Source: Burkholderiales bacterium
Lineage (GTDB): Bacteria; Pseudomonadota; Gammaproteobacteria; Burkholderiales; SG8-39
DNA: 64,000 nucleotides
Assembly (NCBI GenBank): GCA_035702665.1
Contig: DASSQD010000035.1
Location: 17,719 to 81,718 of the forward strand
Direction: 5' to 3'
Notes under the pieces: generated by a model
The model's database searches: none
What the model was told of the DNA's origin: nothing
What the model saw: the letters and a program-made list of their open reading frames with translations, nothing else
Part shown: positions 1-64,000 of the stretch, in pieces
How the letters are laid out: every line of letters starts with the position of its first letter
How positions within the stretch are numbered: position 1 is the stretch's first letter
Translations under genes and position numbers: made by a program

Positions 1-332
1 ACGCGCTCGATCTCGACCTCGAGCTCCGAGGCGAGGCTGTCGAGGGTGGGATCGAGTCGCGCGGCGATCCGCTTGTTCGCCCACAGCAGCTTTTCGCCGA
101 GGGGAGTCAGCACCGCGCCGCGGCCTCGCGTCATGGCGACCAGCGGCGCTCCGAAGATCCGGCTTCCGCCGCGCACCAGCTCCCAGGCATAGCGATACGA
201 CACGTCAAGCTTCTTTGCCGCGGCCGCAAGCTGTCCTGCCTCGTCCATCCCGGTCAGCAGCTCTATCAGTTGATGCAAAGGGCGGCGCACGGCGTCGGGT
301 CCTTCCACGAGCCACTGAGGTTTGATGGACAT
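1..332 (-). CDS. ModE-like winged-helix transcriptional regulator (N-terminal part only; gene runs off the left edge of the window)
   Basis: Own minus-strand translation from the ATG at 330-332: MSIKPQWLVEGPDAVRRPLHQLIELLTGMDEAGQLAAAAKKLDVSYRYAWELVRGGSRIFGAPLVAMTRGRGAVLTPLGEKLLWANKRIAARL... The pattern SY(K/R)xAW...G(G)AxLTxxG matches the ModE/LysR-type N-terminal HTH. It is absent from the ORF track because no stop codon lies inside the window. Divergent from the MFS gene. Confidence 0.6.
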   Translation of the reverse strand, partial: MSIKPQWLVEGPDAVRRPLHQLIELLTGMDEAGQLAAAAKKLDVSYRYAWELVRGGSRIFGAPLVAMTRGRGAVLTPLGEKLLWANKRIAARLDPTLDSLASELEVEIER

Positions 333-400
333 CTTGAACATGATTTTTTTACCTTCCTATGTCGCGAAATGCATGTTGAACGATTCTGGCTCCGCCGTGG

Positions 401-447
401 AATATGTCGGCAAAAGCATATCTCAATATGTTCGAAGACTCATATTG
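401..447. promoter_or_regulatory. Two tandem inverted repeats AATATG-N10-CATAT(T/C), candidate operator pair in the regulator/MFS divergent intergenic region
   Basis: Site A: AATATG (401-406), N10, CATATC (417-422), 5/6 symmetric. Site B: CAATATG (424-430), N10, CATATTG (441-447), perfect 7/7. The two sites are offset by 24 bp. They lie between the regulator start (332) and the MFS start (568). Confidence 0.45.
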
Positions 448-567
448 CCCGGATTTGAGACGGGATGTTAGGTTCGCCGACGGTGTCAACGGGAACGCAC
501 AAATGGTTTCCGCACATCCAATAACAATTTTTCAGCACGCGACGACAATAAATAGGAGGGAACGAGC

Positions 568-2238
568 ATGGCTGAGGCGATTACAGTACCCGAGGGGGAC
601 ATCGGACAACGGATCTGGGATCTGCTCTCCAAGGAGCGCATCGTCGCTGGACCGGGATTCAATCGGTGGCTGGTGCCGCCCGCGGCGTTATGCATTCACC
701 TGTGCATCGGCATGGCCTACGGCTTCAGCGTGTTCTGGCTGCCGCTCTCCCATGCGATCAACGCCAAGGCGGCCATCGCCTGCCCGGCGGACATGTCGTT
801 CTTCGCGCGCATGTTCGCGACAGGCTGCGATTGGAGGATCAGCGAGCTGGGTTGGATGTACACCCTGTACTTCGTCTTCCTCGGAGCGGCGGCGGCGGTC
901 TGGGGCGGATGGCTGGAGCGCGCCGGCCCACGCAAGGCGGGCTTCGTCGCAGCCTGTTGCTGGTGCGGCGGGCTCGTGTTCTCTGCAGCGGGCGTCTTCC
1001 TGCACCAAATCTGGATGATGTGGCTGGGAACCGGAATCATCGGTGGCGTCGGACTCGGCTTGGGCTACATCTCGCCCGTGTCGACGCTGATCAAATGGTT
1101 CCCCGACCGCCGAGGCATGGCCACCGGGATGGCGATCATGGGCTTCGGCGGGGGCGCAATGATCGGCGCGCCCCTCGCGGACATCCTCATGAAGCACTAC
1201 GCGACCGAGACCTCGGTCGGCGTGGTCGAAACGTTCGTAACGATGGCGGTGATCTACTTCATCTTCATGACAATGGGCGCGTTCGGCTACCGCATCCCGG
1301 CGCCCGGCTGGAAGCCCGAAGGCTGGAACCCGCCGGCGCAGAACGGGAAGAGCATGATCACGACGCGTCACGTGCACCTGAACGAGGCGCACAAGACGCC
1401 TCAGTTCTGGCTGATCTGGTGGGTGCTGTGCCTTAACGTGACCGCGGGCATCGGGATCATCGGCATGGCCTCGCCGATGCTCCAGGAGGTCTTCGCCGGC
1501 AAGCTGATAGGCATCACCGCGACCTTCAACGAGCTGACCGCGGGGCAAAGAGGGCAGATCGCGGCGATTGCGGCGGGCTTCACCGGCCTGCTTTCCCTGT
1601 TCAACATCGGCGGGCGCTTCGCCTGGGCATCGAGCTCCGATTACCTCGGCCGCAAGCTCACCTATTACACGTTCTTCGTGCTGGGCATCGTGCTCTACGC
1701 CTCGGCGCCCTGGTCGGGCCATCTCGGCCACGTCGCGCTGTTCGTCGGCGCGTTCTGCATCATCCTGTCGATGTACGGCGGCGGATTCTCGACGGTTCCG
1801 GCTTACCTCGCCGACATGTTCGGCACGCAGATGGTGGGCGCGATCCACGGCCGGCTTTTGACGGCGTGGTCGGCGGCGGGCATCTTCGGCCCGGTGATCG
1901 TCAACTACATGAGGGAGTATCAGCTCGACCACGGAGTGCCGCGCGCGCAAGTGTACGACACCACGGCCTACATCCTGTGCGGCCTTCTCGTGATCGGCTT
2001 CATCTGCAACTGGCTGGTGAAGCCGGTCGCCGACAAGCACTTCATGACCGACGCCGAGCTCGAGGCCGAGCGCAAGCTGGCGCACGAGGCGGCGAGGGCG
2101 GCGACGGTGAGCGGGCGAGCCGCCAGCGACGAGAAGACGCCGACCTGGCTCGTGGTCGCGGCGTGGCTCGTCGTCGGCATCCCGATCCTGTGGGGTGTCT
2201 GGGTCACGCTGGAAAAGGCCTGGATCCTGTTTAAATAG
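568..2238 (+). CDS. MFS transporter, oxalate/formate antiporter (OFA) family
   Basis: 556-aa ORF with about 12 predicted TM segments. The N-terminus NRWLVPPAALCIHLCIGMAYGFSVFWLPL and the overall layout are typical of OFA/OxlT-like MFS proteins. AGGAGG-like RBS (ataggaggg) upstream of the ATG. Oxalate/formate gene context. Confidence 0.8.
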   Translation: MAEAITVPEGDIGQRIWDLLSKERIVAGPGFNRWLVPPAALCIHLCIGMAYGFSVFWLPLSHAINAKAAIACPADMSFFARMFATGCDWRISELGWMYTLYFVFLGAAAAVWGGWLERAGPRKAGFVAACCWCGGLVFSAAGVFLHQIWMMWLGTGIIGGVGLGLGYISPVSTLIKWFPDRRGMATGMAIMGFGGGAMIGAPLADILMKHYATETSVGVVETFVTMAVIYFIFMTMGAFGYRIPAPGWKPEGWNPPAQNGKSMITTRHVHLNEAHKTPQFWLIWWVLCLNVTAGIGIIGMASPMLQEVFAGKLIGITATFNELTAGQRGQIAAIAAGFTGLLSLFNIGGRFAWASSSDYLGRKLTYYTFFVLGIVLYASAPWSGHLGHVALFVGAFCIILSMYGGGFSTVPAYLADMFGTQMVGAIHGRLLTAWSAAGIFGPVIVNYMREYQLDHGVPRAQVYDTTAYILCGLLVIGFICNWLVKPVADKHFMTDAELEAERKLAHEAARAATVSGRAASDEKTPTWLVVAAWLVVGIPILWGVWVTLEKAWILFK

Positions 2239-2248
2239 TTCGTTCCGT

Positions 2249-2275
2249 CGCCCACCGCTTTCCAGACGGTGGGCG
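2249..2275 (+). terminator. GC-rich hairpin directly after the MFS stop codon (possible terminator or RNA-stabilising element; no U-tract)
   Basis: CGCCCACCG (2249-2257), 9-nt loop, CGGTGGGCG (2267-2275): a perfect 9-bp stem 11 nt after the stop codon. It is not followed by a T-run, so function is uncertain. Confidence 0.35.
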
Positions 2276-2283
2276 GCCGGAAC

Positions 2284-2297
2284 TTGACTCGTGTCAA
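2284..2297. promoter_or_regulatory. Crp/Fnr-family box TTGAC-TCGT-GTCAA upstream of the formate dehydrogenase operon
   Basis: Perfect palindrome, extended to CTTGAC...GTCAAG. The -10-like TAAAAT at 2321-2326 starts 30.5 bp from the box centre, which is class II activator geometry. Confidence 0.65.
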
Positions 2298-2332
2298 GCT
2301 TTTGCGCGTGCGCTCGGACGTAAAATGAGCGC

Positions 2333-4027
2333 ATGAACGACCGCGGTTCCGTAACGACCCAAGCGAAGGGAAAGCGCGCGCGCGTGCGCGGCACGCCCAA
2401 GGGGCGCCAGGTCGACCCGAAGGCGCGCGACGAAGTCCGGGCGCTGCTGAACGACGATCCGCGCCGGCGCGACCTGCTGATCGAATACCTGCACCGTGTC
2501 CAGGATCGCTATGGACATCTCTCGGCCGCGCACCTGGTCGCGCTCGCGGCGGAGATGAAGCTCGCGATGACCGAGGTCTACGAGGTCGCGACTTTCTACC
2601 ACCATTTCGACGTCGTAAGGGAAGATGAAGCCGCCCCCGCGGCGATCACCGTGCGCGTCTGCGATTCGATCTCGTGCGAAATGGCGGGGGCGAACGAGCT
2701 GCTCGCGAAGCTTCCGGGAATCCTCGGCAGGGACGTGCGCGTGCTGCACGCACCCTGCATCGGGCGCTGCGAGACCGCCCCTGCCGCGGTCGTCGGGCAG
2801 AATCCGGTTCCGCACGCGAGCGCCGAGAAGGTCGCTGCGCTCGTGAAGGCCAAGGCGGTGAAGCATCCGCCGCAGCCCTACATCGACTACGCTGCCTATC
2901 GCGCGAAAGGCGGCTACGCCCTCGCCAAGTCGTGCGTCGGCGGCGCGCGCAAGCGCGAGGACGTCATCGCCGTGATGGAGAATTCGGGCCTGCGCGGCCT
3001 GGGGGGCGCGGGCTTTCCCGCGGGAAGGAAATGGAGGTCGGTCGCGGCGGAGCCGGCGCCACGCCTGTGCGCGATCAACATCGACGAGGGCGAGCCCGGC
3101 ACCTTCAAGGACCGCTGGTACCTGGAGCGCGACCCGCACCGCTTCATCGAGGGCGCGCTGATCGCGGCCTGGGCCGTCGGCATCGACGAGATCTACATCT
3201 ACTTGCGCGACGAATACCACGGCTGCCGCGCCATTCTCGAGCACGAGCTCGCGGCGCTCAAGGCCGATCCGCCGTGCAAGCTGCCGCCGATTCACCTGCG
3301 CCGCGGAGCGGGCGCGTACATCTGCGGCGAGGAATCGGCGATGATCGAGTCGATCGAGGGCAAGCGAGGCATGCCGCGCCTGCGGCCGCCTTACGTCGCG
3401 CAGGTGGGCCTTTTCAATCGGCCCACCCTGGAGCACAACATGGAAACGCTGCACTGGGTGCGCGAGATCCTGGAGCGGGGCGCCGACTGGTTCGCCTCGC
3501 ACGGCCGCAACGGCCGCAAGGGCCTGCGCTCGTTCTCGGTGAGCGGGCGCGTGAAGAAGCCCGGCGTGCACCTCGCGCCCGCCGGCATCACGGTGAAGGA
3601 GCTGATCGCCGAGTATTGCGGCGGGATGCTGGACGGCCACACGTTCTACGGCTACCTGCCCGGCGGCGCCTCGGGCGGAATCCTGCCCGCGTCGATGGCC
3701 GACATCCCGCTCGATTTCGACACGCTCAACCAGTATGGCTGCTTCATCGGCTCGGCCGCGGTGGTGATCCTCTCCGACAAGGACCGCGCGACGGCCGCCG
3801 CGCGCAACCTGACCAAGTTCTTCTCCGAGGAGTCGTGCGGCCAGTGCACGCCCTGCCGGGTCGGCACCGCCAAGACGCTGAAGCTGATCGCGGAAAGGAA
3901 GTGGGACCAGCCGCTGCTCAAGGAACTTTCCGCGGCGATGATGGACGCATCCATATGCGGGCTGGGGCAAGCGGCGCCCAACCCCGTGCTTTCCGTGATG
4001 AAGTATTTTCCGAACGAGATAACGTGA
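2333..4027 (+). CDS. fdsB: NAD-dependent formate dehydrogenase beta subunit (fused NuoE-like 2Fe-2S plus NuoF-like FMN/NAD/4Fe-4S diaphorase)
   Basis: 564 aa. The N-terminal third is NuoE/thioredoxin-like (RVCDSISCEMAG...APCIGRCETAP). The rest is NuoF-like (GLRGLGGAGFPAGRKW, EGEPGTFKDR, ESCGQCTPCR). Sits immediately upstream of the Mo/W-pterin alpha subunit. Confidence 0.85.
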   Translation: MNDRGSVTTQAKGKRARVRGTPKGRQVDPKARDEVRALLNDDPRRRDLLIEYLHRVQDRYGHLSAAHLVALAAEMKLAMTEVYEVATFYHHFDVVREDEAAPAAITVRVCDSISCEMAGANELLAKLPGILGRDVRVLHAPCIGRCETAPAAVVGQNPVPHASAEKVAALVKAKAVKHPPQPYIDYAAYRAKGGYALAKSCVGGARKREDVIAVMENSGLRGLGGAGFPAGRKWRSVAAEPAPRLCAINIDEGEPGTFKDRWYLERDPHRFIEGALIAAWAVGIDEIYIYLRDEYHGCRAILEHELAALKADPPCKLPPIHLRRGAGAYICGEESAMIESIEGKRGMPRLRPPYVAQVGLFNRPTLEHNMETLHWVREILERGADWFASHGRNGRKGLRSFSVSGRVKKPGVHLAPAGITVKELIAEYCGGMLDGHTFYGYLPGGASGGILPASMADIPLDFDTLNQYGCFIGSAAVVILSDKDRATAAARNLTKFFSEESCGQCTPCRVGTAKTLKLIAERKWDQPLLKELSAAMMDASICGLGQAAPNPVLSVMKYFPNEIT

Positions 4028-4043
4028 TGGCTGGAGGTAGCCG

Positions 4044-6851
4044 ATGGACCGCATAAGCACCGCGCAAGCGGCGACGATGCCCGTCGAGTTCAAGTTGAAC
4101 GGCAAGAGCGTCGTCGGCAGATCGGATGAGACCCTCATCGAGACCGCGAAACACTACGGTATCGACATCCCGCACATCTGCTACAAGGAAGGCATGCGGC
4201 CGGACGGAAACTGCCGCGCCTGCGTGGTCGAGATCAAGGGGGAGCGCGTGCTCGCGCCTTCCTGCTGCCGCACCCCCAAGGACGGCATGGAGGTCACGAC
4301 CGACAGCGCGCGCGCGGTCGCGAGCCAGAAGATGGTGCTAGAGCTGCTGCTTTCGGATATCCCGGAAAAATCCTACACCCTAGACTCCGAACTCGACCAC
4401 TGGGCGAAGCATCTGAAGCTCGGCAAGCCGAGGTTCGAAGGGCGTCACCAGCCGAAGTCCGATCTGTCGCACGCGGCCATCGCGGTGAACCTGGACGCCT
4501 GCATCCAGTGCACGCGCTGCCTGCGCGCCTGCCGCGAGGAGCAGGTCAACGACGTCATCGGCTACGCGTTCCGGGGCGAGCACTCCAAGATCGTCTTCGA
4601 CCTCGACGATCCCATGGGCGACTCGACCTGCGTCGCCTGCGGCGAGTGCGTGCAGGCCTGCCCGACGGGCGCGCTCATGCCGGCGCGCGAGGTGGGCAAG
4701 ATCCAGGCCGACAAGACGGTGGATTCGGTATGCCCGTATTGCGGCGTGGGCTGCCTCCTCACCTACAACGTCAAGGGCAACAAGATCATCTGGGTGCAAG
4801 GCCGTGGCGGCCCGGCGAACTCGAACCGGCTGTGCGTGAAGGGACGCTACGGCTTCGACTACGTACAGCACAAGCACCGCCTCAGGAAGCCCCTCATCCG
4901 CAAGCCGGGCGTTCCGAAGCACAAGGACTTCACGGTCGATCCTGACAACTGGTCCCAGGTGTTCCGCGAGGCGAGCTGGGAAGAGGCGCTCGACTTCGCC
5001 GCCAAGGGCCTGCGCGACATCCGCGATCAATTCGGAAAAAAAGCGCTCGCCGGTTTCGGCTCGGCGAAGGGCACGAACGAAGAGGCCTATCTCTTCCAGA
5101 AGCTGGTGCGCACCGGCTTCGGCTCGAACAACGTCGACCACTGCACGCGCCTCTGTCACGCCTCGTCGGTCGCCGCACTCATGGAGGGCATCAACTCGGG
5201 CGCGGTGTCGAACCAGGTGCGCGACGTGATGAAGGCCGAAGTGATATTCCTGATCGGCGCCAACCCCACGGTGAACCATCCTGTCGCCGCGACCTGGATG
5301 AAGAACGCGGCGAAGGCCGGCGTGAAGCTGATCGTCGCCGACCCCCGCAAAGGCGAGCTCGCGCGCCACGCGACCTACAACCTGCAGTTCAAGGCGGACA
5401 CCGACGTCGCTTTGTTGAACGCGATGCTGCATACGATCGTCGAGGAAGGGCTCGTCAACGAGGCCTTCATCCGCGATCGCACCTCGGGCTACGAAGCGCT
5501 TGCCGAGAACGTGAAGAAGTTCTCGCCCGAGGCGATGGCCCCGGTCTGCGGCATCGACGCGAAGACCATCCGCGAGGTCGCGCGTCTCTACGCCACGTCC
5601 AAGGGCTCGATGATCATGTGGGGCATGGGCATCTCGCAGCACGTGCACGGCACCGACAACGCGAGGTGCCTGATCGCGCTGGCTCTTTCGACCGGCCAGA
5701 TCGGCAAGCCGGGTTCGGGGCTGCACCCGCTTCGCGGCCAGAACAACGTGCAGGGCGCCTCCGACTCCGGCCTCATCCCGATGTTCTACCCGGACTATCA
5801 GCGCGTCGCCACGCCCGAGGCCAAGGCGCGCTTCGAGAAGCTCTGGGGGATGGAGCTCGACCCCAAACCGGGCCTCACCGTGGTCGAGACTATCCATGCC
5901 GCGAAGAAGCGCGAGATCCGCGGCATGTACATCATGGGCGAGAACCCGGCGATGTCCGACCCCGACGTCGACCACGCGCGCGAGGCGCTCGCCACGCTCG
6001 ATCACATGGTGGTGCAGGACATCTTCCTCACCGAGACGGCCTACCTCGCCGACGTGGTGCTGCCGGCGACCGCCTGGCCGGAAAAGGTTGGCACGGTGAC
6101 CAACACCGACCGCATGGTGCAGCTGGGCAGGAAGGCGATCGAACCGCCCGGCGAGGCGAAAGAGGACCTCTGGCTCATCAACGAGCTCGCCAAGCGCATC
6201 GGACTACCCTGGAGCTACACGCATCCGCGCGACGTGTTCAACGAGATGCGCCAGTGCATGGACTCGATCGCCGGCATCACCTGGGAGCGCCTCGAGCGCG
6301 ACTCCTCGGTCACCTATCCCTGCGAGAAGGAGGGCGATCCGGGCGAGCCGGTCGTGTTCACCACGCATTTCCCGACGACCACCGGCCGCGGCAAGTTCGT
6401 GCCCGCCGACCTCATTTCTGCCGACGAGCGCCCCGACACCGACTATCCGATGGTGCTCATCACGGGGCGGCAGCTCGAGCACTGGCACACCGGCGCGATC
6501 ACGCGGCGCGCCACGGTGCTCGACCACATCGAGCCCGAGCCGGTCGCCTCGCTTCACCCGCTCGATCTGGACCGCTTCGGCGTGAAGCCGGGAGAGATCG
6601 TCACCGTCGAGTCCCGCCGGGGAAAGATCGCGCTCTACGCGCGCGCCGACGAAGGCACCCCGGTCGGCGCCCTGTTCATCCCGTTCTGCTATTACGAGGC
6701 CGCGGCGAACATGCTCACCAACCCCAAGCTCGACCCGTTCGGCAAGATTCCGGAGTTCAAGTACTGCGCCGTGAGGGTGACGAAGGGCGGCCCAGAGCCG
6801 GTGCACTCGAGCTTCGGCGGCGGCAAGGCGCTGGCGGAACTCCAACGTTGA
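4044..6851 (+). CDS. fdsA: Formate dehydrogenase alpha subunit (molybdo/tungstopterin, N-terminal 2Fe-2S and 4Fe-4S domains; Cys-type, not Sec)
   Basis: 935 aa. NuoG-like N-terminus (CYKEGMRPDGNCRACVVE, CIQCTRCLRAC, CVACGECVQACP), then an MopB domain with VDHCTRLCHASSV (active-site Cys; no in-frame TGA). GGAGG RBS 6 nt upstream of the ATG. Confidence 0.9.
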   Translation: MDRISTAQAATMPVEFKLNGKSVVGRSDETLIETAKHYGIDIPHICYKEGMRPDGNCRACVVEIKGERVLAPSCCRTPKDGMEVTTDSARAVASQKMVLELLLSDIPEKSYTLDSELDHWAKHLKLGKPRFEGRHQPKSDLSHAAIAVNLDACIQCTRCLRACREEQVNDVIGYAFRGEHSKIVFDLDDPMGDSTCVACGECVQACPTGALMPAREVGKIQADKTVDSVCPYCGVGCLLTYNVKGNKIIWVQGRGGPANSNRLCVKGRYGFDYVQHKHRLRKPLIRKPGVPKHKDFTVDPDNWSQVFREASWEEALDFAAKGLRDIRDQFGKKALAGFGSAKGTNEEAYLFQKLVRTGFGSNNVDHCTRLCHASSVAALMEGINSGAVSNQVRDVMKAEVIFLIGANPTVNHPVAATWMKNAAKAGVKLIVADPRKGELARHATYNLQFKADTDVALLNAMLHTIVEEGLVNEAFIRDRTSGYEALAENVKKFSPEAMAPVCGIDAKTIREVARLYATSKGSMIMWGMGISQHVHGTDNARCLIALALSTGQIGKPGSGLHPLRGQNNVQGASDSGLIPMFYPDYQRVATPEAKARFEKLWGMELDPKPGLTVVETIHAAKKREIRGMYIMGENPAMSDPDVDHAREALATLDHMVVQDIFLTETAYLADVVLPATAWPEKVGTVTNTDRMVQLGRKAIEPPGEAKEDLWLINELAKRIGLPWSYTHPRDVFNEMRQCMDSIAGITWERLERDSSVTYPCEKEGDPGEPVVFTTHFPTTTGRGKFVPADLISADERPDTDYPMVLITGRQLEHWHTGAITRRATVLDHIEPEPVASLHPLDLDRFGVKPGEIVTVESRRGKIALYARADEGTPVGALFIPFCYYEAAANMLTNPKLDPFGKIPEFKYCAVRVTKGGPEPVHSSFGGGKALAELQR

Positions 6852-6943
6852 TCTGATTCGCCGCTCGCTCCCCGGAACGTTGCGGTAGACTCCCGTCGTC
6901 GGCCCGGCGCATCCGCCAGGCCGCGCCGTCTGGGAGGACAAGC

Positions 6944-8011
6944 ATGAAAACCGTCGGAATCATCGCTGCGATCGCGCTTGCCGGCGCGATGTCTCTTTCG
7001 CTCGCCGCGCGCGCGGCGGGTACGGACGCTCTGTGGGAGGTCACCACGCAGATGAACGTGCCCGGGATGCCCCCTGGGATGGGCGGAAACACGTCGCAGC
7101 AGTGCTTCGAGAAGGACATGCGCAAGAACGTCACCAAGGGCAAGAACGCGCAGGAGTGCACCGTGACGGACTACAAGGAAGCCGGGAACAAGCTGACCAT
7201 CACGATGAGCTGCAAGAACAACCGTTCGGCGGTCATGGAGTACGTGTTCAACTCGGGCCGCACGGAGTACAAGGGCACGATGCGCATGAAGGACGGCGGC
7301 CGGGACATGGTCATGAACACGAGCGGCAGGAAGATCGGCACCTGTGACGCGCAGCAGGCGAGGAGCGAGCGCGAAGGGCAGGTCGCGGCGATGAAGGCTC
7401 AAGCCAACAGCGCCCAAGCGCAGGCCGATCAAGCGAAGAAGCAGGCGACGGATTCGCAGATCGCGGAGTGCAGCAAGGCGGTCGACGCCATGGACATGGG
7501 AAAGCTGGGCATGTACGGCCGCTGCTACAAGAAGAGCGACGACACCTGCAACAGCATGATGAACAGCTACGGCAAGATGTACCCCGAGGTGCAATCGGCG
7601 TGCACCGCCAAGGCCGCCGAATTCTGCAAGCGCTACCAGACGCAGGACGGCTTCGCGAAGGCCGGGGGCGACCCGAAAGCAGCGGAAATGTGCGGCCTGT
7701 CCGCGGACAAGGTTAAGGCGTCGTTGTGCCCCGGCGCCGCGAAGACCGAGTCGCTCGACTTCCTCGGCCGCTACTGCCCGAACGAAGCCAAGCCGCTCGC
7801 GAAGAAGTACTGCACCGGACGCGACTATACCTCGCGGGAAGGCGGGAAATACGCGGCGCTGTGCTCGAGCTACGCCCTGGAATCCGCCGAGGCGCCGCAG
7901 CGCCCCGCGGGCAGCGGGCAAGCGCCCGGGCAGAAATCGCCCGCGAGCGGCGCGGTCCAGCAGGGCGTCGACAAGGGGATCAACAAGCTGAAGGGCCTGT
8001 TCGGAAGGTAG
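6944..8011 (+). CDS. Secreted DUF3617-like protein with a long coiled-coil/Cys-rich C-terminal extension
   Basis: Signal peptide MKTVGIIAAIALAGAMSLSLAARAAG. LWEVTTQMNVPGMP...QQCFEKD...ECTVTDYKEAGNKLTITMSC...YKGTMRM resembles DUF3617. Roughly 200 further residues are rich in Q/A/K and Cys. Confidence 0.55.
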   Translation: MKTVGIIAAIALAGAMSLSLAARAAGTDALWEVTTQMNVPGMPPGMGGNTSQQCFEKDMRKNVTKGKNAQECTVTDYKEAGNKLTITMSCKNNRSAVMEYVFNSGRTEYKGTMRMKDGGRDMVMNTSGRKIGTCDAQQARSEREGQVAAMKAQANSAQAQADQAKKQATDSQIAECSKAVDAMDMGKLGMYGRCYKKSDDTCNSMMNSYGKMYPEVQSACTAKAAEFCKRYQTQDGFAKAGGDPKAAEMCGLSADKVKASLCPGAAKTESLDFLGRYCPNEAKPLAKKYCTGRDYTSREGGKYAALCSSYALESAEAPQRPAGSGQAPGQKSPASGAVQQGVDKGINKLKGLFGR

Positions 8012-8012
8012 C

Positions 8013-8804
8013 GTGCTTCGTCGCCTCGCGCTCCTCGCTCTTTTCGCAGCGGGCTGCGCGCACGCGCAACAGGACCGCTATCCGCGGGTCGCAGACGCCT
8101 ATCTGGTCAAGCGCGACGGGATGCTGCTGTGGGCGGGGAGGGCTGGCGACAGGCTGCCGCCCGCGAGCCTCGCCAAAATGATGACCGCGCTACTCGTACT
8201 CGAGAACGGCGACCTGGATCGCGTGATCGTGCTGGACCGAGGCGTGGCGCTTGAGACAGGACGGCGTCTCGGTCTCAGCCCAGGGGAAAAGTGGCGCGTC
8301 CGCGACCTGTTCACGGCGATGGTAGTCCGGTCGGCGAACGACGCCTGCCGGGCGCTCGCCGACGACGCGGGTCCGAGCGCGCCGAAGTTCGTCGACCGGA
8401 TGAACCGCCGCGCGGCGGCGCTCGGGCTCCGGGATACGCACTTCGCCGACCCCTGCGGACACGACCGCGAGCAGCAGTACTCCAGCGCGCAGGATCTCGC
8501 CCGGCTCGCCGAGGAAGTGATCCGGTATCCGGATTACCTGCGCCTGGCGGGGAGGAGGCAGGCGGCGATTCGCAGCGCAGATGGGACGCGCTCGTTCGCG
8601 TTCGACAACACGAATGCGCTGATCGGGCGCTATCCCGGCGCGATCGGGGTGAAGACCGGATACACCGAGCTCGCAGGGACCTGTCTGGTCGCGCTCGCGG
8701 AGCGTGACGGCGTGCGCGTGCTGGTGGTGATGCTCAACGCGCGCAACCGCTGGTGGCAGGCGGTGGGCCTGCTCGACCGCGCGTTCGACGCCCGGCCGCA
8801 ATGA
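8013..8804 (+). CDS. D-alanyl-D-alanine carboxypeptidase (serine peptidase S11, PBP5/6-like)
   Basis: 263 aa. SxxK (SLAKMMT), SxN (RSANDA) and KTG (VKTGYT) motifs in the correct order. N-terminal signal/lipobox-like LFAAGC. GTG start. Confidence 0.8.
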   Translation: MLRRLALLALFAAGCAHAQQDRYPRVADAYLVKRDGMLLWAGRAGDRLPPASLAKMMTALLVLENGDLDRVIVLDRGVALETGRRLGLSPGEKWRVRDLFTAMVVRSANDACRALADDAGPSAPKFVDRMNRRAAALGLRDTHFADPCGHDREQQYSSAQDLARLAEEVIRYPDYLRLAGRRQAAIRSADGTRSFAFDNTNALIGRYPGAIGVKTGYTELAGTCLVALAERDGVRVLVVMLNARNRWWQAVGLLDRAFDARPQ

Positions 8805-10141
8805 GGCGCGGGTGGTTGCCGGCGCTCGTCGCTGTTGCCGCCTACCTGCCATCTCTTGCCGGTGTGTTCCAGTTCGACGACTACAACGTCATCGTCAACG
8901 CCCCGAGCGTGCATTCCTGGCACGCGCTTCTCGGGAACCTCGGGATACGGCCGCTGCTGAAGGCAAGCTACACGCTGAACTGGACGCTGGGCCCGGGAGA
9001 GTTTGGCTTTCACCTGCTCAATATCGCGGCGCACGCGATCAATTCCGCGCTGCTCTACGCGGTCGGGTCGACGCTGTGCGCGCGCTGGTTCGACGAAGGC
9101 GGATCGGACCGGTCCCGCGGAGTGGCGCTGGCCGCGGCGCTGCTCTTCGCGCTGCATCCGGCGCAGACGGAAGCGGTGACGTACATCAGCGGGCGCTCGT
9201 CTTCGCTGATGGCGAGTTTCTATCTCGCAGCGCTGCTCGCGTATCTTCGCGGCGGGCACCGCGCGGTGTCGACGCTGCTGTTCTTGCTCGCCCTGGCCAC
9301 GCGCGAGACCGCGGCGACTCTTCCTGCGGCGCTGCTCTTGTGCGAGGCCTGCGGACGGGACCTGCGGCGCTGGAGGACATTCTTGATCGAGGTGGCGCGC
9401 CGGCAGTGGACGCACTGGGCTGCGCTCGCCGGGGCCGCGATCGTCGCGATGCTGCATCCACGCTATGTCGAACTGCTGAGCTTCGGCTTCACGCAGCGGG
9501 ACGCGTGGAGCAACCTCCTCACCCAGGTGAGCGGCGTCTCGTATCTCGTCTGGCGGCTGGTCGCGCTGCGGGGATACAACATCGACCCCGCGCTGACGCC
9601 GGTCGTCGAATGGGATGCGGTGCTGGTGGCGCAGGCGGCGCTGCTCGCCGCTCTGCTGGCGCTCGGCGTCGCCAGCGTTCGCTCGCGCCCTTGGATCGGA
9701 TTCGGCGTGCTGTGGTTCTTCCTGCAGCTCGCGCCGACGAACTCGATCGTGCCGCGCCTGGATGCCGTCAACGACCGCCAGCTGTACCTCGCCGGCTGGG
9801 GGCTGTTCCTCGCCCTCGTCGCTCAGGTCTCGTGCCTGCGTCTGCCGCCCGTGCCGGCGCGCGCGGGGCTCGCAATATTGTTCGGCTTATGCGCGCTGTC
9901 TTGCATTGCGCGGCAGCTTGACTACGTGAGTGAAATCGCTCTGTGGGAGGCGAGCGTGCGCGAGGCTCCGTGGAATCCTCGCGCGCACAACAATCTGGGA
10001 TACGCATACCATCTGGCCGGCCGAATCGACGACGCGGATCGCGAGTATCGCTCCGCGCTCATTCTGCGGCCCGGCTACGCGAAGGCACGCTTCAATCTCG
10101 AGGCGGCCGAGCGGGACCGCGAGCTCGCGCCACCGCAGTGA
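8801..10141 (+). CDS. TMTC-like polytopic membrane protein (GT-C/PMT-like N-terminal domain plus C-terminal TPR repeats), paralog 1
   Basis: The ATG at 8801 overlaps the dacA-like stop (ATGA). MRRGWLPALVAVAAYLPSLAGVFQFDDYNVIVNAP has the acidic FDD motif after TM1. Multiple TM segments. C-terminal TPR (AHNNLGYAYHLAGRIDDADREYRSALILRPGYAKARFNL). Confidence 0.6.
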   Translation: MRRGWLPALVAVAAYLPSLAGVFQFDDYNVIVNAPSVHSWHALLGNLGIRPLLKASYTLNWTLGPGEFGFHLLNIAAHAINSALLYAVGSTLCARWFDEGGSDRSRGVALAAALLFALHPAQTEAVTYISGRSSSLMASFYLAALLAYLRGGHRAVSTLLFLLALATRETAATLPAALLLCEACGRDLRRWRTFLIEVARRQWTHWAALAGAAIVAMLHPRYVELLSFGFTQRDAWSNLLTQVSGVSYLVWRLVALRGYNIDPALTPVVEWDAVLVAQAALLAALLALGVASVRSRPWIGFGVLWFFLQLAPTNSIVPRLDAVNDRQLYLAGWGLFLALVAQVSCLRLPPVPARAGLAILFGLCALSCIARQLDYVSEIALWEASVREAPWNPRAHNNLGYAYHLAGRIDDADREYRSALILRPGYAKARFNLEAAERDRELAPPQ

Positions 10142-10166
10142 CCGCGCGCAACGCGGGGCAACCGTC

Positions 10167-10180
10167 TTGACTTCCGTCAA
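10167..10180. promoter_or_regulatory. Crp/Fnr-family box TTGAC-TTCC-GTCAA upstream of fhs
   Basis: Perfect palindrome. TATAGT at 10204-10209 starts 30.5 bp from the box centre. fhs ATG at 10256. Confidence 0.65.
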
Positions 10181-10255
10181 TGTCGCGGGAAATGTTCACA
10201 CCGTATAGTGCTCGTCCGAAGCGAAAGATCCCTCGGAATCCCCAAGGAGCTGCAG

Positions 10256-11926
10256 ATGCCGTCCGATATCGAAATCGCACAGAAAGCCAAGCTCGAGCGC
10301 ATATCCAAGATCGCGCTGTCGAAGCTCGGCATCCCCGAGGAGCATCTCGAGCCCTACGGTCACTACAAGGCGAAAGTCTCGCTCAAGTATCTCGACAGCC
10401 TGAAGGCACGGCCCAACGCGAAGCTGGTCCTGGTGACCGCGATCAGCCCGACGCCCGCGGGCGAGGGCAAGACCACCACCACGGTGGGCCTGGGCGACGC
10501 GCTCAACCACATCGGCAAGAAGGCGATGATCTGCCTGCGCGAACCCTCGCTCGGACCGGTGTTCGGAATGAAGGGCGGCGCCGCCGGCGGCGGCTACGCG
10601 CAGGTCGTCCCGATGGAGGACATCAACCTGCATTTCACGGGCGACTTCAACGCCATCGCGCTCGCCAACAATCTGCTCGCTGCGATGATCGACAACCACA
10701 TCCATCACGGCAACGAGCTCGGGATCGACGTGCGCCGCATCACCTGGAAGCGCGTCGTCGACATGAACGACCGCGCGCTGCGCGACATCACCGTCAGCCT
10801 GGGCGGCCCGGGCAACGGCTACCCGCGCCAGGACGGGTTCGACATCGTCGTCGCCTCGGAGGTCATGGCGATCTTCTGCCTGTCGACCTCGCTCGACGAT
10901 CTGAAGGAGCGCCTGGGCAAGATCGTCGTCGGCTACACGCGCGAACAGAAGCCGGTCCTCGCCCGCGACCTGCAGGCGCACGGCGCGATGACGGTGCTGC
11001 TGAAGGACGCGATCCAGCCCAATCTGGTGCAGACGCTCGAGAACAATCCGGCGTTCATCCACGGCGGGCCCTTCGCCAACATCGCGCACGGGTGCAACTC
11101 GGTGATCGCGACGAAATCGGCGATGAAGCTCGTCGACTACGTGGTCACCGAGGCGGGTTTCGGCGCCGACCTAGGCGCAGAGAAATTCATCGACATCAAG
11201 TGCCGGAAGTCGGGGCTGCGCCCTTCGGCCGCGGTGATCGTGGCGACCGTGCGCGCGATGAAGTACCACGGCGGCGCGGATCTCAAGACCATCACCCAGG
11301 AGAACCTGGAAGCGCTGGAGAAGGGCATCACCAATCTCGAGCGCCACGTCGAGAACGTGCAAAAGAACTACGGCATTCCCTGCGTGGTCTCGATCAACCG
11401 CTTCACGCACGACACGCCGGCGGAGCTCGACCTGCTCAAGTCGCGCATCGCGAAGCTCGGCGCCAAGGTGGTGCTCGCGACGCACTGGGGTGACGGCGGC
11501 AAGGGCGCGGCGGAGCTGGCGCGCATCGTCGTCGACCTGTGCGAGCAGAAGAACGACTTCCAGTTCGTGTACGACGACAAGGACGCGCTCTGGGACAAGA
11601 TCAACAAGATCGCGAAGAAAATCTACCGCGCGAGCGAGGTCACCGCGGATGCCAAGGTGCGCGGCCAGATCAAGAAGCTGCAGGAGGACGGCTACGGGAA
11701 CTACCCGGTGTGCGTCGCGAAGACGCAGTACTCGTTCTCGACCGACCCGCAGTTGCGCGCGGCGCCCTCGAACCATGTGGTGAACATACGGGAGGTGCGC
11801 CTTGCCGCGGGCGCCGAGTTCATCGTGATGGTCTGCGGCGACATCATGACGATGCCGGGATTGCCCAAGGTCCCCTCGTCGGTCAAGATCGACCTGGTCG
11901 ACGGCAAGGTGGTCGGGCTGTTCTGA
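10256..11926 (+). CDS. fhs: Formate--tetrahydrofolate ligase
   Basis: [16 protein letters not shown]..., [16 protein letters not shown]-loop, about 556 aa, conserved throughout. AAGGAG RBS at 10244-10249. The track ORF start at 10208 is an upstream extension. Confidence 0.95.
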
Positions 11927-11975
11927 CCGGGCGCAGCGCGGGCAGGCCGGCTGGCGCGGGAGGAGCGTTCGCTGG

Positions 11976-12674
11976 ATGGAAGAGTTTCTGACGGCGCAGT
12001 TCTGGCTGGGACTCGGGACGATCGTCTGGGTCAACGTCATCCTTTCCGGCGACAACGCGGTCGTTATCGCGCTCGCCGCCCGGTCCCTTCCGGAGCCCCA
12101 GCGCAGACAGGCGGTGCTGTGGGGCGCCGGTGCGGCCGTGGTGCTGCGGATCGTCCTCACCGTCGTCGCCGTCAAGCTGCTCGAGCTGCCGTATCTCAAG
12201 CTGATCGGCGCCGTGCTGCTCCTCTGGATCGCCGTGCAGCTGCTGGTTCCCGAGGACGAGAGCGGCGAGGACGACGCGCACTCCAGCGCCCATCTGCTGG
12301 GGGCGATCAAGACCATCCTGATCGCGGATCTGGTCATGAGCGTGGACAACGTTCTCGCCGTGGCCGCGGCCGCGAAGGGGAGCTTTCTGCTGCTCGTCAT
12401 CGGCCTGGCGATCAGCATCCCGCTGGTGGTATTCGGCGCCACCATGCTCATGGGGCTGATGGAGCGATACCCACTGATCGTAACGCTGGGTGCCGCGATT
12501 CTCGGGTGGACCGCCGGGGACATGGGGGTCACCGACCCAGCGCTCGCTCATTGGATCGTGACCAACATGCAATGGATACGCACCTTCGAGGTCGTGCCCT
12601 CGCTCGGCGCCGTGGCGGTGGTCGCCGTCGGCAAGTGGCTCGCCGGGCGCAAGCGGCGAGCGCCGCCGGCCTAG
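11976..12674 (+). CDS. TerC/YjbE-family integral membrane protein
   Basis: 232 aa. GTIVWVNVILSGDNAVVIAL and a second ADLVMSVDNVLAVA repeat are typical of the TerC family. Confidence 0.75.
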   Translation: MEEFLTAQFWLGLGTIVWVNVILSGDNAVVIALAARSLPEPQRRQAVLWGAGAAVVLRIVLTVVAVKLLELPYLKLIGAVLLLWIAVQLLVPEDESGEDDAHSSAHLLGAIKTILIADLVMSVDNVLAVAAAAKGSFLLLVIGLAISIPLVVFGATMLMGLMERYPLIVTLGAAILGWTAGDMGVTDPALAHWIVTNMQWIRTFEVVPSLGAVAVVAVGKWLAGRKRRAPPA

Positions 12675-12698
12675 GGTGGGGCGGACATCGGCTCAGAC

Positions 12699-12712
12699 TT
12701 GATTCCAATCAA
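12699..12712. promoter_or_regulatory. Crp/Fnr-family box TTGAT-TCCA-ATCAA (exact FNR consensus) upstream of tctCBA
   Basis: Perfect palindrome, extended to CTTGAT...ATCAAG. TGgTAATAAT at 12731-12740 supplies a -10 element about 29.5 bp from the box centre. Confidence 0.65.
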
Positions 12713-12866
12713 GAGTGCTTCCGGTATTTCTGGTAATAATGGTCCCGCTGTGCGAGGTCGAGGTCGCCGACGCGGTCCGGCAGGTGCGGGGCCGCGCAAT
12801 ATAAAATGTCACAGGCGAGGCATGGGGCCGACGCGGAAAGGGACGCAAGTTCCAAAGGAGAGAGAG

Positions 12867-13868
12867 ATGCCGTTCGATACCTATCGTGTGAGAGTTCTGT
12901 TGCTGGCTGCGATTGGCGCGGCCGTTCCCGGCGCGACGTTCGCGGCCTGGGAGCCGACGAAAACGGTGGAATTCATCGTGCCCGCCGGAACGGGCGGCGG
13001 CGCCGATCAGATGGCACGCTTCATCCAGGGCATCGTCGCCAAGCATAAGCTGATGAAGCAGCCGATGGTCGTCATCAACAAGGCGGGCGGCGCGGGCGCC
13101 GAAGGCTTCCTCGACGTCAAGGACGCCAAGGGCGACGCGCACAAGCTCATCATCACGCTGTCCAACCTGTTCACCACCCCGCTCGCCACCCACACGCCGT
13201 TCAACTGGCGCGATCTCACGCCGGTGCAGATGATGGCGCTGGACAATTTCGTCCTCTGGGTGAACGCCGAGACCCCGTACAAGACTCCGAAGGAATACGT
13301 CGACGCGGTGAAGGCGGGAGGCGGCAAGTTCAAGATGGGCGGCACCGGATCCAAGCAGGAAGACCAGATCATCACCGTGGCCATCGAGAAGCAGACGGGC
13401 GCGAAGTTCACCTATATCTCGTACCGCGGCGGCGGCGAGGTGGCGGTGCAGCTCGTTGGCAAGCACATCGATTCGACGGTCAACAATCCGATCGAAGCGG
13501 TGGCGCAGTGGCGCGCCGGAACCCTGCGGCCGCTGTGCGTGTTCGACTCGAAGCGCATGCCGTACAAGACCTTGGTCACCAAGACGATGTCCTGGTACGA
13601 CATTCCCACCTGCAAGGAGAAAGGTCTCGACGTCGAGTACCTGATGCTGCGCGGGATCTTCATGGCTGGCGGCGTGACCGCCGATCAGGTCCAGTACTAC
13701 GTCGACCTCATGAAGAAGGTGCGCGAGACGCCCGAGTGGAAGGACTTTCTCGAGCAGGGCGCGTTCAACCAGACCACATTGAACGGCAAAGATTACGAAG
13801 CCTGGGTCGCGCACGAAGAAGCCCGGCACATGCTCCTCATGAAGGAAGCGGGGTTCCTCGCGAAGTAG
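12867..13868 (+). CDS. tctC: Tripartite tricarboxylate transporter substrate-binding protein (TctC/Bug family)
   Basis: MPFDTYRVRVLLLAAIGAAVPGATFA signal peptide, then EPTKTVEFIVPAGTGGGADQMARF, the Bug-family hallmark. AAGGAG RBS. The track start at 12699 is an extension. Confidence 0.85.
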   Translation: MPFDTYRVRVLLLAAIGAAVPGATFAAWEPTKTVEFIVPAGTGGGADQMARFIQGIVAKHKLMKQPMVVINKAGGAGAEGFLDVKDAKGDAHKLIITLSNLFTTPLATHTPFNWRDLTPVQMMALDNFVLWVNAETPYKTPKEYVDAVKAGGGKFKMGGTGSKQEDQIITVAIEKQTGAKFTYISYRGGGEVAVQLVGKHIDSTVNNPIEAVAQWRAGTLRPLCVFDSKRMPYKTLVTKTMSWYDIPTCKEKGLDVEYLMLRGIFMAGGVTADQVQYYVDLMKKVRETPEWKDFLEQGAFNQTTLNGKDYEAWVAHEEARHMLLMKEAGFLAK

Positions 13869-13869
13869 C

Positions 13870-14433
13870 TTGTCGCGCGGGCGTGCTCCGCGCGCACCGG
13901 GCCGGCGGGCAGATCGAGGGGGCGAGGGCGTGGAAAACGGTACGGATCGTTCGGCGGCGTCGGCGCGCGCGGTTGAAATCGGCGTCGCGGCGGTGATCCT
14001 GCTTTTCGGTCTGGTGGTCGCGGTGGACAGCCTTCGGCTGGGCGCGAGATGGGGGGAGGACGGGCCGATGCCTGGATATTTCCCCTTCTACGTCGGCCTG
14101 CTCATCTGCTTCTCCAGCGCGATGGTTCTCGTGCGGGGAATACGAAACCGCGCGCTCGCCCGGGAATCCTTTGTGTCGCGCGGCGAGCTGGGGAAGATCC
14201 TGGTGGTCCTGGTGCCCTCGATCGTCTACGTCGGAATCATCGCTTACCTGGGCTTCTATGTGGCCTCGGTGCTGTTCATCGCGTACTTCATGCGGCGGCT
14301 GGGCAAGTATTCGTGGCTCATGGTCGTGCCCGTTTCGGTCGGCGTGATCGTGGCCTTCTTCCTCACATTCGAAATCTGGTTCGCGGTTCCCCTGCCCAAG
14401 GGGCCCCTTGAAGCCGCGCTTGGCCTAGGCTGA
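13870..14433 (+). CDS. tctB: Tripartite tricarboxylate transporter TctB small membrane subunit (start uncertain; GTG at 13930 is an alternative)
   Basis: Four TM segments. GPMPGYFPFYVGLL motif. Located between tctC and tctA. Confidence 0.7.
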   Translation: MSRGRAPRAPGRRADRGGEGVENGTDRSAASARAVEIGVAAVILLFGLVVAVDSLRLGARWGEDGPMPGYFPFYVGLLICFSSAMVLVRGIRNRALARESFVSRGELGKILVVLVPSIVYVGIIAYLGFYVASVLFIAYFMRRLGKYSWLMVVPVSVGVIVAFFLTFEIWFAVPLPKGPLEAALGLG

Positions 14434-14470
14434 GATCCGGCGAGGCGCGCAGCGGGCAAGGAGGAGCCTG

Positions 14471-15988
14471 GTGGAAGAAATCAACGCGTTGCTGCAGGGC
14501 TTCGGGGTCGCGCTGTCGCCCTTCAACCTGCTGCTGATGTTCGTGGGCGTCGTTCTCGGCATCATCATCGGAGTGCTGCCCGGCCTGGGCGGGGCCAATG
14601 GCGTCGCCATCCTGCTGCCGCTCACGTTCTCCATGTCGCAGCAGCCTGGCGGGACCACTTCCGCGATCATCCTTCTTTCCTGCATCTACTGGGGCGCGCT
14701 TTTCGGCGGGGCGATCACTTCCATCCTGTTCAACATCCCCGGCGAGCCGTGGTCGGTCGCGACGACGTTCGATGGCTATCCGCTCGCGCAGAAAGGGCGC
14801 GCGGGCAGCGCGCTGACCGCGGCGTTCACATCGTCCTTCTTCGGCGCCTTCATCGCCGTGGTCATGATCACGTTCCTGTCGCCGGTCGTCGCGAAGTTCG
14901 CGCTCGAGTTCGGGCCGCCGGAGTTTTTTTCGGTCTATCTGCTCACCTTCTGCGCCTTCGTGGGAATGAGCAGCGGCAACGCGTTCAAGACGATTTCCTC
15001 GATGATGATCGGTTTCGCTCTCGCCGCCGTGGGCCTGGACAGCGTCACCGGGACGCTGCGACTGACGTTCGGATTCACCGTGCTGCTGAAGGGGTTCGAT
15101 TTCCTGATCGCCGTCATCGGGTTGTTCGGCATCGGCGAGATCCTGGAGACGCTCGAGGAAGGACTCGCCTTCAAGGGAGCCCAGGCCAAGATCAACGCCA
15201 AGGTGGTGCTGGAGACCTGGAAGGAGCTGCCGCGCTATTGGGCGACGTCGCTCCGCGCCGCCGCCGTGGGCTGCTTCATGGGGATCGTTCCGGGCGGCGC
15301 GACGCCGGCGTCCTTCATGAGTTACGGCCTGGCGCAGCGCCTGTCGAAGAACGGCTCGAGCTTCGGCACCGGAATCGTCGAGGGCGTGGTGGCGCCGGAA
15401 ACGGCGGCCCATGCCGCGGGAACCTCCGCGCTCTTGCCGATGATCACCCTGGGGGTTCCGGGGTCGCCCACCGCGGCGGTGCTGCTCGGAGGCCTGCTGA
15501 TCTGGGGGCTGCAGCCCGGGCCGCTGCTCTTCGTCGAGAAGCCTGATTTCGTGTGGGGCCTGATCGCCAGCATGTACCTGGGGAATATCGCGGGACTGAT
15601 CGTAGTGCTTACCTGCGTGCCCCTGTTCGCCGCGATCCTGAGGATTCCGTTCTCGATCATCGCGCCGGTGATCATCGTGATCTGCGCGATCGGCGCGTAC
15701 ACCGTGCACAACTCGATGTTCGACGTCTATCTGATGCTGATCTTCGGCGTGATCGGCTACGCGTTCAAGAAGCTCGGCTATCCCCTCGCGCCGATGGTGC
15801 TGGCCTTGGTCCTGGGCGATCGGGCGGAGGAGAACTTCCGCAACGCGATCAAGGGATCCCAGGGGGATCTGACGGTGTTCTTCTCCAATCCCCTCGTGGG
15901 AGGGCTGACGGGCCTCGCGCTCTGCCTGCTCTTCTGGCCGCTGCTCAGGGCGCTCTGGGGCGCGGTGTTGGGCAGACGCGCGGTCTAG
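14471..15988 (+). CDS. tctA: Tripartite tricarboxylate transporter TctA large permease
   Basis: 505 aa polytopic protein. VLPGLGGANGVAILLPLTF and GIVPGGATPASF are typical of TctA. AGGAGG RBS before the GTG start. Confidence 0.9.
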   Translation: MEEINALLQGFGVALSPFNLLLMFVGVVLGIIIGVLPGLGGANGVAILLPLTFSMSQQPGGTTSAIILLSCIYWGALFGGAITSILFNIPGEPWSVATTFDGYPLAQKGRAGSALTAAFTSSFFGAFIAVVMITFLSPVVAKFALEFGPPEFFSVYLLTFCAFVGMSSGNAFKTISSMMIGFALAAVGLDSVTGTLRLTFGFTVLLKGFDFLIAVIGLFGIGEILETLEEGLAFKGAQAKINAKVVLETWKELPRYWATSLRAAAVGCFMGIVPGGATPASFMSYGLAQRLSKNGSSFGTGIVEGVVAPETAAHAAGTSALLPMITLGVPGSPTAAVLLGGLLIWGLQPGPLLFVEKPDFVWGLIASMYLGNIAGLIVVLTCVPLFAAILRIPFSIIAPVIIVICAIGAYTVHNSMFDVYLMLIFGVIGYAFKKLGYPLAPMVLALVLGDRAEENFRNAIKGSQGDLTVFFSNPLVGGLTGLALCLLFWPLLRALWGAVLGRRAV

Positions 15989-16650
15989 GCGACGCGCTGC
16001 TTGAGCCGCGAGAGGGTCTCGGGCGTGAGGTTGAGGTAGGACGCCAGTTCTTTCTTGGGGATGCGCCCGATCAGGTCGGTGTGCTTGCGCATGAAGCGCG
16101 CGAGCCGGCCCGGAGCGTCGAGCAGGTGCAGAGTAATCGTGTGCGCCATGACCTCGGACATGAGGCGCATGACCTCGTGCTCGAAGCGGAGCTTCACTTC
16201 GGCGTGGCGCTCGAGGAACTCGACCCAATGAGGCATCGACAAGCGCGCGACCCGCACCTTGGTGACCGCGGCGATGCTGTACGGCATCGGGGTCTTCATG
16301 CGCCACGCCGCGTAGGAGGTGTCCATGTCGGTTTCGGCCGCGAAGCGCAGGATCATCTCCTTGCCCTGAGGATTGCTCACGACGCGCTTGAGTATCCCGT
16401 CCAGGATGAAGAACTGCTCCATGTTCGTGCCGCCCTGCCTGACCAGTGGCTCGCCCTTGCGGTACTCGGCGACCTCCAGCTGGGGCTCGAGGTCGTCCCA
16501 GGCGGCACCCGGCATTTCGCGCAGGATCAGGTTCTGCTTGAGCTGCAGCCGGATGGTATTGCGCTGCGGGTGATTGACGATCCCCGACACGGATAGCGGG
16601 TGCACGAACGGTGAGCCGGCAATTAAGCGGGATTTATTGACTACAGTCAA
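15985..16650 (-). CDS. Crp/Fnr-family transcriptional regulator (cNMP-binding-like effector domain plus C-terminal HTH). Start uncertain: TTG at 16650 or GTG at 16605.
   Basis: The beta-roll region contains EYRKGEPLVRQGG...FFILDGILKRVV. The C-terminal HTH is ELASYLNLTPETLSRLKQ, with the FNR-type E-x-x-S-R recognition motif. There is no N-terminal Cys cluster. Convergent with tctA and divergent from oxc. Confidence 0.8.
   Translation of the reverse strand: MTVVNKSRLIAGSPFVHPLSVSGIVNHPQRNTIRLQLKQNLILREMPGAAWDDLEPQLEVAEYRKGEPLVRQGGTNMEQFFILDGILKRVVSNPQGKEMILRFAAETDMDTSYAAWRMKTPMPYSIAAVTKVRVARLSMPHWVEFLERHAEVKLRFEHEVMRLMSEVMAHTITLHLLDAPGRLARFMRKHTDLIGRIPKKELASYLNLTPETLSRLKQRVA
16637..16650. promoter_or_regulatory. 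Crp/Fnr-family box TTGAC-TACA-GTCAA in the crp-like/oxc divergent region
   Basis: Perfect palindrome. TAGACT at 16673-16678 starts 29.5 bp from the box centre on the oxc side. The box overlaps the annotated TTG start of the regulator ORF, which favours the downstream GTG start and autoregulation. Confidence 0.65.
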
Positions 16651-16732
16651 GGTTGAGGTCGCAGTACGACCTTAGACTTTTCAAGTTTTGGGAGACCGCA
16701 GCGTGCGGTCCGGCCAACGCAAGGAGACCACC

Positions 16733-18481
16733 ATGGGAACAGTCGAGCCGCAAGTCGCGTCCGGTCCCGACGCGCAAGCACAGCAGGTGACCGACGGCTT
16801 CAACCTGGTCATCGATGCCCTGAAGCTCAACGGCATCGACACGATCTACGGGCTGCCCGGCATTCCGATCACCGACCTCACCCGCCGCGCGCAGGCAGCG
16901 GGCCTGCGCGTGCTTTCCTTCCGTCACGAGCAGAACGCCGGCTATGCCGCGTCGATCGCAGGTTTCCTGACGCAGAAGCCCGGCATCTGCCTGACCGTAT
17001 CGGCGCCGGGCTTCCTCAACGGACTCAACGCGCTCGCGCACGCGACCGTCAACTGCTTTCCGATGATCCTGATCAGCGGCTCGAGCGAGCGGGAAATCGT
17101 CGACCTCCAGCAGGGCGACTACGAGGAGATGGATCAGCTCGCGATCGCCAAGCCGGTCGCCAAGGCGGCCTTCCGCGTGCTGCACGCCGAGGATATCGGC
17201 GTCGGCGTCGCGCGCGCCATCCGCGCCGCTGTCTCCGGCCGCCCGGGCGGCGTCTACCTCGACATGCCCGCGAAGCTCTTTGCGGAGAGCATCGACGCCG
17301 CGGCGGGGAAGAATTCGCTGATCAAGGTCGTCGACGCCGCGCCGCGCCAGATACCCGCGCCGGAGGCGGTCAAGCGTGCGCTCGACCTGCTGAAGGGCGC
17401 GAAGAAGCCGCTCATCATCCTCGGCAAGGGCGCGGCGTATGCGCAGGCCGATGCCGACATCAAGTCCCTGGTGGAGAAGTCCGGGATTCCCTACTTGCCG
17501 ATGTCGATGGCCAAGGGGCTGCTGCCCGACACGCACGAGCTATGCGCCTCCGCCGCCCGCTCCTTCGTGCTGCCCGGCGCCGACGTGGTGATGCTGATCG
17601 GCGCGCGCCTCAACTGGCTGCTCTCGCACGGCAAGGGCAAGACCTGGGGCGGCAAGGGGTCCAAGGACTGGGGTGGCCAGAAGTTCATCCAGATCGACAT
17701 CTCGCCTCAGGAAGCGGACAGCAACGTGCGCATCGACGCGCCACTGGTCGGCGATATTGGGTCCTGCGTATCCGCGCTGCTTGCGGGCGTCGGATCGCTG
17801 CCCAGGCCGCCGGCCGAGTGGCTGAACGCGGTACATGAGAAGAAGACGACCAACGTCGCCAAGATGGCCGAGACGCTGTCGAAGAATCCCTCGCCGATGA
17901 ATTTCCACAGCGCGCTGAACGTGGTGCGCGATGTCGTCAAGGCCAACCCGGACGCGATGCTCGTCAACGAGGGCGCGAATGCCCTCGACTTCACGCGCTC
18001 GATCGTCGACATGTACAAGCCGAGAAAGCGCATCGATGTCGGCACCTGGGGCATCATGGGCGTCGGCATGGGCTACTGCGTCGCAGCGGCCGTAGTCACC
18101 CAGCAGCAGGTGATCGCGATCGAGGGCGACAGCGCCTTCGGCTTCTCCGGCATGGAAGTCGAGACGATCTGCCGCTACAACCTGCCGGTGTGCATCGTGA
18201 TCATGAACAACAACGGCGTCTACAAGGGCACCGACGTCGATCCGAACGGCCGCGATCCGGCGCCGACCGTGTTCGTCAAGGGCGCGCGCTACGACAAGCT
18301 GATCGAGGCTTTCGGCGGCGCCGGGGTGAACGCCACGACCCCCGCCGAGCTGAGGAAGGCGATGGAAGACGCGATCCGCTCGAAGAAGCCCACGCTCATC
18401 AACGCCGTCATCGACGAGACCGCGGGCACCGAGAGCGGTCGCATCACAAGCCTGAACCCGAACGCCGGAAAGAAGAAGTAA
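16733..18481 (+). CDS. oxc: Oxalyl-CoA decarboxylase (ThDP-dependent)
   Basis: About 582 aa. [28 protein letters not shown] at the N-terminus, ThDP motif [31 protein letters not shown], adjacent to frc. AAGGAG RBS. Confidence 0.9.
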
Positions 18482-18484
18482 GCC

Positions 18485-19756
18485 ATGCAAGCCCTCAAGG
18501 GAGTCCGCATCCTCGACATGACGCACGTCCAGGCGGGCCCGACCTGCTCGCAGTTGCTCGCCTGGATGGGCGCCGACGTGATCAAGTTCGAGAACCCGCA
18601 GGGCGACGCGACGCGCGGCCAGCTGCGCGACGTGCCCAACGCCGACTCGCTGTACTTCACCATGCTCAACTGCAACAAGCGCTCCATCACGGTGAACATG
18701 AAGAGCGCCGAGGGCAAGACGGTGTTCGTCGATCTGCTGAGGAAATGCGACATCATCATGGAGAACTTCGGGCCCGGCGTGCTCGACCGCTTCGGCTTTT
18801 CCTGGGAGAAGATCCACGAGATCAACCCCAAGATCGTGATGGGCTCGATTAAGGGTTTCGGCTCCACCGGGCCGTACGCCGACTTCAAGGCCTACGAGAA
18901 CGTCGCGCAGGCGATGGGCGGCGCGATGAGCACCACCGGCGTGCCCGACGGGCCGCCGTTTGTCACCGGCGCGCAGATCGGCGACTCGGGGACAGGCCTG
19001 CATCTCGCGATCGGCCTGCTCGCCGCGCTGCGCCAGGCAGACAAGACCGGCCAGGGTCAGTACGTCGAAGTCGCGATGATGGACGGGGTGATGAACTTGT
19101 GCCGAGTCAAGTTCCGCGACCATCAGCGCCTGACGCGCGGGTCCCTCTCGGAATACTCGGTGCCGACCTACCAGAACATGGGCGATGTGCCGCGCGCCGG
19201 CAACGACTCGGGCGGCGGCCAGCTCGGCAACGCGGTCCATTGCAAGCCGCACGGAGCGAACGACTGGCTTTACGTGGTCGTGCAGGAAGCGGTGTGGGAA
19301 GACCTCGCGAAGCGCATCGGTCCGGACGTCGGCGTACCCGACCTCGCGACCGATCCGCGGGTGGCGACCATCGGCGAGCGCCGCAAGAACCAGAATCTCG
19401 TGTGGACGCTGCTCAACAAGTTCGCCGAGAAATACACCAAGCGCGAGCTGATGGCGATCCTCAACCCACTCGACGTGCCCTGCGGCCCGATCATGTCCAC
19501 CGAAGACCTGGCTACCGACGAGCACGTGCGCGGCCGCGACATGTGGGTCGAGCTCGATCATCCCAAACGGGGCAAGTGGTACAACGTCGGCATGCCGATC
19601 AAGCTCTCGGCCTCGCCCGCTGCGATCAAGCGCTCGCCCATGCTCGGGGAGCACACCGATGAGATCCTGAAGGAAGTCCTTGGGTACGACGACGCCAAGG
19701 TCGCCGGCCTCAAGCAGGCGGGCGCGTTCTCGATTCCTCCGAAGAAGGCGGCGTAG
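18485..19756 (+). CDS. frc: Formyl-CoA:oxalate CoA-transferase (family III CoA-transferase)
   Basis: [36 protein letters not shown]..., 423 aa, 3-nt gap after oxc. Confidence 0.9.
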
Positions 19757-19758
19757 GA

Positions 19759-20691
19759 ATGAAAATAGCCATCATCGGCCAGCAGGACTTCGGCAAGGCG
19801 GTCCTCGACGCCTTTCTCGCGCGCGGCGACCAGGTCGCCGGCGTGTTCTGCGCCCCGGAGAAGGAAGGCGCCAAGGCCGACGTCCTCAAGGTGGCCGCGC
19901 AGGAAAAGGGCGTGAAGGTGTTCCAGTTCTCTTCGCTGCGGGACAAGCAGGCGCACGATACGATGCGTTCGCTCGGCGTGGACCTAGGGGTCATGGCCTA
20001 CGTGCTGCAATTCGCGCCGCAGGATTTCGTGAACATCCCGAAGAAGGGCACCCTCCAGTATCACCCGTCGCTCCTCCCCAAGTACCGCGGCCCGAGCTCG
20101 ATCAACTGGCCCATCATCCGCGGAGACACCAAGACCGGTTTGACCATCTTCCGTCCGAATGACGGACTCGACGAAGGTCCGGTGATCCTGCAGAAAGAGA
20201 CGCCGATCAGCGCCGACGACACCCTGGGTAGCGTATATTTCGACCGCCTCTTTCCCATGGGTGTGAAGGCGATGCTGGAAGCGGCGGACCTGGTGACGGC
20301 GGGCAAGCACAAGGAGACTGTCCAGGATGAGGCCCTCGCGAGCTACGAAGGCTGGTGCCGCGCCGCCGAGGCCAAGATCAACTGGGCGAACCACGTCGAT
20401 TTCACCTATAACCTCATCCGAGGCTGCAATCCGGCCCCGGGCGCATGGACCACGCTCGCCGGCAAGAAGGTCCAGATCTTCGACGCCCGCAAGCACCTGG
20501 TGCGCACGTTCGGCGCAGTAAAGGGCAAGATCGGCGAGATCTCGGAGATCGGCCCGCAGAGCTTCTTCGTAACCGCCCAGGGAGGTCGGATCGAGGTGCT
20601 CAAGGCGAAGCACGAAGACGGCAAGAAGGTCTCCGCTGCGGAATTCGTCTCGCAGAACGGCATTGCGTCGGGCGCTCTGCTCGGCGGCTAG
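19759..20691 (+). CDS. Formyltransferase-family protein (Fmt / 10-formyl-THF dehydrogenase N-terminal hydrolase-like, N- and C-terminal domains)
   Basis: 310 aa. QYHPSLLPKYRGPSSINWPIIRGDTKTGLTIFRPNDGLDEGPVILQ carries the formyltransferase His and Asp. The start lies 2 nt after the frc stop. Confidence 0.7.
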   Translation: MKIAIIGQQDFGKAVLDAFLARGDQVAGVFCAPEKEGAKADVLKVAAQEKGVKVFQFSSLRDKQAHDTMRSLGVDLGVMAYVLQFAPQDFVNIPKKGTLQYHPSLLPKYRGPSSINWPIIRGDTKTGLTIFRPNDGLDEGPVILQKETPISADDTLGSVYFDRLFPMGVKAMLEAADLVTAGKHKETVQDEALASYEGWCRAAEAKINWANHVDFTYNLIRGCNPAPGAWTTLAGKKVQIFDARKHLVRTFGAVKGKIGEISEIGPQSFFVTAQGGRIEVLKAKHEDGKKVSAAEFVSQNGIASGALLGG

Positions 20692-20937
20692 TCCTCTCCC
20701 CTAACCCCGTCGCGCCGCGGCGGACTCTCGGCAGGATTTGACGGGCCCAGCATTCACTGCAAGAATGCCGCCCAGGATTCTGTTTATTCAGGAACTTATC
20801 GCATCTTGGGAAAGCTCCGGCCGCAGACCCCGAGGTCGGGTCCGGCCGGAAACGGAGAAGGTGGGTAGCGTAGAATGCGAGTGCGAAACGGGGGCATTTC
20901 CCTCGCCAAACAATAATAAGAACAAGCGGGAGAGGCG

Positions 20938-23505
20938 ATGAGCAAAGCGGGCTTCTGGAAAAAGGACTGGTTCCTCGGTCTGGTGGTGTCGCTCGTGCTG
21001 TTGTTCGCCGGTGGCTCGCAGCTGATCCAGAGCCTGGAGCGCACGGCCTACGACTGGGGCGTCAGGGCGTCCTCGCGGATACCTTCCGACAAGGTCGCGA
21101 TCATCGCGATCGACAAGCAGAGCATCGACAACATCGGCCGCTGGCCCTGGTCGCGCGAGATTCACGCGAAGATGATCGAGCGACTCGCGGGCGTGAAGGC
21201 GAAGGTCATCGGCTACACGGTGTTCTTCTCGGAGCCGCAAATCGACCCGGGGTTCGCCTACGTCAACCGGCTTCTCGAGACCTACCACAAGATCGTTCCG
21301 GCCGACGCGAGCACGCCGCCCCGCGGCGTCTCCCCCGAAGTGCTGGAGATGGGCACTACGCTGCAGGAAGCGGAAAACGCGCTTAACACCGACCGGAAGC
21401 TGGCAGACAGCTTCGCCAAGGCGGGAAATGTGGTGCTGCCGATACTCTTCACCTTCGGCGAGCCACGCGGCAAGCCCGACAAGCCGCTTCCTGACTTTGT
21501 GCGGAAGAACGCGCTCGCCTTCCAGGGCAAGAGCGAGGACCTGCCGTTGCTCACGTCGGGGGTCGAGGTCCCCGTGGTCGAGAGCCTGGGCGCCGCGGCC
21601 GCGGCGGTGGGGCACCTGAACGCGGTTCCCGACGTCGACGGAGCGATTCGCACCGAGGCTTTGGCGATCACCTACTACGACGAGTTCTACCCGTCGCTCG
21701 CGGCGATGCTGGTGGCCAAGAGCCTCAACCTCACGGCCCAGGACATAAAGATTCGCCCGGGCGAGGCGCTGCAGATCGGGAATTTCAAGGTGAGCGCCGA
21801 TCCAACGATGCAGATGTACACGTACTTTTACAAGGACCGCGACGGCAGGCCCGCAATTCCGGAGGACTCGTTCTTCGACGTCGCGAGCGGCAAGATCCCG
21901 CTGGACAAGTACCGCGACAAGATCGTTCTTATCGGTCCGACCGCGGCCGGCGTCGGCAGTGTCTTCGTGACGCCGGTGAATCCGGCGATGTCGTCGGTCG
22001 AGCTCCTCGCCCACACGGTTTCCTCGCTGCTGCAAGGGCATTTCTTCGTCGCGCCCACCTGGGGCTGGATCGTCGAGAGGCTGGTGTTCCTGGTGGTCGC
22101 CGCGTACCTGATCGCGCTGCTTCCGCGTCTGTCCGCGGGCTTGGGCGCCGGTATCACTGCCGGCATCGTCGCATTGCTGCTCGCAACCCACTTCGTGCTC
22201 ATGACGGGTCAGGGGATGTGGCTGCAGCTCATGCTGCCGCTCACGCTCCTCGTCGTGGGGCACGTGCTGCTCGTGACCAAGCGCTTCATGGTCACGGAAC
22301 GCGGCAAGGAAGTGTCCGATGCACAATCGGCCGCGAACGCGCGCATGCTCGGCCTGGCGTTCCAGGGTCAGGGCCAGCTCGACATGGCCTTCGACTATTT
22401 CCGCAAGGTCCCGCTCGACGACACCGTGATGGACAACCTCTACAACCTCGCGCTGGACTTCGAGCGCAAGCGCCAGTTCAACAAGGCCGAGGCGGTGTTC
22501 AGCTACATGGCCGGGTACAACCCCAAATTCCGAGACCTCGAATCCAAGCTCTCCCGCGCCAAGCAGATGTCGGAGACAGTCATTCTCGGTGGGGCGACGA
22601 CCCACCCGGGCGGCACGCTGGCGCTGGGCGGAGGGACGGAAAAGCCGATGCTCGGGCGCTACCAGGTCGAGAAAGAGCTAGGCAAGGGCGCCATGGGTGT
22701 CGTATACCTGGGTAAGGACCCGAAGATCGGCCGGGTCGTCGCTATCAAGACGATGGCGCTGTCGCAGGAATTCGAGGCGGACGAGTTGGCCGAGGTAAAG
22801 GAGCGGTTCTTCCGGGAGGCGGAGACGGCGGGGCGCTTGAGCCACCCGAACATCGTGACGATCTTCGATGCCGGCGAAGAGCACGACCTGTGCTACATCG
22901 CGATGGAGCTTCTGAAGGGAAAGGACCTGATTCCCTATACCAAGGCCGGCAGCACCCTCCCGCTGGAGAAGGTCGTATCGATTGTCGCGCGGGTCGCCGA
23001 TGCGCTGGGGTACGCGCACAAGCACAACGTGGTGCACCGGGACGTCAAGCCGGCGAACGTCATGTACGAGCTGGAGAACGACGTGGTCAAGGTGACCGAT
23101 TTCGGCATTGCCAGGATCACCGACTCCTCCAGGACGAAGACCGGTATGGTGCTGGGCACGCCGTCCTACATGTCACCCGAGCAGCTGCAGGGAAAGAAGA
23201 TCGACGGTCGCAGCGACCTGTTCTCGCTCGCGGTCAGCTTGTACCAGTTGGCCTGCGGCGAGCTGCCCTTCAAGGGAGAATCGATGGCGCAGCTCATGTA
23301 CAAGATCGCGAACGAGGACGCCCCTGATATCCTGAAGTACAACACCACGCTTCCCCCGGCGTTCGTCGCGTTTCTGGACAAGGCCATGTCGAAGGAGGCC
23401 GATCAGCGCTTCCAGACCGGCGAGGAGTTCGCCTCTGCGTTACGGGCTGCCGTTGGCGGTACGGGTGCCGCTGCGGCGGGCACCGGGGTCGACATCACCC
23501 TCTGA
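20938..23505 (+). CDS. CHASE2 sensor / TM / TPR-like / Hanks-type Ser/Thr protein kinase
   Basis: 855 aa. The N-terminus has TM1 then IAIDKQSIDNIGRWPWSR (CHASE2), and three TM segments at about residues 380-450. The C-terminal kinase carries GKGAMGVVYLG, VAIKTM, HRDVKPANV, DFGIAR and GTPSYMSPE. Confidence 0.85.
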   Translation: MSKAGFWKKDWFLGLVVSLVLLFAGGSQLIQSLERTAYDWGVRASSRIPSDKVAIIAIDKQSIDNIGRWPWSREIHAKMIERLAGVKAKVIGYTVFFSEPQIDPGFAYVNRLLETYHKIVPADASTPPRGVSPEVLEMGTTLQEAENALNTDRKLADSFAKAGNVVLPILFTFGEPRGKPDKPLPDFVRKNALAFQGKSEDLPLLTSGVEVPVVESLGAAAAAVGHLNAVPDVDGAIRTEALAITYYDEFYPSLAAMLVAKSLNLTAQDIKIRPGEALQIGNFKVSADPTMQMYTYFYKDRDGRPAIPEDSFFDVASGKIPLDKYRDKIVLIGPTAAGVGSVFVTPVNPAMSSVELLAHTVSSLLQGHFFVAPTWGWIVERLVFLVVAAYLIALLPRLSAGLGAGITAGIVALLLATHFVLMTGQGMWLQLMLPLTLLVVGHVLLVTKRFMVTERGKEVSDAQSAANARMLGLAFQGQGQLDMAFDYFRKVPLDDTVMDNLYNLALDFERKRQFNKAEAVFSYMAGYNPKFRDLESKLSRAKQMSETVILGGATTHPGGTLALGGGTEKPMLGRYQVEKELGKGAMGVVYLGKDPKIGRVVAIKTMALSQEFEADELAEVKERFFREAETAGRLSHPNIVTIFDAGEEHDLCYIAMELLKGKDLIPYTKAGSTLPLEKVVSIVARVADALGYAHKHNVVHRDVKPANVMYELENDVVKVTDFGIARITDSSRTKTGMVLGTPSYMSPEQLQGKKIDGRSDLFSLAVSLYQLACGELPFKGESMAQLMYKIANEDAPDILKYNTTLPPAFVAFLDKAMSKEADQRFQTGEEFASALRAAVGGTGAAAAGTGVDITL

Positions 23506-23520
23506 ATCGGGCCGAGCGCC

Positions 23521-24345
23521 ATGAGCCTGTCGGGAGCACTGGAGATCGCGAGCTGTACGGATCCCGGGATGGTGCGGGCTCACAACGAGGACTCGATCGC
23601 CTCCGACGGGGAAAAGGGACTGGTGGTCCTCGCCGACGGAATGGGGGGCTACAACGCGGGGGAGGTGGCGAGCGGCATGGCGACGACGGTGATCATCACC
23701 GAGTTGCAGCACTTGCTCGACAAGAGGACCCCGTACGAAACCGACGCGGCGAGCGGCCAGGTGATCGCGCACCAGCTGCTTCACGAGCAGATCGCCAAGG
23801 CGAACACCTCGATCTATCAGGCAGCGCAGAGCCAGCCTCAGTACGCCGGCATGGGGACGACACTGGTCGTCGCCCTGTTCTACGACAACAAGATGACGGT
23901 GGCGCATATCGGCGATTCACGCCTCTATCGCATGAGAGGCGACGAGCTGAAGCAGATCACCAAGGACCACTCCCTGCTGCAGGAGCAAATCGACAGCGGG
24001 GTGATCACCCCTCAGCAGGCCAAGCAATCGCAGAACAAGAACCTGGTCACGCGCGCTCTGGGCATCGATCCGATCGTCGAGCCCGAGATCCACGATCACG
24101 AGACGCAGCCGGGAGACATCTATCTGCTCTGCTCGGACGGCCTTTGTGATATGGTTGGCGACGAGGACATCGGCCTGGCGCTGCAAACACTGAGCTCCAA
24201 CTTGAAGCTGTGCGCACAGCATCTGGTGCAGACGGCGAACGACAACGGGGGCCGGGACAATATTTCGGTAATACTCGTTCGGGTGCTGCGGGACTTCCCC
24301 GCTTCGCGCGGCATCGTTGGCAAGCTGATGAGCTGGTTTAGATAG
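23521..24345 (+). CDS. PP2C-family Ser/Thr protein phosphatase
   Basis: 274 aa with RAHNEDS, LADGMGG, GTTLVV and SDGL..., NGGRDNISV motifs. Confidence 0.85.
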   Translation: MSLSGALEIASCTDPGMVRAHNEDSIASDGEKGLVVLADGMGGYNAGEVASGMATTVIITELQHLLDKRTPYETDAASGQVIAHQLLHEQIAKANTSIYQAAQSQPQYAGMGTTLVVALFYDNKMTVAHIGDSRLYRMRGDELKQITKDHSLLQEQIDSGVITPQQAKQSQNKNLVTRALGIDPIVEPEIHDHETQPGDIYLLCSDGLCDMVGDEDIGLALQTLSSNLKLCAQHLVQTANDNGGRDNISVILVRVLRDFPASRGIVGKLMSWFR

Positions 24346-24365
24346 TTGAGCAGAGGGATACTGCT

Positions 24366-25124
24366 ATGGCGAAGCTGATACTGAGCATGGACGGCCTGGT
24401 TCTGAAGGAAATCAACTTGACCAAGGAACGTACCACCATCGGCCGCAAGCCGCATAACGACATCCAGATCGACAATCTCGCGGTGAGCGGGGAGCACGCC
24501 GTGATTGTCACCATCCTGCAGGATTCGTTTCTCGAGGACCTCGGCAGCACGAACGGAACGGTCGTGAACGGACAATCGATCAAGAAGCACTTCCTGCAGA
24601 ACAACGACATCATCGAGCTAGGCAAGTACAAACTCAAGTACGTCAACGAGACGCCCGCGGGCATGGCGAAAGCCGCCGATTTCGAGAAAACCATGGTTCT
24701 GCGCCCCGGCGCGACTAGGCCAGCGGCATCCGCTGCTCCCGCCGCGCCGGTAGCCGCGGCCGCACCGGCACCCGCGGCGGCGAAGGCTGGCGACACCGTC
24801 CAGGGGCCTGCCACGACCATGCCACCGGCGGCTGCCAAGCCGGCGACGAGCGCCCCGCAGAAATCGGCGGCCCTGCAACTCCTTTCCGGGGCGAACGCCG
24901 GCAAGGAGCTCGATCTCACCAAGCCGCTCACGACGCTCGGCAAGCCTGGCGTGCAGGTCGCCGTCATCACGCGCAGGCCCCAGGGGTTCTTCATCACGCA
25001 TGTCGAGGGGGCCAGCTTTCCGGTGGTGAACGGCAAGCCGCTCGACGCCCAGGCGCACGCGTTGAACGATCACGACGTGATCGAGCTGGCCGGAGTCAAG
25101 ATGGAATTCTTCCTGAAGGCGTGA
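24366..25124 (+). CDS. FHA-domain protein (canonical N-terminal FHA, Ala/Pro-rich linker, degenerate C-terminal FHA-like domain)
   Basis: N-terminal TIGRKPHNDIQIDNLAVSGEHAVI...STNGTVVNG carries the G-R / S-x-x-H / N-G signature. The C-terminal domain (TTLGKPGVQVAVI...ITHVEG...VNGK) lacks the Arg and Ser. Confidence 0.8.
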   Translation: MAKLILSMDGLVLKEINLTKERTTIGRKPHNDIQIDNLAVSGEHAVIVTILQDSFLEDLGSTNGTVVNGQSIKKHFLQNNDIIELGKYKLKYVNETPAGMAKAADFEKTMVLRPGATRPAASAAPAAPVAAAAPAPAAAKAGDTVQGPATTMPPAAAKPATSAPQKSAALQLLSGANAGKELDLTKPLTTLGKPGVQVAVITRRPQGFFITHVEGASFPVVNGKPLDAQAHALNDHDVIELAGVKMEFFLKA

Positions 25125-25158
25125 GCCCGGGGCCCGACGTCCGCCGCGGGGAGGGAGC

Positions 25159-27420
25159 CTGAAGCAGCATATCGTCCGAATTGCGCTTGGCCTCCTCGTC
25201 ACGCTGGTCTTTCTGGGGCACGCCGCCAAGCTCTATCAGATAGGGTTCATTACCCAGCTCGACAACATCATCTACGACTATCGGCTGCGCCTGACCATGC
25301 CGGGCACGGTCGACGACAGGATCGTAATCCTGGACATCGACGAGCGCAGCTTGGACCCGCGCGCTCTGGGGCGCTGGCCATGGAGCCGCGACAAGATCGC
25401 AGTGCTCCTCCAGAAGCTGTTCGACAAGTACGGCGTTCTCATCGTCGGCTTCGACGTCGTCTTCGCCGAGCCGGACGAGAGCTCCGGCCTCCCGGTCCTC
25501 GAGCGGCTGGGTAAAACACGTCTCAAGGACATCGGCGCCTTCCAGTCCGCGCTCGTGCAGTTGCGCCCCGAGCTGGATTACGACACGAGCTTCGCGAACT
25601 ACATTCGCGGACGGCCCGTGGTCCTCAGCTACTATTTCAACAGCGACAAGAACGCGGTCGAGAGCGGCGCGCTGCCCGAGCCCGTTCTCCCAGCCGAAAC
25701 GTTCAGCGGAAGGCGGATCACGATCCTCGATTGGCGCGGGTACACGGGTAACCTGGCCGAGTTCCAGGCGAATGCCAGCGCCGGTCATTTCAATCCGCGG
25801 GTGGACGACGACGGTGTATCACGGCGCGTGCCGATGCTCGCGGAATACAAGGGCCAGTACTACGAGGCGTTCTCCCTGGCGATCGTGCGGATGTACCTCG
25901 CGATCCAGGAAGCGGCGAGAAGCAAGGCGGCCGCGGTCAAGCTGCCGGATGTCAAGATCAACGCGATCCCGGATCGCTTCGTCACGCGCGGCTACACGGG
26001 AGTGGAGTGGCTCGAGGTGGGCCCCCTCAAAGTGCCCGTAGACGACGAAATTGCCGCGCAGGTTCCGTACCGCGGCCCGAGAGGCAGCTTCCCCTATGTT
26101 TCGCTGGCGGACATCTGGTCGGACAAAGTTGCGTCGGAGAAACTCCGAGGCAAGATCGCGCTGGTCGGCGCTACCGCGCCCGGCCTGTTCGATCTTCGTT
26201 CCGCACCGGTCGGGAATGTCTACCCTGGGGTGGAAATACACGCCAACCTGGTTGCAGGAATTCTCGACGGCAAGCTCAAGCAAAAGCCGCCGTACATGCT
26301 CGGTGCGGAAGTGGTGCTCCTTGTTATCGGCGGCATCGCGCTCACGTTTTTGATTCCCTTGCTTTCGCCCCTCTGGGCCTCGGCCGCGGCGCTGATCGGG
26401 ACGGCCCTCATTACACTCGTCGACCTCGCGCTGTGGTCGTATTCCGGCTTGGTGCTGCCCCTCGCCGCGTCGGTCCTGATGACTGCCACTCTGTATACGG
26501 TCAACATGGCTTACGGGTACTTCGTCGAGGCGCGTTCCAAGCGGCAGTTCACGGAGCTCTTTGGGCAATATGTCCCACCAGAGCTGGTGGACAAGATGGC
26601 CGAAGACCCGCAGCAGTATACGATGGAGCCGCACAACGCCGAGCTCACCATCCTGTTCTCCGACGTACGCGGATTTACCAGCATTTCGGAAGCGCTCAGC
26701 CCCGAGCACCTGCGCGAATACATCAACGAGTACTTGACCGACATGAGCGACATCATCCGCGCGAAGCACCGCGGCACGCTCGACAAGTACATCGGCGACG
26801 CGATCATGGCGTTCTGGAATGCCCCGGTCGAGGACAAATTCCACCCCCGCAGTGGCGTTCTCGCTGCGATGGAGATGCTGCGCCAGTGCGATGTCTTGAA
26901 CCAGAGGTTCGCCGCGCGCGGATGGCCGACACTCAAGATCGGCATCGGCGTCAACTCCGGAAACGTGCGCGTCGGCGACATGGGGTCCAAGATACGCAAG
27001 GCGTACACCGCGATGGGCGATGCGGTGAACGTTGCCTCGAGACTGGAAGGCAGGACCAAGCATTACGGGGCAGGGATACTCGTCGGTGAGGAGACACGCA
27101 AGGTTGTCCAGGACGTGGTTTTCAAGGAGATCGACAAGATCAAAGTCAAGGGGAAGGACGAGGCAATCACGATCTACGAGCCGGTCGGGATGGAGACCCA
27201 CGTCGAAAAGCGGGTTCTCGAGGAGCTCAAGCTCTGGCACCAGACACTGCGGCAATATCGCCTGCACCAGTGGGACCAGGTCGAGGTGGGTCTACTGAAT
27301 CTGCAGCGCATGAATCCCGACTGCTACCTCTACAAGCTGTACGCCAGCGAGGTCGCCGACAAGCGCCGTAATCCGCCGCCGGCCGGGTGGGACGGCGTAA
27401 CGGTGTTCGATGAAAAATAG
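25159..27420 (+). CDS. CHASE2 sensor / TM / class III adenylate cyclase (IIIb-like), probable non-canonical CTG start
   Basis: The first ATG (25297) would remove TM1 and the start of CHASE2. The frame is open from 25117 and encodes LKQHIVRIALGLLVTLVFLGHAAKLYQ..., homologous to the N-terminus of the kinase's CHASE2 domain. GGAGG at 25150-25154. Catalytic domain: ILFSDVRGFT, LDKYIGDAIMAFW, YTAMGDAVNVASRLE. Confidence 0.75.
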   Translation: MKQHIVRIALGLLVTLVFLGHAAKLYQIGFITQLDNIIYDYRLRLTMPGTVDDRIVILDIDERSLDPRALGRWPWSRDKIAVLLQKLFDKYGVLIVGFDVVFAEPDESSGLPVLERLGKTRLKDIGAFQSALVQLRPELDYDTSFANYIRGRPVVLSYYFNSDKNAVESGALPEPVLPAETFSGRRITILDWRGYTGNLAEFQANASAGHFNPRVDDDGVSRRVPMLAEYKGQYYEAFSLAIVRMYLAIQEAARSKAAAVKLPDVKINAIPDRFVTRGYTGVEWLEVGPLKVPVDDEIAAQVPYRGPRGSFPYVSLADIWSDKVASEKLRGKIALVGATAPGLFDLRSAPVGNVYPGVEIHANLVAGILDGKLKQKPPYMLGAEVVLLVIGGIALTFLIPLLSPLWASAAALIGTALITLVDLALWSYSGLVLPLAASVLMTATLYTVNMAYGYFVEARSKRQFTELFGQYVPPELVDKMAEDPQQYTMEPHNAELTILFSDVRGFTSISEALSPEHLREYINEYLTDMSDIIRAKHRGTLDKYIGDAIMAFWNAPVEDKFHPRSGVLAAMEMLRQCDVLNQRFAARGWPTLKIGIGVNSGNVRVGDMGSKIRKAYTAMGDAVNVASRLEGRTKHYGAGILVGEETRKVVQDVVFKEIDKIKVKGKDEAITIYEPVGMETHVEKRVLEELKLWHQTLRQYRLHQWDQVEVGLLNLQRMNPDCYLYKLYASEVADKRRNPPPAGWDGVTVFDEK

Positions 27421-27435
27421 GACGGGCGCCGCTCC

Positions 27436-28203
27436 ATGAAGCTCAGGATTCTGGGCTGCAGCGGAGGCATAGGCGGGCGGCACCTCCGCACGACGTCCAT
27501 GCTGCTGGACAACGATATCCTCGTCGACGCCGGGACCGGGGTAGCAGATCTTTCCCTGACCGAGCTCTCCCTCATCGACCACGTTTTCCTGACACACTCG
27601 CACCTGGACCACATCTCGAGCATCCCGTTCATGGTGGACACGGTCGGTGGAATGCGCGACCAGCCGCTCACGGTCTGGGCAGTACCGGCGACGCTCGAGA
27701 TCCTGCGCAGCCACATCTTCAACTGGAGCGTCTGGCCGGACTTCTCACAGATTCCAAGCCCGGACCAGCCGTTTCTCAGGTATCGCGAGATCCAGGTCGG
27801 CGACACGGTCGAGTTGAAAAAGCGAAAGCTGACGGCGCTTCCCGCCAACCATGTCGTACCCGCCGTCGGGTATCACCTGGATTCCGGAAAGGGCAGCCTG
27901 GTATTCACCGGTGACACCACGACGAACGATCCTCTTTGGGTTATCGTCAACAAGATATCCAATCTGAAGTACCTGATCATCGAGACCGCCTTCTGCAACC
28001 GCGAGAAGGAGCTGGCGGTGATCTCGAAACATCTCTGCCCGAGCATGCTCGCCGACGAGTTGGGCAAGCTCGAGCGCACCGCGGAGATCTACATCACCCA
28101 TCTAAAGCCGGGTGAAATCGAGTTGACCATGCAGGAAATCGAGGAGGACGCAGGCCAGTACCGCCCGCGGATGCTGCAAAACAATCAGGTTTTTGAGTTC
28201 TGA
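27436..28203 (+). CDS. Class II 3',5'-cyclic-nucleotide phosphodiesterase (metallo-beta-lactamase fold)
   Basis: 255 aa. MKLRILGCSGG..., the HSHLDH motif (THSHLDHISSIP) and the overall length match the class II cAMP PDE family. Confidence 0.75.
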   Translation: MKLRILGCSGGIGGRHLRTTSMLLDNDILVDAGTGVADLSLTELSLIDHVFLTHSHLDHISSIPFMVDTVGGMRDQPLTVWAVPATLEILRSHIFNWSVWPDFSQIPSPDQPFLRYREIQVGDTVELKKRKLTALPANHVVPAVGYHLDSGKGSLVFTGDTTTNDPLWVIVNKISNLKYLIIETAFCNREKELAVISKHLCPSMLADELGKLERTAEIYITHLKPGEIELTMQEIEEDAGQYRPRMLQNNQVFEF

Positions 28204-28215
28204 GGCGGGCGGAGG

Positions 28216-29283
28216 ATGTGCGCGACTAGAGTGAGCGCGGAGACGTTGAAAGGCTTCGAGCCCATCGGCTCGCTGCCCGACTCGCGCCTCAACGAGCTCG
28301 CGGGGCTCTGCAAGCTCGAGACGGTCGGCAAGGACTCCGAGTCGTTTCTGGTTCGCAACATCTCCGGACAGGCCGTCTATCTGCTGCGCGGGGAACTAGT
28401 GCTGACCTACCCGGACGGTACGTCGAAGATCCTCGTGGGAGGCTCGGAGCGCTCGCGATATCCGCTCGCACATCGCGGCGAAGTCTTCACGAGCGCCAAG
28501 GCCGTCACGGAAGTGGAGCTGATGCGCATCGACGACGACCTTCTCGACGTCATGGCAACTTGGGATCAGGTCGCCGCGGTCGAGAGCTCGCCGAAGAAGA
28601 CCGCAAAGGAGAGCGGCGCATTCGCCAACTGGTCGATGATGTCGGGGATGTTCAGCGTCAGCAGCCTGAAGTACGGTGCTTTCTCGCAATTGCCGCCGGC
28701 ACATATCGACGAGCTGCTGGGTCGCTTCGAGCGCGTTACGTTCAAGAAGGGCGATGTCGTGATTCGCGAGGGTGCGGAGGGCGACTTCTATTTCGTGATC
28801 GAAACGGGCCGGTGCAGGGTCGAGCGGATGGTCGGGGGAGTGTCCATGCTGCTCGCCGAGCTGAAGAGCGGAGACGCTTTCGGCGAGGAGGCGCTGGTGT
28901 CCGAGGTCAAGCGCAATGCCACGGTGACGATGAAGAGCGACGGCACATTGCTGAAGCTATCGAAGAAGGATTTCGTGGAGCTGCTGCGCGAGCCGCTGCT
29001 GCAGCGCATATCCGCGGAGGACGCGCGCGCGAAGGTGGTCGACGGTGCGCAGTGGATCGACGTGCGCTATCCGTCCGAATACCAGTACGACAAACTTCCC
29101 GGGGCCATCAATATTCCCCTGTCGGACATTCGCAATGCCTTCGGCGCCCTGGACAAGGGAAAGGAGTACGTGCTCTACTGCCAGAGCGAGCGCCGCAGCG
29201 CCGCGGCGGCGTTTCTCATGGCCCAGCGGGGGTACCGGGCGTACGTGCTCGCGGGCGGCCTCTGGGGCGAAACGAAGCGGTGA
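28216..29283 (+). CDS. Cyclic-nucleotide-binding domain protein with a C-terminal rhodanese domain
   Basis: A degenerate N-terminal CNB-like domain. A second CNB domain has an intact phosphate-binding cassette (GDAFGEEALVSEVKRNATV). The C-terminal rhodanese has WIDVRYPSEY...YCQSERRSAAAA, including the active-site Cys loop. Confidence 0.8.
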   Translation: MCATRVSAETLKGFEPIGSLPDSRLNELAGLCKLETVGKDSESFLVRNISGQAVYLLRGELVLTYPDGTSKILVGGSERSRYPLAHRGEVFTSAKAVTEVELMRIDDDLLDVMATWDQVAAVESSPKKTAKESGAFANWSMMSGMFSVSSLKYGAFSQLPPAHIDELLGRFERVTFKKGDVVIREGAEGDFYFVIETGRCRVERMVGGVSMLLAELKSGDAFGEEALVSEVKRNATVTMKSDGTLLKLSKKDFVELLREPLLQRISAEDARAKVVDGAQWIDVRYPSEYQYDKLPGAINIPLSDIRNAFGALDKGKEYVLYCQSERRSAAAAFLMAQRGYRAYVLAGGLWGETKR

Positions 29284-29451
29284 GGGCGCGCGCAAAGCGG
29301 GTATTCCGACCGGTCAGGCGCGATTCTCGCTTGCTGGAAAGCAGTTGCAGGCTCCGGCGCGTGAATAACGCCCGGCCGCGCACGGGTGAACGGTGGTAAA
29401 GTAATTGATTATCTGGCCATTTCGGGTGCTGGACACTAGGGTGGGTTGCCA

Positions 29452-31818
29452 ATGAGCGCGGTACTACAGACGCACGTGGGCGCGGCCGGCGATGTCAACA
29501 GCCGGTTGAATTTCCAGAAGAATCTCCAGAGCGTCACCAACAAGATCCACGCCACCACCAACGTGGATGAGATCATGCTGGAAGTCAGCGCCGACATCTG
29601 CACCTTGTTCAACGCCGACCGCCTGACGATCTACACCGTGGGCGAGGACAAGCAGAGCATTGTCTCCAAGGTCAAGACGGGCCTCAACTCGTTCAAAGAC
29701 CTCAAGCTGCCCATCGCAGAGCACTCCATCGCAGGCTTCGTTGCGCTGTCGAAGAAGATGCTCAGCCTGAGGGACGTCTACGACGAGAGCGAGCTCAGGG
29801 CACACAATCACAATTTGCGCTTTCTGCAGGAAGTCGACAAGCGCACGGGCTATCGCACCAAGCAGATGCTGGTTGCGCCGGTGGCGGAGCCCGGAAGCGG
29901 GGAACTGGTCGGTGTAGTCCAGTTAATCAACAACAAGGCCGGCGTTCCCTTTGGCCAACTCGCCGAAGAGGGCGTGAGCGAGCTTTGCCAGACGCTGGCT
30001 ATCGCCCTCAAGCAGCGCCAGAAGCCGCAGGTTCTCAAGACCAAGTACGACTTCCTCGTCGGCGACGCGGTGATCTCCGCCGCGGAGTTCGAGCTGGCGG
30101 CGCGCTCGGCGCGCAAGAAGGCGGTCGACGTCGAAGATGTGCTGACCCAGGAATTCCAGGTCAAGCTTCCCGCGATAGGCGCGGCGCTGGCGAAGTTCTT
30201 CGGGACGCCCTACGAGCCTTTCAAGCCGGATCGCATCAAGCCGATGGATCTGCTGAAGAACCTGAAGCGCGAGTACGTGGATTCCAATCAATGGGTCCCG
30301 ATCGAGGATTCCAAGGAAGGCCTCGTTATCCTTTGCCTCGATCCGGAGCGAATCAAGAGCTCGCGCATCGTCCAGAACGTCTTCCCGGGCCGCAAGCTGA
30401 CGTACCGCGTCACGACTCTCAAGGAGTTCAAGGACACGCTCAAGGCCTTCTATGGCGCGGACGCGGTCGACAGCGGCGACATCGGCGACATGCTTCACGA
30501 CCTCCAGGAAGACGAAGGTCCGGCGGAGACGGGGGATGACGATGTTTCGGCGGCGGCCGACAACGAGTTGGTCAAGCTGGTCAACAAGATCATCATCGAT
30601 GCCTACAACCAGGGTGCCTCCGACATCCACATCGAGCCTTATCCGGGCAAGGGGAAGACCGAGATCCGACTAAGAAAAGACGGCTCGCTGGTTCCCTATA
30701 TCGAGGTCCCGGGGTCCTACCGGAACGCCATTGTGGCGCGCATCAAGATCATGTGCGATCTCGACATCTCGGAAAAGCGCAAGCCGCAGGACGGCAAGAT
30801 CAAGTTCAAGAAATTCGGGCCGCTCGACATCGAGCTGCGGGTGGCGACGATTCCGTCCCAGGGCGGCGTCGAGGACGTGGTCATGCGTATCCTCGCCGCG
30901 GGGGAGCCTATCCCGATCGACAAGCTGGGGCTTTCGCCTTCAAACCTGCCAAAGCTCAAGGAGACGGTCAGCAAGCCCTACGGGCTGTTCTTCTGCTGCG
31001 GTCCCACTGGCTCGGGCAAGACCACGACGCTGCACTCGGTGCTGGGTTTCCTGAACACGCCCGACACCAAGATCTGGACTGCCGAGGACCCGGTCGAAAT
31101 CACGCAGAAAGGCCTGCGCCAGGTGCAGGTCAACAAGAAGGCGGGTCTCGATTTCGCTGCGGTCATGAAGTCCTTCCTCCGCGCGGATCCGGACATCATC
31201 ATGGTCGGCGAGATGCGCGACAAGGAGACCACCGGGACCGGCATCGAGGCCTCGCTCACGGGTCACTTGGTGTTCGCGACGCTGCATACCAACAGCGCTC
31301 CCGAATCCATCATCCGCTTGCTCGACATGGGTATGGACCCCTTCAATTTCGCCGACGCGCTGCTGGGGATTCTCGCGCAGCGGCTGGCCAAGCGCCTCTG
31401 CAGCAAGTGCAAGCAGCCCTACGCCGCCGGCGCGGACGAGATGAAGCATATCCTGCAAGAGTATTGCACCGAACTTCTGAATACCGGCCCGTTCAAGAAG
31501 GACGCCAAATCAGCCTACGAGCATGTCTACCGTGACCTTGCGAAGCACTACGCCAACGACAAGGGGCAGTTCACCCTTTACAGGGCCAAGGGCTGCGATG
31601 CCTGCGGCAATACGGGATACAAAGGGCGGGTCGGTCTGCACGAGCTCCTGATTGCGTCCGATCACCTCAAGAAGTTGATCCAGGAGCACGCGCGGGTAGC
31701 CGAGATCCTGGCGCTCGCCCTTGAAGAAGGTATGCGGACCCTGAAGATGGATGGCATCGAGAAGGTGCTTCAAGGCATTACCGACATGCCGCAGGTCCGC
31801 GCGGTCTGCATCAAGTAA
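29452..31818 (+). CDS. PilB/GspE-family secretion ATPase with an N-terminal GAF domain and a T2SSE_N domain
   Basis: About 788 aa. The GAF domain lies at about residues 30-190 (...FLQEVDKRTGYRTKQMLVAPV...GVVQLINNK). Walker A GPTGSGKTT, Walker B DPDIIMVGEMRD, His box GHLVFATLHTN, tetra-Cys CSKC...CDAC. ATG at 29452 (track start: TTG at 29446). Confidence 0.85.
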   Translation: MSAVLQTHVGAAGDVNSRLNFQKNLQSVTNKIHATTNVDEIMLEVSADICTLFNADRLTIYTVGEDKQSIVSKVKTGLNSFKDLKLPIAEHSIAGFVALSKKMLSLRDVYDESELRAHNHNLRFLQEVDKRTGYRTKQMLVAPVAEPGSGELVGVVQLINNKAGVPFGQLAEEGVSELCQTLAIALKQRQKPQVLKTKYDFLVGDAVISAAEFELAARSARKKAVDVEDVLTQEFQVKLPAIGAALAKFFGTPYEPFKPDRIKPMDLLKNLKREYVDSNQWVPIEDSKEGLVILCLDPERIKSSRIVQNVFPGRKLTYRVTTLKEFKDTLKAFYGADAVDSGDIGDMLHDLQEDEGPAETGDDDVSAAADNELVKLVNKIIIDAYNQGASDIHIEPYPGKGKTEIRLRKDGSLVPYIEVPGSYRNAIVARIKIMCDLDISEKRKPQDGKIKFKKFGPLDIELRVATIPSQGGVEDVVMRILAAGEPIPIDKLGLSPSNLPKLKETVSKPYGLFFCCGPTGSGKTTTLHSVLGFLNTPDTKIWTAEDPVEITQKGLRQVQVNKKAGLDFAAVMKSFLRADPDIIMVGEMRDKETTGTGIEASLTGHLVFATLHTNSAPESIIRLLDMGMDPFNFADALLGILAQRLAKRLCSKCKQPYAAGADEMKHILQEYCTELLNTGPFKKDAKSAYEHVYRDLAKHYANDKGQFTLYRAKGCDACGNTGYKGRVGLHELLIASDHLKKLIQEHARVAEILALALEEGMRTLKMDGIEKVLQGITDMPQVRAVCIK

Positions 31819-31865
31819 GGCGGCGCGACGCCGCTCGATCCACGGCCGGCTACCCTGGGGGGTTC

Positions 31866-33521
31866 TTGGAGACCGACGAAGATCTGTTTCGCCGTCTCGA
31901 GCAGCTTAACGAGATCGGCTCTGCCCTCTCGCAGGAGAAAGATATCGATCACCTGCTGGAGAAGATCCTTCTCGCGGCGAAGGCGATCACGCGTGCCGCG
32001 GGCGGTACCCTGTACGTCCTGGAGCCCTCCGATGAGGGCCCGCGGCTCAGGTTCGCGATCATGAGGAACGAGGCATTGGGCATTGCGATGGGAGGCACCA
32101 CCGGCAACCCCATACCCTTCTATCCGGTTCACCTGTACGGAAAGGACGGAAAACCGAACAACCAGATGGTCGCTGCGTATGCGGCCCTTACCAGCAAGAC
32201 GGTCAACATCGCAGACGCCTATTCGGAAGAGGGTTTCGATTTCTCCGGGACACGCAATTTCGACAGGAAGACGGGATACCGATCCAAAGCTTTCCTCACC
32301 GTTCCGATGAAGAACCACGAAGGCGAGATCATCGGCGTGCTCCAGTTGATCAACCGCATGGAGCCGGGAACGAACGAGGTAGGCCCTTTTGCCTCGTCCG
32401 ACCAGCGTCTTGCGGAATCTCTCGCGTCGCAGGCTGCCATCGCGCTTACGAATCGGCAGCTCATCAATCAGCTCGAGGTATTGTTCGAGTCCTTCATCGC
32501 GCTCATCAACACCGCTATAGACGAGAAGTCCCCGTACACGGGGGGGCACTGTCAGCGCGTCCCTGTGCTCACGATGATGCTCGCCGAGGCTGTCAACGAG
32601 ACTTATGAAGGGCCGCTTCGCGAATTCAAGATGACCGACAAGGACCGCTATGAGCTTAAGATAGCCGGCCTGCTGCACGATTGCGGGAAAGTGACGACTC
32701 CGGTGCACGTCGTGGACAAGGCCACCAAGCTCGAGACGATCTTCGACCGGATCAATCTTCTGGACACGCGTTTCGAGGTGCTCAAGCGCGATCTCGAGAT
32801 CGAGGCGTTGATGCGCAAGCTTGAGGTCGCGCGGAAGCGTGGCCTGAGCGAGAGCGCTGCGCGCGAGGAATCGGCGCGCGTCGACGAGGGCTATCGCGAA
32901 GGTCTGCGGGCCCTGGAAAGCGACCGCGAGTTCCTGCGTCACGCCAACATCGGGGGTGAGGTCATGTCGGCTGAGGCGCGTGATCGCGTGGTCCGCATCG
33001 GTACCGGGCGCAAGTGGGTCGACGCGACAGGGAACATGGCGGACTTCCTCACGCCCGACGAGATCAACAACCTCACGATCGCTCGCGGTACGCTGACCCA
33101 GGAGGAACGCGAGACCATCAACCACCACATCGTCGCTACGATAAAGATGCTTGAGGCGCTGCCTTGGCCCAAGCATCTGCGCAACGTCCCGGAATACGCC
33201 GGCGGTCACCACGAACGCATGGACGGGAAGGGCTATCCCCGGGGACTGACGCGCGAGAAGATGTCCGTCCAAGCCCGGGTCATGGGGATTGCCGACATAT
33301 TCGAGGCACTGACGGCGAAAGACCGGCCGTACAAGCGCGGCAAGACTCTCTCCGAGTCGCTGAAGATTCTAGGCAACTTCCGGTTGAACGGCCACATCGA
33401 TCCGGACCTGTTCGACGTATTCGTGCGCAAGAAGGTGTATTTGCGCTATGCCGAACAGTTCCTCGACCGTGATCAGATCGACGAGGTCGAAGAGTCCAAG
33501 ATCCCGGGATTCGTGCCGTAG
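31866..33521 (+). CDS. GAF-domain HD-GYP phosphohydrolase (putative c-di-GMP phosphodiesterase)
   Basis: 551 aa. N-terminal GAF (...NFDRKTGYRSKAFLTVPM...GVLQLINRM). HD-GYP core: LLHDCGK ... GGHHERMDGKGYPRGL. TTG start. Confidence 0.85.
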   Translation: METDEDLFRRLEQLNEIGSALSQEKDIDHLLEKILLAAKAITRAAGGTLYVLEPSDEGPRLRFAIMRNEALGIAMGGTTGNPIPFYPVHLYGKDGKPNNQMVAAYAALTSKTVNIADAYSEEGFDFSGTRNFDRKTGYRSKAFLTVPMKNHEGEIIGVLQLINRMEPGTNEVGPFASSDQRLAESLASQAAIALTNRQLINQLEVLFESFIALINTAIDEKSPYTGGHCQRVPVLTMMLAEAVNETYEGPLREFKMTDKDRYELKIAGLLHDCGKVTTPVHVVDKATKLETIFDRINLLDTRFEVLKRDLEIEALMRKLEVARKRGLSESAAREESARVDEGYREGLRALESDREFLRHANIGGEVMSAEARDRVVRIGTGRKWVDATGNMADFLTPDEINNLTIARGTLTQEERETINHHIVATIKMLEALPWPKHLRNVPEYAGGHHERMDGKGYPRGLTREKMSVQARVMGIADIFEALTAKDRPYKRGKTLSESLKILGNFRLNGHIDPDLFDVFVRKKVYLRYAEQFLDRDQIDEVEESKIPGFVP

Positions 33522-33540
33522 GTCCCGGGAATACGGTTTG

Positions 33541-41709: not shown

Positions 41710-42960
41710 CTACCGGTCGCGGATGATTCCTTGCTTCAGGTAGACCGGCCTCACGGCGCTCGCCCAGCTCTTGAGGCGCAGCGCGAACACGCTGCCGGCC
41801 ACGGCGACAACCGCGCCGCAAGCAAGGAGCGTGTAGTGGACTCCGATCGATTCTGCCACTGCGCCCGCCGTGAAGTTGCCTATGGGTGCGAATCCGAGGA
41901 AGCACGTGACGTACATGCTGATGATTCGTGCACGCTTGTCTTCGTCGGCCAGCGTTTGCAGGACCGTGTTGATCGAAGCCGCGGTGACGACCAGCCCGGC
42001 CCCGAAGACGGCGAGGAATACCAGCGATAGCCACAGCGTGCCCGAGAGGGAGAAGGCCATCAGCGCACCGCCGGCGGTGACCGTTGTCGTCGCGATGACT
42101 CGCCCCAGTCCTCGGACGGACTTCCGCGCAGCGAGCACGAAAGTACCCAGCACCGCTCCCATGCCCACGGCCCCGATCAGGAACCCGAAGGTCCTGGAGT
42201 CGCCGCTGAAGGTCTGGCCCGCGAATATCGGCATCAGGGATTGCCAGGGTGCGGAAAAAAAGCCGACCGTCATGAGTAGCAGCAGCAAGCGCCGGCTGCC
42301 GGTGAAACCGAACGCGTACGTGAATCCGGAGCCGAGTTGGCGCCACCACTCGACGCTGCTCTGGGGAAGGTCGCGCGGCTTCACGCGCACCACCGCGTAC
42401 GTCGCAATAATCGCCAGATAGCACAGGGCGTTGGTCAGGAAGCACCATCCTTCGCCGAGCACGGCGAGGAGCAATCCGGCCAGGGAAGGTCCGACGAAGC
42501 GCGTGCACTGGAACAGCATCGACTGCAGTGCGATCGCATTGGGCAAGTCCTCGCGGTGGTGGATCAGCTCCAGCAGGAAGGCTTGGCGGGTCGGCGTTTC
42601 GAAGGAGGTGGTGACCCCGAGGAGCAGGGCAAGGCCGATCAGATAGGGGACGCGGACCGCGTCCGCGAAGGTAAGCGTAGCAAGCGTCAGCGCCTGAACG
42701 AAGGCGATCGTTTGGATGATCACAAGCAGGCGGCGCCGATTGACGCGATCCGCCCACACGCCGGCGATGGGCGAAAGAAACAGCACCGGCAGTTGCTGCG
42801 CGCCGGCGGTCACGCCGAGCAGCAGCGCGGAACCGGTTACGCGATAGACGAGCCAGCCCATCGCCACGTTCTGAATCCAGTTACCCAGCAGCGCGAGTCC
42901 CTGTCCGGCGTAGAAGATCCGGAAGTTCTTGGAGCGGAACGCTCGCAGCGCTGGGATCAC
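41710..42960 (-). CDS. MFS transporter (EntS/MFS_3-like)
   Basis: 416 aa, 12 TM segments. N-terminus FRSKNFRIFYAGQGLALLGNWIQNVAMGWLVY...WADRVNRRR. Confidence 0.75.
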   Translation of the reverse strand: MIPALRAFRSKNFRIFYAGQGLALLGNWIQNVAMGWLVYRVTGSALLLGVTAGAQQLPVLFLSPIAGVWADRVNRRRLLVIIQTIAFVQALTLATLTFADAVRVPYLIGLALLLGVTTSFETPTRQAFLLELIHHREDLPNAIALQSMLFQCTRFVGPSLAGLLLAVLGEGWCFLTNALCYLAIIATYAVVRVKPRDLPQSSVEWWRQLGSGFTYAFGFTGSRRLLLLLMTVGFFSAPWQSLMPIFAGQTFSGDSRTFGFLIGAVGMGAVLGTFVLAARKSVRGLGRVIATTTVTAGGALMAFSLSGTLWLSLVFLAVFGAGLVVTAASINTVLQTLADEDKRARIISMYVTCFLGFAPIGNFTAGAVAESIGVHYTLLACGAVVAVAGSVFALRLKSWASAVRPVYLKQGIIRDR

Positions 42961-42968
42961 GCGAGGGC

Positions 42969-45755
42969 CTACCCGCTGAGCCTGTCGAGTTGCGCTTTGA
43001 CTTTGTCCAGAGTGCCCGTGAAGGCAGCGAGGCGTTCCTTTTCTTGAGCGACTACTGCGGGCGGCGCACGTTCGATGAAGCTCGCGTTGGCGAGCTTCGT
43101 GTTCGCCTTCGCGATTTCTGCCTCCAAGCGGACCACTTCCTTCTGAAGGCGGGCTCGTTCGGCGGCGGTGTCGACTTGAACCTCGACCATCGAGTGGGCG
43201 CCGTCGATTATCGCCACTGGTGAGTCCGATTGCGGGAGCGTATCTACTCTGGTGAACGAGCTGAGCCGTCCCAGTGACATGATCGCGGCAGTGGTTGTGC
43301 CTAGGTCGAAGATCTTGGGATTTTCAGTCGTGTAGAACGGAACCTTCTCCGCTGGCGGCACATTGCTCTCGCTCCGCAGATTTCTGGTCTTGTCTGTCCA
43401 TAGCTTCAGGACGGCCATGTCGCGCTCCGCAGCTTCGTCGATTCTCTCGGGCTGCGATCTCGGGTATGGGGACAGCATGATGGTCTTGCCGGTCTTGCCG
43501 GCGAGCGGTGCGACACCCTGCCAAAGGTCCTCGGTGATGAAAGGGATGATCGGGTGCGCCAGCCGCAGAGTGGCCTCGAGCACTCGAACGAGCGTTCGGC
43601 GCGTGGCGCGCAGCACCTCCCGGTCGGTCGATCGGAGTTGCACCTTGGCCAGCTCGACGTACCAATCGCAATATTCATCCCAGACGAACCGATAGATGGC
43701 TGCTGCGGCGTTGTCGAAGCGGTATTCAGCGAACGCGGTCTCTACGTCTTTCTCGGTTCGCTGAAGAACGCTGATGATCCAGCGGTCTATGTACGACAGT
43801 TTGACGGGGGCCTTCTCGTCCTGGCCGCAGTCCTGTCCCTCGGTATTCATCAGCACGAACCGCGTCGCGTTCCAAAGCTTGTTGCAGAAATTGCGGTAGC
43901 CTTCGCAGCGGCTTAGGTCGAAATTGAGGGTGATGGCGAAGCTCGCGAGGGAGGCAAAGGTGAAGCGCACGGCATCGGCCCCGAACGCCGGGATACCGTT
44001 CGGATAGTGGCTGCGCACGTACTTCTGGATCCGCTCCTGGTGTTCTCCCTTCAGCAATCCAACGGTTGATTTCTGCATCAGCGCTTCGAAGGTGATCCCG
44101 TCAATCAGGTCGAGCGGGTCGATGGTGTTCCCCTTGGACTTCGACATCTTCTCGCCCTCGGCGTCGCGCACGATGGCGTTGATGTAGACGTGGTGGAACG
44201 GCACCTTGTCGGTGAAGTGCAGCGTCATCATGATCATCCGCGCAACCCAGAAGAAGATGATGTCGTTGCCGGTGACGAGCACGTTGGAGGGCAGGAAGCG
44301 CTCCAGGTCCGGCGTCTTCCCCGGCCAGCCGAGCGAGGTGAATGGCACGAGCGCGGAGGAGAACCAAGTGTCGAGGACGTCCTCGTCGCGCCTCAGCGGG
44401 CCGCGCCGGCCCTTCGCGGCGGCTTGCTTCTTCGCTTCCTCTTCGCTCCGGGCGACGTAAGCGTTTCCATCCTCGTCGTACCACGCCGGGATCTGGTGGC
44501 CCCACCAGAGTTGGCGCGAGATGCACCAGTCCTGAATCTTCTCGAGCCACTGGTTGTAGGTGCTGGTCCAGTGCTCAGGAAAGAACTTGACGTCGCCCTT
44601 GGCTACGGCGTCCAGCCCGCGCCTCGCCAGCCCCTCCATTCGCACGAACCACTGGTCGGTCAGCATGGGCTCGACGATCACGCCGGTGCGGCCGGAGCGC
44701 GGCACGCGCAACCGGTAGGGTTTTTCGGAGACCAGAAATCCCTGGGATTGGAGGTCGGCGACGATTCGCTTGCGCGCCTCCAACCGCTCCAGCCCGCGAT
44801 AGGCCTGCGGCGCAGCGTCGTTCATCTTCGCTTTCAGGTCCATCACGACGATTTGCTGAAGACCGTGGCGCTGACCGACGGCGTAGTCGTTGAAGTCATG
44901 CGCCGGCGTGATCTTCACGCAGCCTGTGCCGAATTCCGGATCGACGTAGTCGTCCGCGATCACCGGGATCGCGCGGCCGGCCAAAGGCAGACGCACGCGC
45001 CTGCCGACGAGCTTGGTGTAGCGACTGTCCTTGGGATTCACCGCCACCGCGACGTCGCCGAGCATGGTCTCTGGCCGGGTGGTGGCGACGGTGACCGAGC
45101 CGCTGCCATCATCTTCCAATGGATAGCGGATCTCCCAGATCTTTCCGTTCTCCTCCTCGCTTTCGACTTCCAGGTCGGACACGGCGGTGCCTAGCACCGG
45201 GTCCCAGTTCACCAGGCGCTTTCCGCGGTAGATCAAGCCCTGCTCATGCAGGCGCACGAACACCTCGATGACCGCGCGCGACATGCGCTCGTCCATCGTG
45301 AAATAGCCCGCGTTCTGTCCATCGGCTGCGGCGAAGCTCCAGTTCGCAGACGCTCCGAGGCGGCGCATCTGGCGCGTGATGGTCGATCCGGATTGCTGCT
45401 TCCAGTCCCATACGCGCTTGACGAAGGCCTCGCGGCCGAGATCGCGGCGGGTCTTGCCCTCGGCCTCGAGTTGGCGCTCGACCACGATCTGCGTGGCGAT
45501 GCCCGCGTGATCGGTGCCGACCACCCAGTTGGTGTCGTCGCCGCGCATGCGGTGATAGCGGATGAGCGCATCCATCAGGGTCTGCTGGAACGCGTGCCCC
45601 ATGTGCAGGGTGCCGGTGACGTTCGGGGGTGGGAGCTGGATGCAGTAGGGCTCCCCCTTGCGCCCCGCGGCATGCGCGAAATAACCTCGCGATTCCCAGA
45701 CGGGATACCAGCGCTTCTCGACCTCGTGCGGGTCAAAGCTCTTGGCGAGTTCCAT
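42969..45755 (-). CDS. valS: Valine--tRNA ligase
   Basis: 928 aa. [14 protein letters not shown] (HIGH) and KMSKSKGN (KMSKS) motifs, C-terminal coiled coil. Confidence 0.97.
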
Positions 45756-45835
45756 TCGCGGCCAAACGAAAAAAAGCGCGTCGAGCGGTGCTCACGTGGA
45801 GCCCGGTCCGACGCGCTCTCAGGGGATTATAGCTT

Positions 45836-46183
45836 TCAGGCGCCCCGCGAAGGCCCCCGGAGGCGGGCGACTTCGGCGGCGACGGCCCGGGCTACGGTAT
45901 CGCGAATGACAGCTTCCAGATCGGCCTTGAGCTGGCTGCTGAGGCCCGCGAGCGCGCGTTGCAAATGAGCGTCGATACTCTGCTGGAGCCTCTGCTCGAG
46001 TTCGGCCAGCTCGGCTTTCGCCAGAGAGCCGGGCGGCGCCGCGCCGGTGGTAGACCGCGGAGGTCGACCCTCGTCGACTATCTCCGTGAGCACCGGAACG
46101 TCCTGCTTGCCCGCGCTGCTCGCGGGATGGAAGCGCTTCAGGAACGCGTCGGCCTTTCCCAGCAGATCATCCGGCTCGCTCAT
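45836..46183 (-). CDS. Small hypothetical protein (coiled-coil-like), translationally coupled to holC
   Basis: 115 aa, MSEPDDLLGKADAFLKRFHP... Its ATG overlaps the holC stop (ATGA at 46180-46183). No recognisable domain. Confidence 0.45.
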   Translation of the reverse strand: MSEPDDLLGKADAFLKRFHPASSAGKQDVPVLTEIVDEGRPPRSTTGAAPPGSLAKAELAELEQRLQQSIDAHLQRALAGLSSQLKADLEAVIRDTVARAVAAEVARLRGPSRGA

Positions 46184-46608
46184 TGCGTCGATCTCGACAG
46201 ATCGTGGTGATGGATCTCGTAGCCGCGGTCGCGGTAGAAACGGAAGCGATTCCTCGCGCGCTGGCGATCCTCGTCGTCCCTGCCGACGACTTCGATCAGC
46301 CGCTCGAAGCGGCTGAAGGCGGGGGGAGATTCCTCGTGCAAGTTGAGCATGACTCGATGGTGGGTGCTTTCGGAGTCGTCGACCGCAATGACCACGGGGG
46401 TCTCCGGTGACAGCGTATCGCCCGCCAGACAGTGGGGGACGAATCCGATCGCCTGATAGGTCCATAGCAACCTGTCGAAGCTGCGGGCCGTGTCCTGGTC
46501 GGGCGCGTAGACGACGACCGGCAGCCGCTCCCGGAAAGCCTTCGCAACCAGCTGGCAGGCTGCCTGAAGCTTGGATTCGGCGTTGGAATAGAAGTCGATG
46601 CGCGTCAT
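46180..46608 (-). CDS. holC: DNA polymerase III chi subunit
   Basis: 142 aa. MTRIDFYSNAESKLQAACQLVAKAFRERLPVVVYAPDQD... matches the HolC pattern. Conserved position next to pepA and valS. Confidence 0.85.
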   Translation of the reverse strand: MTRIDFYSNAESKLQAACQLVAKAFRERLPVVVYAPDQDTARSFDRLLWTYQAIGFVPHCLAGDTLSPETPVVIAVDDSESTHHRVMLNLHEESPPAFSRFERLIEVVGRDDEDRQRARNRFRFYRDRGYEIHHHDLSRSTQ

Positions 46609-46652
46609 GTGATCGGCGCGGAGGCGAGAGCGCTGTCGGCCGGGACTCCTGC

Positions 46653-48140
46653 TCAGGCCCCGGCGCGCTTCATCAGGAAGGTGGTCAGCAGCGGGACCGG
46701 CCGTCCCGTCGCTCCCTTTTCCCGGCCCGATTTCCACGCGGTCCCGGCAATGTCCAGGTGGGCCCAGTCGTACTTGCGCGTGAATTTCGACAGGAAGCAA
46801 GCGGCGGTGACGCTGCCGGCGGGGCGCCCCCCGATGTTCGCGAAATCGGCGAAATTGCTCTTGAGGGCCTCGTGATAGTCGTCCCACAGCGGCAGCTGCC
46901 ACACGCGATCCCACGACTCTGCGCCTGCGGATTGCAGCTCCTGCGCCAGGTCGTCCCGGTTGGCGAACAGGCCCGAGCACACGTGGCCGAGCGCGATGAC
47001 GCAGGCGCCGGTGAGCGTGGCGATGTCGACCACGGCCTGGGGATGATAGCGCTCGGCGTAGCTCAGCGCATCGGCCAGGATGAGGCGCCCCTCGGCGTCC
47101 GTATTCAGGATCTCGACTGTTTGGCCCGACATGCTGGTCACGATGTCTCCCGGCTTCGTCGCCGCGCCCCCGGGCATGTTTTCGCACGTCGGTATCAGCC
47201 CGACGACGTTGAGCTTGAGCTTGAGCTCCGCCACCGCCCGCAGCGTACCCAGGACGCTCGCGGCGCCGCACATGTCGAACTTCATCTCGTCCATCTCGGC
47301 GGCGGGCTTCAGCGAGATACCGCCGGTGTCGAAGGTGATGCCTTTGCCCACGAGGACCACGGGCCGTTCCTTGTTGCTGGCGCCCGAGTAGCGCAGGATC
47401 ACGAACTTGGGCGGCTGATGCGATCCGCGGGTCACCGAGAGCAGAGTGTTCATCCCGAGCTTTTCCATGTCCTTCCGCTCGAGCACCTCCACTGCGAGCT
47501 TCCATTCGCGCCCGAGCTTCACGGCGCTCTCGGCCAGGTAACTGGGCGTGCAAATGTTCGCCGGAAGGTTCCCGAGATCGCGGGTGAGCGACATTCCGGC
47601 GGCGATCGCGCGTCCCTCGAGCACCCCGCGCTGCAGAGAGGGAGCATCGCGCTGCTGCAACGTCGAGACGGCTACGCGCGCGAGCGCGCTGCCGTCCGAC
47701 TTCTTGCTCTTCATCCGGTCGAAGCGGTACGCGACGTCGGCGGCGGCCAGAACGACCTGCCGCGCCTTCCACGCCGCATCGCAGCCGGCGACGGCAAGGT
47801 CGGGCAGATAGACGCAGACGTCGCGCGTCCCGGTTTCCCGGAGCGCGAGGAGGGCGGCGCGCGAGCAGTCCCGATACTGGCGCTCGCCGAACTCTTTTTC
47901 CTTCCCGAGTCCCACCAGAAGAACCCGCTCCGTCGCGACACCGCGCACGCGGTACAGCATGCGCGTGCTTCCGGACTTGCCCTCCATATCACCGGAGCGG
48001 AGCACCTCGCGCAGTTCGCCGCGCGCGGCCCGATCGAGCGTTTCGGCGGCACGGGAGAGCTTGTGCGATTCGAATACACCGACGACGACACAGGCGCTCG
48101 CCTGCTTCTCCGGCGCCGCAATTTTTGTGCTAAATTCCAT
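46653..48140 (-). CDS. pepA: Leucyl aminopeptidase (M17)
   Basis: 495 aa. VGKGITFDTGGISLKP and NTDAEGRLILADAL motifs. Confidence 0.95.
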   Translation of the reverse strand: MEFSTKIAAPEKQASACVVVGVFESHKLSRAAETLDRAARGELREVLRSGDMEGKSGSTRMLYRVRGVATERVLLVGLGKEKEFGERQYRDCSRAALLALRETGTRDVCVYLPDLAVAGCDAAWKARQVVLAAADVAYRFDRMKSKKSDGSALARVAVSTLQQRDAPSLQRGVLEGRAIAAGMSLTRDLGNLPANICTPSYLAESAVKLGREWKLAVEVLERKDMEKLGMNTLLSVTRGSHQPPKFVILRYSGASNKERPVVLVGKGITFDTGGISLKPAAEMDEMKFDMCGAASVLGTLRAVAELKLKLNVVGLIPTCENMPGGAATKPGDIVTSMSGQTVEILNTDAEGRLILADALSYAERYHPQAVVDIATLTGACVIALGHVCSGLFANRDDLAQELQSAGAESWDRVWQLPLWDDYHEALKSNFADFANIGGRPAGSVTAACFLSKFTRKYDWAHLDIAGTAWKSGREKGATGRPVPLLTTFLMKRAGA

Positions 48141-48252
48141 GCGACCCTGACTCGGGAAAAAGTGTGAGGATTATCTCCGGTTTGCTTCGCCGAAGTCAAA
48201 GCGACTCGACGTTTCTCGGCTCATTTTCGGGCCGTTCTCCCGTTCCGGAACC

Positions 48253-49332
48253 GTGATCTTTCAGCGAGCACTGCTGCGTGAATTCGGAAATCTCGCGCTG
48301 GCGGTGTTCTCCGCCCTGTTTGCCATCACGCTGACGACGCAGCTGGTCCGTTTGCTCGGGCAGGCGGCCGTCGGCAACATTCTCTCCGAGGCCGTGGTCG
48401 CGCTGCTCGCGTTCTCTGCGCTCAATTACCTGCCGGTGCTCCTGTCGCTGACGTTGTTCATCACCGTCCTGATGACGCTCTCGCGCAGCTACCGCGAGTC
48501 GGAAATGGTGATCTGGTTCAGTTCCGGCCTTTCGCTGCTTGCGTGGATTCGTCCGGTCCTCCTGTTCGCCGCCCCGCTGGTCGCGCTTACCGCCGTGCTA
48601 TCGCTGTTCCTCTCGCCCTGGGCGATCGGCAAGGCCGAGGAGTACCGACATCAGATGAAAGTGAGAGACGAGGTTTCGCGCGTGGCGCCCGGTGTGTTTC
48701 TCGAGGCTCCCGCGGCGGACCGGGTGTTCTTCGTAGAAGAGATCGCTGGAGACCGGACCAACGTGCAGAACGTCTTCATCGCCCAGATGAAGGAAGGGAA
48801 GCTCGGCATCACCGTGAGCAGGCGCGGGTACCGGGAGACGACGGAGAACGGCGACCGCCTGGTTGTTCTGCTCGACGGACGGCGCTACGAGGGAATCCCC
48901 GGCAATCTCGATTTTAAGGTGATGAACTTCGAACGCTACGCCATGAAGATCGAGACGCGCGAGACGCAGGCGGAGGAGACTTCGACCAAGGCGATGTCGA
49001 CGCTCGGGCTGATCCTAGCGCCCACCAACCCTCACCTGGCGGAGCTGTTGTGGCGCATCGGCCTGCCGATAGGTGCGTTCGTCCTGGCCCTACTGGCGAT
49101 TCCGTTGTCTTTCGTCAATCCCCGGGCCAGCCGCTCGGTGAACCTCCTGTTCGCCCTGTTCACGTACATGGTCTACGCGAACGTCCTCAGTATCGTCCAG
49201 GCCTGGGTATCGCAAGGCCGCATCGGCTTCAACATCGGCTCGTGGGTGGTTCACGCCGGCATGCTGATTGTTCTTGCGCTGTTGTTCTTCCGGAGGATTC
49301 GAGTCGGCTCCCTCTTCGCGAGAAGGCGCTAG
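48253..49332 (+). CDS. lptF: LPS export ABC transporter permease LptF
   Basis: 359 aa. IFQRALLREF... YjgP/YjgQ-family topology. Divergent from pepA, which is the classical arrangement. Confidence 0.9.
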   Translation: MIFQRALLREFGNLALAVFSALFAITLTTQLVRLLGQAAVGNILSEAVVALLAFSALNYLPVLLSLTLFITVLMTLSRSYRESEMVIWFSSGLSLLAWIRPVLLFAAPLVALTAVLSLFLSPWAIGKAEEYRHQMKVRDEVSRVAPGVFLEAPAADRVFFVEEIAGDRTNVQNVFIAQMKEGKLGITVSRRGYRETTENGDRLVVLLDGRRYEGIPGNLDFKVMNFERYAMKIETRETQAEETSTKAMSTLGLILAPTNPHLAELLWRIGLPIGAFVLALLAIPLSFVNPRASRSVNLLFALFTYMVYANVLSIVQAWVSQGRIGFNIGSWVVHAGMLIVLALLFFRRIRVGSLFARRR

Positions 49333-50406
49333 GTGGATACGCTACGAACGTATCTGGCGCGCGAAATCTACGCGGCAACGCTTTTCGTGCTTGCCGCGTT
49401 CCTCAGCCTGTTCGCATTTTTCGACCTGATCAACGAACTGACCGACATCGGCAGGGGCGGCTATCGCCTGCAGCATGCCCTGGCTTTCGTCGCACTGACC
49501 ATGCCGAGTCGCGCCTACGAGTCGTTCCCGCTGGCGGTGCTGATCGGGACTCTCTACGCGCTGTCACACCTCGCCGCCAATTCGGAATACACCGTGATGC
49601 GCAGCGCCGGTCTCGCGCCCTGGCGCGCAATGAGCACTCTGTTTCGCATCGGCGTAGTGTTTGCGGTAGCGACATTCGTGTTCGGGGAGCTGGTCGCGCC
49701 CGTCTCGGAACGGGCGGCGAAGGAACTCAAGCTGTCGACGACAAGCACGATCGTGGCGAGCGAATTTCACACGGGTCTCTGGGTGAAAGACGATCGCCGC
49801 TTCGTCAACGTGCGCGAAGTCCAGCCGGATACGACTCTGACCGACGTCCGTATCTTCGAGTTCGACGACCAATATCGCCTGAAAACGATCAGCTTCGCGA
49901 AACATGGCCAGTATCTCGGGAACAACCAGTGGCGATTGCACGATATCGTCAACACGATATTCACTGCCGACGGAACCAGCGTTCAGCGCCTTGCGGAAAT
50001 GGACTGGGCCTCGGTCCTGACGCCGGACATCCTCGCGGTCCTTTTCATCGTCCCGGACAGGATGTCCGCCTGGAATCTATACCAGTATTCGCGTCACTTG
50101 ACTGAGAACAAGCAGAGGGCGGAGCGCTACGAGATCGCGATGTGGAAGAAACTCGTCTACCCATTCGTGTCGCTGGTCATGATGGCGCTCGCCTTGCCCT
50201 TCGCCTACGTTCACGTTCGCGCGGGAGGTGTGGGCGTGAAAGTGTTCTCCGGGATCATGCTCGGCGTCCTGTTCCACTTCCTGAACAGCCTTTTCTCCCA
50301 CCTCGGCCTACTTCAGAACTGGGAGCCCTTTCTCGCGGCGGTCCTTCCCAGCATGGTCTTTCTCACGGCTGCGACCCTGATGATGTGGTGGGCCGAGCGT
50401 CGATAG
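49333..50406 (+). CDS. lptG: LPS export ABC transporter permease LptG
   Basis: 357 aa. LRTYLAREIYAATLFVLAAFLSLFAFFDLINEL... Directly follows lptF. Confidence 0.9.
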   Translation: MDTLRTYLAREIYAATLFVLAAFLSLFAFFDLINELTDIGRGGYRLQHALAFVALTMPSRAYESFPLAVLIGTLYALSHLAANSEYTVMRSAGLAPWRAMSTLFRIGVVFAVATFVFGELVAPVSERAAKELKLSTTSTIVASEFHTGLWVKDDRRFVNVREVQPDTTLTDVRIFEFDDQYRLKTISFAKHGQYLGNNQWRLHDIVNTIFTADGTSVQRLAEMDWASVLTPDILAVLFIVPDRMSAWNLYQYSRHLTENKQRAERYEIAMWKKLVYPFVSLVMMALALPFAYVHVRAGGVGVKVFSGIMLGVLFHFLNSLFSHLGLLQNWEPFLAAVLPSMVFLTAATLMMWWAERR

Positions 50407-50414
50407 CTAGCGCA

Positions 50415-50870
50415 CTAGCTTTTGGCGCGCGAATCGCCGGTCATTATGATGCAGGTTCCCGCGAGGCGGTCGTGCAGGAACTGGCGGTCGCGATCGAGAC
50501 ACGCCCAGAGAAAGCCGGCGCCAAGAGGCAGCAGAGAGAACCAGGCGAGGGCGTAGCGCAGGGCGGCGCGGCCAACGCCGAGCGAAGCGCCGTCTCGCTT
50601 CACAATCCGCATTTTCCAGGTCTGCATTGCCAGAGTCCTTCCGCCTCGGCTCCAGCACGCGACGAAGTAGATCCCTAGGACGAGAAAGAGGTAGGCCTGA
50701 AACAGCAGGCGCATTTCTCCCGCGAGACGTCCTTCGGCTGCGCCGTAGAATGCCAAGCCGGCGAAAAAAGCCATCGCGAAGGCGAGCAAGCTCTCGTACA
50801 GCATCGAGAGCAAGCGTCTGCCGAGCCCGGGTACGATGCTCGCTGGGGGAAGCAGAGCACCCGGCTCCAT
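50415..50870 (-). CDS. RDD-family membrane protein
   Basis: 151 aa, 3 TM segments. C-terminal DRDRQFLHDRLAGT matches the RDD motif. Confidence 0.7.
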   Translation of the reverse strand: MEPGALLPPASIVPGLGRRLLSMLYESLLAFAMAFFAGLAFYGAAEGRLAGEMRLLFQAYLFLVLGIYFVACWSRGGRTLAMQTWKMRIVKRDGASLGVGRAALRYALAWFSLLPLGAGFLWACLDRDRQFLHDRLAGTCIIMTGDSRAKS

Positions 50871-50880
50871 TGACGCCGGG

Positions 50881-51420
50881 TTACTGGCTTGCGGAACTAG
50901 GTGCCGGGACCGGCGCGGTTCCAGGCGGAGAGCCTTCCTGAGGTGCAGGCGCCGCCGCGGGTACCGGGGCTGCGTCTGCCGGAGATTTTGGAGCGGCCGA
51001 AGCGATCGGTCCCTTGCGCGGGGTGCTGCCCAGCTTGCGCCGTTCCTGCTCCGGCAGGCGGTTGTACTCCTCCCACTGCTTCGTCAAGCCCTGCTTCTTT
51101 TCCGGCGGAAGCTTCGCCATCCTCTTGTAGTTCTCGCGGGCCGTCTGCCGCTCCTTAGGCGTGAGCTTGGCCCACGCCTGCATCCGCCGCTGCACGCGCA
51201 CTTGCGCGTCCGGCTTCATCTTCGGATAGCGCTTGGCGATGCCGAGCCACTTGCGCTTGCGCTCCGGCTCGAGCTTGTCCCAGTCGCTCGCGAGGGGCGC
51301 GAGAACCTGCTGCTGCTCAGGAGACAACTCAGCCCAGTTGGGGGGCTTTTTGGGTGCCGCAGCGAGGACCGGAAGGGAGATACAGAGCCAAAGTGCTAGT
51401 GCGAGGAGCGCTTTAGCCAT
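50881..51420 (-). CDS. DUF3106-like secreted protein
   Basis: Signal peptide MAKALLALALWLCISLPVLAAAP. Repeated W..L.P..R..(W/Y) helices (WAELSPEQQQVL, WDKLEPERKRKW, WAKLTPKERQTARENY). Pro/Ala-rich tail. Confidence 0.65.
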   Translation of the reverse strand: MAKALLALALWLCISLPVLAAAPKKPPNWAELSPEQQQVLAPLASDWDKLEPERKRKWLGIAKRYPKMKPDAQVRVQRRMQAWAKLTPKERQTARENYKRMAKLPPEKKQGLTKQWEEYNRLPEQERRKLGSTPRKGPIASAAPKSPADAAPVPAAAPAPQEGSPPGTAPVPAPSSASQ

Positions 51421-51773
51421 GCATCGAATCCCTTGTCGAGGTAGGCGTCCAAAGGCAGGTCCCCGGTCAGCACTGCGGCGTCGATCTCTTCGATTTCCGC
51501 TGCGGTCTGCGTATCCCGCCATTGGCTGACCGCAGTCAGCCCAAGGATCAGCAAGGCCGCCGGCAACAGCATCCGCGGGACAAGAGATGCTGGGCCGCCG
51601 AACCGACCGATGGCGTTGTCGGCCCAGGCTAGCACGAATGCGGGCGCGGTGACCCGCTGGCGCGCAAGAGCACGCTCGCGCGCCGCCTTCAGGCGAGCGA
51701 GCTGGCCCGCGTCCAGATCGAGCCCCCGGTTGAGGAGCTGCCTGATGCGGTACGCAGTCTGCTGTTCGTTCAT
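51396..51773 (-). CDS. DUF3619-like membrane protein (putative ECF anti-sigma partner)
   Basis: 125 aa, MNEQQTAYRIRQLLNRGLD..., one TM segment. Its ATG overlaps the sigma factor stop (ATGA). Confidence 0.6.
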   Translation of the reverse strand: MNEQQTAYRIRQLLNRGLDLDAGQLARLKAARERALARQRVTAPAFVLAWADNAIGRFGGPASLVPRMLLPAALLILGLTAVSQWRDTQTAAEIEEIDAAVLTGDLPLDAYLDKGFDAWLKRSSH

Positions 51774-52297
51774 AGTTCGATCCCCTTTGCTCTTAGGGCT
51801 ACAGCCAATGCATGCGCTGCGCGGGAGCAATGGGTCTTGACGCTGCCTTCCGAGCAGCCCATTACGGCTGCCGTCTCGGCAACGTCCAACTCTTCCCAAT
51901 AACGCAGCAAGAATGCCTGTCGTTGACGCGCCGGCAAGCGCTGGAGTTCTTTCTCAACTATTTCAATCACTTGAAACTGTTCCAGCCGATCCACGGGAGC
52001 CGCACCCGCACCCGAGGGGTCGGCGGCGGCAAGCGTCTCAAGAGGATCGGAATCCTCGTCCTCCCGCCCCGCCGAAAGCGAGGAGAAAAGCGTCACCCAT
52101 AGCGAGCGAACCTTCTGCCGGCGATAGAAGTCGCGTATGGTGTTCTGCAGGATTCGTTGAAACAGCATGGGGAACTCCGCTGGCGGCTTCGCTCCATACT
52201 TCTCCGCCAGCTTGAGCATGGCGTCCTGCACGATGTCCAGGGCATTCTCGGAATCCCGTACGGCGAACAGCGCCTGTTTGTATGCGCGCCGCTCCAC
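51770..52297 (-). CDS. ECF-type RNA polymerase sigma-70 family factor (start uncertain)
   Basis: Region 2 is ALDIVQDAMLKLAEKY...FPMLFQRILQNTIRDFYRR. Region 4 is LPARQRQAFLLRYWEELDVAETAAVMGCSEGSVKTHCSRA. The GTG at 52297 is the first canonical start, although homologous-looking residues (ELAEFLAS) continue upstream without an ATG, GTG or TTG. Confidence 0.8.
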   Translation of the reverse strand: MERRAYKQALFAVRDSENALDIVQDAMLKLAEKYGAKPPAEFPMLFQRILQNTIRDFYRRQKVRSLWVTLFSSLSAGREDEDSDPLETLAAADPSGAGAAPVDRLEQFQVIEIVEKELQRLPARQRQAFLLRYWEELDVAETAAVMGCSEGSVKTHCSRAAHALAVALRAKGIEL

Positions 52298-52514
52298 GCT
52301 CGCGAGAAACTCGGCTAGTTCGTTTGCGGAGGCCAGGAAACGATCCTTTTGTCGGCCCGGGTGAACGACCGCGGCTGTCGGATGGTATCAAAAGCACGCT
52401 TTCGTCAGGGTAGTGATCCTATCGGGGACCACTACCTGCGTCCTGGAAAACTTGACCAATCAGGTGTCACCAATTAGGCTCTAAAGTTTTACCGGTTTTT
52501 CTCTCGGAAATCGC

Positions 52515-54221
52515 ATGGAATTGACGGGTGCGGAGATCGTCGTCCGGTCCCTCCAGGCCGAGGGAGTCGAGTACGTTTTCGGCTACCCCGGCGGAGCGGT
52601 GCTTTTCATCTACGACGAGCTTTTCAAGCAGGACAAGGTCAAGCACGTTCTGGTGCGCCACGAGCAGGGCGCAACTCACGCCGCTGACGGCTATTCGCGC
52701 TCGAGCAACAAGGTCGGTGTCGCGCTGGTGACCTCGGGGCCCGGAGTTACCAACGCGGTCACGGGGATCGCCACGGCGTACATGGATTCGATCCCGATGG
52801 TGATCATCACGGGCCAAGTGCCGACGCACGCGATCGGCCTGGACGCCTTCCAGGAATGCGATACCGTCGGGATCACGCGACCCTGCGTGAAGCACAATTT
52901 CCTGGTGAAGGACGTGAGGGATCTCGCCGTCACGATCAAGAAGGCTTTCTACCTCGCGAAGTCCGGAAGACCCGGGCCGGTACTCGTCGATATCCCCAAG
53001 GACGTGACCACGGCGAAGGTCGCCTTCGAATATCCGGAAACGGTAACGATGCGCTCGTACAACCCGGTGGTGAAGGGACATCCGGGGCAGATCAAGAAGG
53101 CCGTGCAGCTGCTGTCCGATGCGAAGCGCCCGATGGTCTACACCGGGGGCGGCGTGATCCTTTCGGACGCGGCCAAGCAGCTCAGCAAGCTCGTCAGGAT
53201 GCTCGGGTTTCCGTGCACGAATACCCTCATGGGTCTCGGAGGGTACCCTGCGACCGACCCGCTGTTCCTGGGAATGCTCGGGATGCACGGCACCTACGAA
53301 GCAAACATGGCGATGCAGAACTGCGACGTGCTGCTCGCGGTCGGCGCGCGCTTCGACGATCGTGTCATCGGCGATCCGCAGCACTTCGGACAGGTGCAGC
53401 GCAAGATCATCCACATCGATATCGACCCGTCCTCGATCTCGAAACGCGTGAAGGTCGACGTCCCGATCGTCGGCAACGTATCCGACGTGCTCGACGAGCT
53501 CATTCGTCAGCTCGAAGGCGCGGGCTACAAGCCCGACCAGAAGGCGCTCAGCGCCTGGTGGTCCCAGATCGGCCTGTGGAAATCCAAGGACTGCCTGAAG
53601 TACGACAAGAAGAGCAAGATCATCAAGCCACAGTTCGTGCTCGAGCGGCTCTACGAAGTGACGAAGGGCGAGGCTTTCGTGAGCTCCGACGTCGGCCAGC
53701 ACCAGATGTGGGCGGCGCAGTTCTACAAGTTCGACAAACCGCGCCGCTGGATCAACTCGGGCGGGCTGGGGACCATGGGGTTCGGTCTGCCGGCCGCGAT
53801 GGGCGTGCAATTCGCGAACCCGGGTGCGACCGTGGCCTGTGTCACGGGCGAGGCGAGCATACAGATGTGCATCCAGGAGCTGTCGACCTGCAAGCAGTAC
53901 CGACTACCAATCAAGATCATCAACCTCAACAACAAGTACATGGGGATGGTGCGCCAGTGGCAGCAGTTCTTCCACGGCAACCGCTACTCCGAGTCCTACA
54001 TGGACGCGCTGCCCGATTTCGTGAAGCTCGCCGAGAGCTATGGGCACCGGGGCGTGCAGATCGACGAACCCGCCGACGTCGAATCTGCGCTGCGTGACGC
54101 GTTCAAGCGGAAGGACGAGTTGGTGTTCCTCGATTTCATCACCGACCAGACCGAGAATGTCTATCCGATGGTACAGGGCGGTAAGGGTCTGACCGAGATG
54201 ATTCTCGCCGAGGAACTGTAG
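52515..54221 (+). CDS. ilvI: Acetolactate synthase large subunit
   Basis: 568 aa. [30 protein letters not shown]... ThDP motif [14 protein letters not shown]...[12 protein letters not shown]...[10 protein letters not shown]. Confidence 0.95.
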
Positions 54222-54338
54222 AAGCAGGAGTCGTGAGCCCGACGCAGAATCGGGTCTGATCAACGCAAGCTGAAGGGAGCCGGATCCGGCGGCGCCACGA
54301 GCGCCGTGGTCGAAGGGTCTGGCCTCAGCGAGGGAACG

Positions 54339-55887
<1,549 letters not shown>

Positions 55888-55898
55888 CCTCTGCTCGG

Positions 55899-56552
55899 AT
55901 GAGCGCTCGCTACCCCCACCCCATCATCGCCCGGGAAGGGTGGCCCTTTCTCGCGGCAGCAATCGCGGCCGCGGCTGTCGCGAGCTGGTTCGCCGGCTGG
56001 TGGTCTGTGCCGCTCTGGCTCGCCGCCCTGTTCGTGCTGCAGTTCTTCCGCGACCCGGCGCGGGAAGTTCCGGGTGATGCGCGCACCGTGCTATCGCCCG
56101 CGGACGGCCGCATCGTCGCAGTCGAATCGGCGCGCGACCCCTACCTCGAGCGCGATTCGCTCAAGATCAGCGTGTTCATGAACGTCTTCAACGTCCATTC
56201 CAATCGCGCGCCAGTGGACTGTCGCGTGCAGAAGCGCTGGTACAACCCTGGAAAGTTCCTCAACGCCGCACTCGACAAGGCGTCCGTCGAGAACGAACGC
56301 AACGCCCTGTGGCTGAAGACCGGAGGCGGCGCGGATGTTACCTGCGTGCAGGTCGCCGGCCTGATCGCCCGGCGCATCCTCTGCTACGTGGGCGAGGGAG
56401 ACGGTCTTGCGAGGGGACAAAGGTTCGGGTTCATCCGCTTCGGCTCCCGGGTCGATGTCTACCTCCCCAAGGACGCCCATCCAATCGCCGCGCTCGGTGA
56501 CAAGGTGTACGCGAGCAGTACGGTGATAGCCACGCTCGCCGATCATGTTTGA
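55899..56552 (+). CDS. psd: Phosphatidylserine decarboxylase (short, Asd-type proenzyme)
   Basis: 217 aa. FGSRVD self-cleavage site ([12 protein letters not shown]). Upstream of pssA. Confidence 0.85.
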
Positions 56553-57318
56553 GCCACCGTTTCGCAAGCCGCTTCTGAATAGCGAGATCCGGCGGCGGGG
56601 AATCTACCTGCTGCCAAATCTCTTCACGACCGCGGCGCTGTTCACCGGGTTCTACGCCATCGTGATGGCGATGAACCAGCGCTTCGTCGATTCGGCCATC
56701 GCGATCTTCGTCGCCATGTTTCTCGATTGGAGCGACGGGCGCGTGGCCCGGCTGACGCATACGCAGAGTGAGTTCGGCGCGGAGTACGACTCGCTGTCGG
56801 ACATGGTGTGCTTCGGCGCGGCGCCGGCCCTTGTCATCTATGAGTGGGCCCTCAAGGACCTGGGGCGCTTCGGCTGGATTGCGGCGTTCGTCTATGTCGC
56901 CGGCGCGGCGCTGCGACTCGCGCGCTTCAACACCAACATCGACGTCGTCGACAAGCGCTTCTTCCAGGGGCTGCCCAGCCCCGCCGCTGCGGCCCTCGTC
57001 GCCGGGTTCCTGTGGCTGGCGAGCGATAACAAGATTCCCGTCGACGATTACGGCCTGCCGTGGGTCGCGGCGTTCCTGACCCTGTACGCCGGGTTGACGA
57101 TGGTGAGCAGCGTTCCCTTCTACAGCTTCAAGGTCATCAACCTGCGGCGCTCGGTACCGTTCGCCGTGATTCTCCTCATCGTCCTCGGCTTCGTCCTGAT
57201 CTCCACCGATCCCCCGATCGTCCTGTTCCTGCTGTTCGTTGCGTACGGGCTGTCGGGGTACGTCTACTGGCTTTGGAGAAAGCGCCGGCCGCCCAAACCA
57301 CCTGCCCAGTTGCAGTGA
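56545..57318 (+). CDS. pssA: CDP-diacylglycerol--serine O-phosphatidyltransferase
   Basis: 257 aa. CDP-alcohol phosphatidyltransferase motif [10 protein letters not shown]...GAEYDSLSD. 8-nt overlap with psd. Confidence 0.9.
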
Positions 57319-57525
57319 CGCTGGAAACCCGCTATATTCCGCGCGTGCATTCCACCCGCACGTCGTTGAAGCTTCACTTCGGCAGCCTGCTTCTCGCCGG
57401 TCTGCTGCTGCGCCTCGCGCGCTAAATACTCCACTCCCAATTCAGCAGTACCCGGTTCGCGGCACCAGCAGGTGCGGCGAAGTCCTTTCAAGCCTCATTG
57501 CTTGCATTGAACACGGAGCCTCACC

Positions 57526-59061
57526 ATGAAGGAACACTTGATCATATTCGACACGACCATGCGCGACGGCGAGCAGAGTCCCGGCGCATCGATGACGAAG
57601 GAAGAGAAGCTGCGCATCGCCCGCCACCTCGAGCGAATGCGTGTGGACGTGATCGAGGCCGGTTTTGCGGCGTCCAGCCCGGGGGATTTCGAGGCGGTCC
57701 GCGCAGTCGCCGGCATCGTCAAGGACAGCACCGTTTGTTCCCTGGCGCGCGCGAACGACCGCGACATCAAGCGCGCCGCGGAAGCGATCGAGCCGGCGAA
57801 ACAGGGGCGCATTCATACCTTCATAGCGACTTCGCCGATCCACATGGAAAAGAAGCTACGCATGACACCGGACCAGGTGTTCACCGAGGCGGTGAACGCC
57901 GTGCGCTTCGCGCGCAAGTTCACCGACGACATCGAGTTCTCCCCGGAGGACGCGGGGCGCTCGGACTTCGATTTCCTGTGCCGCGTCCTCGAGGCGGTGA
58001 TACGTGAAGGCGCGAAGACCGTCAACATCCCCGACACGGTGGGGTACACGATGCCCGAGCAGTTCGGTTCCCTCATCCGGCGCCTGCGCGAGCGCGTGCC
58101 GAACGCCGACAAGGCGGTCTGGTCGGTGCACTGCCACAACGATCTCGGGCTGGCGGTGGCGAATTCCCTTGCGGCGGTGATGAATGGAGCGCGCCAAGTC
58201 GAGTGCACGGTGAACGGCCTGGGCGAGCGTGCCGGCAACGCGTCGTTGGAGGAGATCGTCATGGCTGTGCGCACGCGCCAGGATGTGTTCCCTTGCGACA
58301 CGCGCCTCGACAGCACCCAGATCGTGCCGGCGAGCCGGCTCGTTTCCGGCATCACCGGCTTCCCGGTGCAGCCCAACAAAGCGATCGTCGGCGCCAACGC
58401 CTTCGCTCACGAAGCCGGAATCCATCAGGACGGCGTCCTCAAGAGCCGCGAGACCTACGAGATCATGCGCGCGCAGGACGTGGGCTGGGCGGCGAACAAG
58501 CTGGTGCTCGGCAAGCACTCCGGCCGCAACGCCTTCAAGCAGCGCTTGAAAGAGCTGGGCATCGACCTCGAGTCCGACGACGCGTACAACAAGGCCTTCC
58601 AGCGGTTCAAGGAGCTCGCCGACAAGAAGCACGAGATTTTCGACGAAGACCTGCAGGCGCTTGTGTCCGACGAGGCCGACGCCATGGCGGCAGAGCGCTG
58701 GAAGCTCGTGTCCCTCCAGCAGGAGAGCGGCACCAGCAAGCGCCCTCGCGCGAACATCGTGCTGGCGGAGGCGGGGGCAGAGCGCCCGGCCGCATCCGAT
58801 GGCGACGGGCCGGTGGACGCGACCTTCAAGGCGATCGAGAGCCTGGCGGCGAGCGGCGCGGAACTCCAGCTCTATTCGGTCAACGCGGTCACGCAAGGGA
58901 CCGAGTCACAGGGCGAGGTGACAGTGCGGCTCGCGAAAGGCGGGAGGGTCGTCAACGGCGTCGGATCCGACACGGACATCGTGGTGGCGTCCGCGAAAGC
59001 CTACGTAAATGCCCTGAACAGGCTGCAGGACAAGATGCTGCGGATCAATCCGCAGCGCTGA
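57526..59061 (+). CDS. leuA: 2-isopropylmalate synthase
   Basis: 511 aa. [35 protein letters not shown]-terminal LeuA dimerisation/regulatory domain. Confidence 0.95.
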
Positions 59062-59074
59062 GTCCTATCGGCAG

Positions 59075-60310
59075 GTGCGTTCTCGTAGAATGCGCTTGAT
59101 GAGCTCGAAGCTGCGACAGCTCGGCCGGTTCCTTGCGCACGTGTTCCGGCGCTTTGATCAGGACCGTTGTCTGCAGATTGCCTCCAGCCTCACCTTCACG
59201 ACCCTGCTGGCGCTGGTGCCGCTCATGACCATCATGCTTACGCTGATGTCCGCGTTCCCGGTCTTTTCCGGGCTCGCCGAGCACATCCACGCCTTTCTCC
59301 TCGCGAACATGCTCCCGGAGAAGGCGGGGGACGTCGTCAGCGGGTACATCGAGCAGTTCACGGGGCGGGCTGGCCGCCTTACCGCGCTGGGCACCGGCTT
59401 TCTCGCCGTGACGGCCTTCATGATGATGTTTACCATGGAGCGAGCGTTCAACTCCATCTGGCGGGTATCGCGCCCGCGGCCCGTGGCACAGCGCATTCTC
59501 GTCTACTGGGCGGCGCTCACGCTCAGCCCGGTCCTGATCGGCGCGAGCCTTTCGATCACCTCGTACCTGGTGGGCGCATCGCTGGGAATCACCCGGCAGA
59601 CGCCGATCGCGGGGTCGGCGATCCTCTGGCTCGTCCCCTTCGGGCTGACATGGGCCGCGTTCACGCTGCTTTACTTCGTGGTGCCGAATCGCGCGGTCAA
59701 GCCGCGCCACGCCCTGATCGGAGGCCTCGTTGCTGCCTTTGTCTTCGAGCTGATGAAGCGCAGCTTTGCCGTCTTCGTCGCGCAGATCCCCTCCTATACA
59801 CTGGTCTACGGTGCGTTTGCAGTGATCCCGATTTTCCTGCTGTGGATCTACTTCTCCTGGGTCGTGATCGTTATCGGCGCGCTCATTGCGGCGCTCGCGC
59901 CGGATTTCGCAGTCTTGGGCGAGACGCTTGGACGCACCCCGGGCGTCGGGTTCGGCGACGCGTTGGCGACTTTGCTGGTCTTGGCTCGCGCACAGCAAGG
60001 CCCAGGGCTCCTCGGATTGAGGGCAATCGCCTCGGGCGCATTGCTTACGGTGGATCAGGCCGAGCTGCTGCTAGAGCGCATGGCAGCACGGGGCTGGGTC
60101 GCGAGGTCGAGCGGCGAGAGATACGCGATGGTGTGCGACAAGGAGCGCCTCCTCGTGGCCGAGGTCTACCGCGAGTTCGTTCCGGACGGCAAAGGATACG
60201 GAAAAGTGCGCAGCGAGACATTGGACCGCTTGATGAAGCAGTTCTCGGCGCACGCGGACGAGGCCCTGAATCTGCCGCTCGGGCGGCTCCTCGAAGGAGA
60301 GACCGTTTGA
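59075..60310 (+). CDS. YihY/BrkB (virulence factor BrkB/ribonuclease BN-like) family membrane protein; start could be the ATG at 59090 or 59099
   Basis: 411 aa. RFDQDRCLQIASSLTFTTLLALVPLM..., six TM segments, YGAFAVIPIFLLWIYFSWVVIVIGA. Confidence 0.8.
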   Translation: MRSRRMRLMSSKLRQLGRFLAHVFRRFDQDRCLQIASSLTFTTLLALVPLMTIMLTLMSAFPVFSGLAEHIHAFLLANMLPEKAGDVVSGYIEQFTGRAGRLTALGTGFLAVTAFMMMFTMERAFNSIWRVSRPRPVAQRILVYWAALTLSPVLIGASLSITSYLVGASLGITRQTPIAGSAILWLVPFGLTWAAFTLLYFVVPNRAVKPRHALIGGLVAAFVFELMKRSFAVFVAQIPSYTLVYGAFAVIPIFLLWIYFSWVVIVIGALIAALAPDFAVLGETLGRTPGVGFGDALATLLVLARAQQGPGLLGLRAIASGALLTVDQAELLLERMAARGWVARSSGERYAMVCDKERLLVAEVYREFVPDGKGYGKVRSETLDRLMKQFSAHADEALNLPLGRLLEGETV

Positions 60311-61029
60311 GCCCGGCGGCCCCAAAGGGCATCCCGCGGGAGGAACGCCTGATCGCGGCCCTCGACGTCGCCGATAGCGAGCAGGCGAAGGCCTTGGTGC
60401 ACCGCCTGGGCGACACCGTCCGCTTCTACAAGGTAGGCCTGGAGCTCTTTATGGCTGGCGGAGTATTCGAGCTTATCGACTGGTTGACGAAGAGGGGCAA
60501 TAGGGTTTTCGCCGACCTGAAGTTCTTCGACATTCCCGAGACGGTCGCTGCGGCGGTGCGGGGCCTGCGCAGCCGGGGCGTGACCTTCGCGACGGTGCAC
60601 GGCAATCAGGGCATGCTCGAAGCGGCCGGCGCGGCGAAGGGAGATGTGAAGATTCTCGCGGTCACGGTGCTCACCAGCCTGGACCAAGGTGATCTCGACG
60701 ACCTCGGCTTCCAGTGCGATATCGAGAAGCTGGTGTTGTCACGGGCGCGGCGGGCGCTCGCGGCGGGGTGCGACGGCGTGATCTCGTCCGGGATGGAAGC
60801 GGCGGCGCTCAAGCGCGAGCTGGGCGACCGGCTCCTCGTGGTAACGCCGGGAATCCGCCCGGTGGAGAACCGCGCCAGCGACGACCAGAAGCGCACGGTC
60901 GACGTCACCCAGGCCTTCGCGAACGGCGCCGACTACATCGTCGTGGGCCGGCCCATACGTCAGGCGGCCGACCCGCGTGCAGCGGCGCAGGCGATTCAGA
61001 CGACGATCGCACACGTGTTTCCCGCTTGA
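60307..61029 (+). CDS. pyrF: Orotidine 5'-phosphate decarboxylase
   Basis: TTG start overlapping the upstream stop. LIAALDVADSEQA...FYKVGLELF...FADLKFFDIPETV...TVHG...IVVGRPI. It is the 3' third of the long track ORF 59167..61029. Confidence 0.9.
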   Translation: MSPAAPKGIPREERLIAALDVADSEQAKALVHRLGDTVRFYKVGLELFMAGGVFELIDWLTKRGNRVFADLKFFDIPETVAAAVRGLRSRGVTFATVHGNQGMLEAAGAAKGDVKILAVTVLTSLDQGDLDDLGFQCDIEKLVLSRARRALAAGCDGVISSGMEAAALKRELGDRLLVVTPGIRPVENRASDDQKRTVDVTQAFANGADYIVVGRPIRQAADPRAAAQAIQTTIAHVFPA

Positions 61030-61036
61030 TTCCGTG

Positions 61037-61669
61037 CTACGAGATCCCGGAATCAGGAGCTGTCGCCGGGGCGAGGGTCAGCCTGCCCTGGTAGTGCCAG
61101 GTGCTTCGCCAGGCGCCGATCACCATGTTCGGATAGTCGGACCGGCCCAGGGTGCCGTTGTAGCGTGCGAGCGCGCGTCTTAGGTCGCCCTTCTCGGTGT
61201 CGATGTAGTATTTGAGAATGACGCAGCCGTAGCGCAGGTTGTTGCGCAGGCTGAACAGGTTGTCGCCCGGACGTCCGATCAGCCCCACCCAGAAGGGCAT
61301 GACCTGCATGTAGCCGCGGGCGCCCGAGCGCGAGACCGCATACTTGCGGAAATTGCTCTCGACCTGGATTACCGCCAGCACCAACTGCGGGTCGATCTTC
61401 GCGCGGGTCGCCTCGTAGTGCACGGTGCGCAGGAACTGCACGCGCGAATCGAAGTTGGCCATTCGCGACTCCAGGCGCAGCGACATCTCGGTCAGCCAGT
61501 CGACCGCCGCCTCGGCGTTCTTGAAAGCGTGTGGTGTCGGCTTGTCGGCGATCGAGGCTTGAAGACCCGCGCGGACCTCGGCGGCGAGCGGCTCATAGAT
61601 CTGCGCGCCGGCGAGCGCCGCCACGGGAGCGAACATTCCCAGCGCGAGCCAGGCCAAGCGCGCAGTCAT
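61037..61669 (-). CDS. Lytic transglycosylase (SLT domain) with signal peptide
   Basis: 210 aa. [30 protein letters not shown] carries the catalytic Glu motif. Its ATG overlaps the proS stop. Confidence 0.8.
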
Positions 61670-63372
61670 GAACGGGGCCGCAGCGGCGAGAGCGCCTGGT
61701 CGACGGGAATCCTCCGGCTTTCCTTGTCGCGCCGGCCTTGGTATTCGATCATCTTGTCCTTGAGTCCCCGCTCGCCAACCACGAGGCGATGCGGAATGCC
61801 GATCAGCTCAGCGTCGGCGAACATCACGCCGGGACGCTCGTCGCGGTCGTCGAGCAAAACCTCGAACCCGGCATCCGTGAGCTCGCGGTAGATCGAGTCC
61901 GCGGCCTCGCGCACCGCCGCGTTCTTGGCGTAGCCGATGGGGACGAGCGCGACCTGGAAGGGCGCAATCGGCTCCGGAAAGGCGATGCCGCGCTCGTCAT
62001 GGTTCTGCTCGATCGCGGCGCCGACGATCCGGGTAACACCGATGCCGTAACAGCCCATTTCGAACGGGCGGCTGGCGCCGGATTCGTCGAGAAAGGTCGC
62101 TTTCATCGATTCCGAGTACTTGGTACGTAGCTGGAATATGTGGCCGACTTCGATGCCACGCACGATCTCGAGCGTCCCCTTGCCATCGGGGCTGCGATCA
62201 CCCGCCACGACATCGCGGACATCGGCGACGCGGGACGGCTCGGTGCAGTCTCGCCCGAAGTTGACTCCTGTTAGATGATAGCCCTCTTCGTTCGCGCCGC
62301 AGACGAAGTCGCTCATCGCCGCGACTGCGCGGTCGGCGATGACGCAGACATCGCTGCGCACGCCCACCGGCCCGATATATCCCGCCTTGCACCCTAGGAA
62401 CCGCTCGATTTCCGCGTCGCTCGCGAAGCGAAACGGGTCCAGGCCGGGGAGTTTCTGCACTTTGATCTCGTTCAGCGAATGATCGCCGCGAAGGAGCAGC
62501 AGGAAGAACTCGGTGTCGTGCATGACGGCGATCGCCTTGACCGTCTTCTGAAGCGGCAGGCGAAGAAGGTCGGCCACGTCCTCGCAGCGCGTCTTCCCGG
62601 GGGTGGCTACTTTCTTTATCGGTTCGCCGGGCACCCCGCGCGGTGTTTCAGGCGCCAGTGCCTCGGCGAGCTCGACGTTGGCCGCGTAGTCGGACTTCGG
62701 GCAGTATGCGATGGCGTCTTCGCCCGAATCGGCGAGGACGTGAAACTCTTGCGACCCGGTACCGCCGATGGCACCGGGGTCCGCGGACACGGCGCGAAAC
62801 TTCAATCCGAGCCGCGTGAAGATGCGCGTGTACGTGTCGTACATGTTCCGGTACTCGCGCTGCAGATCGGCGTAGTCGGCGTGGAAAGAATAGCCGTCCT
62901 TCATGGTGAACTCGCGACCGCGCATGACCCCGAAGCGCGGCCGGATCTCGTCTCGGAACTTGGTCTGTATCTGGTAGAAATGAACCGGCAATTGGCGATA
63001 GCTGCGGATCTCTCGGCGCGCTACGTCGGTGATCACTTCCTCATGCGTGGGGCCCACGCAGAAATCGCGATCATGGCGATCCTTGAGGCGTAGCAACTCC
63101 GGCCCGTATTTCTGCCAGCGCCCGGATTCCTGCCACAGTTCCGCGGGCTGCACCGCGGGCATGAACAGCTCGATCGCACCGGCGCGATTCATTTCTTCGC
63201 GTACTATCGCCTCCACCTTGCGCACGACTCGCAGTCCGAGCGGCATCCACGTATAGATCCCGCCAGCGAGCCGGCGAATCAGCCCGGCGCGGACCATCAG
63301 CTTGTGGCTGATCAGCTCGGCGTCAGAAGGGGCTTCCTTGAGCGTTGCGAGAAAGTATCGGGACGCGCGCAT
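61666..63372 (-). CDS. proS: Proline--tRNA ligase
   Basis: 568 aa from [34 protein letters not shown]... Class II motifs and an INS editing domain. The track ORF extends spuriously to 63837. Confidence 0.95.
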
Positions 63373-63501
63373 AGCGCCAAACCACGTAAAACGCGACATT
63401 CTACTTGAACTCACCTGCCTACTTCGGCGTCGAAGGCGCAGCTTCAAATCCCCCGGGATTTGTGAAAGAATGAGGTCGGACAGACTCTTGCTGGATTGCG
63501 T

Positions 63502-64000
63502 ATGCTCGATCGAGACGGCTACCGGCCGAACGTCGGCATCATTCTCTGCAACTGGCGCAACGAGGTTTTCTGGGGTAAGCGCGTCAAAGAGCACTCGTGG
63601 CAATTCCCGCAGGGTGGAATAAAGCTCGGGGAAACGCCGGTGCAAGCAATGTACCGCGAGCTGCGGGAAGAGGTGGGCTTGCTGCCCTCGCACGTGAAGA
63701 TCCTGGGGCGGACGCGAAACTGGTTGCGCTACGAAGTTCCGACCCGATGGCTGAAGCGCGATTGGCGCGGCAACTACCGGGGGCAGAAGCAGATATGGTT
63801 CCTGCTTCGATTGGTCGGCCGGGAATGCGATGTGCACCTGCGGGCATCGGAGAAGCCCGAGTTCGATGCCTGGCGCTGGAACGACTACTGGATTCCACTC
63901 GAATCGGTCATCGATTTCAAGCGCGACGTCTACCAGCGCGCGCTCACCGAGCTCTTCCGCTATCTCTCTCGCGATCAGGACCGCAAGCCGCTCCGGGCGG
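63502..64000 (+). CDS. rppH: RNA pyrophosphohydrolase (Nudix), 3' end outside the window
   Basis: Own translation: [60 protein letters not shown] contains the Nudix box GGx5Ex7REUxEExGU. Divergent from proS. Confidence 0.9.

Follow-up and report, generated by a model that had tools for sequence, protein, structure and literature searches.

Four palindromic boxes in a 64-kb stretch of Burkholderiales DNA (the window, meaning the whole stretch analysed) are probably the operators of a short Crp/Fnr-superfamily regulator encoded at 15985-16605, which would activate from class II positions a module leading from oxalate to formate. In the mechanism that we propose, a dimer of the regulator would bind the c-TTGAY-N4-RTCAA-g boxes through FNR-like E-x-x-S-R recognition helices. 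At four promoters with a -10 but no -35 element, the box centres would lie ~41.5-42.5 bp upstream of the transcription starts, and the bound dimer would recruit RNA polymerase, as in class II activation. In the module turned on in this way, TctCBA would take oxalate up, the products of frc and oxc would activate and decarboxylate it, the NAD-linked FDH would oxidise formate, and fhs would serve to feed formate into the folate pool. Box 4 overlaps the -35 region of the regulator's divergent promoter, so that the regulator would probably also limit its own synthesis.

Four boxes upstream of oxalate and formate genes

The original prediction, made from this DNA only, had placed four TTGAY-N4-RTCAA palindromes in the window. 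An exact search for TTGAYNNNNRTCAA recovered exactly these four sites in the 64 kb:

2284-2297, box 1, TTGACTCGTGTCAA, 5′ of the FDH beta/gamma-fusion gene; exact match, PWM score 15.6 bits
10167-10180, box 2, TTGACTTCCGTCAA, 5′ of fhs; exact match, PWM score 25.0 bits
12699-12712, box 3, TTGATTCCAATCAA, 5′ of tctCBA; exact match, PWM score 20.8 bits
16637-16650, box 4, TTGACTACAGTCAA, in the divergent regulator/oxc intergenic region; exact match, PWM score 26.1 bits

A mean of 0.12 sites is expected by chance, as estimated by dinucleotide shuffling, and none of 100 shuffles reached four. A looser search of the window for TTGA-N6-TCAA returned the same four sites and no others, with 0.47 expected. 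When a PWM trained on other species only was applied, the four boxes scored at least 12 bits, and there was no other match in the 64 kb. Boxes with one mismatch, at 30278, 49105 and 50098, lie within coding regions and were discarded as chance occurrences. All four window boxes are intergenic, and genes internal to the operons are essentially box-free in relatives, which bears out the predicted location upstream of operons. No box was found by exact and PWM scans in the region (1-567) upstream of an OFA-type MFS gene (568-2238); this gene is probably controlled by a divergent LysR/ModE-like HTH gene, truncated at the start of the window.

The regulator and the genes downstream of the boxes are the following:

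2333-6851, + strand, NAD-linked FDH genes: NuoE+NuoF-like fusion (2333-4027) and Mo-bisPGD alpha subunit (4044-6851)
10256-11926, + strand, fhs (formate-tetrahydrofolate ligase)
11976-12674, + strand, TerC/YjbE-family membrane protein gene
12867-13868, 13870-14433 and 14471-15988, + strand, tctC, tctB and tctA, a tripartite tricarboxylate-type transporter (Pfam TctC, TctB, TctA)
15985-16605, - strand, short Crp/Fnr-superfamily regulator of ~200-206 aa, starting at GTG 16605 or, more likely, at GTG 16587
16733-18481, + strand, oxc
18485-19756, + strand, frc
19759-20691, + strand, formyltransferase-like gene

The identities first given to FDH, fhs, tctCBA and oxc-frc were upheld, either by passing NCBIfam equivalog cut-offs or by recovery of the Pfam families. 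The FDH alpha subunit scored 760.8 bits with NCBIfam TIGR01591 (cut-off 666), and the FDH fusion gene gave NuoF/NuoE matches together with Pfam Complex1_51K and 2Fe-2S_thioredx. Fhs reached 915 bits with NF010030 (cut-off 652), the TerC/YjbE-family protein 233 with TIGR03717 (cut-off 135), and the oxc and frc equivalogs 982 and 578 bits (cut-offs 557 and 442). The Fmt-like protein scored 157.9, under its cut-off of 201.5. The gene order fhs-terC is kept in ~55 loci, and the order oxc-frc-formyltransferase-like gene is conserved in relatives.

A short regulator of the Crp/Fnr superfamily

The regulator is the sole Crp/Fnr-like gene among the ORFs of the window, as had been predicted. The gene limits proposed at the same time (15985-16650) had to be abandoned: they describe a mechanical ORF in which the box itself supplies the TTG "start". 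In homologues the start is at the equivalent of GTG 16587 or 16605, which puts the box outside the regulator gene, on its upstream side.

The N-terminal domain (residues 47-134) matched Pfam cNMP_binding PF00027 with 39.1 bits (cut-off 27.5). At the C-terminus, HTH_Crp_2 (PF13545) gave 20.3 bits for a cut-off of 27, over profile positions 2-42 of 70 only. Profile searches of the PDB matched CRP (~1e-6), DNR and 3dn7 (E=1.8e-11), and aligned the E and F helices of the regulator with those of CRP. The recognition helix PETLSRL, of the expected E-x-x-S-R type, is present and invariant in close homologues; its E, S and R align with the CRP positions E181, G184 and R185. It is also largely kept in distant short relatives (25-48% identity), which have the same C-terminal end. 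The protein terminates 6 aa after this helix, a truncation common to all homologues, and has no counterpart of the beta-strands found on either side of the HTH in CRP. It contains no cysteine, and the family alignment has no conserved one. An AlphaFold2 model built from a 14-sequence alignment was unusable (pLDDT 46, pTM 0.28), so that we infer competence for DNA binding from the alignment alone.

A relative of the regulator is present in at least 348 species-level genomes. No relative at 50% identity or more was found outside an uncultured Burkholderiales clade, and tblastn searches of plasmids and chromids of cultured bacteria gave none above 31% identity.

Since cysteines are absent and the residues contacting cAMP are lost, the protein is neither FNR nor CRP, and its signal would be neither O2 sensed via an Fe-S cluster nor cAMP. 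The effector is probably oxalate, a CoA-thioester of the pathway or formate. More tentatively, the short Cys-free regulator could sense oxalate or oxalyl-/formyl-CoA directly and be a master activator of oxalotrophy in widespread uncultured soil Burkholderiales. If this were true, the regulon would mark TctCBA as an oxalate importer interchangeable with OxlT, would include a leaderless FDH mRNA whose start codon coincides exactly with +1 of a class II promoter, and would outline, through its accessory members (Fmt-like formyltransferase, PanE-type reductase, SucCD-like ligases), the routing of oxalate carbon.

Promoter geometry and the sense of regulation

A site centred at -41.5 is the geometry of promoters activated by FNR/CRP-family proteins. 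The -10-like hexamers proposed for the four promoters were found where they had been placed, with their first base 29.5-30.5 bp from the box centres; a candidate -10 for the regulator's own promoter is added on the other strand:

2321-2326, + strand, -10-like TAAAAT, 30.5 bp from the centre of box 1
10204-10209, + strand, -10 hexamer TATAGT, 30.5 bp from the centre of box 2
12735-12740, + strand, -10-like AATAAT (or TAATAA at 12734), 29.5 bp from the centre of box 3
16673-16678, + strand, -10-like TAGACT for oxc-frc, 29.5 bp from the centre of box 4
16621-16626, - strand, putative -10 TTAATT of the regulator, 17.5 bp from the centre of box 4

Such distances imply a box position of -41.5/-42.5 relative to the predicted transcription starts. 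The same spacing was observed in relatives, in agreement with the class II geometry originally proposed. In fhs promoters the consensus CcTAtagT stands 30.5 bp from the box centre in 46 of 51 cases and 29.5 bp in the other 5. For oxc (71 promoters), the best -10-like hexamer falls at 29.5 or 30.5 bp almost without exception, as it does in most tctC promoters (39/50). Altogether, the box-to--10 distance is constant to +/-1 bp in more than 150 promoters of different species. Upstream of FDH, GTAAAAT or GTAGAAT is kept, followed by 5-7 variable nt to the ATG, in ~27 related loci. In the window, TAAAAT ends 6 nt before the FDH ATG (2333), and a leaderless FDH mRNA is therefore predicted.

A consensus scan of positions 1-20000 found no full sigma-70 -35/-10 promoter, and terminator-like matches in the same scan were at chance level only. 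Inspection of the four promoters showed no TTGACA-like hexamer 17 bp 5′ of the -10 elements; the weak or absent -35 of class II promoters is thus seen at all four. Positions 1-24000 gave no Rfam match at E<=0.1, hence no riboswitch by Rfam in the long tctC leader or 5′ of terC.

Towards the regulator gene, 62 of 80 loci have a T.aa.t element at a distance of 16.5-17.5 bp from the box centre. The half-site TTGACT of box 4 would be the -35 of the regulator promoter, which predicts autorepression.

The local regulator might instead be a repressor that occludes the -35 region and is released by oxalate or formate, the operons being controlled by de-repression. A site near -41.5 does overlap the position expected for sigma region 4, repression of the regulator's own promoter by the same box is very probable, and parts of the C-terminal domain of canonical CRP are missing from the protein. 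However, no recognisable -35 hexamer is present at any of the promoters, and only weak activity is to be expected from them unless an activator is bound. The +/-1 bp constancy between box and -10 moreover fits the helical-face constraint of an activator contacting the polymerase, whereas an operator needs no such constraint. We consider repression of the four operons unlikely, and activation from the class II position the better reading of these promoters.

Conservation of the boxes across species

The comparison covered the 64 kb of the source genome and ~20-kb loci of other genomes, from 80 species-level Burkholderiales MAGs carrying the regulator; a box was called at a PWM score of at least 12 bits. 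Boxes were found upstream of the regulator in 79/79 loci and of oxc in 69/70, and the regulator adjoins a box in every genome compared. Upstream of fhs a box was present in 51 of 58 species and absent in 7; for tctC, it was present in 50 of 62 and absent in 12. No box (PWM of at least 12 bits) precedes fdhA, terC, tctA, tctB, fmt or the kinase gene. A box upstream of frc was seen in 5 loci only, where frc adjoins the regulator and oxc gave no match. Across the 80 genomes (1.21 Mb), 176 of 191 TTGA-N6-TCAA sites fall within target promoters. Position 5 of the half-site, left free in the search, was C in 282 and T in 62 half-sites (344/344), a preference for TTGAC (82%), and both half-sites are kept as a palindrome in ~250 promoters. 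The Crp/Fnr-type regulon that had been proposed is supported by these boxes upstream of regulator, oxc, fhs, tctC and fdhB orthologues: sites kept at orthologous genes, their absence from internal genes and their co-occurrence with the regulator, by which comparative genomics recognises a regulon, were all observed, with internal genes, distant FDH loci and cultured Burkholderiaceae as negative controls.

The predicted membership of FDH stands for close relatives and does not extend to distant FDH loci. All 36 soil-metagenome loci with FDH-beta at 82% identity or more have the fdhB box, and nearly all more distant FDH-beta loci are without it. Among regulator-carrying genomes, one of the three loci testable for fdhB (10-kb flanks) has a box (L011 does, L024 and L055 do not).

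TctCBA is a candidate oxalate importer, oxalate being its presumed substrate. OxlT equivalogs fill the tctCBA slot in relatives without TctCBA, some with boxes of their own (L073), and the function of the regulon thus appears to be maintained under gene replacement, with OxlT taking the place of TctCBA under the same box. A box also precedes a PanE-family reductase in L011, and sucCD-like genes have one upstream in 8/8 metagenome loci.

Another reading is that the boxes are FNR/FixK/Dnr-type sites of a global O2/NO-responsive Crp/Fnr regulator encoded elsewhere, the local protein being a minor player or a competitor and the regulon an anaerobic or micro-oxic one. The motif is indistinguishable from the consensus class of FNR, FixK2 and Dnr, TTGA(T/C)-N4-(A/G)TCAA. 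Burkholderiales often have several Crp/Fnr paralogues; one with the same helix, encoded beyond the 64 kb and the ~20-kb loci compared here, could recognise the boxes. Against this, the small regulator adjoins a box in all 79 loci, with the box overlapping its own promoter, the classic signature of autoregulation, and the box is lost from FDH promoters outside the clade. Oxc loci of cultured Burkholderiaceae without the regulator are also without the box, as seen in Cupriavidus and Paraburkholderia. The dominant half-site is not the TTGAT of FNR, and the targets form a substrate-specific pathway, not a respiratory set. Control by a distant global regulator seems quite improbable to us, and the regulator at 15985-16605 is the preferred owner of the boxes.

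A last reading is that the palindromes are due to chance, or are no more than the -35 hexamers (TTGACx) of ordinary promoters that have no regulator of their own. In its favour, TTGAC agrees with the sigma-70 -35 consensus at the first five positions, and a half-site may double as a -35 towards the regulator gene. But this reading is effectively refuted by the shuffles, by the conservation of the palindrome across species and by the 30 bp from the TTGAC half-site to the target -10, incompatible with a spacer of 17 +/- 1 bp, and hardly any weight is left to it.

Significance for oxalate use

The regulation of oxalotrophy genes was described as little studied in a 2024 review (PMC13409138). Our literature search found no Crp/Fnr protein linked to oxc/frc, and no TTT-type oxalate transporter. 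With this locus, a clear candidate for the switch controlling oxalate use would be available for the first time in an uncultured soil Burkholderiales group (~80 relatives): for these abundant bacteria it supplies a candidate regulator, a precise DNA motif and defined promoters. Oxalate turnover drives the oxalate-carbonate pathway of soils. The motif can be used to find further oxalate and formate genes in MAGs, the regulator is a candidate for an oxalate biosensor, and oxalate is predicted as a new substrate for a TTT-family transporter. Class II activation by Crp/Fnr proteins is a textbook mechanism; the advance is one of biology and annotation, not of principle.

Comparison with known systems

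Control of the same enzymes (Oxc, Frc, NAD-linked FDH) has been described elsewhere. EvgAS governs yfdXWUVE in E. coli, oxc/frc expression is pH-dependent in lactobacilli and bifidobacteria, and the soluble FDH of Cupriavidus is under the LysR-type FdsR. These controls involve other regulator families and share no common motif with the system proposed here.

CRP belongs to the same superfamily as the regulator, with E and R at 181/185 in both, and is a precedent for class II activation. The equivalents of its cAMP contacts G71/E72 and R82/S83 are however replaced in the regulator, which has Pro for R180 and Ser for G184, and the box is TTGAY here but TGTGA for CRP. With NF008732 the regulator scored 27.7 bits for a cut-off of 266, and neither the cAMP-binding residues nor the TGTGA-N6-TCACA site of the CRP subgroup is found.

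Compared to FNR of Escherichia coli, the regulator has the E-x-x-S-R helix and a cNMP-like barrel followed by a putative C-terminal HTH. The promoters resemble FNR class II promoters, with a TTGAx-N4-xTCAA inverted repeat ~41.5 bp upstream of the predicted starts and no -35. The qualification as FNR-type, part of the original prediction, is thus right for the helix and for the TTGAT-N4-ATCAA-type target, but the protein is no FNR orthologue. Having no cysteines, it lacks the [4Fe-4S] oxygen sensor; it is ~45 residues shorter, with no beta-hairpin before the HTH and no strands after it, and its NCBIfam scores are far under every FNR or CRP cut-off. The half-sites are mostly TTGAC where those of FNR are TTGAT, and the targets form a substrate pathway, not anaerobic respiration.

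FixK2-type regulators of rhizobia are Crp/Fnr proteins without Fe-S cluster that bind TTGA(T/C)-N4-(A/G)TCAA and activate class II promoters. The regulator is likewise cluster-less, with the same class of box, TTGAC half-sites included, and a predicted activation from about -41.5. FixK2 is full-length and effector-less, stands under the FixLJ cascade and cysteine oxidation, and governs micro-oxic and symbiotic genes, whereas the regulator is a distant short form associated with oxalate and formate genes; it scored 18.7 with the FtrB model (cut-off 211).

The best match of solved structure is PDB 3dn7 ("cyclic nucleotide binding regulatory protein", 194 aa), with 166 residues aligned. Identity is ~25-33% only, and the depositor's name carries no function, DNA site or regulon. 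Yet 3dn7 and short Crp-like proteins of Bacteroidota and others have the same short architecture, ending after a PE-x-LS-x-(I/L)R helix, and the end-to-end alignment places the regulator in this short (~190-210 aa) Crp-like subfamily of the 3dn7 type.

Results

Genes and boxes of the window

Profile searches upheld the functional assignments made in the original prediction. The genes are as follows.

568-2238: OFA-type MFS transporter (ncbifam, below cut-offs)
2333-4027: NuoE/NuoF-like fusion, FDH beta/gamma (ncbifam, Pfam)
4044-6851: formate dehydrogenase alpha (761 bits, cut-off 666)
10256-11926: formate-THF ligase, fhs (915 bits, cut-off 652)
11976-12674: TerC/YjbE membrane protein (233 bits, cut-off 135)
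12867-15988: TctC, TctB, TctA (Pfam)
15985-16605, minus strand: Crp/Fnr-like protein, the regulator (Pfam cNMP_binding)
16733-18481: oxalyl-CoA decarboxylase, oxc (982 bits, cut-off 557)
18485-19756: formyl-CoA transferase, frc (578 bits, cut-off 442)
19759-20691: Fmt-like formyltransferase (157.9 bits, below the Fmt equivalog cut-off of 201.5)
20938-24345: CHASE2 Ser/Thr kinase (from 20938), then PP2C phosphatase (Pfam)

Exactly four TTGAY-N4-RTCAA sites were found by pattern search in the 64-kb window, at 2284, 10167, 12699 and 16637 (boxes 1 to 4). The four perfect palindromes that had been predicted were thus confirmed: all are intergenic, the mean expected by chance is 0.12, and 0 of 100 dinucleotide-preserving shuffles reached four. 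A relaxed search for TTGA-N6-TCAA returned the identical sites without extras. Seven one-mismatch matches were also present, and the three top-scoring ones (30278, 49105 and 50098) were rejected, all lying within long coding ORFs. The regulator ORF initially drawn at 15985-16650 turned out to be a mechanical one, with the first half-site of box 4 supplying its TTG “start”. In alignments, the homologues start at the equivalent of GTG 16587 or 16605, which places box 4 in the divergent intergenic region.

Several neighbouring features were recorded. The OFA-family MFS gene, upstream of the FDH operon, has a fused “MFS small subunit” tail (NF047966). With no box upstream and a divergent LysR/ModE-like HTH gene in front of it, which extends past the window start, it probably has a control of its own (window 1-2238). 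By eye, a GC-rich hairpin, GCCCACCG...CGGTGGGC, was seen at 2250-2276, after the stop codon of the MFS gene and before box 1; no T-tract is behind it. Between fdhA and fhs (6944-10141) lie genes for a DUF3617 protein, a D-Ala-D-Ala carboxypeptidase-like protein and a TPR membrane protein, a trio otherwise seen only in L001 and L002, the two closest genomes reaching this region; in most relatives fhs directly follows fdhA. The TerC/YjbE gene is always 3′ of fhs, and its NCBIfam model has a name beginning with “R_switched”; an Rfam scan of 1-24000 detected no family, yybP-ykoY included. By eye again, a 7-bp hairpin (GACCGCA-GCG-TGCGGTC) was noticed at 16694-16710, in the predicted oxc 5′ leader. 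The Fmt-like protein (310 aa, with N- and C-terminal formyl-transferase domains) is kept directly 3′ of frc in more than 50 genomes. It looks like a paralogue that forms part of the oxc-frc operon, with a possible role in handling formyl groups between the CoA and folate pools. The kinase and phosphatase genes keep their position behind the oxc operon in most related genomes, and are boxless.

Conservation of the boxes across species

Relatives of the regulator were sought in one genome per GTDB species, and at least 348 genomes encode one. The best 80 of these loci (regulator identity 73-95%) were compared. All come from uncultured Burkholderiales/Betaproteobacteria MAGs, with a largely conserved gene order. 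Their 1.21 Mb contain 191 TTGA-N6-TCAA sites, against roughly 4-9 expected from composition, and 176 of the 191 precede one of five genes by at most 300 bp. Although left unconstrained in the search, half-site position 5 was never a purine, but C (282) or T (62) in all 344 half-sites. A weight matrix was trained on these species, window excluded, and used with a threshold of at least 12 bits; it recovers exactly the four boxes of the window, and none besides in 64 kb.

Table. Loci with a box upstream of the gene (matrix, at least 12 bits)
regulator: 79 of 79
oxc: 69 of 70
frc adjoining the regulator, no oxc match: 5 loci
fhs: 51 of 58
tctC: 50 of 62
fdhA, terC, tctB, tctA, fmt-like gene, kinase gene: 0 loci

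Because the 10-kb flanks seldom extended to fdhB, this gene was scanned in metagenomes with an FDH-beta query. A box was present upstream in 36 of 36 loci with FDH-beta identity of at least 82%, and nearly all loci below this value had none. The oxc loci of cultured Cupriavidus and Paraburkholderia are boxless (best scores 5.3 and 1.3 bits), and no Crp/Fnr gene adjoins oxc there. Conservation of the targets decreases from oxc-frc and the regulator itself to fhs(-terC), the transporter and finally FDH, a target in closer relatives only.

Promoter geometry

Promoters were aligned ungapped on the box and oriented to the target gene. The hexamers named in the original prediction are all in place (TAAAAT 2321, TATAGT 10204, AATAAT 12735, TAGACT 16673), their first base being 30.5, 30.5, 29.5 and 29.5 bp from the box centre, respectively. 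With a background G+C of 64%, the best -10-like hexamer was located at 29.5 or 30.5 bp in essentially all 71 oxc promoters, in the fhs promoters (n=51, consensus CcTAtagT), and in 39 of 50 tctC promoters. None of these -10 elements has a -35-like hexamer 17 bp ahead of it, and a consensus promoter scan of 1-20000 detected no complete sigma-70 promoter. In 62 of 80 loci, a T.aa.t element is present toward the regulator gene, 16.5-17.5 bp away from the box centre (TTAATT, 16621-16626, in the window). On that side, the TTGACT half-site of box 4 may act as the -35 of the regulator promoter, in which case the bound protein would repress its own gene. Transcription is predicted to start near 2333, 10216, 12747 and 16685 at the four target promoters and, on the minus strand, at about 16614 for the regulator.

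At fdhB, a distance of 40.5-43.5 bp separates box centre and ATG in the window and in about 27 related loci (among L081-L117). The -10 (GTAAAAT or GTAGAAT) is conserved, with 5-7 variable nt between its end and the likewise conserved ATG, the FDH-beta protein alignment starts at residue 1, and 2321-2335 leaves no space for a Shine-Dalgarno sequence. From this spacing and alignment, +1 is predicted to be the A of the start codon, so that the fdhB mRNA, made from a predicted class II promoter, would be leaderless. In 8 loci a second arrangement was seen, in which the box lies about 87 bp upstream.

The regulator

The regulator combines a cNMP-binding-like barrel (PF00027, 39 bits) with a partial HTH match (Crp HTH, 20.3 bits, below the cut-off of 27). 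Its P-E-T-L-S-R aligns with CRP R180-E181-T-V-G184-R185, which supports the FNR-type E-x-x-S-R recognition helix (PETLSRL) proposed before. The protein stops 6 residues past this helix, and the beta-hairpin found ahead of the HTH in CRP is missing; the same is true of its homologues. It has no cysteine, and the cAMP-contact positions of CRP are replaced. Identification as an FNR, FixK or CRP orthologue was rejected: the Cys cluster of FNR and the cAMP site of CRP are absent, and the branch is short and distinct. The best solved relative is 3dn7 (E=1.8e-11), a 194-aa structural-genomics protein of equally short type, while the matches to CRP and DNR are at about 1e-6 to 1e-5. AlphaFold2 modelling gave no usable structure (pLDDT 46).

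Among 1.84 billion cluster representatives, searched exhaustively, only 53 had E<1e-30, and most of these are fragments. A few relatives of full length have 36-48% identity, and the next ones are short Crp-like proteins at 25-33% with a common PE(T/S)LSR ending. By these comparisons, the regulator forms a narrow branch of its own within a short Crp/Fnr subfamily.

Predicted targets in related loci

Relatives devoid of tctCBA have equivalogs of the oxalate/formate antiporter OxlT in the same slot (TIGR04259, 378-655 bits, cut-off 335). One locus has two oxlT genes, each with its own box (L073, 3643-6965). In others, oxlT follows fhs-terC, downstream of a box (L011, 10633-13151; L056, 13801-15102) or with no box found (L070, 10634-11848). 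That one transporter type can take another's place behind a common operator speaks for TctCBA of the window as the putative importer of the pathway substrate, oxalate. L011 also has a box upstream of a reductase gene of the PanE/ApbA family, which includes the oxalyl-CoA reductase of Methylobacterium extorquens; the L011 protein is a candidate for the same activity. Finally, a sucCD-like (succinate- or malate-CoA ligase) pair lies directly upstream of fdhB in 8 metagenome loci (at about 1300-3900 in L085, L096, L097, L102, L109, L112, L113 and L114), with a box 62.5-66.5 bp upstream of sucC in 8/8. No such pair was found anywhere in the 64-kb window.

Discussion

Judging from sequence comparison, the local protein probably binds these boxes and activates the operons. 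A box-to--10 distance held to +/-1 bp over many species is what an activator contacting polymerase at -41.5/-42.5 would require. The regulator might instead work in repressor mode, as proposed here for its own gene, but a simple operator would not need such a fixed distance, and we regard this as unlikely. Slightly less probable still is that the boxes are read by a global FNR-type paralogue; the gene of the local protein has a box in every locus scored. Chance palindromes, with four sites against 0.12 expected, are very improbable, and so are plain -35 elements. As for the effector of the proposed activator, the target hierarchy suggests oxalate or a pathway intermediate, a proposal we are about as inclined to doubt as to hold.

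The regulation of oxalotrophy genes is understudied according to a 2024 review (PMC13409138), and our literature search found no paper linking a Crp/Fnr protein to oxc/frc. The regulon, in an abundant uncultured soil lineage, is clean and testable, with useful side predictions, and conceptually unsurprising. What is new is the regulator branch and its regulon, whereas the proposed mechanism is textbook. The predicted class II activation resembles that of FNR and FixK2, although the regulator has neither the Cys cluster that defines FNR nor the cAMP site that defines CRP; it is of a short type like 3dn7, and by membership belongs only to the Crp/Fnr superfamily.

Follow-up and report, generated by a model that had tools for sequence, protein, structure and literature searches.

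A kinase, phosphatase and FHA triad as the possible phospho-threonine branch of a cAMP-linked signalling array beside type IV pilus genes in Betaproteobacteria

Introduction

What does a triad of membrane kinase, phosphatase and FHA protein control when it is encoded close to a type IV pilus-type ATPase? We addressed this question in a 64,000-nucleotide stretch of contig DASSQD010000035.1 (Burkholderiales bacterium, assembly GCA_035702665.1), hereafter the window, whose positions are used throughout. A first-pass annotation had likened the triad to PpkA/PppA/Fha1, which switch on a type VI secretion system (T6SS), and had proposed an analogous phospho-threonine (pThr) switch for a pilus or secretion ATPase. 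Our best reading is that the triad forms the phospho-threonine branch of a conserved signalling array governing type IV pili in Betaproteobacteria. We found no prior description of this array in the searchable literature.

Gene content of the array

The array lies on one strand, in the order kinase, PP2C, tandem-FHA adaptor, CHASE2 cyclase, phosphodiesterase (PDE), cNMP/rhodanese protein, GAF-PilB ATPase and GAF-HD-GYP protein, with a type IVa pilin gene further on (Table 1). Successive gaps from the kinase through the HD-GYP gene measure 15 and 20 nt (within the triad), then 34, 15, 12, ~165 and 47 nt. The gaps of 12-47 nt, together with the single strand, suggest that the array is probably co-transcribed; the ~165 nt ahead of the ATPase gene could leave room for a promoter of its own.

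Table 1. Positions of the array genes, a conserved motif and neighbouring genes in the window
Feature	Position	Strand	Evidence
Membrane Ser/Thr kinase with CHASE2 sensor, 855 aa	20938..23505	+	Pfam CHASE2 1.9e-54, Pkinase 3.8e-54
PP2C-type Ser/Thr phosphatase, 274 aa	23521..24345	+	Pfam PP2C 8.6e-15
Tandem-FHA adaptor, 252 aa	24366..25124	+	Pfam FHA 4.1e-22
Short linear motif of the adaptor, D105-F-E-K-T109-M-V-L-R-P114	24678..24707	+	Conservation across 80 sequences
CHASE2-TM-class III nucleotide cyclase, 753 aa, CTG start	25159..27420	+	Pfam CHASE2 2.2e-49, Guanylate_cyc 4e-22
Class II 3',5'-cyclic-nucleotide phosphodiesterase, metallo-beta-lactamase fold, 255 aa	27436..28203	+	Pfam Lactamase_B_2 5e-17, PDEase_II 6.2e-14
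Candidate cNMP receptor, cNMP-binding + rhodanese, 355 aa	28216..29283	+	Pfam cNMP_binding 3.3e-19, Rhodanese 5e-15
GAF-(MshEN/GSPII-like)-PilB-family hexameric ATPase, 788 aa from ATG 29452	29452..31818	+	Pfam T2SSE 9.2e-114, GAF 4.2e-08, MshEN 2.4e-07
GAF-HD-GYP phosphodiesterase, 551 aa, insertion within the HD-GYP domain	31866..33521	+	Pfam HD_5 2e-44, GAF 6e-13
TPR-repeat + GT41 (OGT-like) glycosyltransferase	33448..35856	+	Pfam TPR families, Glyco_transf_41 5.2e-22
Type IVa major-pilin-type prepilin	36037..36525	+	Pfam Pilin 1.4e-12, N_methyl 9.7e-10
Polytopic membrane protein, PMT_2 (GT-C)-like + C-terminal TPR repeats	36583..38274	+	Pfam TPR families, weak PMT_2 5.3e-4 (below cut-off)

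The triad genes are consecutive and on the + strand, as first annotated, and their signature motifs are intact. The kinase consists of an N-terminal TM helix, a periplasmic CHASE2 domain, a TM block at ~aa 375-450, a short TPR-like segment (weak TPR matches over aa 455-580), a juxtamembrane linker and a Hanks domain, which looks active by its full set of catalytic motifs (GKGAMGVV, VAIK, HRDVKPAN, DFG and SPE). Thr547 of the linker (SETVILGG, nt 22576-22578) and Thr733/735 of the activation loop are invariant across 50 orthologues. The phosphatase carries the motifs DGMGG, GDSR, CSDGL and DNIS, and scores 254.9 bits against the NCBIfam Stp1/IreP PP2C profile, above its cut-off of 230.

The adaptor opens with a canonical FHA domain (aa 1-95) that keeps the residues GR...SGEH...STNG. 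An invariant short motif follows, and then an Ala/Pro-rich disordered linker of 29-82 aa in the 80 orthologous sequences; a low-confidence AF2 model likewise shows aa 96-165 as disordered. The C-terminal part (aa 165-252) is a degenerate FHA-like domain without the pThr-binding loops: hhalign aligned it to the N-terminal domain with 88% probability (E 2.8e-6), and the stretch spanning the GR...SxxH loops is deleted in this alignment. Its family comprises 1369 clusters at 50% identity, all with the two-domain layout. Within the short motif, Thr109 is invariant in 80/80 sequences, in otherwise variable surroundings, and the pattern [FYI]-E-x-T-x-[LIV]-[LIVM] is retained in five of six distant relatives, some without PilB nearby. 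Thr109 is thus a candidate phospho-acceptor or FHA ligand of the pT-x-x-L type.

The likeness to PpkA/PppA/Fha1 holds for the logic of the triad and fails at the level of protein family. The FHA protein scores 38 bits against the TagH/Fha1 profile (cut-off 120), and the sensor of the kinase is CHASE2. The triad does not belong to the Fha/PpkA pathway of the T6SS. The reported lack of T6SS genes was confirmed, with no Pfam match to a T6SS family among the ~45 larger ORFs of the window.

Between the triad and the ATPase lie three genes that form a complete cAMP module. We set the cyclase start at CTG 25159 and rejected ATG 25297: a Shine-Dalgarno sequence, GGAGGGAG, lies immediately 5' of this CTG, the homologous codon is TTG or GTG in 55 of 69 orthologues, and the extension restores an N-terminal TM helix. 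Because the cyclase starts there, it is separated from the FHA gene by the short gap given above. The CHASE2 regions of cyclase and kinase share 26% identity. The cyclase is likely an adenylate cyclase, with the Lys of KYIGD and the Thr of YTAMGD read as Lys/Thr substrate residues, an assignment that we presume from comparison with known class III cyclases; the choice of cAMP over another cNMP as product is inferred from these two residues. The phosphodiesterase has the HSHLDH signature. The N-terminal 156 aa of the candidate cNMP receptor gave no Pfam match and are possibly a degenerate cNMP-binding domain.

The GAF-PilB-like ATPase noted 4.3 kb downstream of the triad proved to be a GAF-MshEN-T2SSE ORF on the same strand, with an alternative start at 29446. 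It has Walker A/B motifs, Asp and His boxes, and a tetracysteine motif with an extra insertion of ~30 aa. Its nearest solved relatives are the T4aP PilB/PilF proteins (3jc8, 1.3e-108), with GspE behind, and it falls below the NCBIfam equivalog cut-offs for both PilB (481 < 675.65) and GspE (440 < 630.25). We found no pilC, pilD, pilMNOPQ or pilT in the window. Given these absent pil genes and the sub-cut-off PilB score, the ATPase may be a paralogue doing another job. The HD-GYP protein, with the motifs HDCGK and HHERMDGKGYP, is a predicted c-di-GMP hydrolase.

The GAF domains of these two enzymes are 33% identical over 104 aa, and both partly retain an NKFDE-type motif. Among solved structures, the ATPase GAF matched CyaB2 (2e-25), PDE10A (1e-8) and PDE2A (1.6e-7), and the HD-GYP GAF matched PDE5 (7.6e-21) and CyaB2 (2.9e-12); one HD-GYP protein excepted, all top matches were cNMP-binding GAFs. 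By this likeness in sequence both appear to be of the cyclic-nucleotide type, with a cyclic nucleotide as putative ligand. The two TPR genes flanking the pilin gene are variable accessories: the TPR-GT41 gene, outside the conserved core, recurs in few other loci (L006, L045 and L068), and the PMT_2-like gene, possibly encoding a pilin-modifying enzyme, has partial matches in L001, L002 and L077.

Conservation of the array

The array matches at least 564 stretches in a collection with one genome per species, with proteins 60-95% identical and stable chromosomal contexts. In the window, its GC content is uniform with the flanks. We examined synteny in 80 related loci from species-representative genomes, all Betaproteobacteria, and give counts over the assessable loci. 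PP2C adjoined the FHA gene in 80/80 loci, and GAF-PilB lay downstream of the pair in 69/70. The HD-GYP gene was present in 58/61, the PDE in 70/75, the cyclase in 69/78 (plus two fragments), the cNMP protein in 58/71 and the kinase in 58/72. The kinase was the most dispensable part, missing in 14 of 72 loci (19%) while the ATPase stayed; no partner of the FHA gene besides PP2C was universal, the cyclase, PDE and cNMP protein each being missing in some loci. Recurrence of this gene order in 80 independent loci is far more than chance would give; part of this synteny could be inherited gene order, because all the loci are betaproteobacterial.

The upstream flank varies (Fmt in 37 loci, elsewhere for example SucCD-TerC or GcvP-DAGK), and the association of PP2C-FHA with GAF-PilB spans at least two different flanking contexts. 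One locus, L060, has PP2C, FHA and GAF-PilB genes in direct succession and no cAMP genes; in L062, the sole assessable locus without PilB, a pilin gene takes its place. At least 14 of 41 assessable loci have a prepilin gene, with a leader like that of the window's prepilin, ~200-900 nt downstream of HD-GYP/PilB, and in the PilB-less L062 and L087 such a gene follows the PDE. A published precedent comes from the Tad pilus, whose ATPase CpaF occurs fused to FHA domains, mainly in betaproteobacteria (PMC12019362). Together, the near-constant GAF-PilB, these two loci and the CpaF fusions uphold the suspected tie between the triad and type IV pilus genes.

The two CHASE2 receptors are also lost together: all five assessable cyclase-less loci were kinase-less too (Fisher p = 1.2e-4, or 1.8e-3 counting the two cyclase fragments, uncorrected for phylogeny). 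Fusions join PDE, GAF and HD-GYP in Leeia speluncae, and kinase and PP2C in L087. In more distant relatives PP2C-FHA is accompanied by the cyclase, the PDE or both, often without PilB, which was absent nearby in three of the four assessable cases.

Regulatory model and alternatives

We propose, with middling confidence and on the basis of sequence and gene order, a two-branch switch in which phospho-threonine and cAMP would control how type IV pili are assembled and how c-di-GMP is turned over. Two membrane receptors share one type of extracytoplasmic sensor, CHASE2: the kinase, opposed by PP2C, and the cyclase, opposed by the PDE. The array further encodes readers (the tandem-FHA adaptor, the cNMP-binding/rhodanese protein and the cyclic-nucleotide-type GAFs on both output enzymes) and, near the major pilin gene, the outputs, a pilus-assembly ATPase of the PilB family and a c-di-GMP phosphodiesterase of the HD-GYP type.

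The CHASE2 domains would be the entry point for a cue from the envelope or from outside the cell. The cyclase would set cAMP, which on the GAF domains would allosterically gate the PilB ATPase and HD-GYP activity and so place pilus assembly, and c-di-GMP along with it, under post-translational control. The kinase would autophosphorylate at its activation loop and at Thr547, and phosphorylate the adaptor at Thr109 (DFEKTMVL). These marks would be read by the canonical FHA domain, and the degenerate one would hold a cluster partner, letting the adaptor tune the cAMP enzymes, the ATPase or both; PP2C would reset the system. The most evident gate is the ATPase's own GAF, and the adaptor is somewhat more likely to act via the cAMP module than directly on the ATPase.

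The cyclic-nucleotide-type GAFs on the ATPase and HD-GYP protein would give a more direct switch, which the first-pass annotation had overlooked. In its pThr alternative, which resembles the action of Fha1 or Fha-TssL on the T6SS, the kinase would phosphorylate GAF-PilB or the adaptor, the adaptor would dock on the ATPase and so turn assembly on, and the cAMP genes would be a parallel input. Such a switch is possible and agrees with GAF-PilB being the partner most faithfully kept with PP2C-FHA, with the gene-to-gene junction in L060, with the CpaF fusions and with a second, non-pThr FHA-like domain free for a partner. The sequence, however, lends it no support: in an alignment of 55 GAF-PilB orthologues, no disordered segment holds a conserved Thr motif of the sort that the FHA protein and the kinase have, and the invariant Thr residues fall within the folded GAF or Walker regions. 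Furthermore, no FHA/GAF-PilB fusion occurs in the 1369 clusters of the adaptor's C-terminal domain, the ATPase outlasts the kinase where the latter is lost, and PP2C-FHA modules of the same family lack PilB in Leeia, L087, L062 and the JGI 3300050046 contig. We therefore rate this alternative as rather unlikely.

Hanks kinases are typically pleiotropic, and the triad might instead be a general envelope-stress or physiology phospho-relay, inherited beside a cAMP/pilus cluster and with its targets elsewhere in the genome. The restriction of the loci to one class, in which gene order could be ancestral, fits this view, as does a distant relative with PP2C-FHA-kinase-PP2C and neither cAMP nor pilus genes within 10 kb. 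We nevertheless consider it improbable: the close, one-strand spacing suggests co-transcription, the array persists across different flanks as single genes come and go, adjacent parts fuse, kinase and cyclase are lost together, and reduced versions keep PP2C-FHA attached to PDE and pilin. An anti-phage defence island (Pycsar-like cyclase/effector or PD-T4-6 kinase system) near pilus genes by chance is highly improbable. In its favour are PADLOC matches (kinase domain to PD-T4-6, 2.1e-92; cyclase to PycC, 3.1e-28; cNMP-binding domain to PycTIR, 3.4e-08) and precomputed matches of PDE orthologues to Pfam Anti-Pycsar_Apyc1 (marked weak in L083, unmarked in L087). The PADLOC matches, however, are confined to domains with a generic catalytic or binding role, and there are none for the FHA, PDE, ATPase and HD-GYP proteins. 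The TIR/TM effector architecture is absent, the array's many matches, identity and stable contexts are unlike those of mobile defence islands, and its GC content follows that of the flanks.

The two-branch switch of phospho-threonine and cAMP thus remains our preferred reading, and the array suggests an undescribed means of switching pili on and off.

Gene organization of the array

The CHASE2 Hanks kinase, PP2C phosphatase, and FHA protein (hereafter, the adaptor) at 20938-25124 are indeed three consecutive open reading frames (ORFs) on the + strand, and the GAF-PilB-like ATPase that the first-pass annotation had placed 4.3 kb downstream of this triad was found there. From the kinase through the HD-GYP gene, the intergenic gaps measure 15, 20, 34, 15, 12, about 165, and 47 nt (with the CTG start of the cyclase), a spacing consistent with one or two transcription units. 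The window has a GC content of 0.60-0.69; promoter and terminator scans did no better than shuffles and gave nothing convincing. No Rfam family reached its gathering score across the whole window, and we therefore rejected a riboswitch or other regulatory RNA, whether in the 165-nt gap 5' of the ATPase gene or elsewhere.

Genes of the array and its downstream neighbors, in window coordinates
Product	Position	Strand	Remarks
CHASE2 Hanks kinase, 855 aa	20938-23505	+	CHASE2 1.9e-54; Hanks kinase domain 3.8e-54
PP2C phosphatase, 274 aa	23521-24345	+	NCBIfam Stp1/IreP
Tandem-FHA adaptor, 252 aa	24366-25124	+	FHA 4.1e-22
CHASE2-TM-class III cyclase	25159-27420	+	CTG start (apparent)
Class II cyclic-nucleotide phosphodiesterase (predicted)	27436-28203	+	HSHLDH
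cNMP-binding + rhodanese protein	28216-29283	+	
GAF-MshEN-like-PilB-family ATPase	29452-31818	+	
GAF-HD-GYP phosphodiesterase (predicted)	31866-33521	+	
TPR/GT41 glycosyltransferase	33448-35856	+	
Type IVa prepilin	36037-36525	+	
Membrane/TPR protein	36583-38274	+	

The cyclase gene appears to start at CTG 25159. The mechanically listed ORF begins at ATG 25297 and is devoid of an N-terminal transmembrane (TM) helix. The in-frame CTG lies upstream of this ATG, with GGAGGGAG just 5' of it, and the 46 codons added from there encode the missing helix and the beginning of CHASE2. At the homologous codon, 55 of 69 orthologues have TTG or GTG, and six loci of the same clade have CTG. A gene caller limited to ATG, GTG, and TTG truncates the cyclase and removes its N-terminal TM helix.

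The remainder of the window consists of housekeeping genes, and among the ORFs scanned in its 64 kb there is no other pilus machinery and no pilC or pilD. Directly upstream of the array (16688-20691) is a gene set that looks like oxalyl-CoA/formyl-CoA metabolism: it encodes a TPP-dependent enzyme together with a family III CoA-transferase and an Fmt-like formyltransferase, and a TctCBA transporter precedes it. On the other side, the pilin gene sits between the TPR + GT41 (OGT/NGT-like) gene and a gene whose product, a polytopic membrane + TPR protein, is weakly similar to GT-C/PMT; the products of both neighbors may be enzymes of pilin glycosylation. It is curious to find an OGT-like enzyme of the Ser/Thr-modifying kind beside a Ser/Thr kinase module, but the GT41 gene was detected in only a few other loci (L006, L045, and L068).

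Kinase, phosphatase, and a two-domain adaptor

Both enzymes of the triad carry the motifs and scores expected of their families. The kinase looks like an active Hanks-type enzyme, with GKGAMGVV, VAIK, HRDVKPAN, DFG, and GTPSYMSPE all present and a Pfam Pkinase score of 184 bits (cut-off 31.7); its domain order is an N-terminal TM helix, CHASE2, a TM block, a short TPR-like stretch, and the Hanks kinase domain. The phosphatase falls in the Stp1/IreP family (NCBIfam NF033484, 254.9 bits against a cut-off of 230) and contains DGMGG, CSDGL, and DNIS.

The adaptor is built from two almost invariant segments, aa 1-95 (FHA) and aa 165-252 (C-terminal domain), joined by an Ala/Pro-rich linker that varies in sequence and in length (29-82 aa) across 80 sequences. 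The N-terminal FHA domain scored 78.8 bits against a Pfam cut-off of 20.7, and residues G26-R27, S41, H44, and N63-G64 are invariant in a nine-sequence alignment; over the full set of 80 sequences their conservation is 98% or higher. Pfam recognizes the C-terminal domain weakly, and a PDB profile search with this domain alone returned nothing significant. An AlphaFold2 model from a shallow alignment (mean pLDDT 53.8) weakly supports a disordered linker and was too poor for a fold search, so we used profile-profile comparison instead. The C-terminal domain matched the N-terminal one with a probability of 88% and an E-value of 2.8e-6 (37% identity over 68 columns), by which it is a diverged FHA duplicate. 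The loops bearing the phospho-threonine (pThr)-binding Arg, Ser, and His are deleted from it, so that only one of the adaptor's two domains passes as a pThr reader. When 1.84 billion representatives were searched, the family of this C-terminal domain comprised 1369 clusters at 50% identity, always as the same small two-domain protein, and no informative fusions were found among them.

Ten residues past the first FHA domain lies the motif DFE(K/R)TM(V/I)(L/I)RP, whose Thr109 is present in 80/80 sequences. Five of six distant relatives, among them the ones that have no PilB nearby, retain it in the form [FYI]-E-x-T-x-[LIV]-[LIVM]. In the kinase, Thr547 (SETVIL) is invariant within an otherwise less-conserved juxtamembrane linker, and activation-loop threonines are also present. 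Many FHA domains prefer Thr with a hydrophobic residue at +3. Because of this preference, and by analogy with GarA/OdhI and PknB, the Thr109 motif and Thr547, together with the activation-loop Thr, would be the likeliest phospho-acceptor and docking sites. Another candidate stretch, PATTMPP, is conserved in close relatives and not in the wider set, and was dropped.

Predicted cyclic-nucleotide enzymes and GAF-bearing output enzymes

The gene following the adaptor encodes a class III cyclase (Guanylate_cyc, 79.1 bits against 21.9) with the motifs FSDVRGF, KYIGDA, and YTAMGDAVN; the Lys of the second and the Thr of the third point to cAMP as its product. The next protein has the HSHLDHISS motif and a PDEase_II score (52.3 bits against 23.7) of a class II phosphodiesterase (PDE) with a predicted cyclic-nucleotide substrate, the match spanning only aa 47-109 of its 255 aa (profile positions 83-147 of 340). 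In the cNMP/rhodanese protein, aa 1-155 (28216-28680) have no Pfam match and resemble, by eye, a degenerate second cNMP-binding domain, and the rhodanese loop retains its Cys (YCQSERRS).

The ATPase contains the full set of assembly-type motifs, namely Walker A, Asp box, Walker B, His box, and tetracysteine, with the sequences GPTGSGKTT, IIMVGEMRD, TGHLVFATLHT, and CSKC...CDAC. Its nearest solved relatives are the type IVa pilus proteins PilB/PilF (3jc8, 1.3e-108; also 6f8l and 5tsg), and GspE matched at 4e-94. Its scores lie below both equivalog cut-offs (PilB TIGR02538, 481 against 675.65; GspE, 440.3 against 630.25), and it has two peculiarities, a GAF domain at the N terminus and, in the Zn-finger region, extra sequence inserted between the Cys pairs. 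Judged by these sequence features, the ATPase is PilB-like but of a distinct subfamily. Pfam detects an MshEN domain in it (31 bits against 23.1). The c-di-GMP motif of MshEN consists of two tandem 24-residue stretches of the form RLGxx(L/V/I)(L/V/I)xxG(L/V/I)(L/V/I)xxxxLxxxLxxQ (PMC5013675). The segment of the ATPase corresponding to the first is KYDFLVGDAVISAAEF, in which Asp occupies the Gly position (KYDFLVGD), and no clear second motif was seen by eye; the c-di-GMP motif looks degenerate.

The protein encoded after the ATPase has the HDCGK and GGHHERMDGKGYP motifs and the HD_5 score (151.8 bits against 27.2) of an HD-GYP phosphodiesterase. Its HD-GYP domain is interrupted by an insertion of ~100 aa (aa about 300-396; Pfam HD 227-300, HD_5 396-515).

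The GAF domains of the ATPase and the HD-GYP protein share 33% identity over 104 residues. Searched against the PDB, the former matched CyaB2 (1ykd, 2e-25), PDE10A (2zmf, 1e-8), and PDE2A (1mc0, 1.6e-7), and the latter PDE5 (3lfv, 7.6e-21) and CyaB2 (2.9e-12); apart from one HD-GYP protein, the top matches of both are cNMP-binding GAFs. The IAG and D..TGYRT segments align with pocket segments of PDE2A, at residues that we take to be ligand contacts, and the NKFDE motif is only partial. Given that these cNMP-type GAFs occur in one array with enzymes predicted to make and to break down a cNMP, and with a protein that has a cNMP-binding domain, the obvious candidate ligand is a cyclic mononucleotide, cAMP being the most likely one.

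Conservation of the array in related genomes

A scan of one genome per species with the adaptor alignment matched at least 564 stretches, of which we studied the best 80. All of these 80 are from Betaproteobacteria, including Azospira oryzae, Sulfuritalea, Sterolibacterium, Propionivibrio, Uliginosibacterium, and many metagenome-assembled genomes (MAGs), and tblastn with the window proteins recovered the same collinear order almost everywhere. Counting only loci whose contig permits judgement, PP2C was present in 80/80, GAF-PilB in 69/70, GAF-HD-GYP in 58/61, PDE in 70/75, the cyclase in 69/78 (plus two fragments), the cNMP protein in 58/71, and the kinase in 58/72 (absent from 14, or 19%). 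A prepilin gene with the leader of the window pilin lies just downstream of HD-GYP/PilB in 14 of the 41 loci that are long enough. Upstream genes vary, with Fmt in 37 loci and, for example, SucCD-TerC or GcvP-DAGK elsewhere, which indicates that the array is kept as a unit and is not part of a frozen chromosome segment. The TPP enzyme/CoA-transferase/Fmt block as such is syntenic with the array in about half of the related loci, with SucCD-TerC or others in the rest.

All five assessable loci without the cyclase are also without the kinase (Fisher p = 1.2e-4, or 1.8e-3 counting the two cyclase remnants, neither value being corrected for phylogeny). The sole locus without PilB (L062) reads TerC-PP2C-FHA-PDE-pilin.

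Two observations concern the records themselves. The MAG JBAYVU01 (Sterolibacterium sp.) holds two array copies on different contigs of one bin (L050 and L077), which represent either a real duplication or mixed strains. Several records among L008, L011, L039, L046, L056, and L059 are titled Bordetella parapertussis, uncultured Enterobacteriaceae, or uncultured Streptomyces sp.; on carriers of a betaproteobacterial array, these titles look like taxonomic mislabels.

PP2C and the adaptor form an invariant core

We also examined the genomic contexts of six members of the adaptor C-terminal domain family, most of them among its more divergent ones. One locus (L082) encodes kinase-PP2C-FHA-cyclase up to the contig end, and another (L083) PP2C-FHA-cyclase-PDE-GAF_PilB-pilin. 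In Leeia speluncae (GCA_020564625.1, L084), kinase-PP2C-FHA-cyclase is followed by a PDE + GAF + HD-GYP fusion, with no PilB within 10 kb. A further locus (L087) has a kinase + PP2C fusion, then FHA, PDE, and pilin, without cyclase or PilB; one JGI contig carries PP2C-FHA-kinase-PP2C only; and two contigs (L081 and L086), at ~2 kb, are too short for an assessment, the second having PP2C directly upstream of FHA. These contexts identify PP2C-FHA as the invariant core, usually accompanied by cAMP enzymes and pilus genes; GAF-PilB is near-universal only in the closer clade.

Some of these loci encode unusual proteins. The Leeia fusion is a single 793-aa class II PDE + GAF + HD-GYP protein directly after the CHASE2 cyclase (12965-15346 of its locus), and joins predicted cAMP-degrading and c-di-GMP-degrading enzymes around a cNMP-type GAF. 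In L087 (8194-9912) and L088 (5409-7127), a soluble 572-aa kinase + PP2C fusion replaces the separate CHASE2 kinase and PP2C, and FHA, PDE, and pilin genes come after it in this reduced form of the array, which has neither cyclase nor PilB. In L083 (8104-11190), the gene call joins GAF-PilB and pilin into 1028 aa, the PilB stop being missing and ~55 intergenic codons read through. As the pilin retains a Met and a leader of its own, we rejected a true fusion here; the missing stop probably reflects either a recent loss or an error in sequencing or assembly.

Possible routes from the triad to the pilus genes

The array offers a parts list, intact catalytic and reader motifs, and a conserved gene order, and the triad is probably linked in function to the pilus genes. 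As to the route, it is quite conceivable, if somewhat short of probable, that the triad acts through the cAMP enzymes, given the 34-nt junction between the FHA and cyclase genes, the co-loss of kinase and cyclase, and the reduced PP2C-FHA-PDE-pilin versions. A direct action on the ATPase, as the first-pass annotation had suggested, seems unlikely. It would fit the retention of GAF-PilB with PP2C-FHA, a locus in which nothing lies between the two (L060, PP2C-FHA-GAF_PilB), and the published FHA-CpaF fusions (PMC12019362); the orthologue alignment of the ATPase contains no motif comparable to those of Thr109 and Thr547.

In the mechanism that we consider the most likely, two CHASE2 receptors would turn an envelope cue into pThr and cAMP. 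The kinase would mark itself and Thr109 of the adaptor, whose canonical FHA domain would read the pThr marks while the degenerate one holds a partner. cAMP would gate GAF-PilB and GAF-HD-GYP, and PP2C and the PDE would reset the system, the output being local c-di-GMP and type IVa pili assembled from the neighboring pilin. The specific proposal that cAMP, produced by the cluster's own CHASE2 cyclase and broken down by its class II PDE, binds the GAFs of the PilB-family motor and the HD-GYP enzyme, gating pilus assembly and c-di-GMP breakdown post-translationally, with kinase, PP2C, and adaptor setting the gain via Thr109 and Thr547, is one that we consider possible but less likely than not.

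Comparison with known systems

The first-pass annotation had likened the triad to the type VI secretion system (T6SS) threonine-phosphorylation pathway, PpkA/PppA/Fha1, while reporting that T6SS genes are absent and proposing an analogous switch for a pilus or secretion ATPase, a reading that our results support in part. The likeness of logic holds: a Hanks kinase is encoded together with an opposing PP2C and, as in the H1-T6SS of P. aeruginosa and in PpkA-TssL-Fha of Agrobacterium, with an FHA scaffold beside envelope-machine genes, in keeping with a post-translational pThr on/off switch. Membership in the pathway does not: the adaptor scored 38.1 bits against the 120.25 cut-off of TagH/Fha1 (TIGR03354), with only its generic FHA part matching, and no TssA-M, Hcp, VgrG, or ClpV-type family, nor any other T6SS family, was detected among the window ORFs scanned. 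The sensors also differ, since PpkA carries a periplasmic von Willebrand A-type domain and the array kinase a CHASE2 domain. Moreover, unlike in the T6SS pathway, the triad is separated from the machine gene by a cAMP module, and 14 of 72 loci dispense with the kinase.

The triad has a parallel in the actinobacterial PknB/PknG-PstP-GarA/OdhI systems, where a small FHA protein likewise bears a conserved Thr motif apart from its FHA domain and a PP2C resets the system. Among solved structures, the FHA domain of the adaptor is most similar to OdhI/GarA (E about 2e-8). The phospho-Thr motif of GarA/OdhI (ETTS), which is the kinase substrate, is located at the N terminus, and the FHA domain then releases metabolic enzymes. 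The adaptor, by contrast, carries its motif (DFEKTMVL) after the FHA domain and has a degenerate FHA-like domain as well, and its genomic context is cAMP and pili rather than the TCA cycle.

Second messengers are known to act at the N-terminal region of pilus ATPases: c-di-GMP binds MshEN of MshE/PilB/PilF, and FimX-PilZ acts on PilB (PMC5013675, PMC11656802). The array is similar in that its ATPase has an MshEN/GSPII-like domain and the next gene encodes a predicted c-di-GMP phosphodiesterase, and differs in that the extra N-terminal domain of the ATPase is a cNMP-type GAF. A 2024 review of PilB control has no occurrence of GAF, FHA, or Ser/Thr kinase (PMC11656802). Adenylate cyclase and cAMP govern piliation and twitching in P. 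aeruginosa (CyaB-Vfr) and Synechocystis (Cya1-Sycrp1/2), in both cases transcriptionally, via CRP-family regulators (PMC11656802, PMC7690835), and the Synechocystis Ser/Thr kinases SpkA and SpkB also influence motility (PMC2176072). Unlike these systems, the array has no CRP-type DNA-binding protein; its candidate cAMP readers are the GAFs on the motor and the HD-GYP protein, plus the cNMP/rhodanese protein, which would imply post-translational control.

A coupling of FHA to a type IV filament ATPase is also seen in class III CpaF, the Tad pilus ATPase, in which an N-terminal FHA fusion of uncharacterized function occurs mostly in betaproteobacteria (PMC12019362). Tad pili are of type IVc, whereas the array encodes a PilB-type (T4a) ATPase and, as a separate protein, an adaptor that has two FHA-type domains. 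The best sequence matches of the GAFs, CyaB2 and mammalian PDE2/5/6/10, suggest a shared principle in which a cNMP-bound GAF allosterically drives a C-terminal enzyme. Those proteins carry a tandem GAF pair, whereas the array proteins have a single GAF with predicted ligand binding. We know of no AAA+-like secretion ATPase or HD-GYP protein that is an output of cNMP-GAF control.

Finally, an anti-phage role of the Pycsar or PD-T4-6 kind was rejected, the PADLOC matches being confined to catalytic and binding domains, with FHA, PDE, ATPase, and HD-GYP unmatched. Our literature search found no description of this cluster; the search did not extend to all journals, and an earlier description is possible.

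Significance for type IV pilus control

The cluster is best described as a conserved betaproteobacterial pThr and cAMP (and c-di-GMP) array attached to a GAF-bearing PilB-family motor and a pilin gene, with a mechanism that we infer. To our knowledge, the moment-to-moment decision of bacteria to extend type IV pili still awaits an explanation. At the post-translational level, PilB is known to respond to c-di-GMP (through MshEN and FimX/PilZ) and to a few protein cofactors, with cAMP known to act only via transcription factors. The array, being compact and amenable to genetics, is a candidate for a pilus motor gated directly by cyclic nucleotides, for cAMP to c-di-GMP cross-talk through the GAF-HD-GYP enzyme, and for a phospho-threonine/FHA layer on type IVa pili. 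It offers residues to mutate (Thr109 of the adaptor and Thr547 of the kinase) and cultured hosts, Azospira oryzae DSM 21223 and Leeia speluncae. Should the functional links fail, it would still usefully document a CHASE2 kinase/cyclase pair of very wide conservation. Its carriers are environmentally common Betaproteobacteria of the Rhodocyclales, Burkholderiales, and Neisseriales types, many of them from soil, groundwater, and lake metagenomes. If the proposal of a cAMP gate with its gain set by the triad is true, it would be a first in two respects, as a case of a cyclic mononucleotide directly gating the motor of a type IV filament and as a description of an FHA-based phospho-threonine circuit that controls bacterial type IVa pili, and three signaling currencies (pThr, cAMP, and c-di-GMP) would be wired into one operon.

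Follow-up and report, generated by a model that had tools for sequence, protein, structure and literature searches.

Two divergent CHASE2 receptors lie beside a pilus-type ATPase in a conserved, operon-like gene cassette of betaproteobacteria

The window examined in this study is the whole stretch of 64,000 nucleotides from a Burkholderiales genome. It contains two receptor genes, both with a CHASE2 sensor module, one leading to a Ser/Thr kinase and the other to an adenylate cyclase. The two genes and those around them are listed below.

20938..23505, + strand: CHASE2 receptor Ser/Thr kinase, 855 aa (ORF and Pfam)
21037..22065, + strand: periplasmic CHASE2 domain of the kinase (AF2 model, pLDDT 90.9, pTM 0.86)
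23521..24345, + strand: PP2C-type Ser/Thr phosphatase, Stp1/IreP family (Pfam PP2C, NCBIfam Stp1_PP2C_phos)
24366..25124, + strand: FHA protein, 252 aa (Pfam FHA 78.8 bits, residues 23-86)
25159..27420, + strand: CHASE2 receptor adenylate cyclase (class IIIb), 753 aa from CTG 25159 (Pfam, start-codon evidence)
25228..26310, + strand: periplasmic CHASE2 domain of the cyclase (AF2 model, pLDDT 82.6, pTM 0.82)
27436..28203, + strand: MBL-fold cyclic-nucleotide phosphodiesterase, class II-like, with HSHLDH motif (Lactamase_B_2 62.6 bits, PDEase_II 52.3 bits)
28216..29283, + strand: protein with cNMP-binding domain and rhodanese (Pfam cNMP_binding 69.1 bits, Rhodanese 56.2 bits)
29446..31818, + strand: GAF - MshEN/T2SSE_N - PilB/GspE-type assembly ATPase, 790 aa (Pfam T2SSE 380.4 bits, GAF, MshEN)
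31866..33521, + strand: GAF - HD-GYP-type (HD_5) phosphohydrolase (Pfam HD_5 151.8 bits, GAF)
36037..36525, + strand: type IVa major pilin with prepilin leader (motif scan; Pfam Pilin 49.6 bits, N_methyl 38.4 bits)

The kinase receptor consists of a first transmembrane (TM) helix (residues 12-33), a periplasmic CHASE2 domain (34-376), and three further TM helices (377-447; by hydropathy at 377-395, 404-422, and 429-447), followed in the cytoplasm by a TPR-like linker (approximately 470-545) and a Hanks kinase domain (575-826). Pfam scores are 185.4 bits for CHASE2 (cut-off, 26.3) and 184.3 bits for Pkinase. The catalytic motifs are all intact: GxGxxG (GKGAMGVV) at 582, VAIK at 601, HRD (HRDVKPAN) at 700, DFG at 721, and SPE at 746. 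Profile and motifs together identify the ORF as a Hanks-type Ser/Thr kinase, and its output domain looks catalytically competent. Orthologues of the kinase share 53 to 93% identity. One promoter-like site was seen upstream of the kinase gene (20738-20766), which is not evidence by itself; a promoter and terminator scan of positions 20400-36200 returned counts not above the shuffled expectation.

The cyclase receptor repeats this topology, with TM1 at residues 5-23, the periplasmic CHASE2 domain at 24-384, TM2 to TM4 at 385-448 (by hydropathy, helices at 5-23, 385-403, 407-425, and 430-448), and the cyclase domain at approximately 494-671. CHASE2 scores 168.8 bits (cut-off, 26.3) and Guanylate_cyc 79.1 bits. 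The residues D502, K543, D547, T617, N624, and R628 are present, so that the profile, two Asp, the Lys and Thr, and the Asn and Arg of a class III (subclass IIIb) enzyme are all found. From known class III motifs, we take D502 and D547 to bind metal, K543 and T617 to define the substrate, and N624 and R628 to serve the transition state. The enzyme appears catalytically competent, with cAMP as its predicted product, and its orthologues share 74 to 98% identity.

Translation of the cyclase from CTG 25159 is supported by several features of the locus. The first ATG/GTG/TTG of the ORF, at 25297, lies downstream of TM1, so the helix is part of the product only when translation begins at the CTG. 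In loci L002, L003, and L048, a TTG stands at the homologous position and the GGAG-plus-5-nt spacing is unchanged, and a 754-aa homologue begins MRQHLVRIALGLL. In comparison with locus L001, the 46 upstream cyclase codons differ synonymously at 10 positions and non-synonymously at 4, and 18 of the 34 bases preceding the CTG differ. For the gene in the window and its counterpart in L001, the CTG start accounts for the shortened annotation. The error is systematic in that many records in the databases give the cyclase only 707 to 708 aa, without TM1.

An earlier note on this DNA had described two homologous CHASE2 modules of the same topology, driving different outputs, and this description stands. 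Hydropathy gives one TM helix before and three after each module, and both proteins belong to the CHASE2 family by a profile score above the cut-off and by the extracytoplasmic position of the domain. The two peptides quoted at the time are in place, with VAIIAIDKQSIDNIGRWPWSREIHAKMIERL forming residues 53-83 of the ORF 20938-23505 and IVILDIDERSLDPRALGRWPWSRDKIAVLLQKL lying in the ORF ending at 27420; no RWPW motif other than theirs occurs in any of the six frames of the window. The sensors are truly homologous because they align over 474 residues with 26% identity (E = 2e-24); by multiple alignment, their identity is 23%. CHASE2 domains are widespread among bacterial sensors, and no solved structure was matched to them in the PDB: a phmmer sequence search with the sensors found no relative there, and a Foldseek search with both AF2 sensor models gave a best E value of 0.37 and TM-scores below 0.2, so that no analogy to a ligand pocket can be drawn.

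From the homology of the two modules, the same note had concluded that one periplasmic signal is turned by a duplicated sensor into protein phosphorylation and, side by side with it, into cAMP. The alignment confirms the kinship, but the closeness is only that of a typical foreign cyclase. In phmmer searches, the periplasmic domain of the kinase scores 71.0 bits against the cyclase next door, compared with a median of 72.1 bits (range, 55 to 97) against 79 foreign cyclase sensors and 76 to 85 bits against three CHASE2 histidine kinases, to which its identity is also higher (27% versus 23%). The sensors resemble unrelated CHASE2 proteins at least as closely as they resemble one another, the very outcome that the note itself had held to speak against its claim, and recent duplication is refuted. 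A library of 1.84 billion representatives places the neighbour in the same perspective: the kinase sensor has 243 matching proteins when the limit is E ≤ 1e-30 and 3549 when it is E ≤ 1e-10, whereas the neighbouring cyclase sensor would score E = 1.1e-14 on that scale. Outputs of 72 library representatives were typed by local phmmer with the kinase, linker, cyclase, and histidine-kinase domains of the window's own proteins. Among the best representatives of the kinase sensor with at least 700 aa, 57 of 61 carry the kinase, and the TPR-like linker is present in 53 of these 57. Some cyclases elsewhere bear a kinase-type sensor, at 143 to 166 bits or about twice the score of the neighbour.

The phylogeny agrees. 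In a tree of 102 sensors, built by neighbour joining on corrected p-distances and not by maximum likelihood, all cyclase sensors form a group apart from those of the kinases and histidine kinases in 100 of 100 bootstraps, and kinase sensors are joined to their syntenic cyclase sensors in none of the 100. The cyclase clade includes alpha- and deltaproteobacterial members. By these comparisons, the two sensors are anciently separated CHASE2 lineages, each accompanying its own output type, and they split before CHASE2 cyclases spread among the proteobacterial classes. The sensors not being recent duplicates, a common signal is not implied.

A shared ligand has some points in its favour. Secondary-structure elements come in identical order in the two AF2 models, with long helices at the TM positions, and both sensors contain the hallmark motifs IDxxS...GRWPWxR, GH.N..D.DG..R, and K..LIG.TA.G. 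Each sensor protein has orthologues in other genomes (44 to 98% identity). Within the two families, 129 and 142 periplasmic positions are conserved, with the same residue at only 44 of them; a further 27 are switched between the families, and 58 and 71 are specific to one family. Of the 44, 25 are generic to CHASE2, which makes a family-wide class of ligand conceivable. However, 85 to 98 conserved periplasmic positions per family have no counterpart in kind in the other, and with the kinase sensor nearer to histidine kinases than to its neighbour, we regard a duplicated sensor with one ligand as improbable. The divergent conservation patterns, and they only, suggest that the kinase and cyclase sensors may detect different cues.

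The functional linkage that had been proposed for the two receptor genes is borne out by conserved synteny. Judged by gene order, they are parts of one conserved operon-like betaproteobacterial cassette, which reads CHASE2-kinase, PP2C, FHA, CHASE2-cyclase, MBL phosphodiesterase, optionally the cNMP/rhodanese gene, GAF-PilB-like ATPase, optionally the GAF-HD-GYP gene, and usually a pilin gene. The order of the six main members (kinase, PP2C, FHA, cyclase, phosphodiesterase, and ATPase) is kept in at least 19 betaproteobacterial loci, and contigs found from the kinase side display the identical arrangement. Two independent signalling systems that are neighbours by chance would fit the distant relationship of the sensors, but the order is maintained at 44 to 66% protein identity across several betaproteobacterial families (Polaromonas, Rhodoferax, Variovorax, Ramlibacter, Rhodocyclaceae, and Sulfuritalea). 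Furthermore, the intergenic gaps from the kinase through the cNMP/rhodanese gene are 12 to 34 nt. When only loci readable on both sides are counted, the full set occurs in 16, the cyclase with just the phosphodiesterase in 17, and the cyclase by itself in 19, and co-occurrence is without exception: no locus has PP2C and FHA genes without the ATPase, and none the ATPase without PP2C and FHA. Chance proximity is thus highly unlikely. The cassette was not found described in the open-access literature on CHASE2/FHA/cyclase, GAF with T2SSE or PilB, and type IV pili.

The kinase is followed after 15 nt by the phosphatase gene, whose product passes the Stp1/IreP equivalog test (Stp1_PP2C_phos, 254.9 bits; cut-off, 230). 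The FHA protein combines a canonical N-terminal FHA domain, an Ala/Pro/Thr-rich linker, and a degenerate C-terminal domain. The first domain has the GR...SGEH...NG signature of a phospho-threonine reader (residues 23-70); the second, which we read as FHA-like, is without the Arg/Ser/His/Asn residues that bind phospho-threonine.

The place of the FHA gene, which follows that for PP2C and ends 34 nt ahead of the cyclase start, raises the alternative of a serial circuit, in which the kinase arm would create a phospho-threonine mark read by the FHA protein, the FHA protein would gate the cyclase, and cAMP would be the single output. Locus L002, which retains PP2C, FHA, and cyclase together while the kinase gene is absent from its expected position, is in line with such an arrangement. 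Against it stand the 17 loci in which cyclase and phosphodiesterase occur without kinase, PP2C, or FHA. No threonine was found to be conserved specifically in the cytoplasmic part of the cassette-linked cyclases, and the cassette-specific cyclase residues are mostly periplasmic or in the membrane. Since PP2C and FHA genes occur only alongside the ATPase, the phospho-arm is tied to the ATPase, and we consider the serial circuit rather unlikely.

On the cAMP side, the phosphodiesterase gene lies downstream of the cyclase in the 16 full-cassette and the 17 cyclase-plus-phosphodiesterase loci. The cNMP/rhodanese gene is confined to closer relatives (L001 to L003, L048, and L084). The best NCBIfam families of the ATPase are PilB and GspE, and it scores below both cut-offs (481 bits versus 675.65 for PilB; 440.3 versus 630.25 for GspE); by sequence comparison, it is PilB/GspE-type in fold and the certified orthologue of neither. 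Its GAF domain finds the GAF pair of Anabaena CyaB2 as top PDB match (1YKD, E = 1.9e-25), followed by PDE10A (9.5e-9) and PDE2A (1.6e-7), and the alignment reveals YRT...P and V.QL.NK stretches common to this domain and solved cNMP GAFs. The GAF of the HD-GYP protein is closest in the PDB to those of PDE5 (E = 7.6e-21) and to CyaB2, and the top matches of the two domains together comprise CyaB2, PDE10A, PDE2A, PDE5, and PDE6. The CyaB2 GAF domains bind cAMP (PMC4411481), and these similarities suggest that those of the ATPase and the HD-GYP protein may do so as well.

Cyclase, cNMP-binding protein, and phosphodiesterase also recall a Pycsar-like anti-phage system, in which a cyclase is combined with an effector that binds cNMP and with a phosphodiesterase of the Apyc1 type. 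PADLOC returns PycC models for the cyclase domain (96.9 bits), Pycsar effectors for the cNMP-binding domain, and PD-T4-6 models for the kinase; Pfam Anti-Pycsar_Apyc1 is found on the phosphodiesterase of locus L084. These PADLOC matches, however, are at the level of domains and to ubiquitous folds. A Lys/Thr pair is typical of ATP-specific class IIIb cyclases, and the cyclase carries one. The cNMP-binding protein bears a rhodanese and not a TIR or pore effector, and the cassette sits amid core housekeeping genes, in the same order across several betaproteobacterial families. We rejected the assignment as a Pycsar defence system, which is extremely improbable.

A connection to type IV pili is suggested by the ATPase and by the pilin. 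In most syntenic loci, 14 in number, the pilin gene comes directly after the ATPase or GAF-HD gene, and in the window the ATPase and pilin are 4.2 kb and two genes apart; a pilin gene was not found within loci L006, L009, and L044. The neighbouring genes were checked for pilC, pilD, and a secretin, and none was found. Given this and the sub-cut-off scores, the ATPase could be a signalling paralogue and not a pilus motor. Pilus assembly is nevertheless the probable output of the cassette, as we infer from the fold of the ATPase and its nearby pilin.

The reading that we prefer, with a probability of roughly 0.6, is one cassette with two ancient receptors, whose cAMP and phospho-threonine arms converge on the ATPase for pilus assembly. 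Cyclase and phosphodiesterase would set a cAMP level, to be sensed by the CyaB2-like GAF of the PilB-like ATPase and, where present, read by the cNMP-binding and GAF-HD-GYP proteins. Kinase and phosphatase would set a phospho-threonine mark for the FHA protein to read; the lack of a kinase gene at its expected place in L002 counts against this arm. Both arms would then act on the ATPase, a presumed target in the case of the FHA protein, and type IV pilus assembly would depend on two envelope cues. The parallel conversion of one signal proposed earlier had left the other genes of the operon out of account, and it is these that point to such convergence. A more specific version, put forward here only tentatively, is an undescribed coincidence circuit in which the PilB-like ATPase directly binds cAMP through the CyaB2-type GAF and is in addition licensed by phospho-threonine and FHA, with the two CHASE2 receptors feeding the two inputs.

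Parts of this design have counterparts in known systems. PpkA, a Hanks kinase, sits in the membrane and has a periplasmic domain, and PppA is a PP2C phosphatase. As in the PpkA/PppA/Fha system of type VI secretion, kinase, PP2C, and FHA are encoded together and would, as proposed for the cassette, govern a secretion-type nanomachine; the cassette differs in its PilB/GspE-type ATPase near a pilin, the CHASE2 sensor of its kinase, and the interleaved cAMP writer and eraser. The threonine phosphorylation pathway of type VI secretion in Pseudomonas aeruginosa and Agrobacterium is a post-translational control (PMC5995506). In MshE and PilB, too, a T2SSE-type ATPase is preceded at its N-terminus by a region that senses a nucleotide, and there c-di-GMP controls pilus assembly via MshEN (PMC5013675, PMC6957770). 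Pfam MshEN matches residues 252-339 of the cassette ATPase, an arginine-containing c-di-GMP motif was not found there on inspection by eye, and, in contrast to MshE and PilB, an extra cNMP-type GAF stands in front. In CyaB2, PDE10A, and PDE2A, the GAF regulates a cyclase or phosphodiesterase, whereas the cassette has a single GAF ahead of a PilB/GspE-type ATPase.

The receptors themselves also have relatives with similar architectures. Sinorhizobium meliloti CyaD1, CyaD2, and CyaK (with the cAMP regulator Clr) likewise join a periplasmic CHASE2 domain to a class III catalytic domain, and their cAMP output answers an external cue (PMC13001267). That cue is the plant protein uL2, acting via the outer-membrane protein NsrA, and cAMP is read there by a transcription factor of the CRP type, unlike the GAF/cNMP-binding readers, dedicated phosphodiesterase, and kinase/PP2C/FHA module of the window. 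Sensor identity to alphaproteobacterial CHASE2 cyclases is 23 to 30%. The open-access literature contained no report of a direct CHASE2 ligand, and the S. meliloti study gives an indirect protein cue only (PMC13001267). Cyanobacterial CHASE2 Ser/Thr kinases (Anabaena alr1869 and all4838; Thermosynechococcus tlr1540) fuse an N-terminal CHASE2 sensor to a Hanks-type kinase, as the window kinase does, and are reported with no function or operon context (PMC2176072); in comparison, kinases of the betaproteobacterial family contain a TPR-like linker, and their position within the cassette is fixed.

The finding is therefore a conserved operon with two divergent CHASE2 receptors and a pilus-type ATPase, and not one signal split in two. 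If the proposed wiring is true, a direct route from cAMP to PilB would be added to the known controls of type IV pili, and the logic of kinase, PP2C, and FHA by which type VI secretion is controlled would have a second case. Polaromonas, Variovorax, and Rhodoferax would then offer culturable hosts for simple readouts of CHASE2 signalling. If the coincidence circuit is true as well, dozens of genomes would hold a matched pair of CHASE2 receptors with separable outputs, cAMP and threonine phosphorylation, which would offer a practical way to find out what CHASE2 domains sense.

The window encodes two CHASE2 receptors with kinase and cyclase outputs, which confirms this observation of the earlier note. 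Both peptides quoted there are present, the RWPW motif occurs nowhere else in the window (two in total), Pfam recovers the domains, and hydropathy places one transmembrane (TM) helix ahead of each periplasmic domain and three behind it, as claimed. These receptors and the genes accompanying them are as follows.

20938-23505, + strand, CHASE2 kinase, 855 aa (Pfam CHASE2, 185.4 bits, cut-off 26.3; Pkinase, 184.3 bits)
25159-27420, + strand, CHASE2 cyclase, 753 aa (Pfam CHASE2, 168.8 bits, cut-off 26.3; Guanylate_cyc, 79.1 bits)
Downstream of the cyclase, MBL-fold phosphodiesterase (PDEase_II, 52.3 bits)
Downstream of the cyclase, cNMP-binding/rhodanese protein
Downstream of the cyclase, GAF-MshEN-T2SSE ATPase, 790 aa (Pfam)
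Downstream of the cyclase, GAF-HD_5 protein (Pfam)
36037-36525, + strand, type IVa major pilin (Pilin, 49.6 bits; N_methyl, 38.4 bits)

The kinase, the cyclase, and the other cassette proteins are each members of known families. The Gly-rich loop and the VAIK, HRD, DFG, and SPE motifs are intact in the kinase, as are D502, D547, K543, T617, N624, and R628 in the cyclase, a pattern that we take, from class III cyclase motif roles, to be that of an ATP-specific class IIIb enzyme. The retained motifs suggest that both outputs are active.

The translation start of the cyclase was placed at CTG 25159, giving a predicted product of 753 aa. The first canonical start in the open reading frame, ATG 25297, lies downstream of TM1, and the in-frame stretch upstream of it, LKQHIVRIALGLLVTLVFLGHAA..., opens at this CTG, immediately 3' of GGAGGGAGC. 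The placement is based on the homologous codon, which is TTG in three of the compared loci (L002, L003, and L048) with identical GGAG spacing and CTG also in locus L001; on a 754-aa homologue that begins MRQHLVRIALGLL; on the differences from L001 across the 46 codons 25159-25296, of which 10 are synonymous and 4 non-synonymous; and on the Shine-Dalgarno stretch, which is kept within the 34 bases ahead of the CTG, 18 of which differ from L001. Automatic gene calls for many database relatives of the cyclase use the internal ATG and yield proteins of 707-708 aa that lack TM1 (e.g., P0121 and P0130-P0140).

The earlier note had read the two sensors as duplicates that convert the same periplasmic signal in parallel into phosphorylation and cAMP. 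The sensors are homologous (474 aligned residues, 26% identity; E = 2e-24), yet their likeness is only that generic to CHASE2. In an alignment of 102 sensors (459 columns), identity to the window's kinase sensor is 23% for the neighboring cyclase sensor, averages 22% for alpha- and deltaproteobacterial cyclase sensors, and is 27% for three CHASE2 histidine kinases on Ralstonia, Variovorax, and Cupriavidus replicons. The neighbor-joining tree separated all cyclase sensors from the kinase and histidine kinase sensors in 100 of 100 bootstraps, and kinase sensors grouped with syntenic cyclase sensors in none of the 100. With the kinase sensor as phmmer query, the neighboring cyclase scored 71.0 bits versus a median of 72.1 bits for 79 foreign cyclase sensors. 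The two sensors are thus no closer to each other than to CHASE2 sensors elsewhere, the outcome that the earlier note had named as refuting its reading, and a duplicated sensor for one shared signal is not supported.

Against 1.84 billion representatives, the kinase periplasmic domain matched 243 proteins at E <= 1e-30 and, at the looser E <= 1e-10, 3549; the neighboring sensor would have E = 1.1e-14 on this scale. Of the 61 best-matching representatives that are 700 aa or longer, 57 contain a kinase. Orthologues of the kinase sensor (53-93% identity) all carry CHASE2, with Pkinase present or absent, and those of the cyclase sensor (74-98%) all carry CHASE2 and a cyclase. Conservation reaches >= 90% at 129 periplasmic positions of the kinase family and at 142 of the cyclase family; the residue is identical at only 44 of them, 25 of which are generic to CHASE2, and 27 further positions are conserved in both families with differing residues. 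Some cyclases elsewhere (P0340, P0341, P0362, P0374, P0375, P0383, and P0386) bear a kinase-type CHASE2 sensor that scores 143-166 bits, twice the neighbor's score, and shares 32-34% identity with that of the window's kinase; sensor and output have therefore undergone at least one re-shuffling in this family. AF2 models of the periplasmic domains are confident (pLDDT 90.9 for the kinase and 82.6 for the cyclase). No solved or structurally similar PDB entry was found for CHASE2 (window 21037-22065 and 25228-26310; best Foldseek E = 0.37-0.41, TM-scores < 0.2), which is a trait of the whole family and not peculiar to this locus.

Conserved gene order and co-occurrence do support a functional link between the two receptors. 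When the window's proteins were compared with 80 genome loci holding a cyclase homologue, the order kinase-PP2C-FHA-cyclase-phosphodiesterase-GAF-ATPase recurred at 44-66% identity in Burkholderiales MAGs, Polaromonas sp. CF318, Rhodoferax, Variovorax, Ramlibacter, Rhodocyclaceae, and Sulfuritalea, and the same cassette was met from the kinase-homologue side on two contigs (1.1 Mb and 0.6 Mb). Within the window, successive genes from the kinase to the cNMP/rhodanese protein are spaced 12-34 nt apart, and 162 nt precede the ATPase gene; housekeeping genes flank the cassette. Among loci with both flanks readable, the full set is present in 16, the cyclase and phosphodiesterase only in 17 (Thiobacillus and other Hydrogenophilales), and the cyclase alone in 19 (alpha- and deltaproteobacteria), and in none of these loci does either PP2C/FHA or the ATPase occur without the other.

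Locus L002 (Betaproteobacteria MAG, 2346-5487) is a natural variant in which a 535-nt gap replaces the kinase gene and PP2C, FHA, cyclase, and downstream genes are kept. In L085 the genes are broken into short calls (kinase, 2 pieces; cyclase, 3; ATPase, 4), which look like long-read assembly frameshift errors rather than true pseudogenes. Upstream of the cassette, the window carries an oxalate/formate set (568-6851 and 16688-20691) consisting of an MFS transporter, NAD-linked formate dehydrogenase subunits, an oxalyl-CoA decarboxylase-like TPP enzyme, a formyl-CoA transferase-type CoA-transferase, and a formyltransferase-like gene; the last three also lie upstream in L001 and L085, and L002 has frc and fmt only.

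The most economical reading is that the cassette is a two-input circuit acting on the pilus-type ATPase. The cyclase and phosphodiesterase would set the cAMP level, which would be read by the GAF and cNMP-binding domains; a phospho-threonine mark, set by the kinase and PP2C phosphatase, would be read by the FHA protein. For the GAF domain of the ATPase, similarity is greatest to the GAFs of Anabaena CyaB2 (1YKD, E = 1.9e-25), with PDE10A and PDE2A next, and that of the GAF-HD_5 protein matches PDE5 and CyaB2; CyaB2 GAFs bind cAMP (PMC4411481). Among NCBIfam families, PilB (481 bits) and GspE (440 bits) match the ATPase best, each under its cut-off. That PP2C/FHA and the ATPase strictly co-occur argues for the ATPase, or a partner of it, as the target of the phospho-arm in preference to the cyclase, in which no cassette-specific conserved threonine was found. 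We infer every binding and phosphorylation step, as well as the ligands and the pilus phenotype. The FHA protein (24366-25124) has a second FHA-like domain at its C terminus (residues ~170-252) without the Arg/Ser/His pThr-binding residues, and an Ala/Pro/Thr-rich linker joins the two domains.

The same pilin N terminus comes within ~100-200 nt after the ATPase gene in L004, L005, L007, L008, L011, L012, L013, L015, and L020. In L003 and L048 it comes after the GAF-HD gene, and in L002, L010, and L014 it is farther downstream; loci L006, L009, and L044 showed no such pilin. In the window, the pilin gene is flanked by genes (33448-35856 and 36583-38274) for a TPR and GT41-type glycosyltransferase and for a TPR protein with a PMT_2-like membrane domain, and together these could form a pilin-glycosylation set. 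In the Polaromonas MAG locus L018 (4765-6497), two small genes, which by eye look like a HEPN/nucleotidyltransferase toxin-antitoxin pair, separate the phosphodiesterase gene from the pilin gene, with no ATPase gene between.

CHASE2 cyclases are known in S. meliloti (CyaD1, CyaD2, and CyaK), where the cue is indirect (PMC13001267), and cyanobacterial CHASE2 kinases have been catalogued (PMC2176072). The kinase/PP2C/FHA logic is similar to that of the T6SS threonine phosphorylation pathway (PMC5995506), and PilB-type ATPases come under nucleotide control by c-di-GMP via MshEN (PMC5013675, PMC6957770). No description of the cassette, or of a PilB-like ATPase bearing a cAMP-type GAF, was found among the open-access papers searched. 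The conserved combination varies known signaling logic in a new way.

Follow-up and report, generated by a model that had tools for sequence, protein, structure and literature searches.

A putative cAMP-writing, -erasing and -reading gene trio lies at the centre of a conserved eight-gene signalling cluster in Betaproteobacteria

Among the described systems that come close to the locus reported here, the cAMP circuit of Pseudomonas aeruginosa, which controls type IV pili, comprises the cyclase CyaB, the phosphodiesterase (PDE) CpdA and two readers, Vfr and CbpA. CbpA, as Endoh and Engel (2009, cited in PMC11139211) reportedly described it, binds cAMP without being a transcription factor; of its two CNB domains one is degenerate and the other functional. 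For cyanobacteria, a mechanism by which cAMP leads to c-di-GMP turnover has been published for Tlr0485, a cAMP-activated enzyme of GAF-HD-GYP architecture. In Corynebacterium glutamicum, cAMP is lowered by a cytoplasmic class II-type PDE, CpdA, which acts beside the class III cyclase CyaB (PMC7026483), and in Sinorhizobium meliloti the proteins CyaD1, CyaD2 and CyaK are fusions of a periplasmic CHASE2 sensor with a class III cyclase (PMC13001267). A different kind of pathway is the threonine phosphorylation pathway (TPP) of type VI secretion, with PpkA, PppA and Fha1 (PMC5995506). We found no paper describing a CNB-CNB-rhodanese architecture, or a row of eight genes such as the one described below.

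The window, that is, the whole stretch of DNA that was analysed, covers 64,000 nucleotides from a Burkholderiales bacterium, and at positions 25159-29283 on the forward strand it encodes a cyclase, a PDE candidate and a CNB-rhodanese protein one after another. A sequence-only reading had presented this trio as a self-contained set for writing, erasing and reading cAMP. The trio itself is confirmed, and its motifs and domains are not due to chance, since the E-values are very small and the residues are invariant across the orthologues, 70-79 of which were aligned for each trio protein, with identity down to about 50% for the CNB-rhodanese anchor. Self-containment does not hold, because the trio occupies the central places in a colinear row of eight genes. 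In the 80 related genome loci sampled for synteny, these genes follow one another on one strand in the order CHASE2-Ser/Thr kinase, PP2C phosphatase, FHA protein, cyclase, PDE, CNB-rhodanese, GAF-PilB/GspE-like ATPase and GAF-HD-GYP, and the row is colinear in all 80. The complete set is found in 49 of the 80 loci, the rest being mostly interrupted by contig ends; the CHASE2-kinase gene is missing in six loci despite the region being covered. Median intergenic distances across the row are 13-56 nt, with the exception of 180 nt ahead of the ATPase gene, a gap which permits separate transcription of the latter. The cluster occurs across many Betaproteobacteria and stays colinear over family-level divergence, with flanking genes turning over from clade to clade and the eight-gene block unchanged; in the window it sits in the core chromosome with housekeeping genes on either side.

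The first three genes, all on the forward strand, encode a CHASE2 sensor-Ser/Thr protein kinase of 855 aa (20938-23505; Pfam CHASE2 1.9e-54, Pkinase 3.8e-54; colinear), a PP2C-type Ser/Thr phosphatase of 274 aa (23521-24345; Pfam PP2C, and 254.9 bits against the NCBIfam Stp1_PP2C_phos cut-off of 230) and an FHA-domain protein of 252 aa with an Ala/Pro-rich linker (24366-25124; Pfam FHA 4.1e-22), the last two in conserved position. The CHASE2 domain of the kinase and that of the cyclase share 26% identity (E 2e-24). The TPP likewise groups genes for a membrane Ser/Thr kinase, a PP2C phosphatase and an FHA protein beside that for a secretion-type ATPase; the comparison is an analogy only, since there are no T6SS genes at this locus and its ATPase belongs to the PilB/GspE type.

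The cyclase gene (25159-27420, forward strand) encodes a CHASE2 membrane sensor joined to a predicted class IIIb adenylate cyclase, 753 aa when read from a CTG codon (Pfam CHASE2 2.2e-49, Guanylate_cyc 4e-22). The mechanical ORF call opens at ATG 25297 and thereby loses the first transmembrane helix of CHASE2. We take 25159, the start given by the sequence-only reading, as the right one: among 73 related loci, 56 carry TTG, GTG or ATG at the homologous codon and 15 carry CTG, and a GGAGG motif stands upstream in the window and in many relatives. Within the catalytic domain (about 26626-27198), the motifs ILFSDVRGFT (26650-26679), LDKYIGDAIM (26779-26808) and YTAMGDAVNVASRLE (27004-27048) carry the metal-binding D502 and D547, the substrate Lys K543, the Thr T617 and the transition-state residues N624 and R628, and these six are invariant in all 71 aligned sequences. 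HMMER alignments match the Lys and the Thr to the K/T pair of two solved enzymes, CyaC of Spirulina (1wc0) and CyaB of P. aeruginosa (3r5g), which are also the top PDB matches (CyaB at 2.3e-31). The class IIIb assignment and the metal, Lys and Thr residues named earlier are therefore upheld, with a full catalytic set, the K/T pair and nearest solved relatives of class IIIb. The protein thereby resembles the membrane-anchored class IIIb cyclase of P. aeruginosa, whose sensor is MASE2 and not CHASE2, and shares the periplasmic CHASE2 fusion of the S. meliloti cyclases; in S. meliloti, however, the output is the CRP-like Clr and no PDE, CNB-rhodanese, ATPase or HD-GYP gene is adjacent. The Thr of K/T cyclases is "thought to be predictive" of a bicarbonate response (PMC3383692); that response, which had been suggested for this cyclase as well, is not readable from the Thr alone.

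These data bear on whether the trio might after all be an autonomous circuit, ending in a sulfurtransferase in which cAMP switches thiosulfate or persulfide transfer on and off, with the cAMP level perhaps set by CO2/bicarbonate derived from oxalate and formate. The trio is indeed adjacent in 77 of the 80 loci and tightly spaced (median gaps 13 and 35 nt), its CNB cassette is intact and its catalytic Cys invariant, and there are bicarbonate-responsive members in the K/T cyclase class (PMC3383692). Nevertheless we regard such a circuit as unlikely. In the loci examined the trio always lies within the eight-gene row and was never seen alone outside it, two more proteins with probable cNMP-type sensors come directly after it, and the use of the CNB-CNB-rhodanese module at the N-terminus of giant proteins, described below, is more in keeping with a regulatory role than with that of a terminal enzyme. 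What is more, the link to oxalate/formate-derived CO2, put forward earlier as speculative, is left without contextual support, because such neighbours are confined to one subclade: they are found at Burkholderiales-type loci only and are absent from those of Rhodocyclaceae, Nitrosomonadales and Sideroxydans.

The middle gene of the trio (27436-28203, forward strand) encodes a compact metallo-beta-lactamase (MBL)-fold protein of 255 aa, which is the best available candidate for a class II-type cyclic-nucleotide PDE. The HSHLDH motif noted earlier (27595-27612) is present, and a second motif, H.FN...WPD, lies at 27712-27741; THxHLDHIS and H.FN..WPD are common to this protein and yeast PDE1, its best PDB sequence match (4ojv, 1.2e-8). 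The Pfam PDEase_II profile is matched at 52.3 bits (cut-off 23.7), but the match spans no more than positions 83-147 of its 340. Among 79 sequences, conservation is 97% or higher for the MBL metal ligands H54, H56, D58, H59, H139, D160 and H222, and N96, W100, P101 and D102 are present in every one. Alternatively, the gene might encode a nuclease like RNase Z/BN, or a phosphodiesterase of some other kind, leaving the set without a dedicated eraser. The best NCBIfam matches, all of them sub-threshold, are to RNase Z, most relatives are named "ribonuclease BN" by JGI, and Foldseek ranks RNase Z, YhfI and arylsulfatase above PDE1. This search does not discriminate; the TM-score of PDE1, 0.75, equals that of the top-ranked match and lies within 0.01 of the list maximum. 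As the Pfam score exceeds its gathering threshold, the motif shared with the nearest solved sequence goes beyond a generic HxHxDH, NCBI names the relatives 3',5'-cyclic-nucleotide phosphodiesterase, the 255-aa protein scores far under every RNase Z cut-off and its place between the cyclase and the CNB gene is invariant (median gap 13 nt), we consider a nuclease distinctly improbable. A putative dedicated PDE is a further feature in common with P. aeruginosa, where CpdA is of class III and not of the MBL/class II type. It is also a feature in common with C. glutamicum, in which, unlike here, the reader GlxR is a CRP-family transcription factor, the genes are unclustered and the cyclase is of class IIId with HAMP.

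The third gene (28216-29283, forward strand) encodes a candidate reader of 355 aa with three domains, namely a degenerate CNB (about 28237-28584), a CNB with an intact cassette (about 28678-28995) and a rhodanese (about 29014-29262). Pfam detects a single CNB domain (cNMP_binding 3.3e-19) beside Rhodanese (5e-15); the first CNB is supported at the level of fold, with Foldseek aligning 255-300 model columns to the tandem CNB-A/B of PKG and PKA-R, its top matches (3shr, 6.9e-15, 290 columns). The AF2 model has a pTM of 0.39 and its interdomain geometry is unreliable. The phosphate-binding cassette of the second CNB, FGEEALVSEVKRNATV (28879-28926), can be aligned with its PKG and PKA counterparts and keeps G, E, R, A and T. 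Its Arg is followed by an invariant Asn, where PKA-type cassettes have Ala and PKG-type ones Thr; nucleotide specificity cannot be read from the cassette. The rhodanese loop CQSERRS, C322-S328 (29179-29199), holds the catalytic Cys and, with six residues, is of the sulfurtransferase type; across orthologues it reads C-Q-[ST]-[G/E/A]-R-R-S, mostly CQSGRRS, the window copy having Glu for Gly. The earlier description, an intact second CNB fused to a rhodanese with its catalytic Cys, stands: all 80 sequences aligned keep G223, E224, R233, N234, A235, T236 and C322. Compared with PKA-R and PKG, which it resembles over both CNB folds and in the conserved second cassette, the protein has lost the first cassette, lacks a kinase partner or inhibitor sequence and ends in a rhodanese. 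Residues 278-349 have their best family and PDB matches in the thiosulfate sulfurtransferases PspE and GlpE, with which they share a Cys loop of six residues on the pattern C-x-x-G-x-R-[ST]; unlike PspE and GlpE, the domain scores under the equivalog cut-offs, is fused to tandem CNBs and has Glu for the usual Gly.

Regarding the role of the rhodanese, the same CNB-CNB-rhodanese module also forms the N-terminal head of coiled-coil, transmembrane, FGE-domain proteins of 1200-1800 aa, which suggests a regulatory head more than a terminal enzyme. With two more probable cNMP sensors directly downstream, the rhodanese is thus unlikely to be the only or final output of the circuit. It might rather be an input, with Cys322 persulfidated or oxidised by sulfane sulfur or oxidants, making the protein a coincidence detector of cAMP and redox/sulfur state that binds directly to a partner (ATPase, FHA protein or HD-GYP enzyme) and so regulates it. 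Many carriers belong to sulfur- or iron-oxidising lineages (Sulfuritalea, Sideroxydans, Nitrosomonadales), the position of the module upstream of other domains in the giant homologues is like that of sensor heads, and partner binding and release is classic for the tandem CNB proteins PKA-R and PKG. We consider this rather unlikely, for the C-Q-S-x-R-R-S loop, invariant here, is just as much a mark of active single-domain sulfurtransferases such as PspE and GlpE, and many carriers, as MAGs of soil Burkholderiales, have no evident sulfur-based way of life.

A Pycsar-like anti-phage system, with infection triggering the cyclic nucleotide and the CNB protein executing the response, is brought to mind by PADLOC matches at domain level, from the cyclase to PycC (3.1e-28) and from the CNB to Pycsar effectors (3.4e-08). 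These reflect shared folds only. The K/T pair of the cyclase is the one for a purine (ATP), its sensor is a periplasmic CHASE2, the effector lacks a transmembrane or TIR killing domain, a dedicated PDE appears to be encoded next to the cyclase, and a core-chromosome locus colinear across families is unlike defence islands, so that a defence role is hardly credible.

The last two genes of the row, again on the forward strand, add two candidate cAMP readers, as their GAF domains resemble those that bind cNMPs in CyaB2 and PDE2/5/10; the best PDB matches of both are to CyaB2, PDE10A, PDE2A and PDE5. The ATPase of 790 aa (29446-31818, with ATG 29452 as the more likely start) combines a GAF, a T2SSE_N-like region and a PilB/GspE-type hexameric ATPase (Pfam T2SSE 9.2e-114, GAF, MshEN). 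Its GAF best matches the cAMP-binding GAFs of CyaB2 (1ykd, 2.1e-25), it scores under the NCBIfam equivalog cut-offs for PilB and GspE, and it is 58-95% identical across related loci. A search for the MshEN c-di-GMP motif, as defined in PMC5013675, found it in neither strict nor relaxed form. The GAF-HD-GYP phosphodiesterase of 551 aa (31866-33521; Pfam HD_5 2e-44, GAF) holds a conserved position, and its GAF best matches those of PDE5 (7.6e-21), CyaB2 and the GAF-HD-GYP protein 4mcw; its likeness to Tlr0485 is at the level of architecture, and no cluster of this kind is reported for the latter. On direct reading both GAFs depart from the NKFDE pattern, with Ala at the Asp position in the ATPase and N-R...F...D-Q in the HD-GYP protein. 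Further downstream, non-adjacent but associated with the cluster, is a type IVa pilin gene (36037-36525, forward strand; Pfam N_methyl, Pilin), and 35 of 50 loci, distant clades included, have a prepilin motif on the strand of the HD-GYP gene and 0.2-4.3 kb 3' of it. PilC, PilD, PilM-Q and PilT genes are absent from the window. A putative type IV pilus link is shared with P. aeruginosa, from which the cluster differs in lacking a CRP/Vfr-type DNA-binding reader, in carrying a rhodanese on its reader and in being grouped with the STK/PP2C/FHA set and GAF proteins.

From gene content, residues, folds and synteny, which are observed, we infer the following ligands, activities and interactions, and judge it somewhat more probable than the contrary that the trio is a cAMP unit embedded in the eight-gene cluster, with three receivers, controlling the PilB/GspE-like ATPase and a pilus-like filament. 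The periplasm-facing CHASE2 would gate a homodimeric class IIIb cyclase converting ATP to cAMP, which the small cytoplasmic two-metal MBL-fold enzyme would remove as a class II-type PDE, while a paralogous CHASE2 receptor would drive the Ser/Thr kinase, with the PP2C phosphatase and the FHA protein, as phosphothreonine reader, alongside. The likeliest receivers of cAMP are the CNB-rhodanese protein, the GAF-ATPase and the GAF-HD-GYP phosphodiesterase. In the first, cAMP would bind to the second CNB of the PKA-R/PKG-like tandem and, since the CNB C-helix (lid) leads almost directly into the rhodanese, would shift or expose the loop that holds Cys322. The rhodanese would then serve a cluster partner as a persulfide carrier or thiol switch gated by cAMP, and not work as a bulk metabolic sulfurtransferase. 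At the N-terminus of the second, a cNMP-type GAF would replace the c-di-GMP-binding MshEN motif, and the third may be activated by cAMP by analogy with Tlr0485. Given that the pilin gene mostly lies just 3' of the cluster, the likely output in these bacteria would be post-translational control of the ATPase and, via the ATPase, of a type IV pilus-like filament.

The cyclase, the phosphodiesterase candidate and the CNB-rhodanese protein were taken by the sequence-only reading for a self-contained cAMP writer, eraser and reader set; that the set is self-contained is refuted by the gene neighbourhood. The trio forms genes four to six of a row of eight closely spaced genes on the forward (+) strand at window positions 20938-33521, namely a CHASE2-Ser/Thr kinase (20938-23505), a PP2C phosphatase (23521-24345), an FHA protein (24366-25124), the CHASE2-class III cyclase (25159-27420), a 255-aa MBL-fold protein matching class II cAMP phosphodiesterases (27436-28203), the cNMP-binding and rhodanese protein (28216-29283), a GAF-T2SSE ATPase of the PilB/GspE type (29446-31818) and a GAF-HD-GYP protein (31866-33521). 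We scanned one genome per species, which gave 360 loci encoding a relative of the CNB-rhodanese protein, and compared the best 80 of the 360 with the eight window proteins by tblastn. These 80 loci, where the CNB-rhodanese identity is 50-86%, all belong to Betaproteobacteria-type MAGs, with carriers among Burkholderiales, Rhodocyclaceae, Nitrosomonadales, Sideroxydans and Sulfuritalea. Gene order and strand are identical in 80/80 loci; the trio was found in 77 of them and all eight genes in 49, contig ends cutting most of the others, and the HD-GYP gene went undetected by tblastn in a few of the 80. The block persists while the flanking genes vary between loci, and elsewhere in the window the genes are ordinary chromosomal ones with housekeeping roles (valS, pepA, lptF/G, ilvB/C, leuA, pyrF, proS and formate dehydrogenase subunits). 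The eight-gene locus is a coherent, widely conserved and uncharacterised signalling cluster.

Within the row, the median intergenic gaps are 13-56 nt, with the exception of 180 nt ahead of the ATPase gene. A scan of 20500-36700 gave 3 promoter-like sites against 3.0 expected from shuffled sequence, hence no excess, and 14 terminator-like sites against 11.2, which is not above expectation, so that gene spacing is the one argument for an operon structure. As to exceptions, the CHASE2-kinase gene is missing in six covered loci that keep the PP2C and FHA genes (L028, L032, L039, L043, L048 and L063), and the cyclase and ATPase genes are both missing in another locus, L061; these natural variants could help to dissect the dependencies within the cluster. 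The CHASE2 domains of the kinase and the cyclase are paralogues (26% identity, E 2e-24). In addition, a kinase, a PP2C and an FHA protein encoded beside a secretion-type ATPase are reminiscent, as an analogy only, of the threonine phosphorylation pathway of the T6SS. We also note that residues ~170-252 of the FHA protein (24366-25124), following an Ala/Pro-rich linker, read by eye as a second, degenerate FHA-like beta-sandwich (…TLGKPG…VITRR…FITHVEG…VNGKP…).

The start of the cyclase gene needed particular attention. Its frame is open from 25126, and ATG, GTG and TTG are all absent before 25297, where a mechanical ORF call places an ATG start. We rejected this start, as it would remove the first CHASE2 transmembrane helix and homology favours 25159. 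The codon at 25159-25161 is CTG, preceded by GGAGGGAG, and CTG is shared with 15 related loci (those listed being L001-L012, L016, L018, L024 and L076). The conserved N-terminus of the cyclase, (L/V/M)KQHIVRIALGLL, is the first transmembrane helix of CHASE2, and in the window this helix is present only if translation begins from the CTG. Because both the homologous start position and the N-terminal helix are conserved in the relatives, 25159 is, judged by homology, the correct start, with a codon that is non-canonical in the clade. Moreover, this gene seems as a rule to use weak start codons, since across 73 related loci the position is occupied by TTG in 41, CTG in 15, GTG in 12 and ATG in only 3. 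Standard ORF callers would therefore shorten the cyclase by 46 residues and drop the first transmembrane helix.

With this start, the cyclase carries a CHASE2 domain (Pfam PF05226, 2.2e-49) as a periplasmic domain between the N-terminal helix and the C-terminal transmembrane helices, followed by a class III catalytic domain (PF00211, 4e-22), whose best solved relatives are CyaB of P. aeruginosa (3r5g, 2.3e-31), a Cya2-derived cyclase and CyaC of Spirulina (1wc0). Alignment to CyaB and CyaC assigns D502 and D547 as the metal Asp residues, K543 as the substrate Lys, T617 as the class IIIb Thr, and N624 and R628 as the transition-state Asn and Arg; K543 and T617 fall on the Lys and Thr of CyaC 1wc0 (vdKfvgd / fTaigp) and of CyaB 3r5g. 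The substrate pair is Lys and Asp in other adenylate cyclases, whereas it is Lys and Thr in class IIIb. Since the six residues align with those of CyaB and CyaC and are invariant in 71/71 sequences, the cyclase belongs to class IIIb by its sequence features, and the proposal of a class IIIb enzyme with a K/T pair is borne out.

Stimulation by bicarbonate or CO2 is a property of some class IIIb members and does not define the class. The class IIIb Thr is no more than "thought to be predictive" of a bicarbonate response (PMC3383692). Bicarbonate responsiveness is not a property readable from sequence, and the Thr is its sole marker in this cyclase. A link to CO2 had also been raised, as pure speculation, from the neighbouring oxalate/formate genes. 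The upstream set at 568-20691 is indeed of the formate/oxalate type and includes an MFS transporter and TctC/TctA; in it lie NAD-linked formate dehydrogenase-like subunits (2333-6851), a TPP enzyme (16688-18481), a family III CoA-transferase (18485-19756) and a formyltransferase-like gene (19759-20691). Of these, the CoA-transferase and formyltransferase genes stay upstream of the cluster only in the Burkholderiales-type loci L001-L065 and L075; the Rhodocyclaceae, Nitrosomonadales and Sideroxydans loci lack them and yet keep the eight-gene block. We therefore rejected a functional tie to the oxalate/formate genes, and the speculation on CO2 loses its contextual support.

For the 255-aa MBL-fold protein, the assignment as a class II phosphodiesterase stands in part. 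On the one side, the protein reaches 52.3 bits with the Pfam profile PDEase_II (PF02112), whose gathering score is 23.7, and the best PDB sequence match is yeast PDE1 (4ojv, 1.2e-8), with which the protein has in common THxHLDHIS and, further downstream, W.P.T...L..H.FN..WPD. On the other side, only positions 83-147 of the 340 in the profile are matched, Lactamase_B_2 slightly outscores PDEase_II, and the fold search does not discriminate. In that search with the AF2 model (pLDDT 82.9), Foldseek places PDE1 4ojv at rank 17 with a TMq of 0.75, equal to the top-ranked match, and RNase Z, YhfI, arylsulfatase, PqqB, PhnP and Apyc1, the last being a phage cyclic-nucleotide phosphodiesterase, score close to it; for want of any separation among RNase Z-like MBL enzymes, we discarded the fold search as arbiter of class II membership. 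The PROSITE-type pattern of class II phosphodiesterases is H-x-H-L-D-H-[LIVM]-x-[GS]-[LIVMA]-[LIVM](2)-x-S-[AP]; the signature of the window protein, HSHLDHISSIPFMVD, fits its first nine positions and deviates at later ones. Among 79 sequences, conservation is at least 97% at the MBL metal ligands H54, H56, D58, H59, H139, D160 and H222, and N96, W100, P101 and D102 occur in 79/79. The rival annotation as RNase Z or RNase BN appears in the names of the relatives, which are mixed ("3',5'-cyclic-nucleotide phosphodiesterase" at NCBI, "ribonuclease BN" or "cAMP phosphodiesterase" at JGI), and the NCBIfam matches are to RNase Z only; all of these are sub-threshold, the best, TIGR02651, reaching 64.4 bits against an equivalog cut-off of 292.95 and covering the N-terminal half only. 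A bacterial class II phosphodiesterase controlling cAMP is exemplified by CpdA of C. glutamicum (PMC7026483). The fixed position of the gene between the cyclase and CNB genes (median gap 13 nt) adds contextual support to the phosphodiesterase assignment. Sequence and context make it probable that the protein is a class II-type cNMP phosphodiesterase in compact form; of the three assignments in the trio, this one is the weakest.

A protein from a Burkholderiales MAG matches the third member of the trio, the CNB-rhodanese protein, at 100% identity. Pfam recognizes one CNB domain (residues 174-258; PF00027, 3.3e-19) and a rhodanese domain (267-349; PF00581, 5e-15), and residues 1-150 gave no sequence match. 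For this N-terminal part, the AF2 model of the protein, which is of moderate confidence as a whole (mean pLDDT 66.6, pTM 0.39), shows a domain in the order helix, beta-barrel and helix, at ~76-86 pLDDT over most of its length, followed by a disordered linker at 115-164; the interdomain geometry was set aside as too uncertain in view of this pTM and linker. The best Foldseek matches are PKG and PKA-R structures, with 255-300 columns aligned across their tandem CNB-A/B modules, which, within the moderate confidence of the model, points to a tandem CNB of the PKA-R/PKG type. Distant homologues such as P0161 show two cNMP_binding stretches by Pfam, and direct reading finds no cassette in the first CNB domain of the window protein. 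On the strength of the Foldseek matches and of the Pfam pairs in distant homologues, the description of a degenerate first CNB followed by an intact second one proves right.

A CNB domain is a beta-roll whose phosphate-binding cassette has Gly-Glu followed by Arg-x-Ala-(Thr/Ser). The intact domain holds such a cassette, FGEEALVSEVKRNATV, that aligns with the cassettes of apicomplexan PKG and PKA-R and keeps their Gly, Glu, Arg, Ala and Thr; G223, E224, R233, N234, A235 and T236 are invariant in 80/80 sequences. The residue after the cassette Arg is Ala in PKA and Thr in PKG, and it tunes the preference for cAMP versus cGMP. Here it is Asn (R233-N234-A235-T236, window 28912-28923), as it is in all 80 sequences and in the two giant homologues that were read. 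N234 is unusual, being neither the PKA-type Ala nor the PKG-type Thr, and it does not indicate a preference for cAMP or cGMP; cAMP is the predicted ligand for the sole reason that a K/T cyclase adjoins.

In the rhodanese domain, Cys322 is invariant in a loop of the six-residue sulfurtransferase type, C-Q-(S/T)-(G/E/A)-R-R-S, with Gly in 55, Glu in 23 and Ala in 2 of the 80 sequences at the fourth position. The best family matches, PspE and GlpE, are both below their cut-offs. With the PF00581 match and this Cys, a rhodanese carrying its catalytic residue is confirmed as first read. A phosphatase of the Cdc25/Acr2 type would need a seven-residue C-X5-R loop; the loop C322-Q-S-E-R-R-S places Arg at +4 and +5 and Ser at +6, and we rejected this alternative. 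The CNB-rhodanese architecture is already annotated in databases and every domain of the cluster is known; our literature searches found no paper on CNB-rhodanese proteins or on the eight-gene cluster.

When representatives of 50%-identity clusters were searched exhaustively with HMMER, 1201 proteins matched at E<1e-30. Many of these are 1200-1800 aa in length and have the whole tri-domain module of degenerate CNB, intact CNB and rhodanese (query residues ~8-350) at the N-terminus at 37-43% identity. The two of them that were read, P0161 and P0152, retain the Cys and the RNAT cassette. A C-terminal FGE-sulfatase domain was found by Pfam in 4/4 full-length homologues (P0160, P0161, P0171 and P0188), and in P0161 it is separated from the module by ~1000 coiled-coil residues and a transmembrane segment. 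As the same module heads giant FGE-domain proteins, the comparison favours the view of the tri-domain module as a regulatory head.

Two further proteins of the cluster may be readers of cyclic nucleotides. The GAF domain of the ATPase finds its best PDB matches in the cAMP-binding GAFs of Anabaena CyaB2 (1ykd, 2.1e-25), then in PDE10A GAF-B and PDE2A GAF-B, and that of the HD-GYP protein in the PDE5 GAFs (3lfv, 7.6e-21) and CyaB2; by direct reading, the NKFDE positions are kept only in part in both. The ATPase is a member of the T2SSE superfamily (Pfam, 9.2e-114), with NCBIfam scores below the equivalog cut-offs for PilB (TIGR02538, 481 against 675.65) and GspE (TIGR02533, 440.3 against 630.25), and it forms a T2SSE subfamily of its own that is strongly conserved (58-95% identity). 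MshEN receptors bind c-di-GMP through two 24-residue motifs, RLGxxhhxxGhhxxxxLxxxLxxQ (PMC5013675, from which we took the relaxed form). The relaxed motif had no match in the ATPase with up to 2 substitutions allowed, and PF05157 covers residues 252-339 only, so c-di-GMP binding by this route was rejected for lack of the motif. Residues 196-251 of the ATPase (29446-31818) retain a degenerate, still recognizable remnant of the MshEN c-di-GMP-binding helices, KYDFLVGDAVISAAEFELAARSA, in which the key Arg and Gly residues have been substituted; a GAF domain of the cNMP type precedes it. The second-messenger input of the ATPase may have been swapped, from MshEN to GAF.

Downstream of the cluster, at 33448-38274, lie genes for a TPR and GT41 (O-GlcNAc-transferase-like) protein, a type IVa pilin (36037-36525) and a PMT_2 and TPR protein, an arrangement that has the look of a pilin accompanied by putative glycosylation enzymes. 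Among the 50 loci with enough sequence, 35, the most distant clades included, have a pilin gene of type IVa on the same strand 0.2-4.3 kb downstream of the HD-GYP gene, and no other pilus genes were found in the 64-kb window. Tandem copies of the pilin gene (2-3) occur in L028, L029, L035, L039, L044, L066 and L077.

A cyclase next to a CNB protein also brings to mind Pycsar anti-phage defence, and PADLOC does return matches, at the fold level only. Pycsar pairs a pyrimidine cyclase with a CNB effector that kills through a transmembrane or TIR domain, and it lies in a defence island. The window has a cyclase with the K/T purine pair, a CNB fused to rhodanese and a core-chromosomal context that is colinear across clades, and we rejected the anti-phage reading.

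We propose a signalling mechanism that builds on the observed domains, residues, folds and synteny and for which we infer all ligands, activities and interactions. A periplasmic cue would act through CHASE2 to set the cAMP level by way of the cyclase-phosphodiesterase pair, and the same cue would set Thr phosphorylation in parallel. The cAMP would be read by the CNB-rhodanese protein and probably also by the two GAF proteins. The signals would converge on the PilB-like ATPase, whose activity, along with a pilus-like filament, is the proposed integrated output. Within the reader protein, cAMP would gate access to Cys322, because the lid helix of the CNB is predicted to run straight into the rhodanese, and Cys322 would serve as a persulfide carrier or a thiol switch toward a cluster partner. 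Taken as a whole, we give this mechanism somewhat better than even chances. A more far-reaching version, in which a hitherto undescribed betaproteobacterial signalling super-module would use two paralogous CHASE2 receptors to turn one periplasmic cue into Thr phosphorylation through STK, PP2C and FHA and into cAMP through the class IIIb cyclase with its class II-type phosphodiesterase, with three receiver types side by side, a PilB-like ATPase whose MshEN c-di-GMP motif was swapped for a cNMP-type GAF, and the first cyclic-nucleotide-gated rhodanese, controlling a pilus-like machine through persulfide signalling at Cys322, appears improbable to us.

If the parts work independently, the locus is an ordinary set of well-known signalling domains. 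To our knowledge, bacterial cAMP effectors beyond the CRP-type transcription factors are few and poorly understood. If the proposed mechanism is true, the protein would represent a new class of receiver, with an intact cAMP-type binding site joined to a catalytic-looking rhodanese in a large family (1201 cluster representatives at E<1e-30 and 360 genome loci), and would tie signalling by cyclic nucleotides to the chemistry of sulfur transfer or of thiols. Its conserved neighbourhood would further suggest a wiring scheme in which a PilB-like motor ATPase is the meeting point of cAMP, Ser/Thr phosphorylation and perhaps c-di-GMP, and the cluster would then regulate pilus-like filaments in Betaproteobacteria that abound in the environment, iron- and sulfur-oxidising lineages included.
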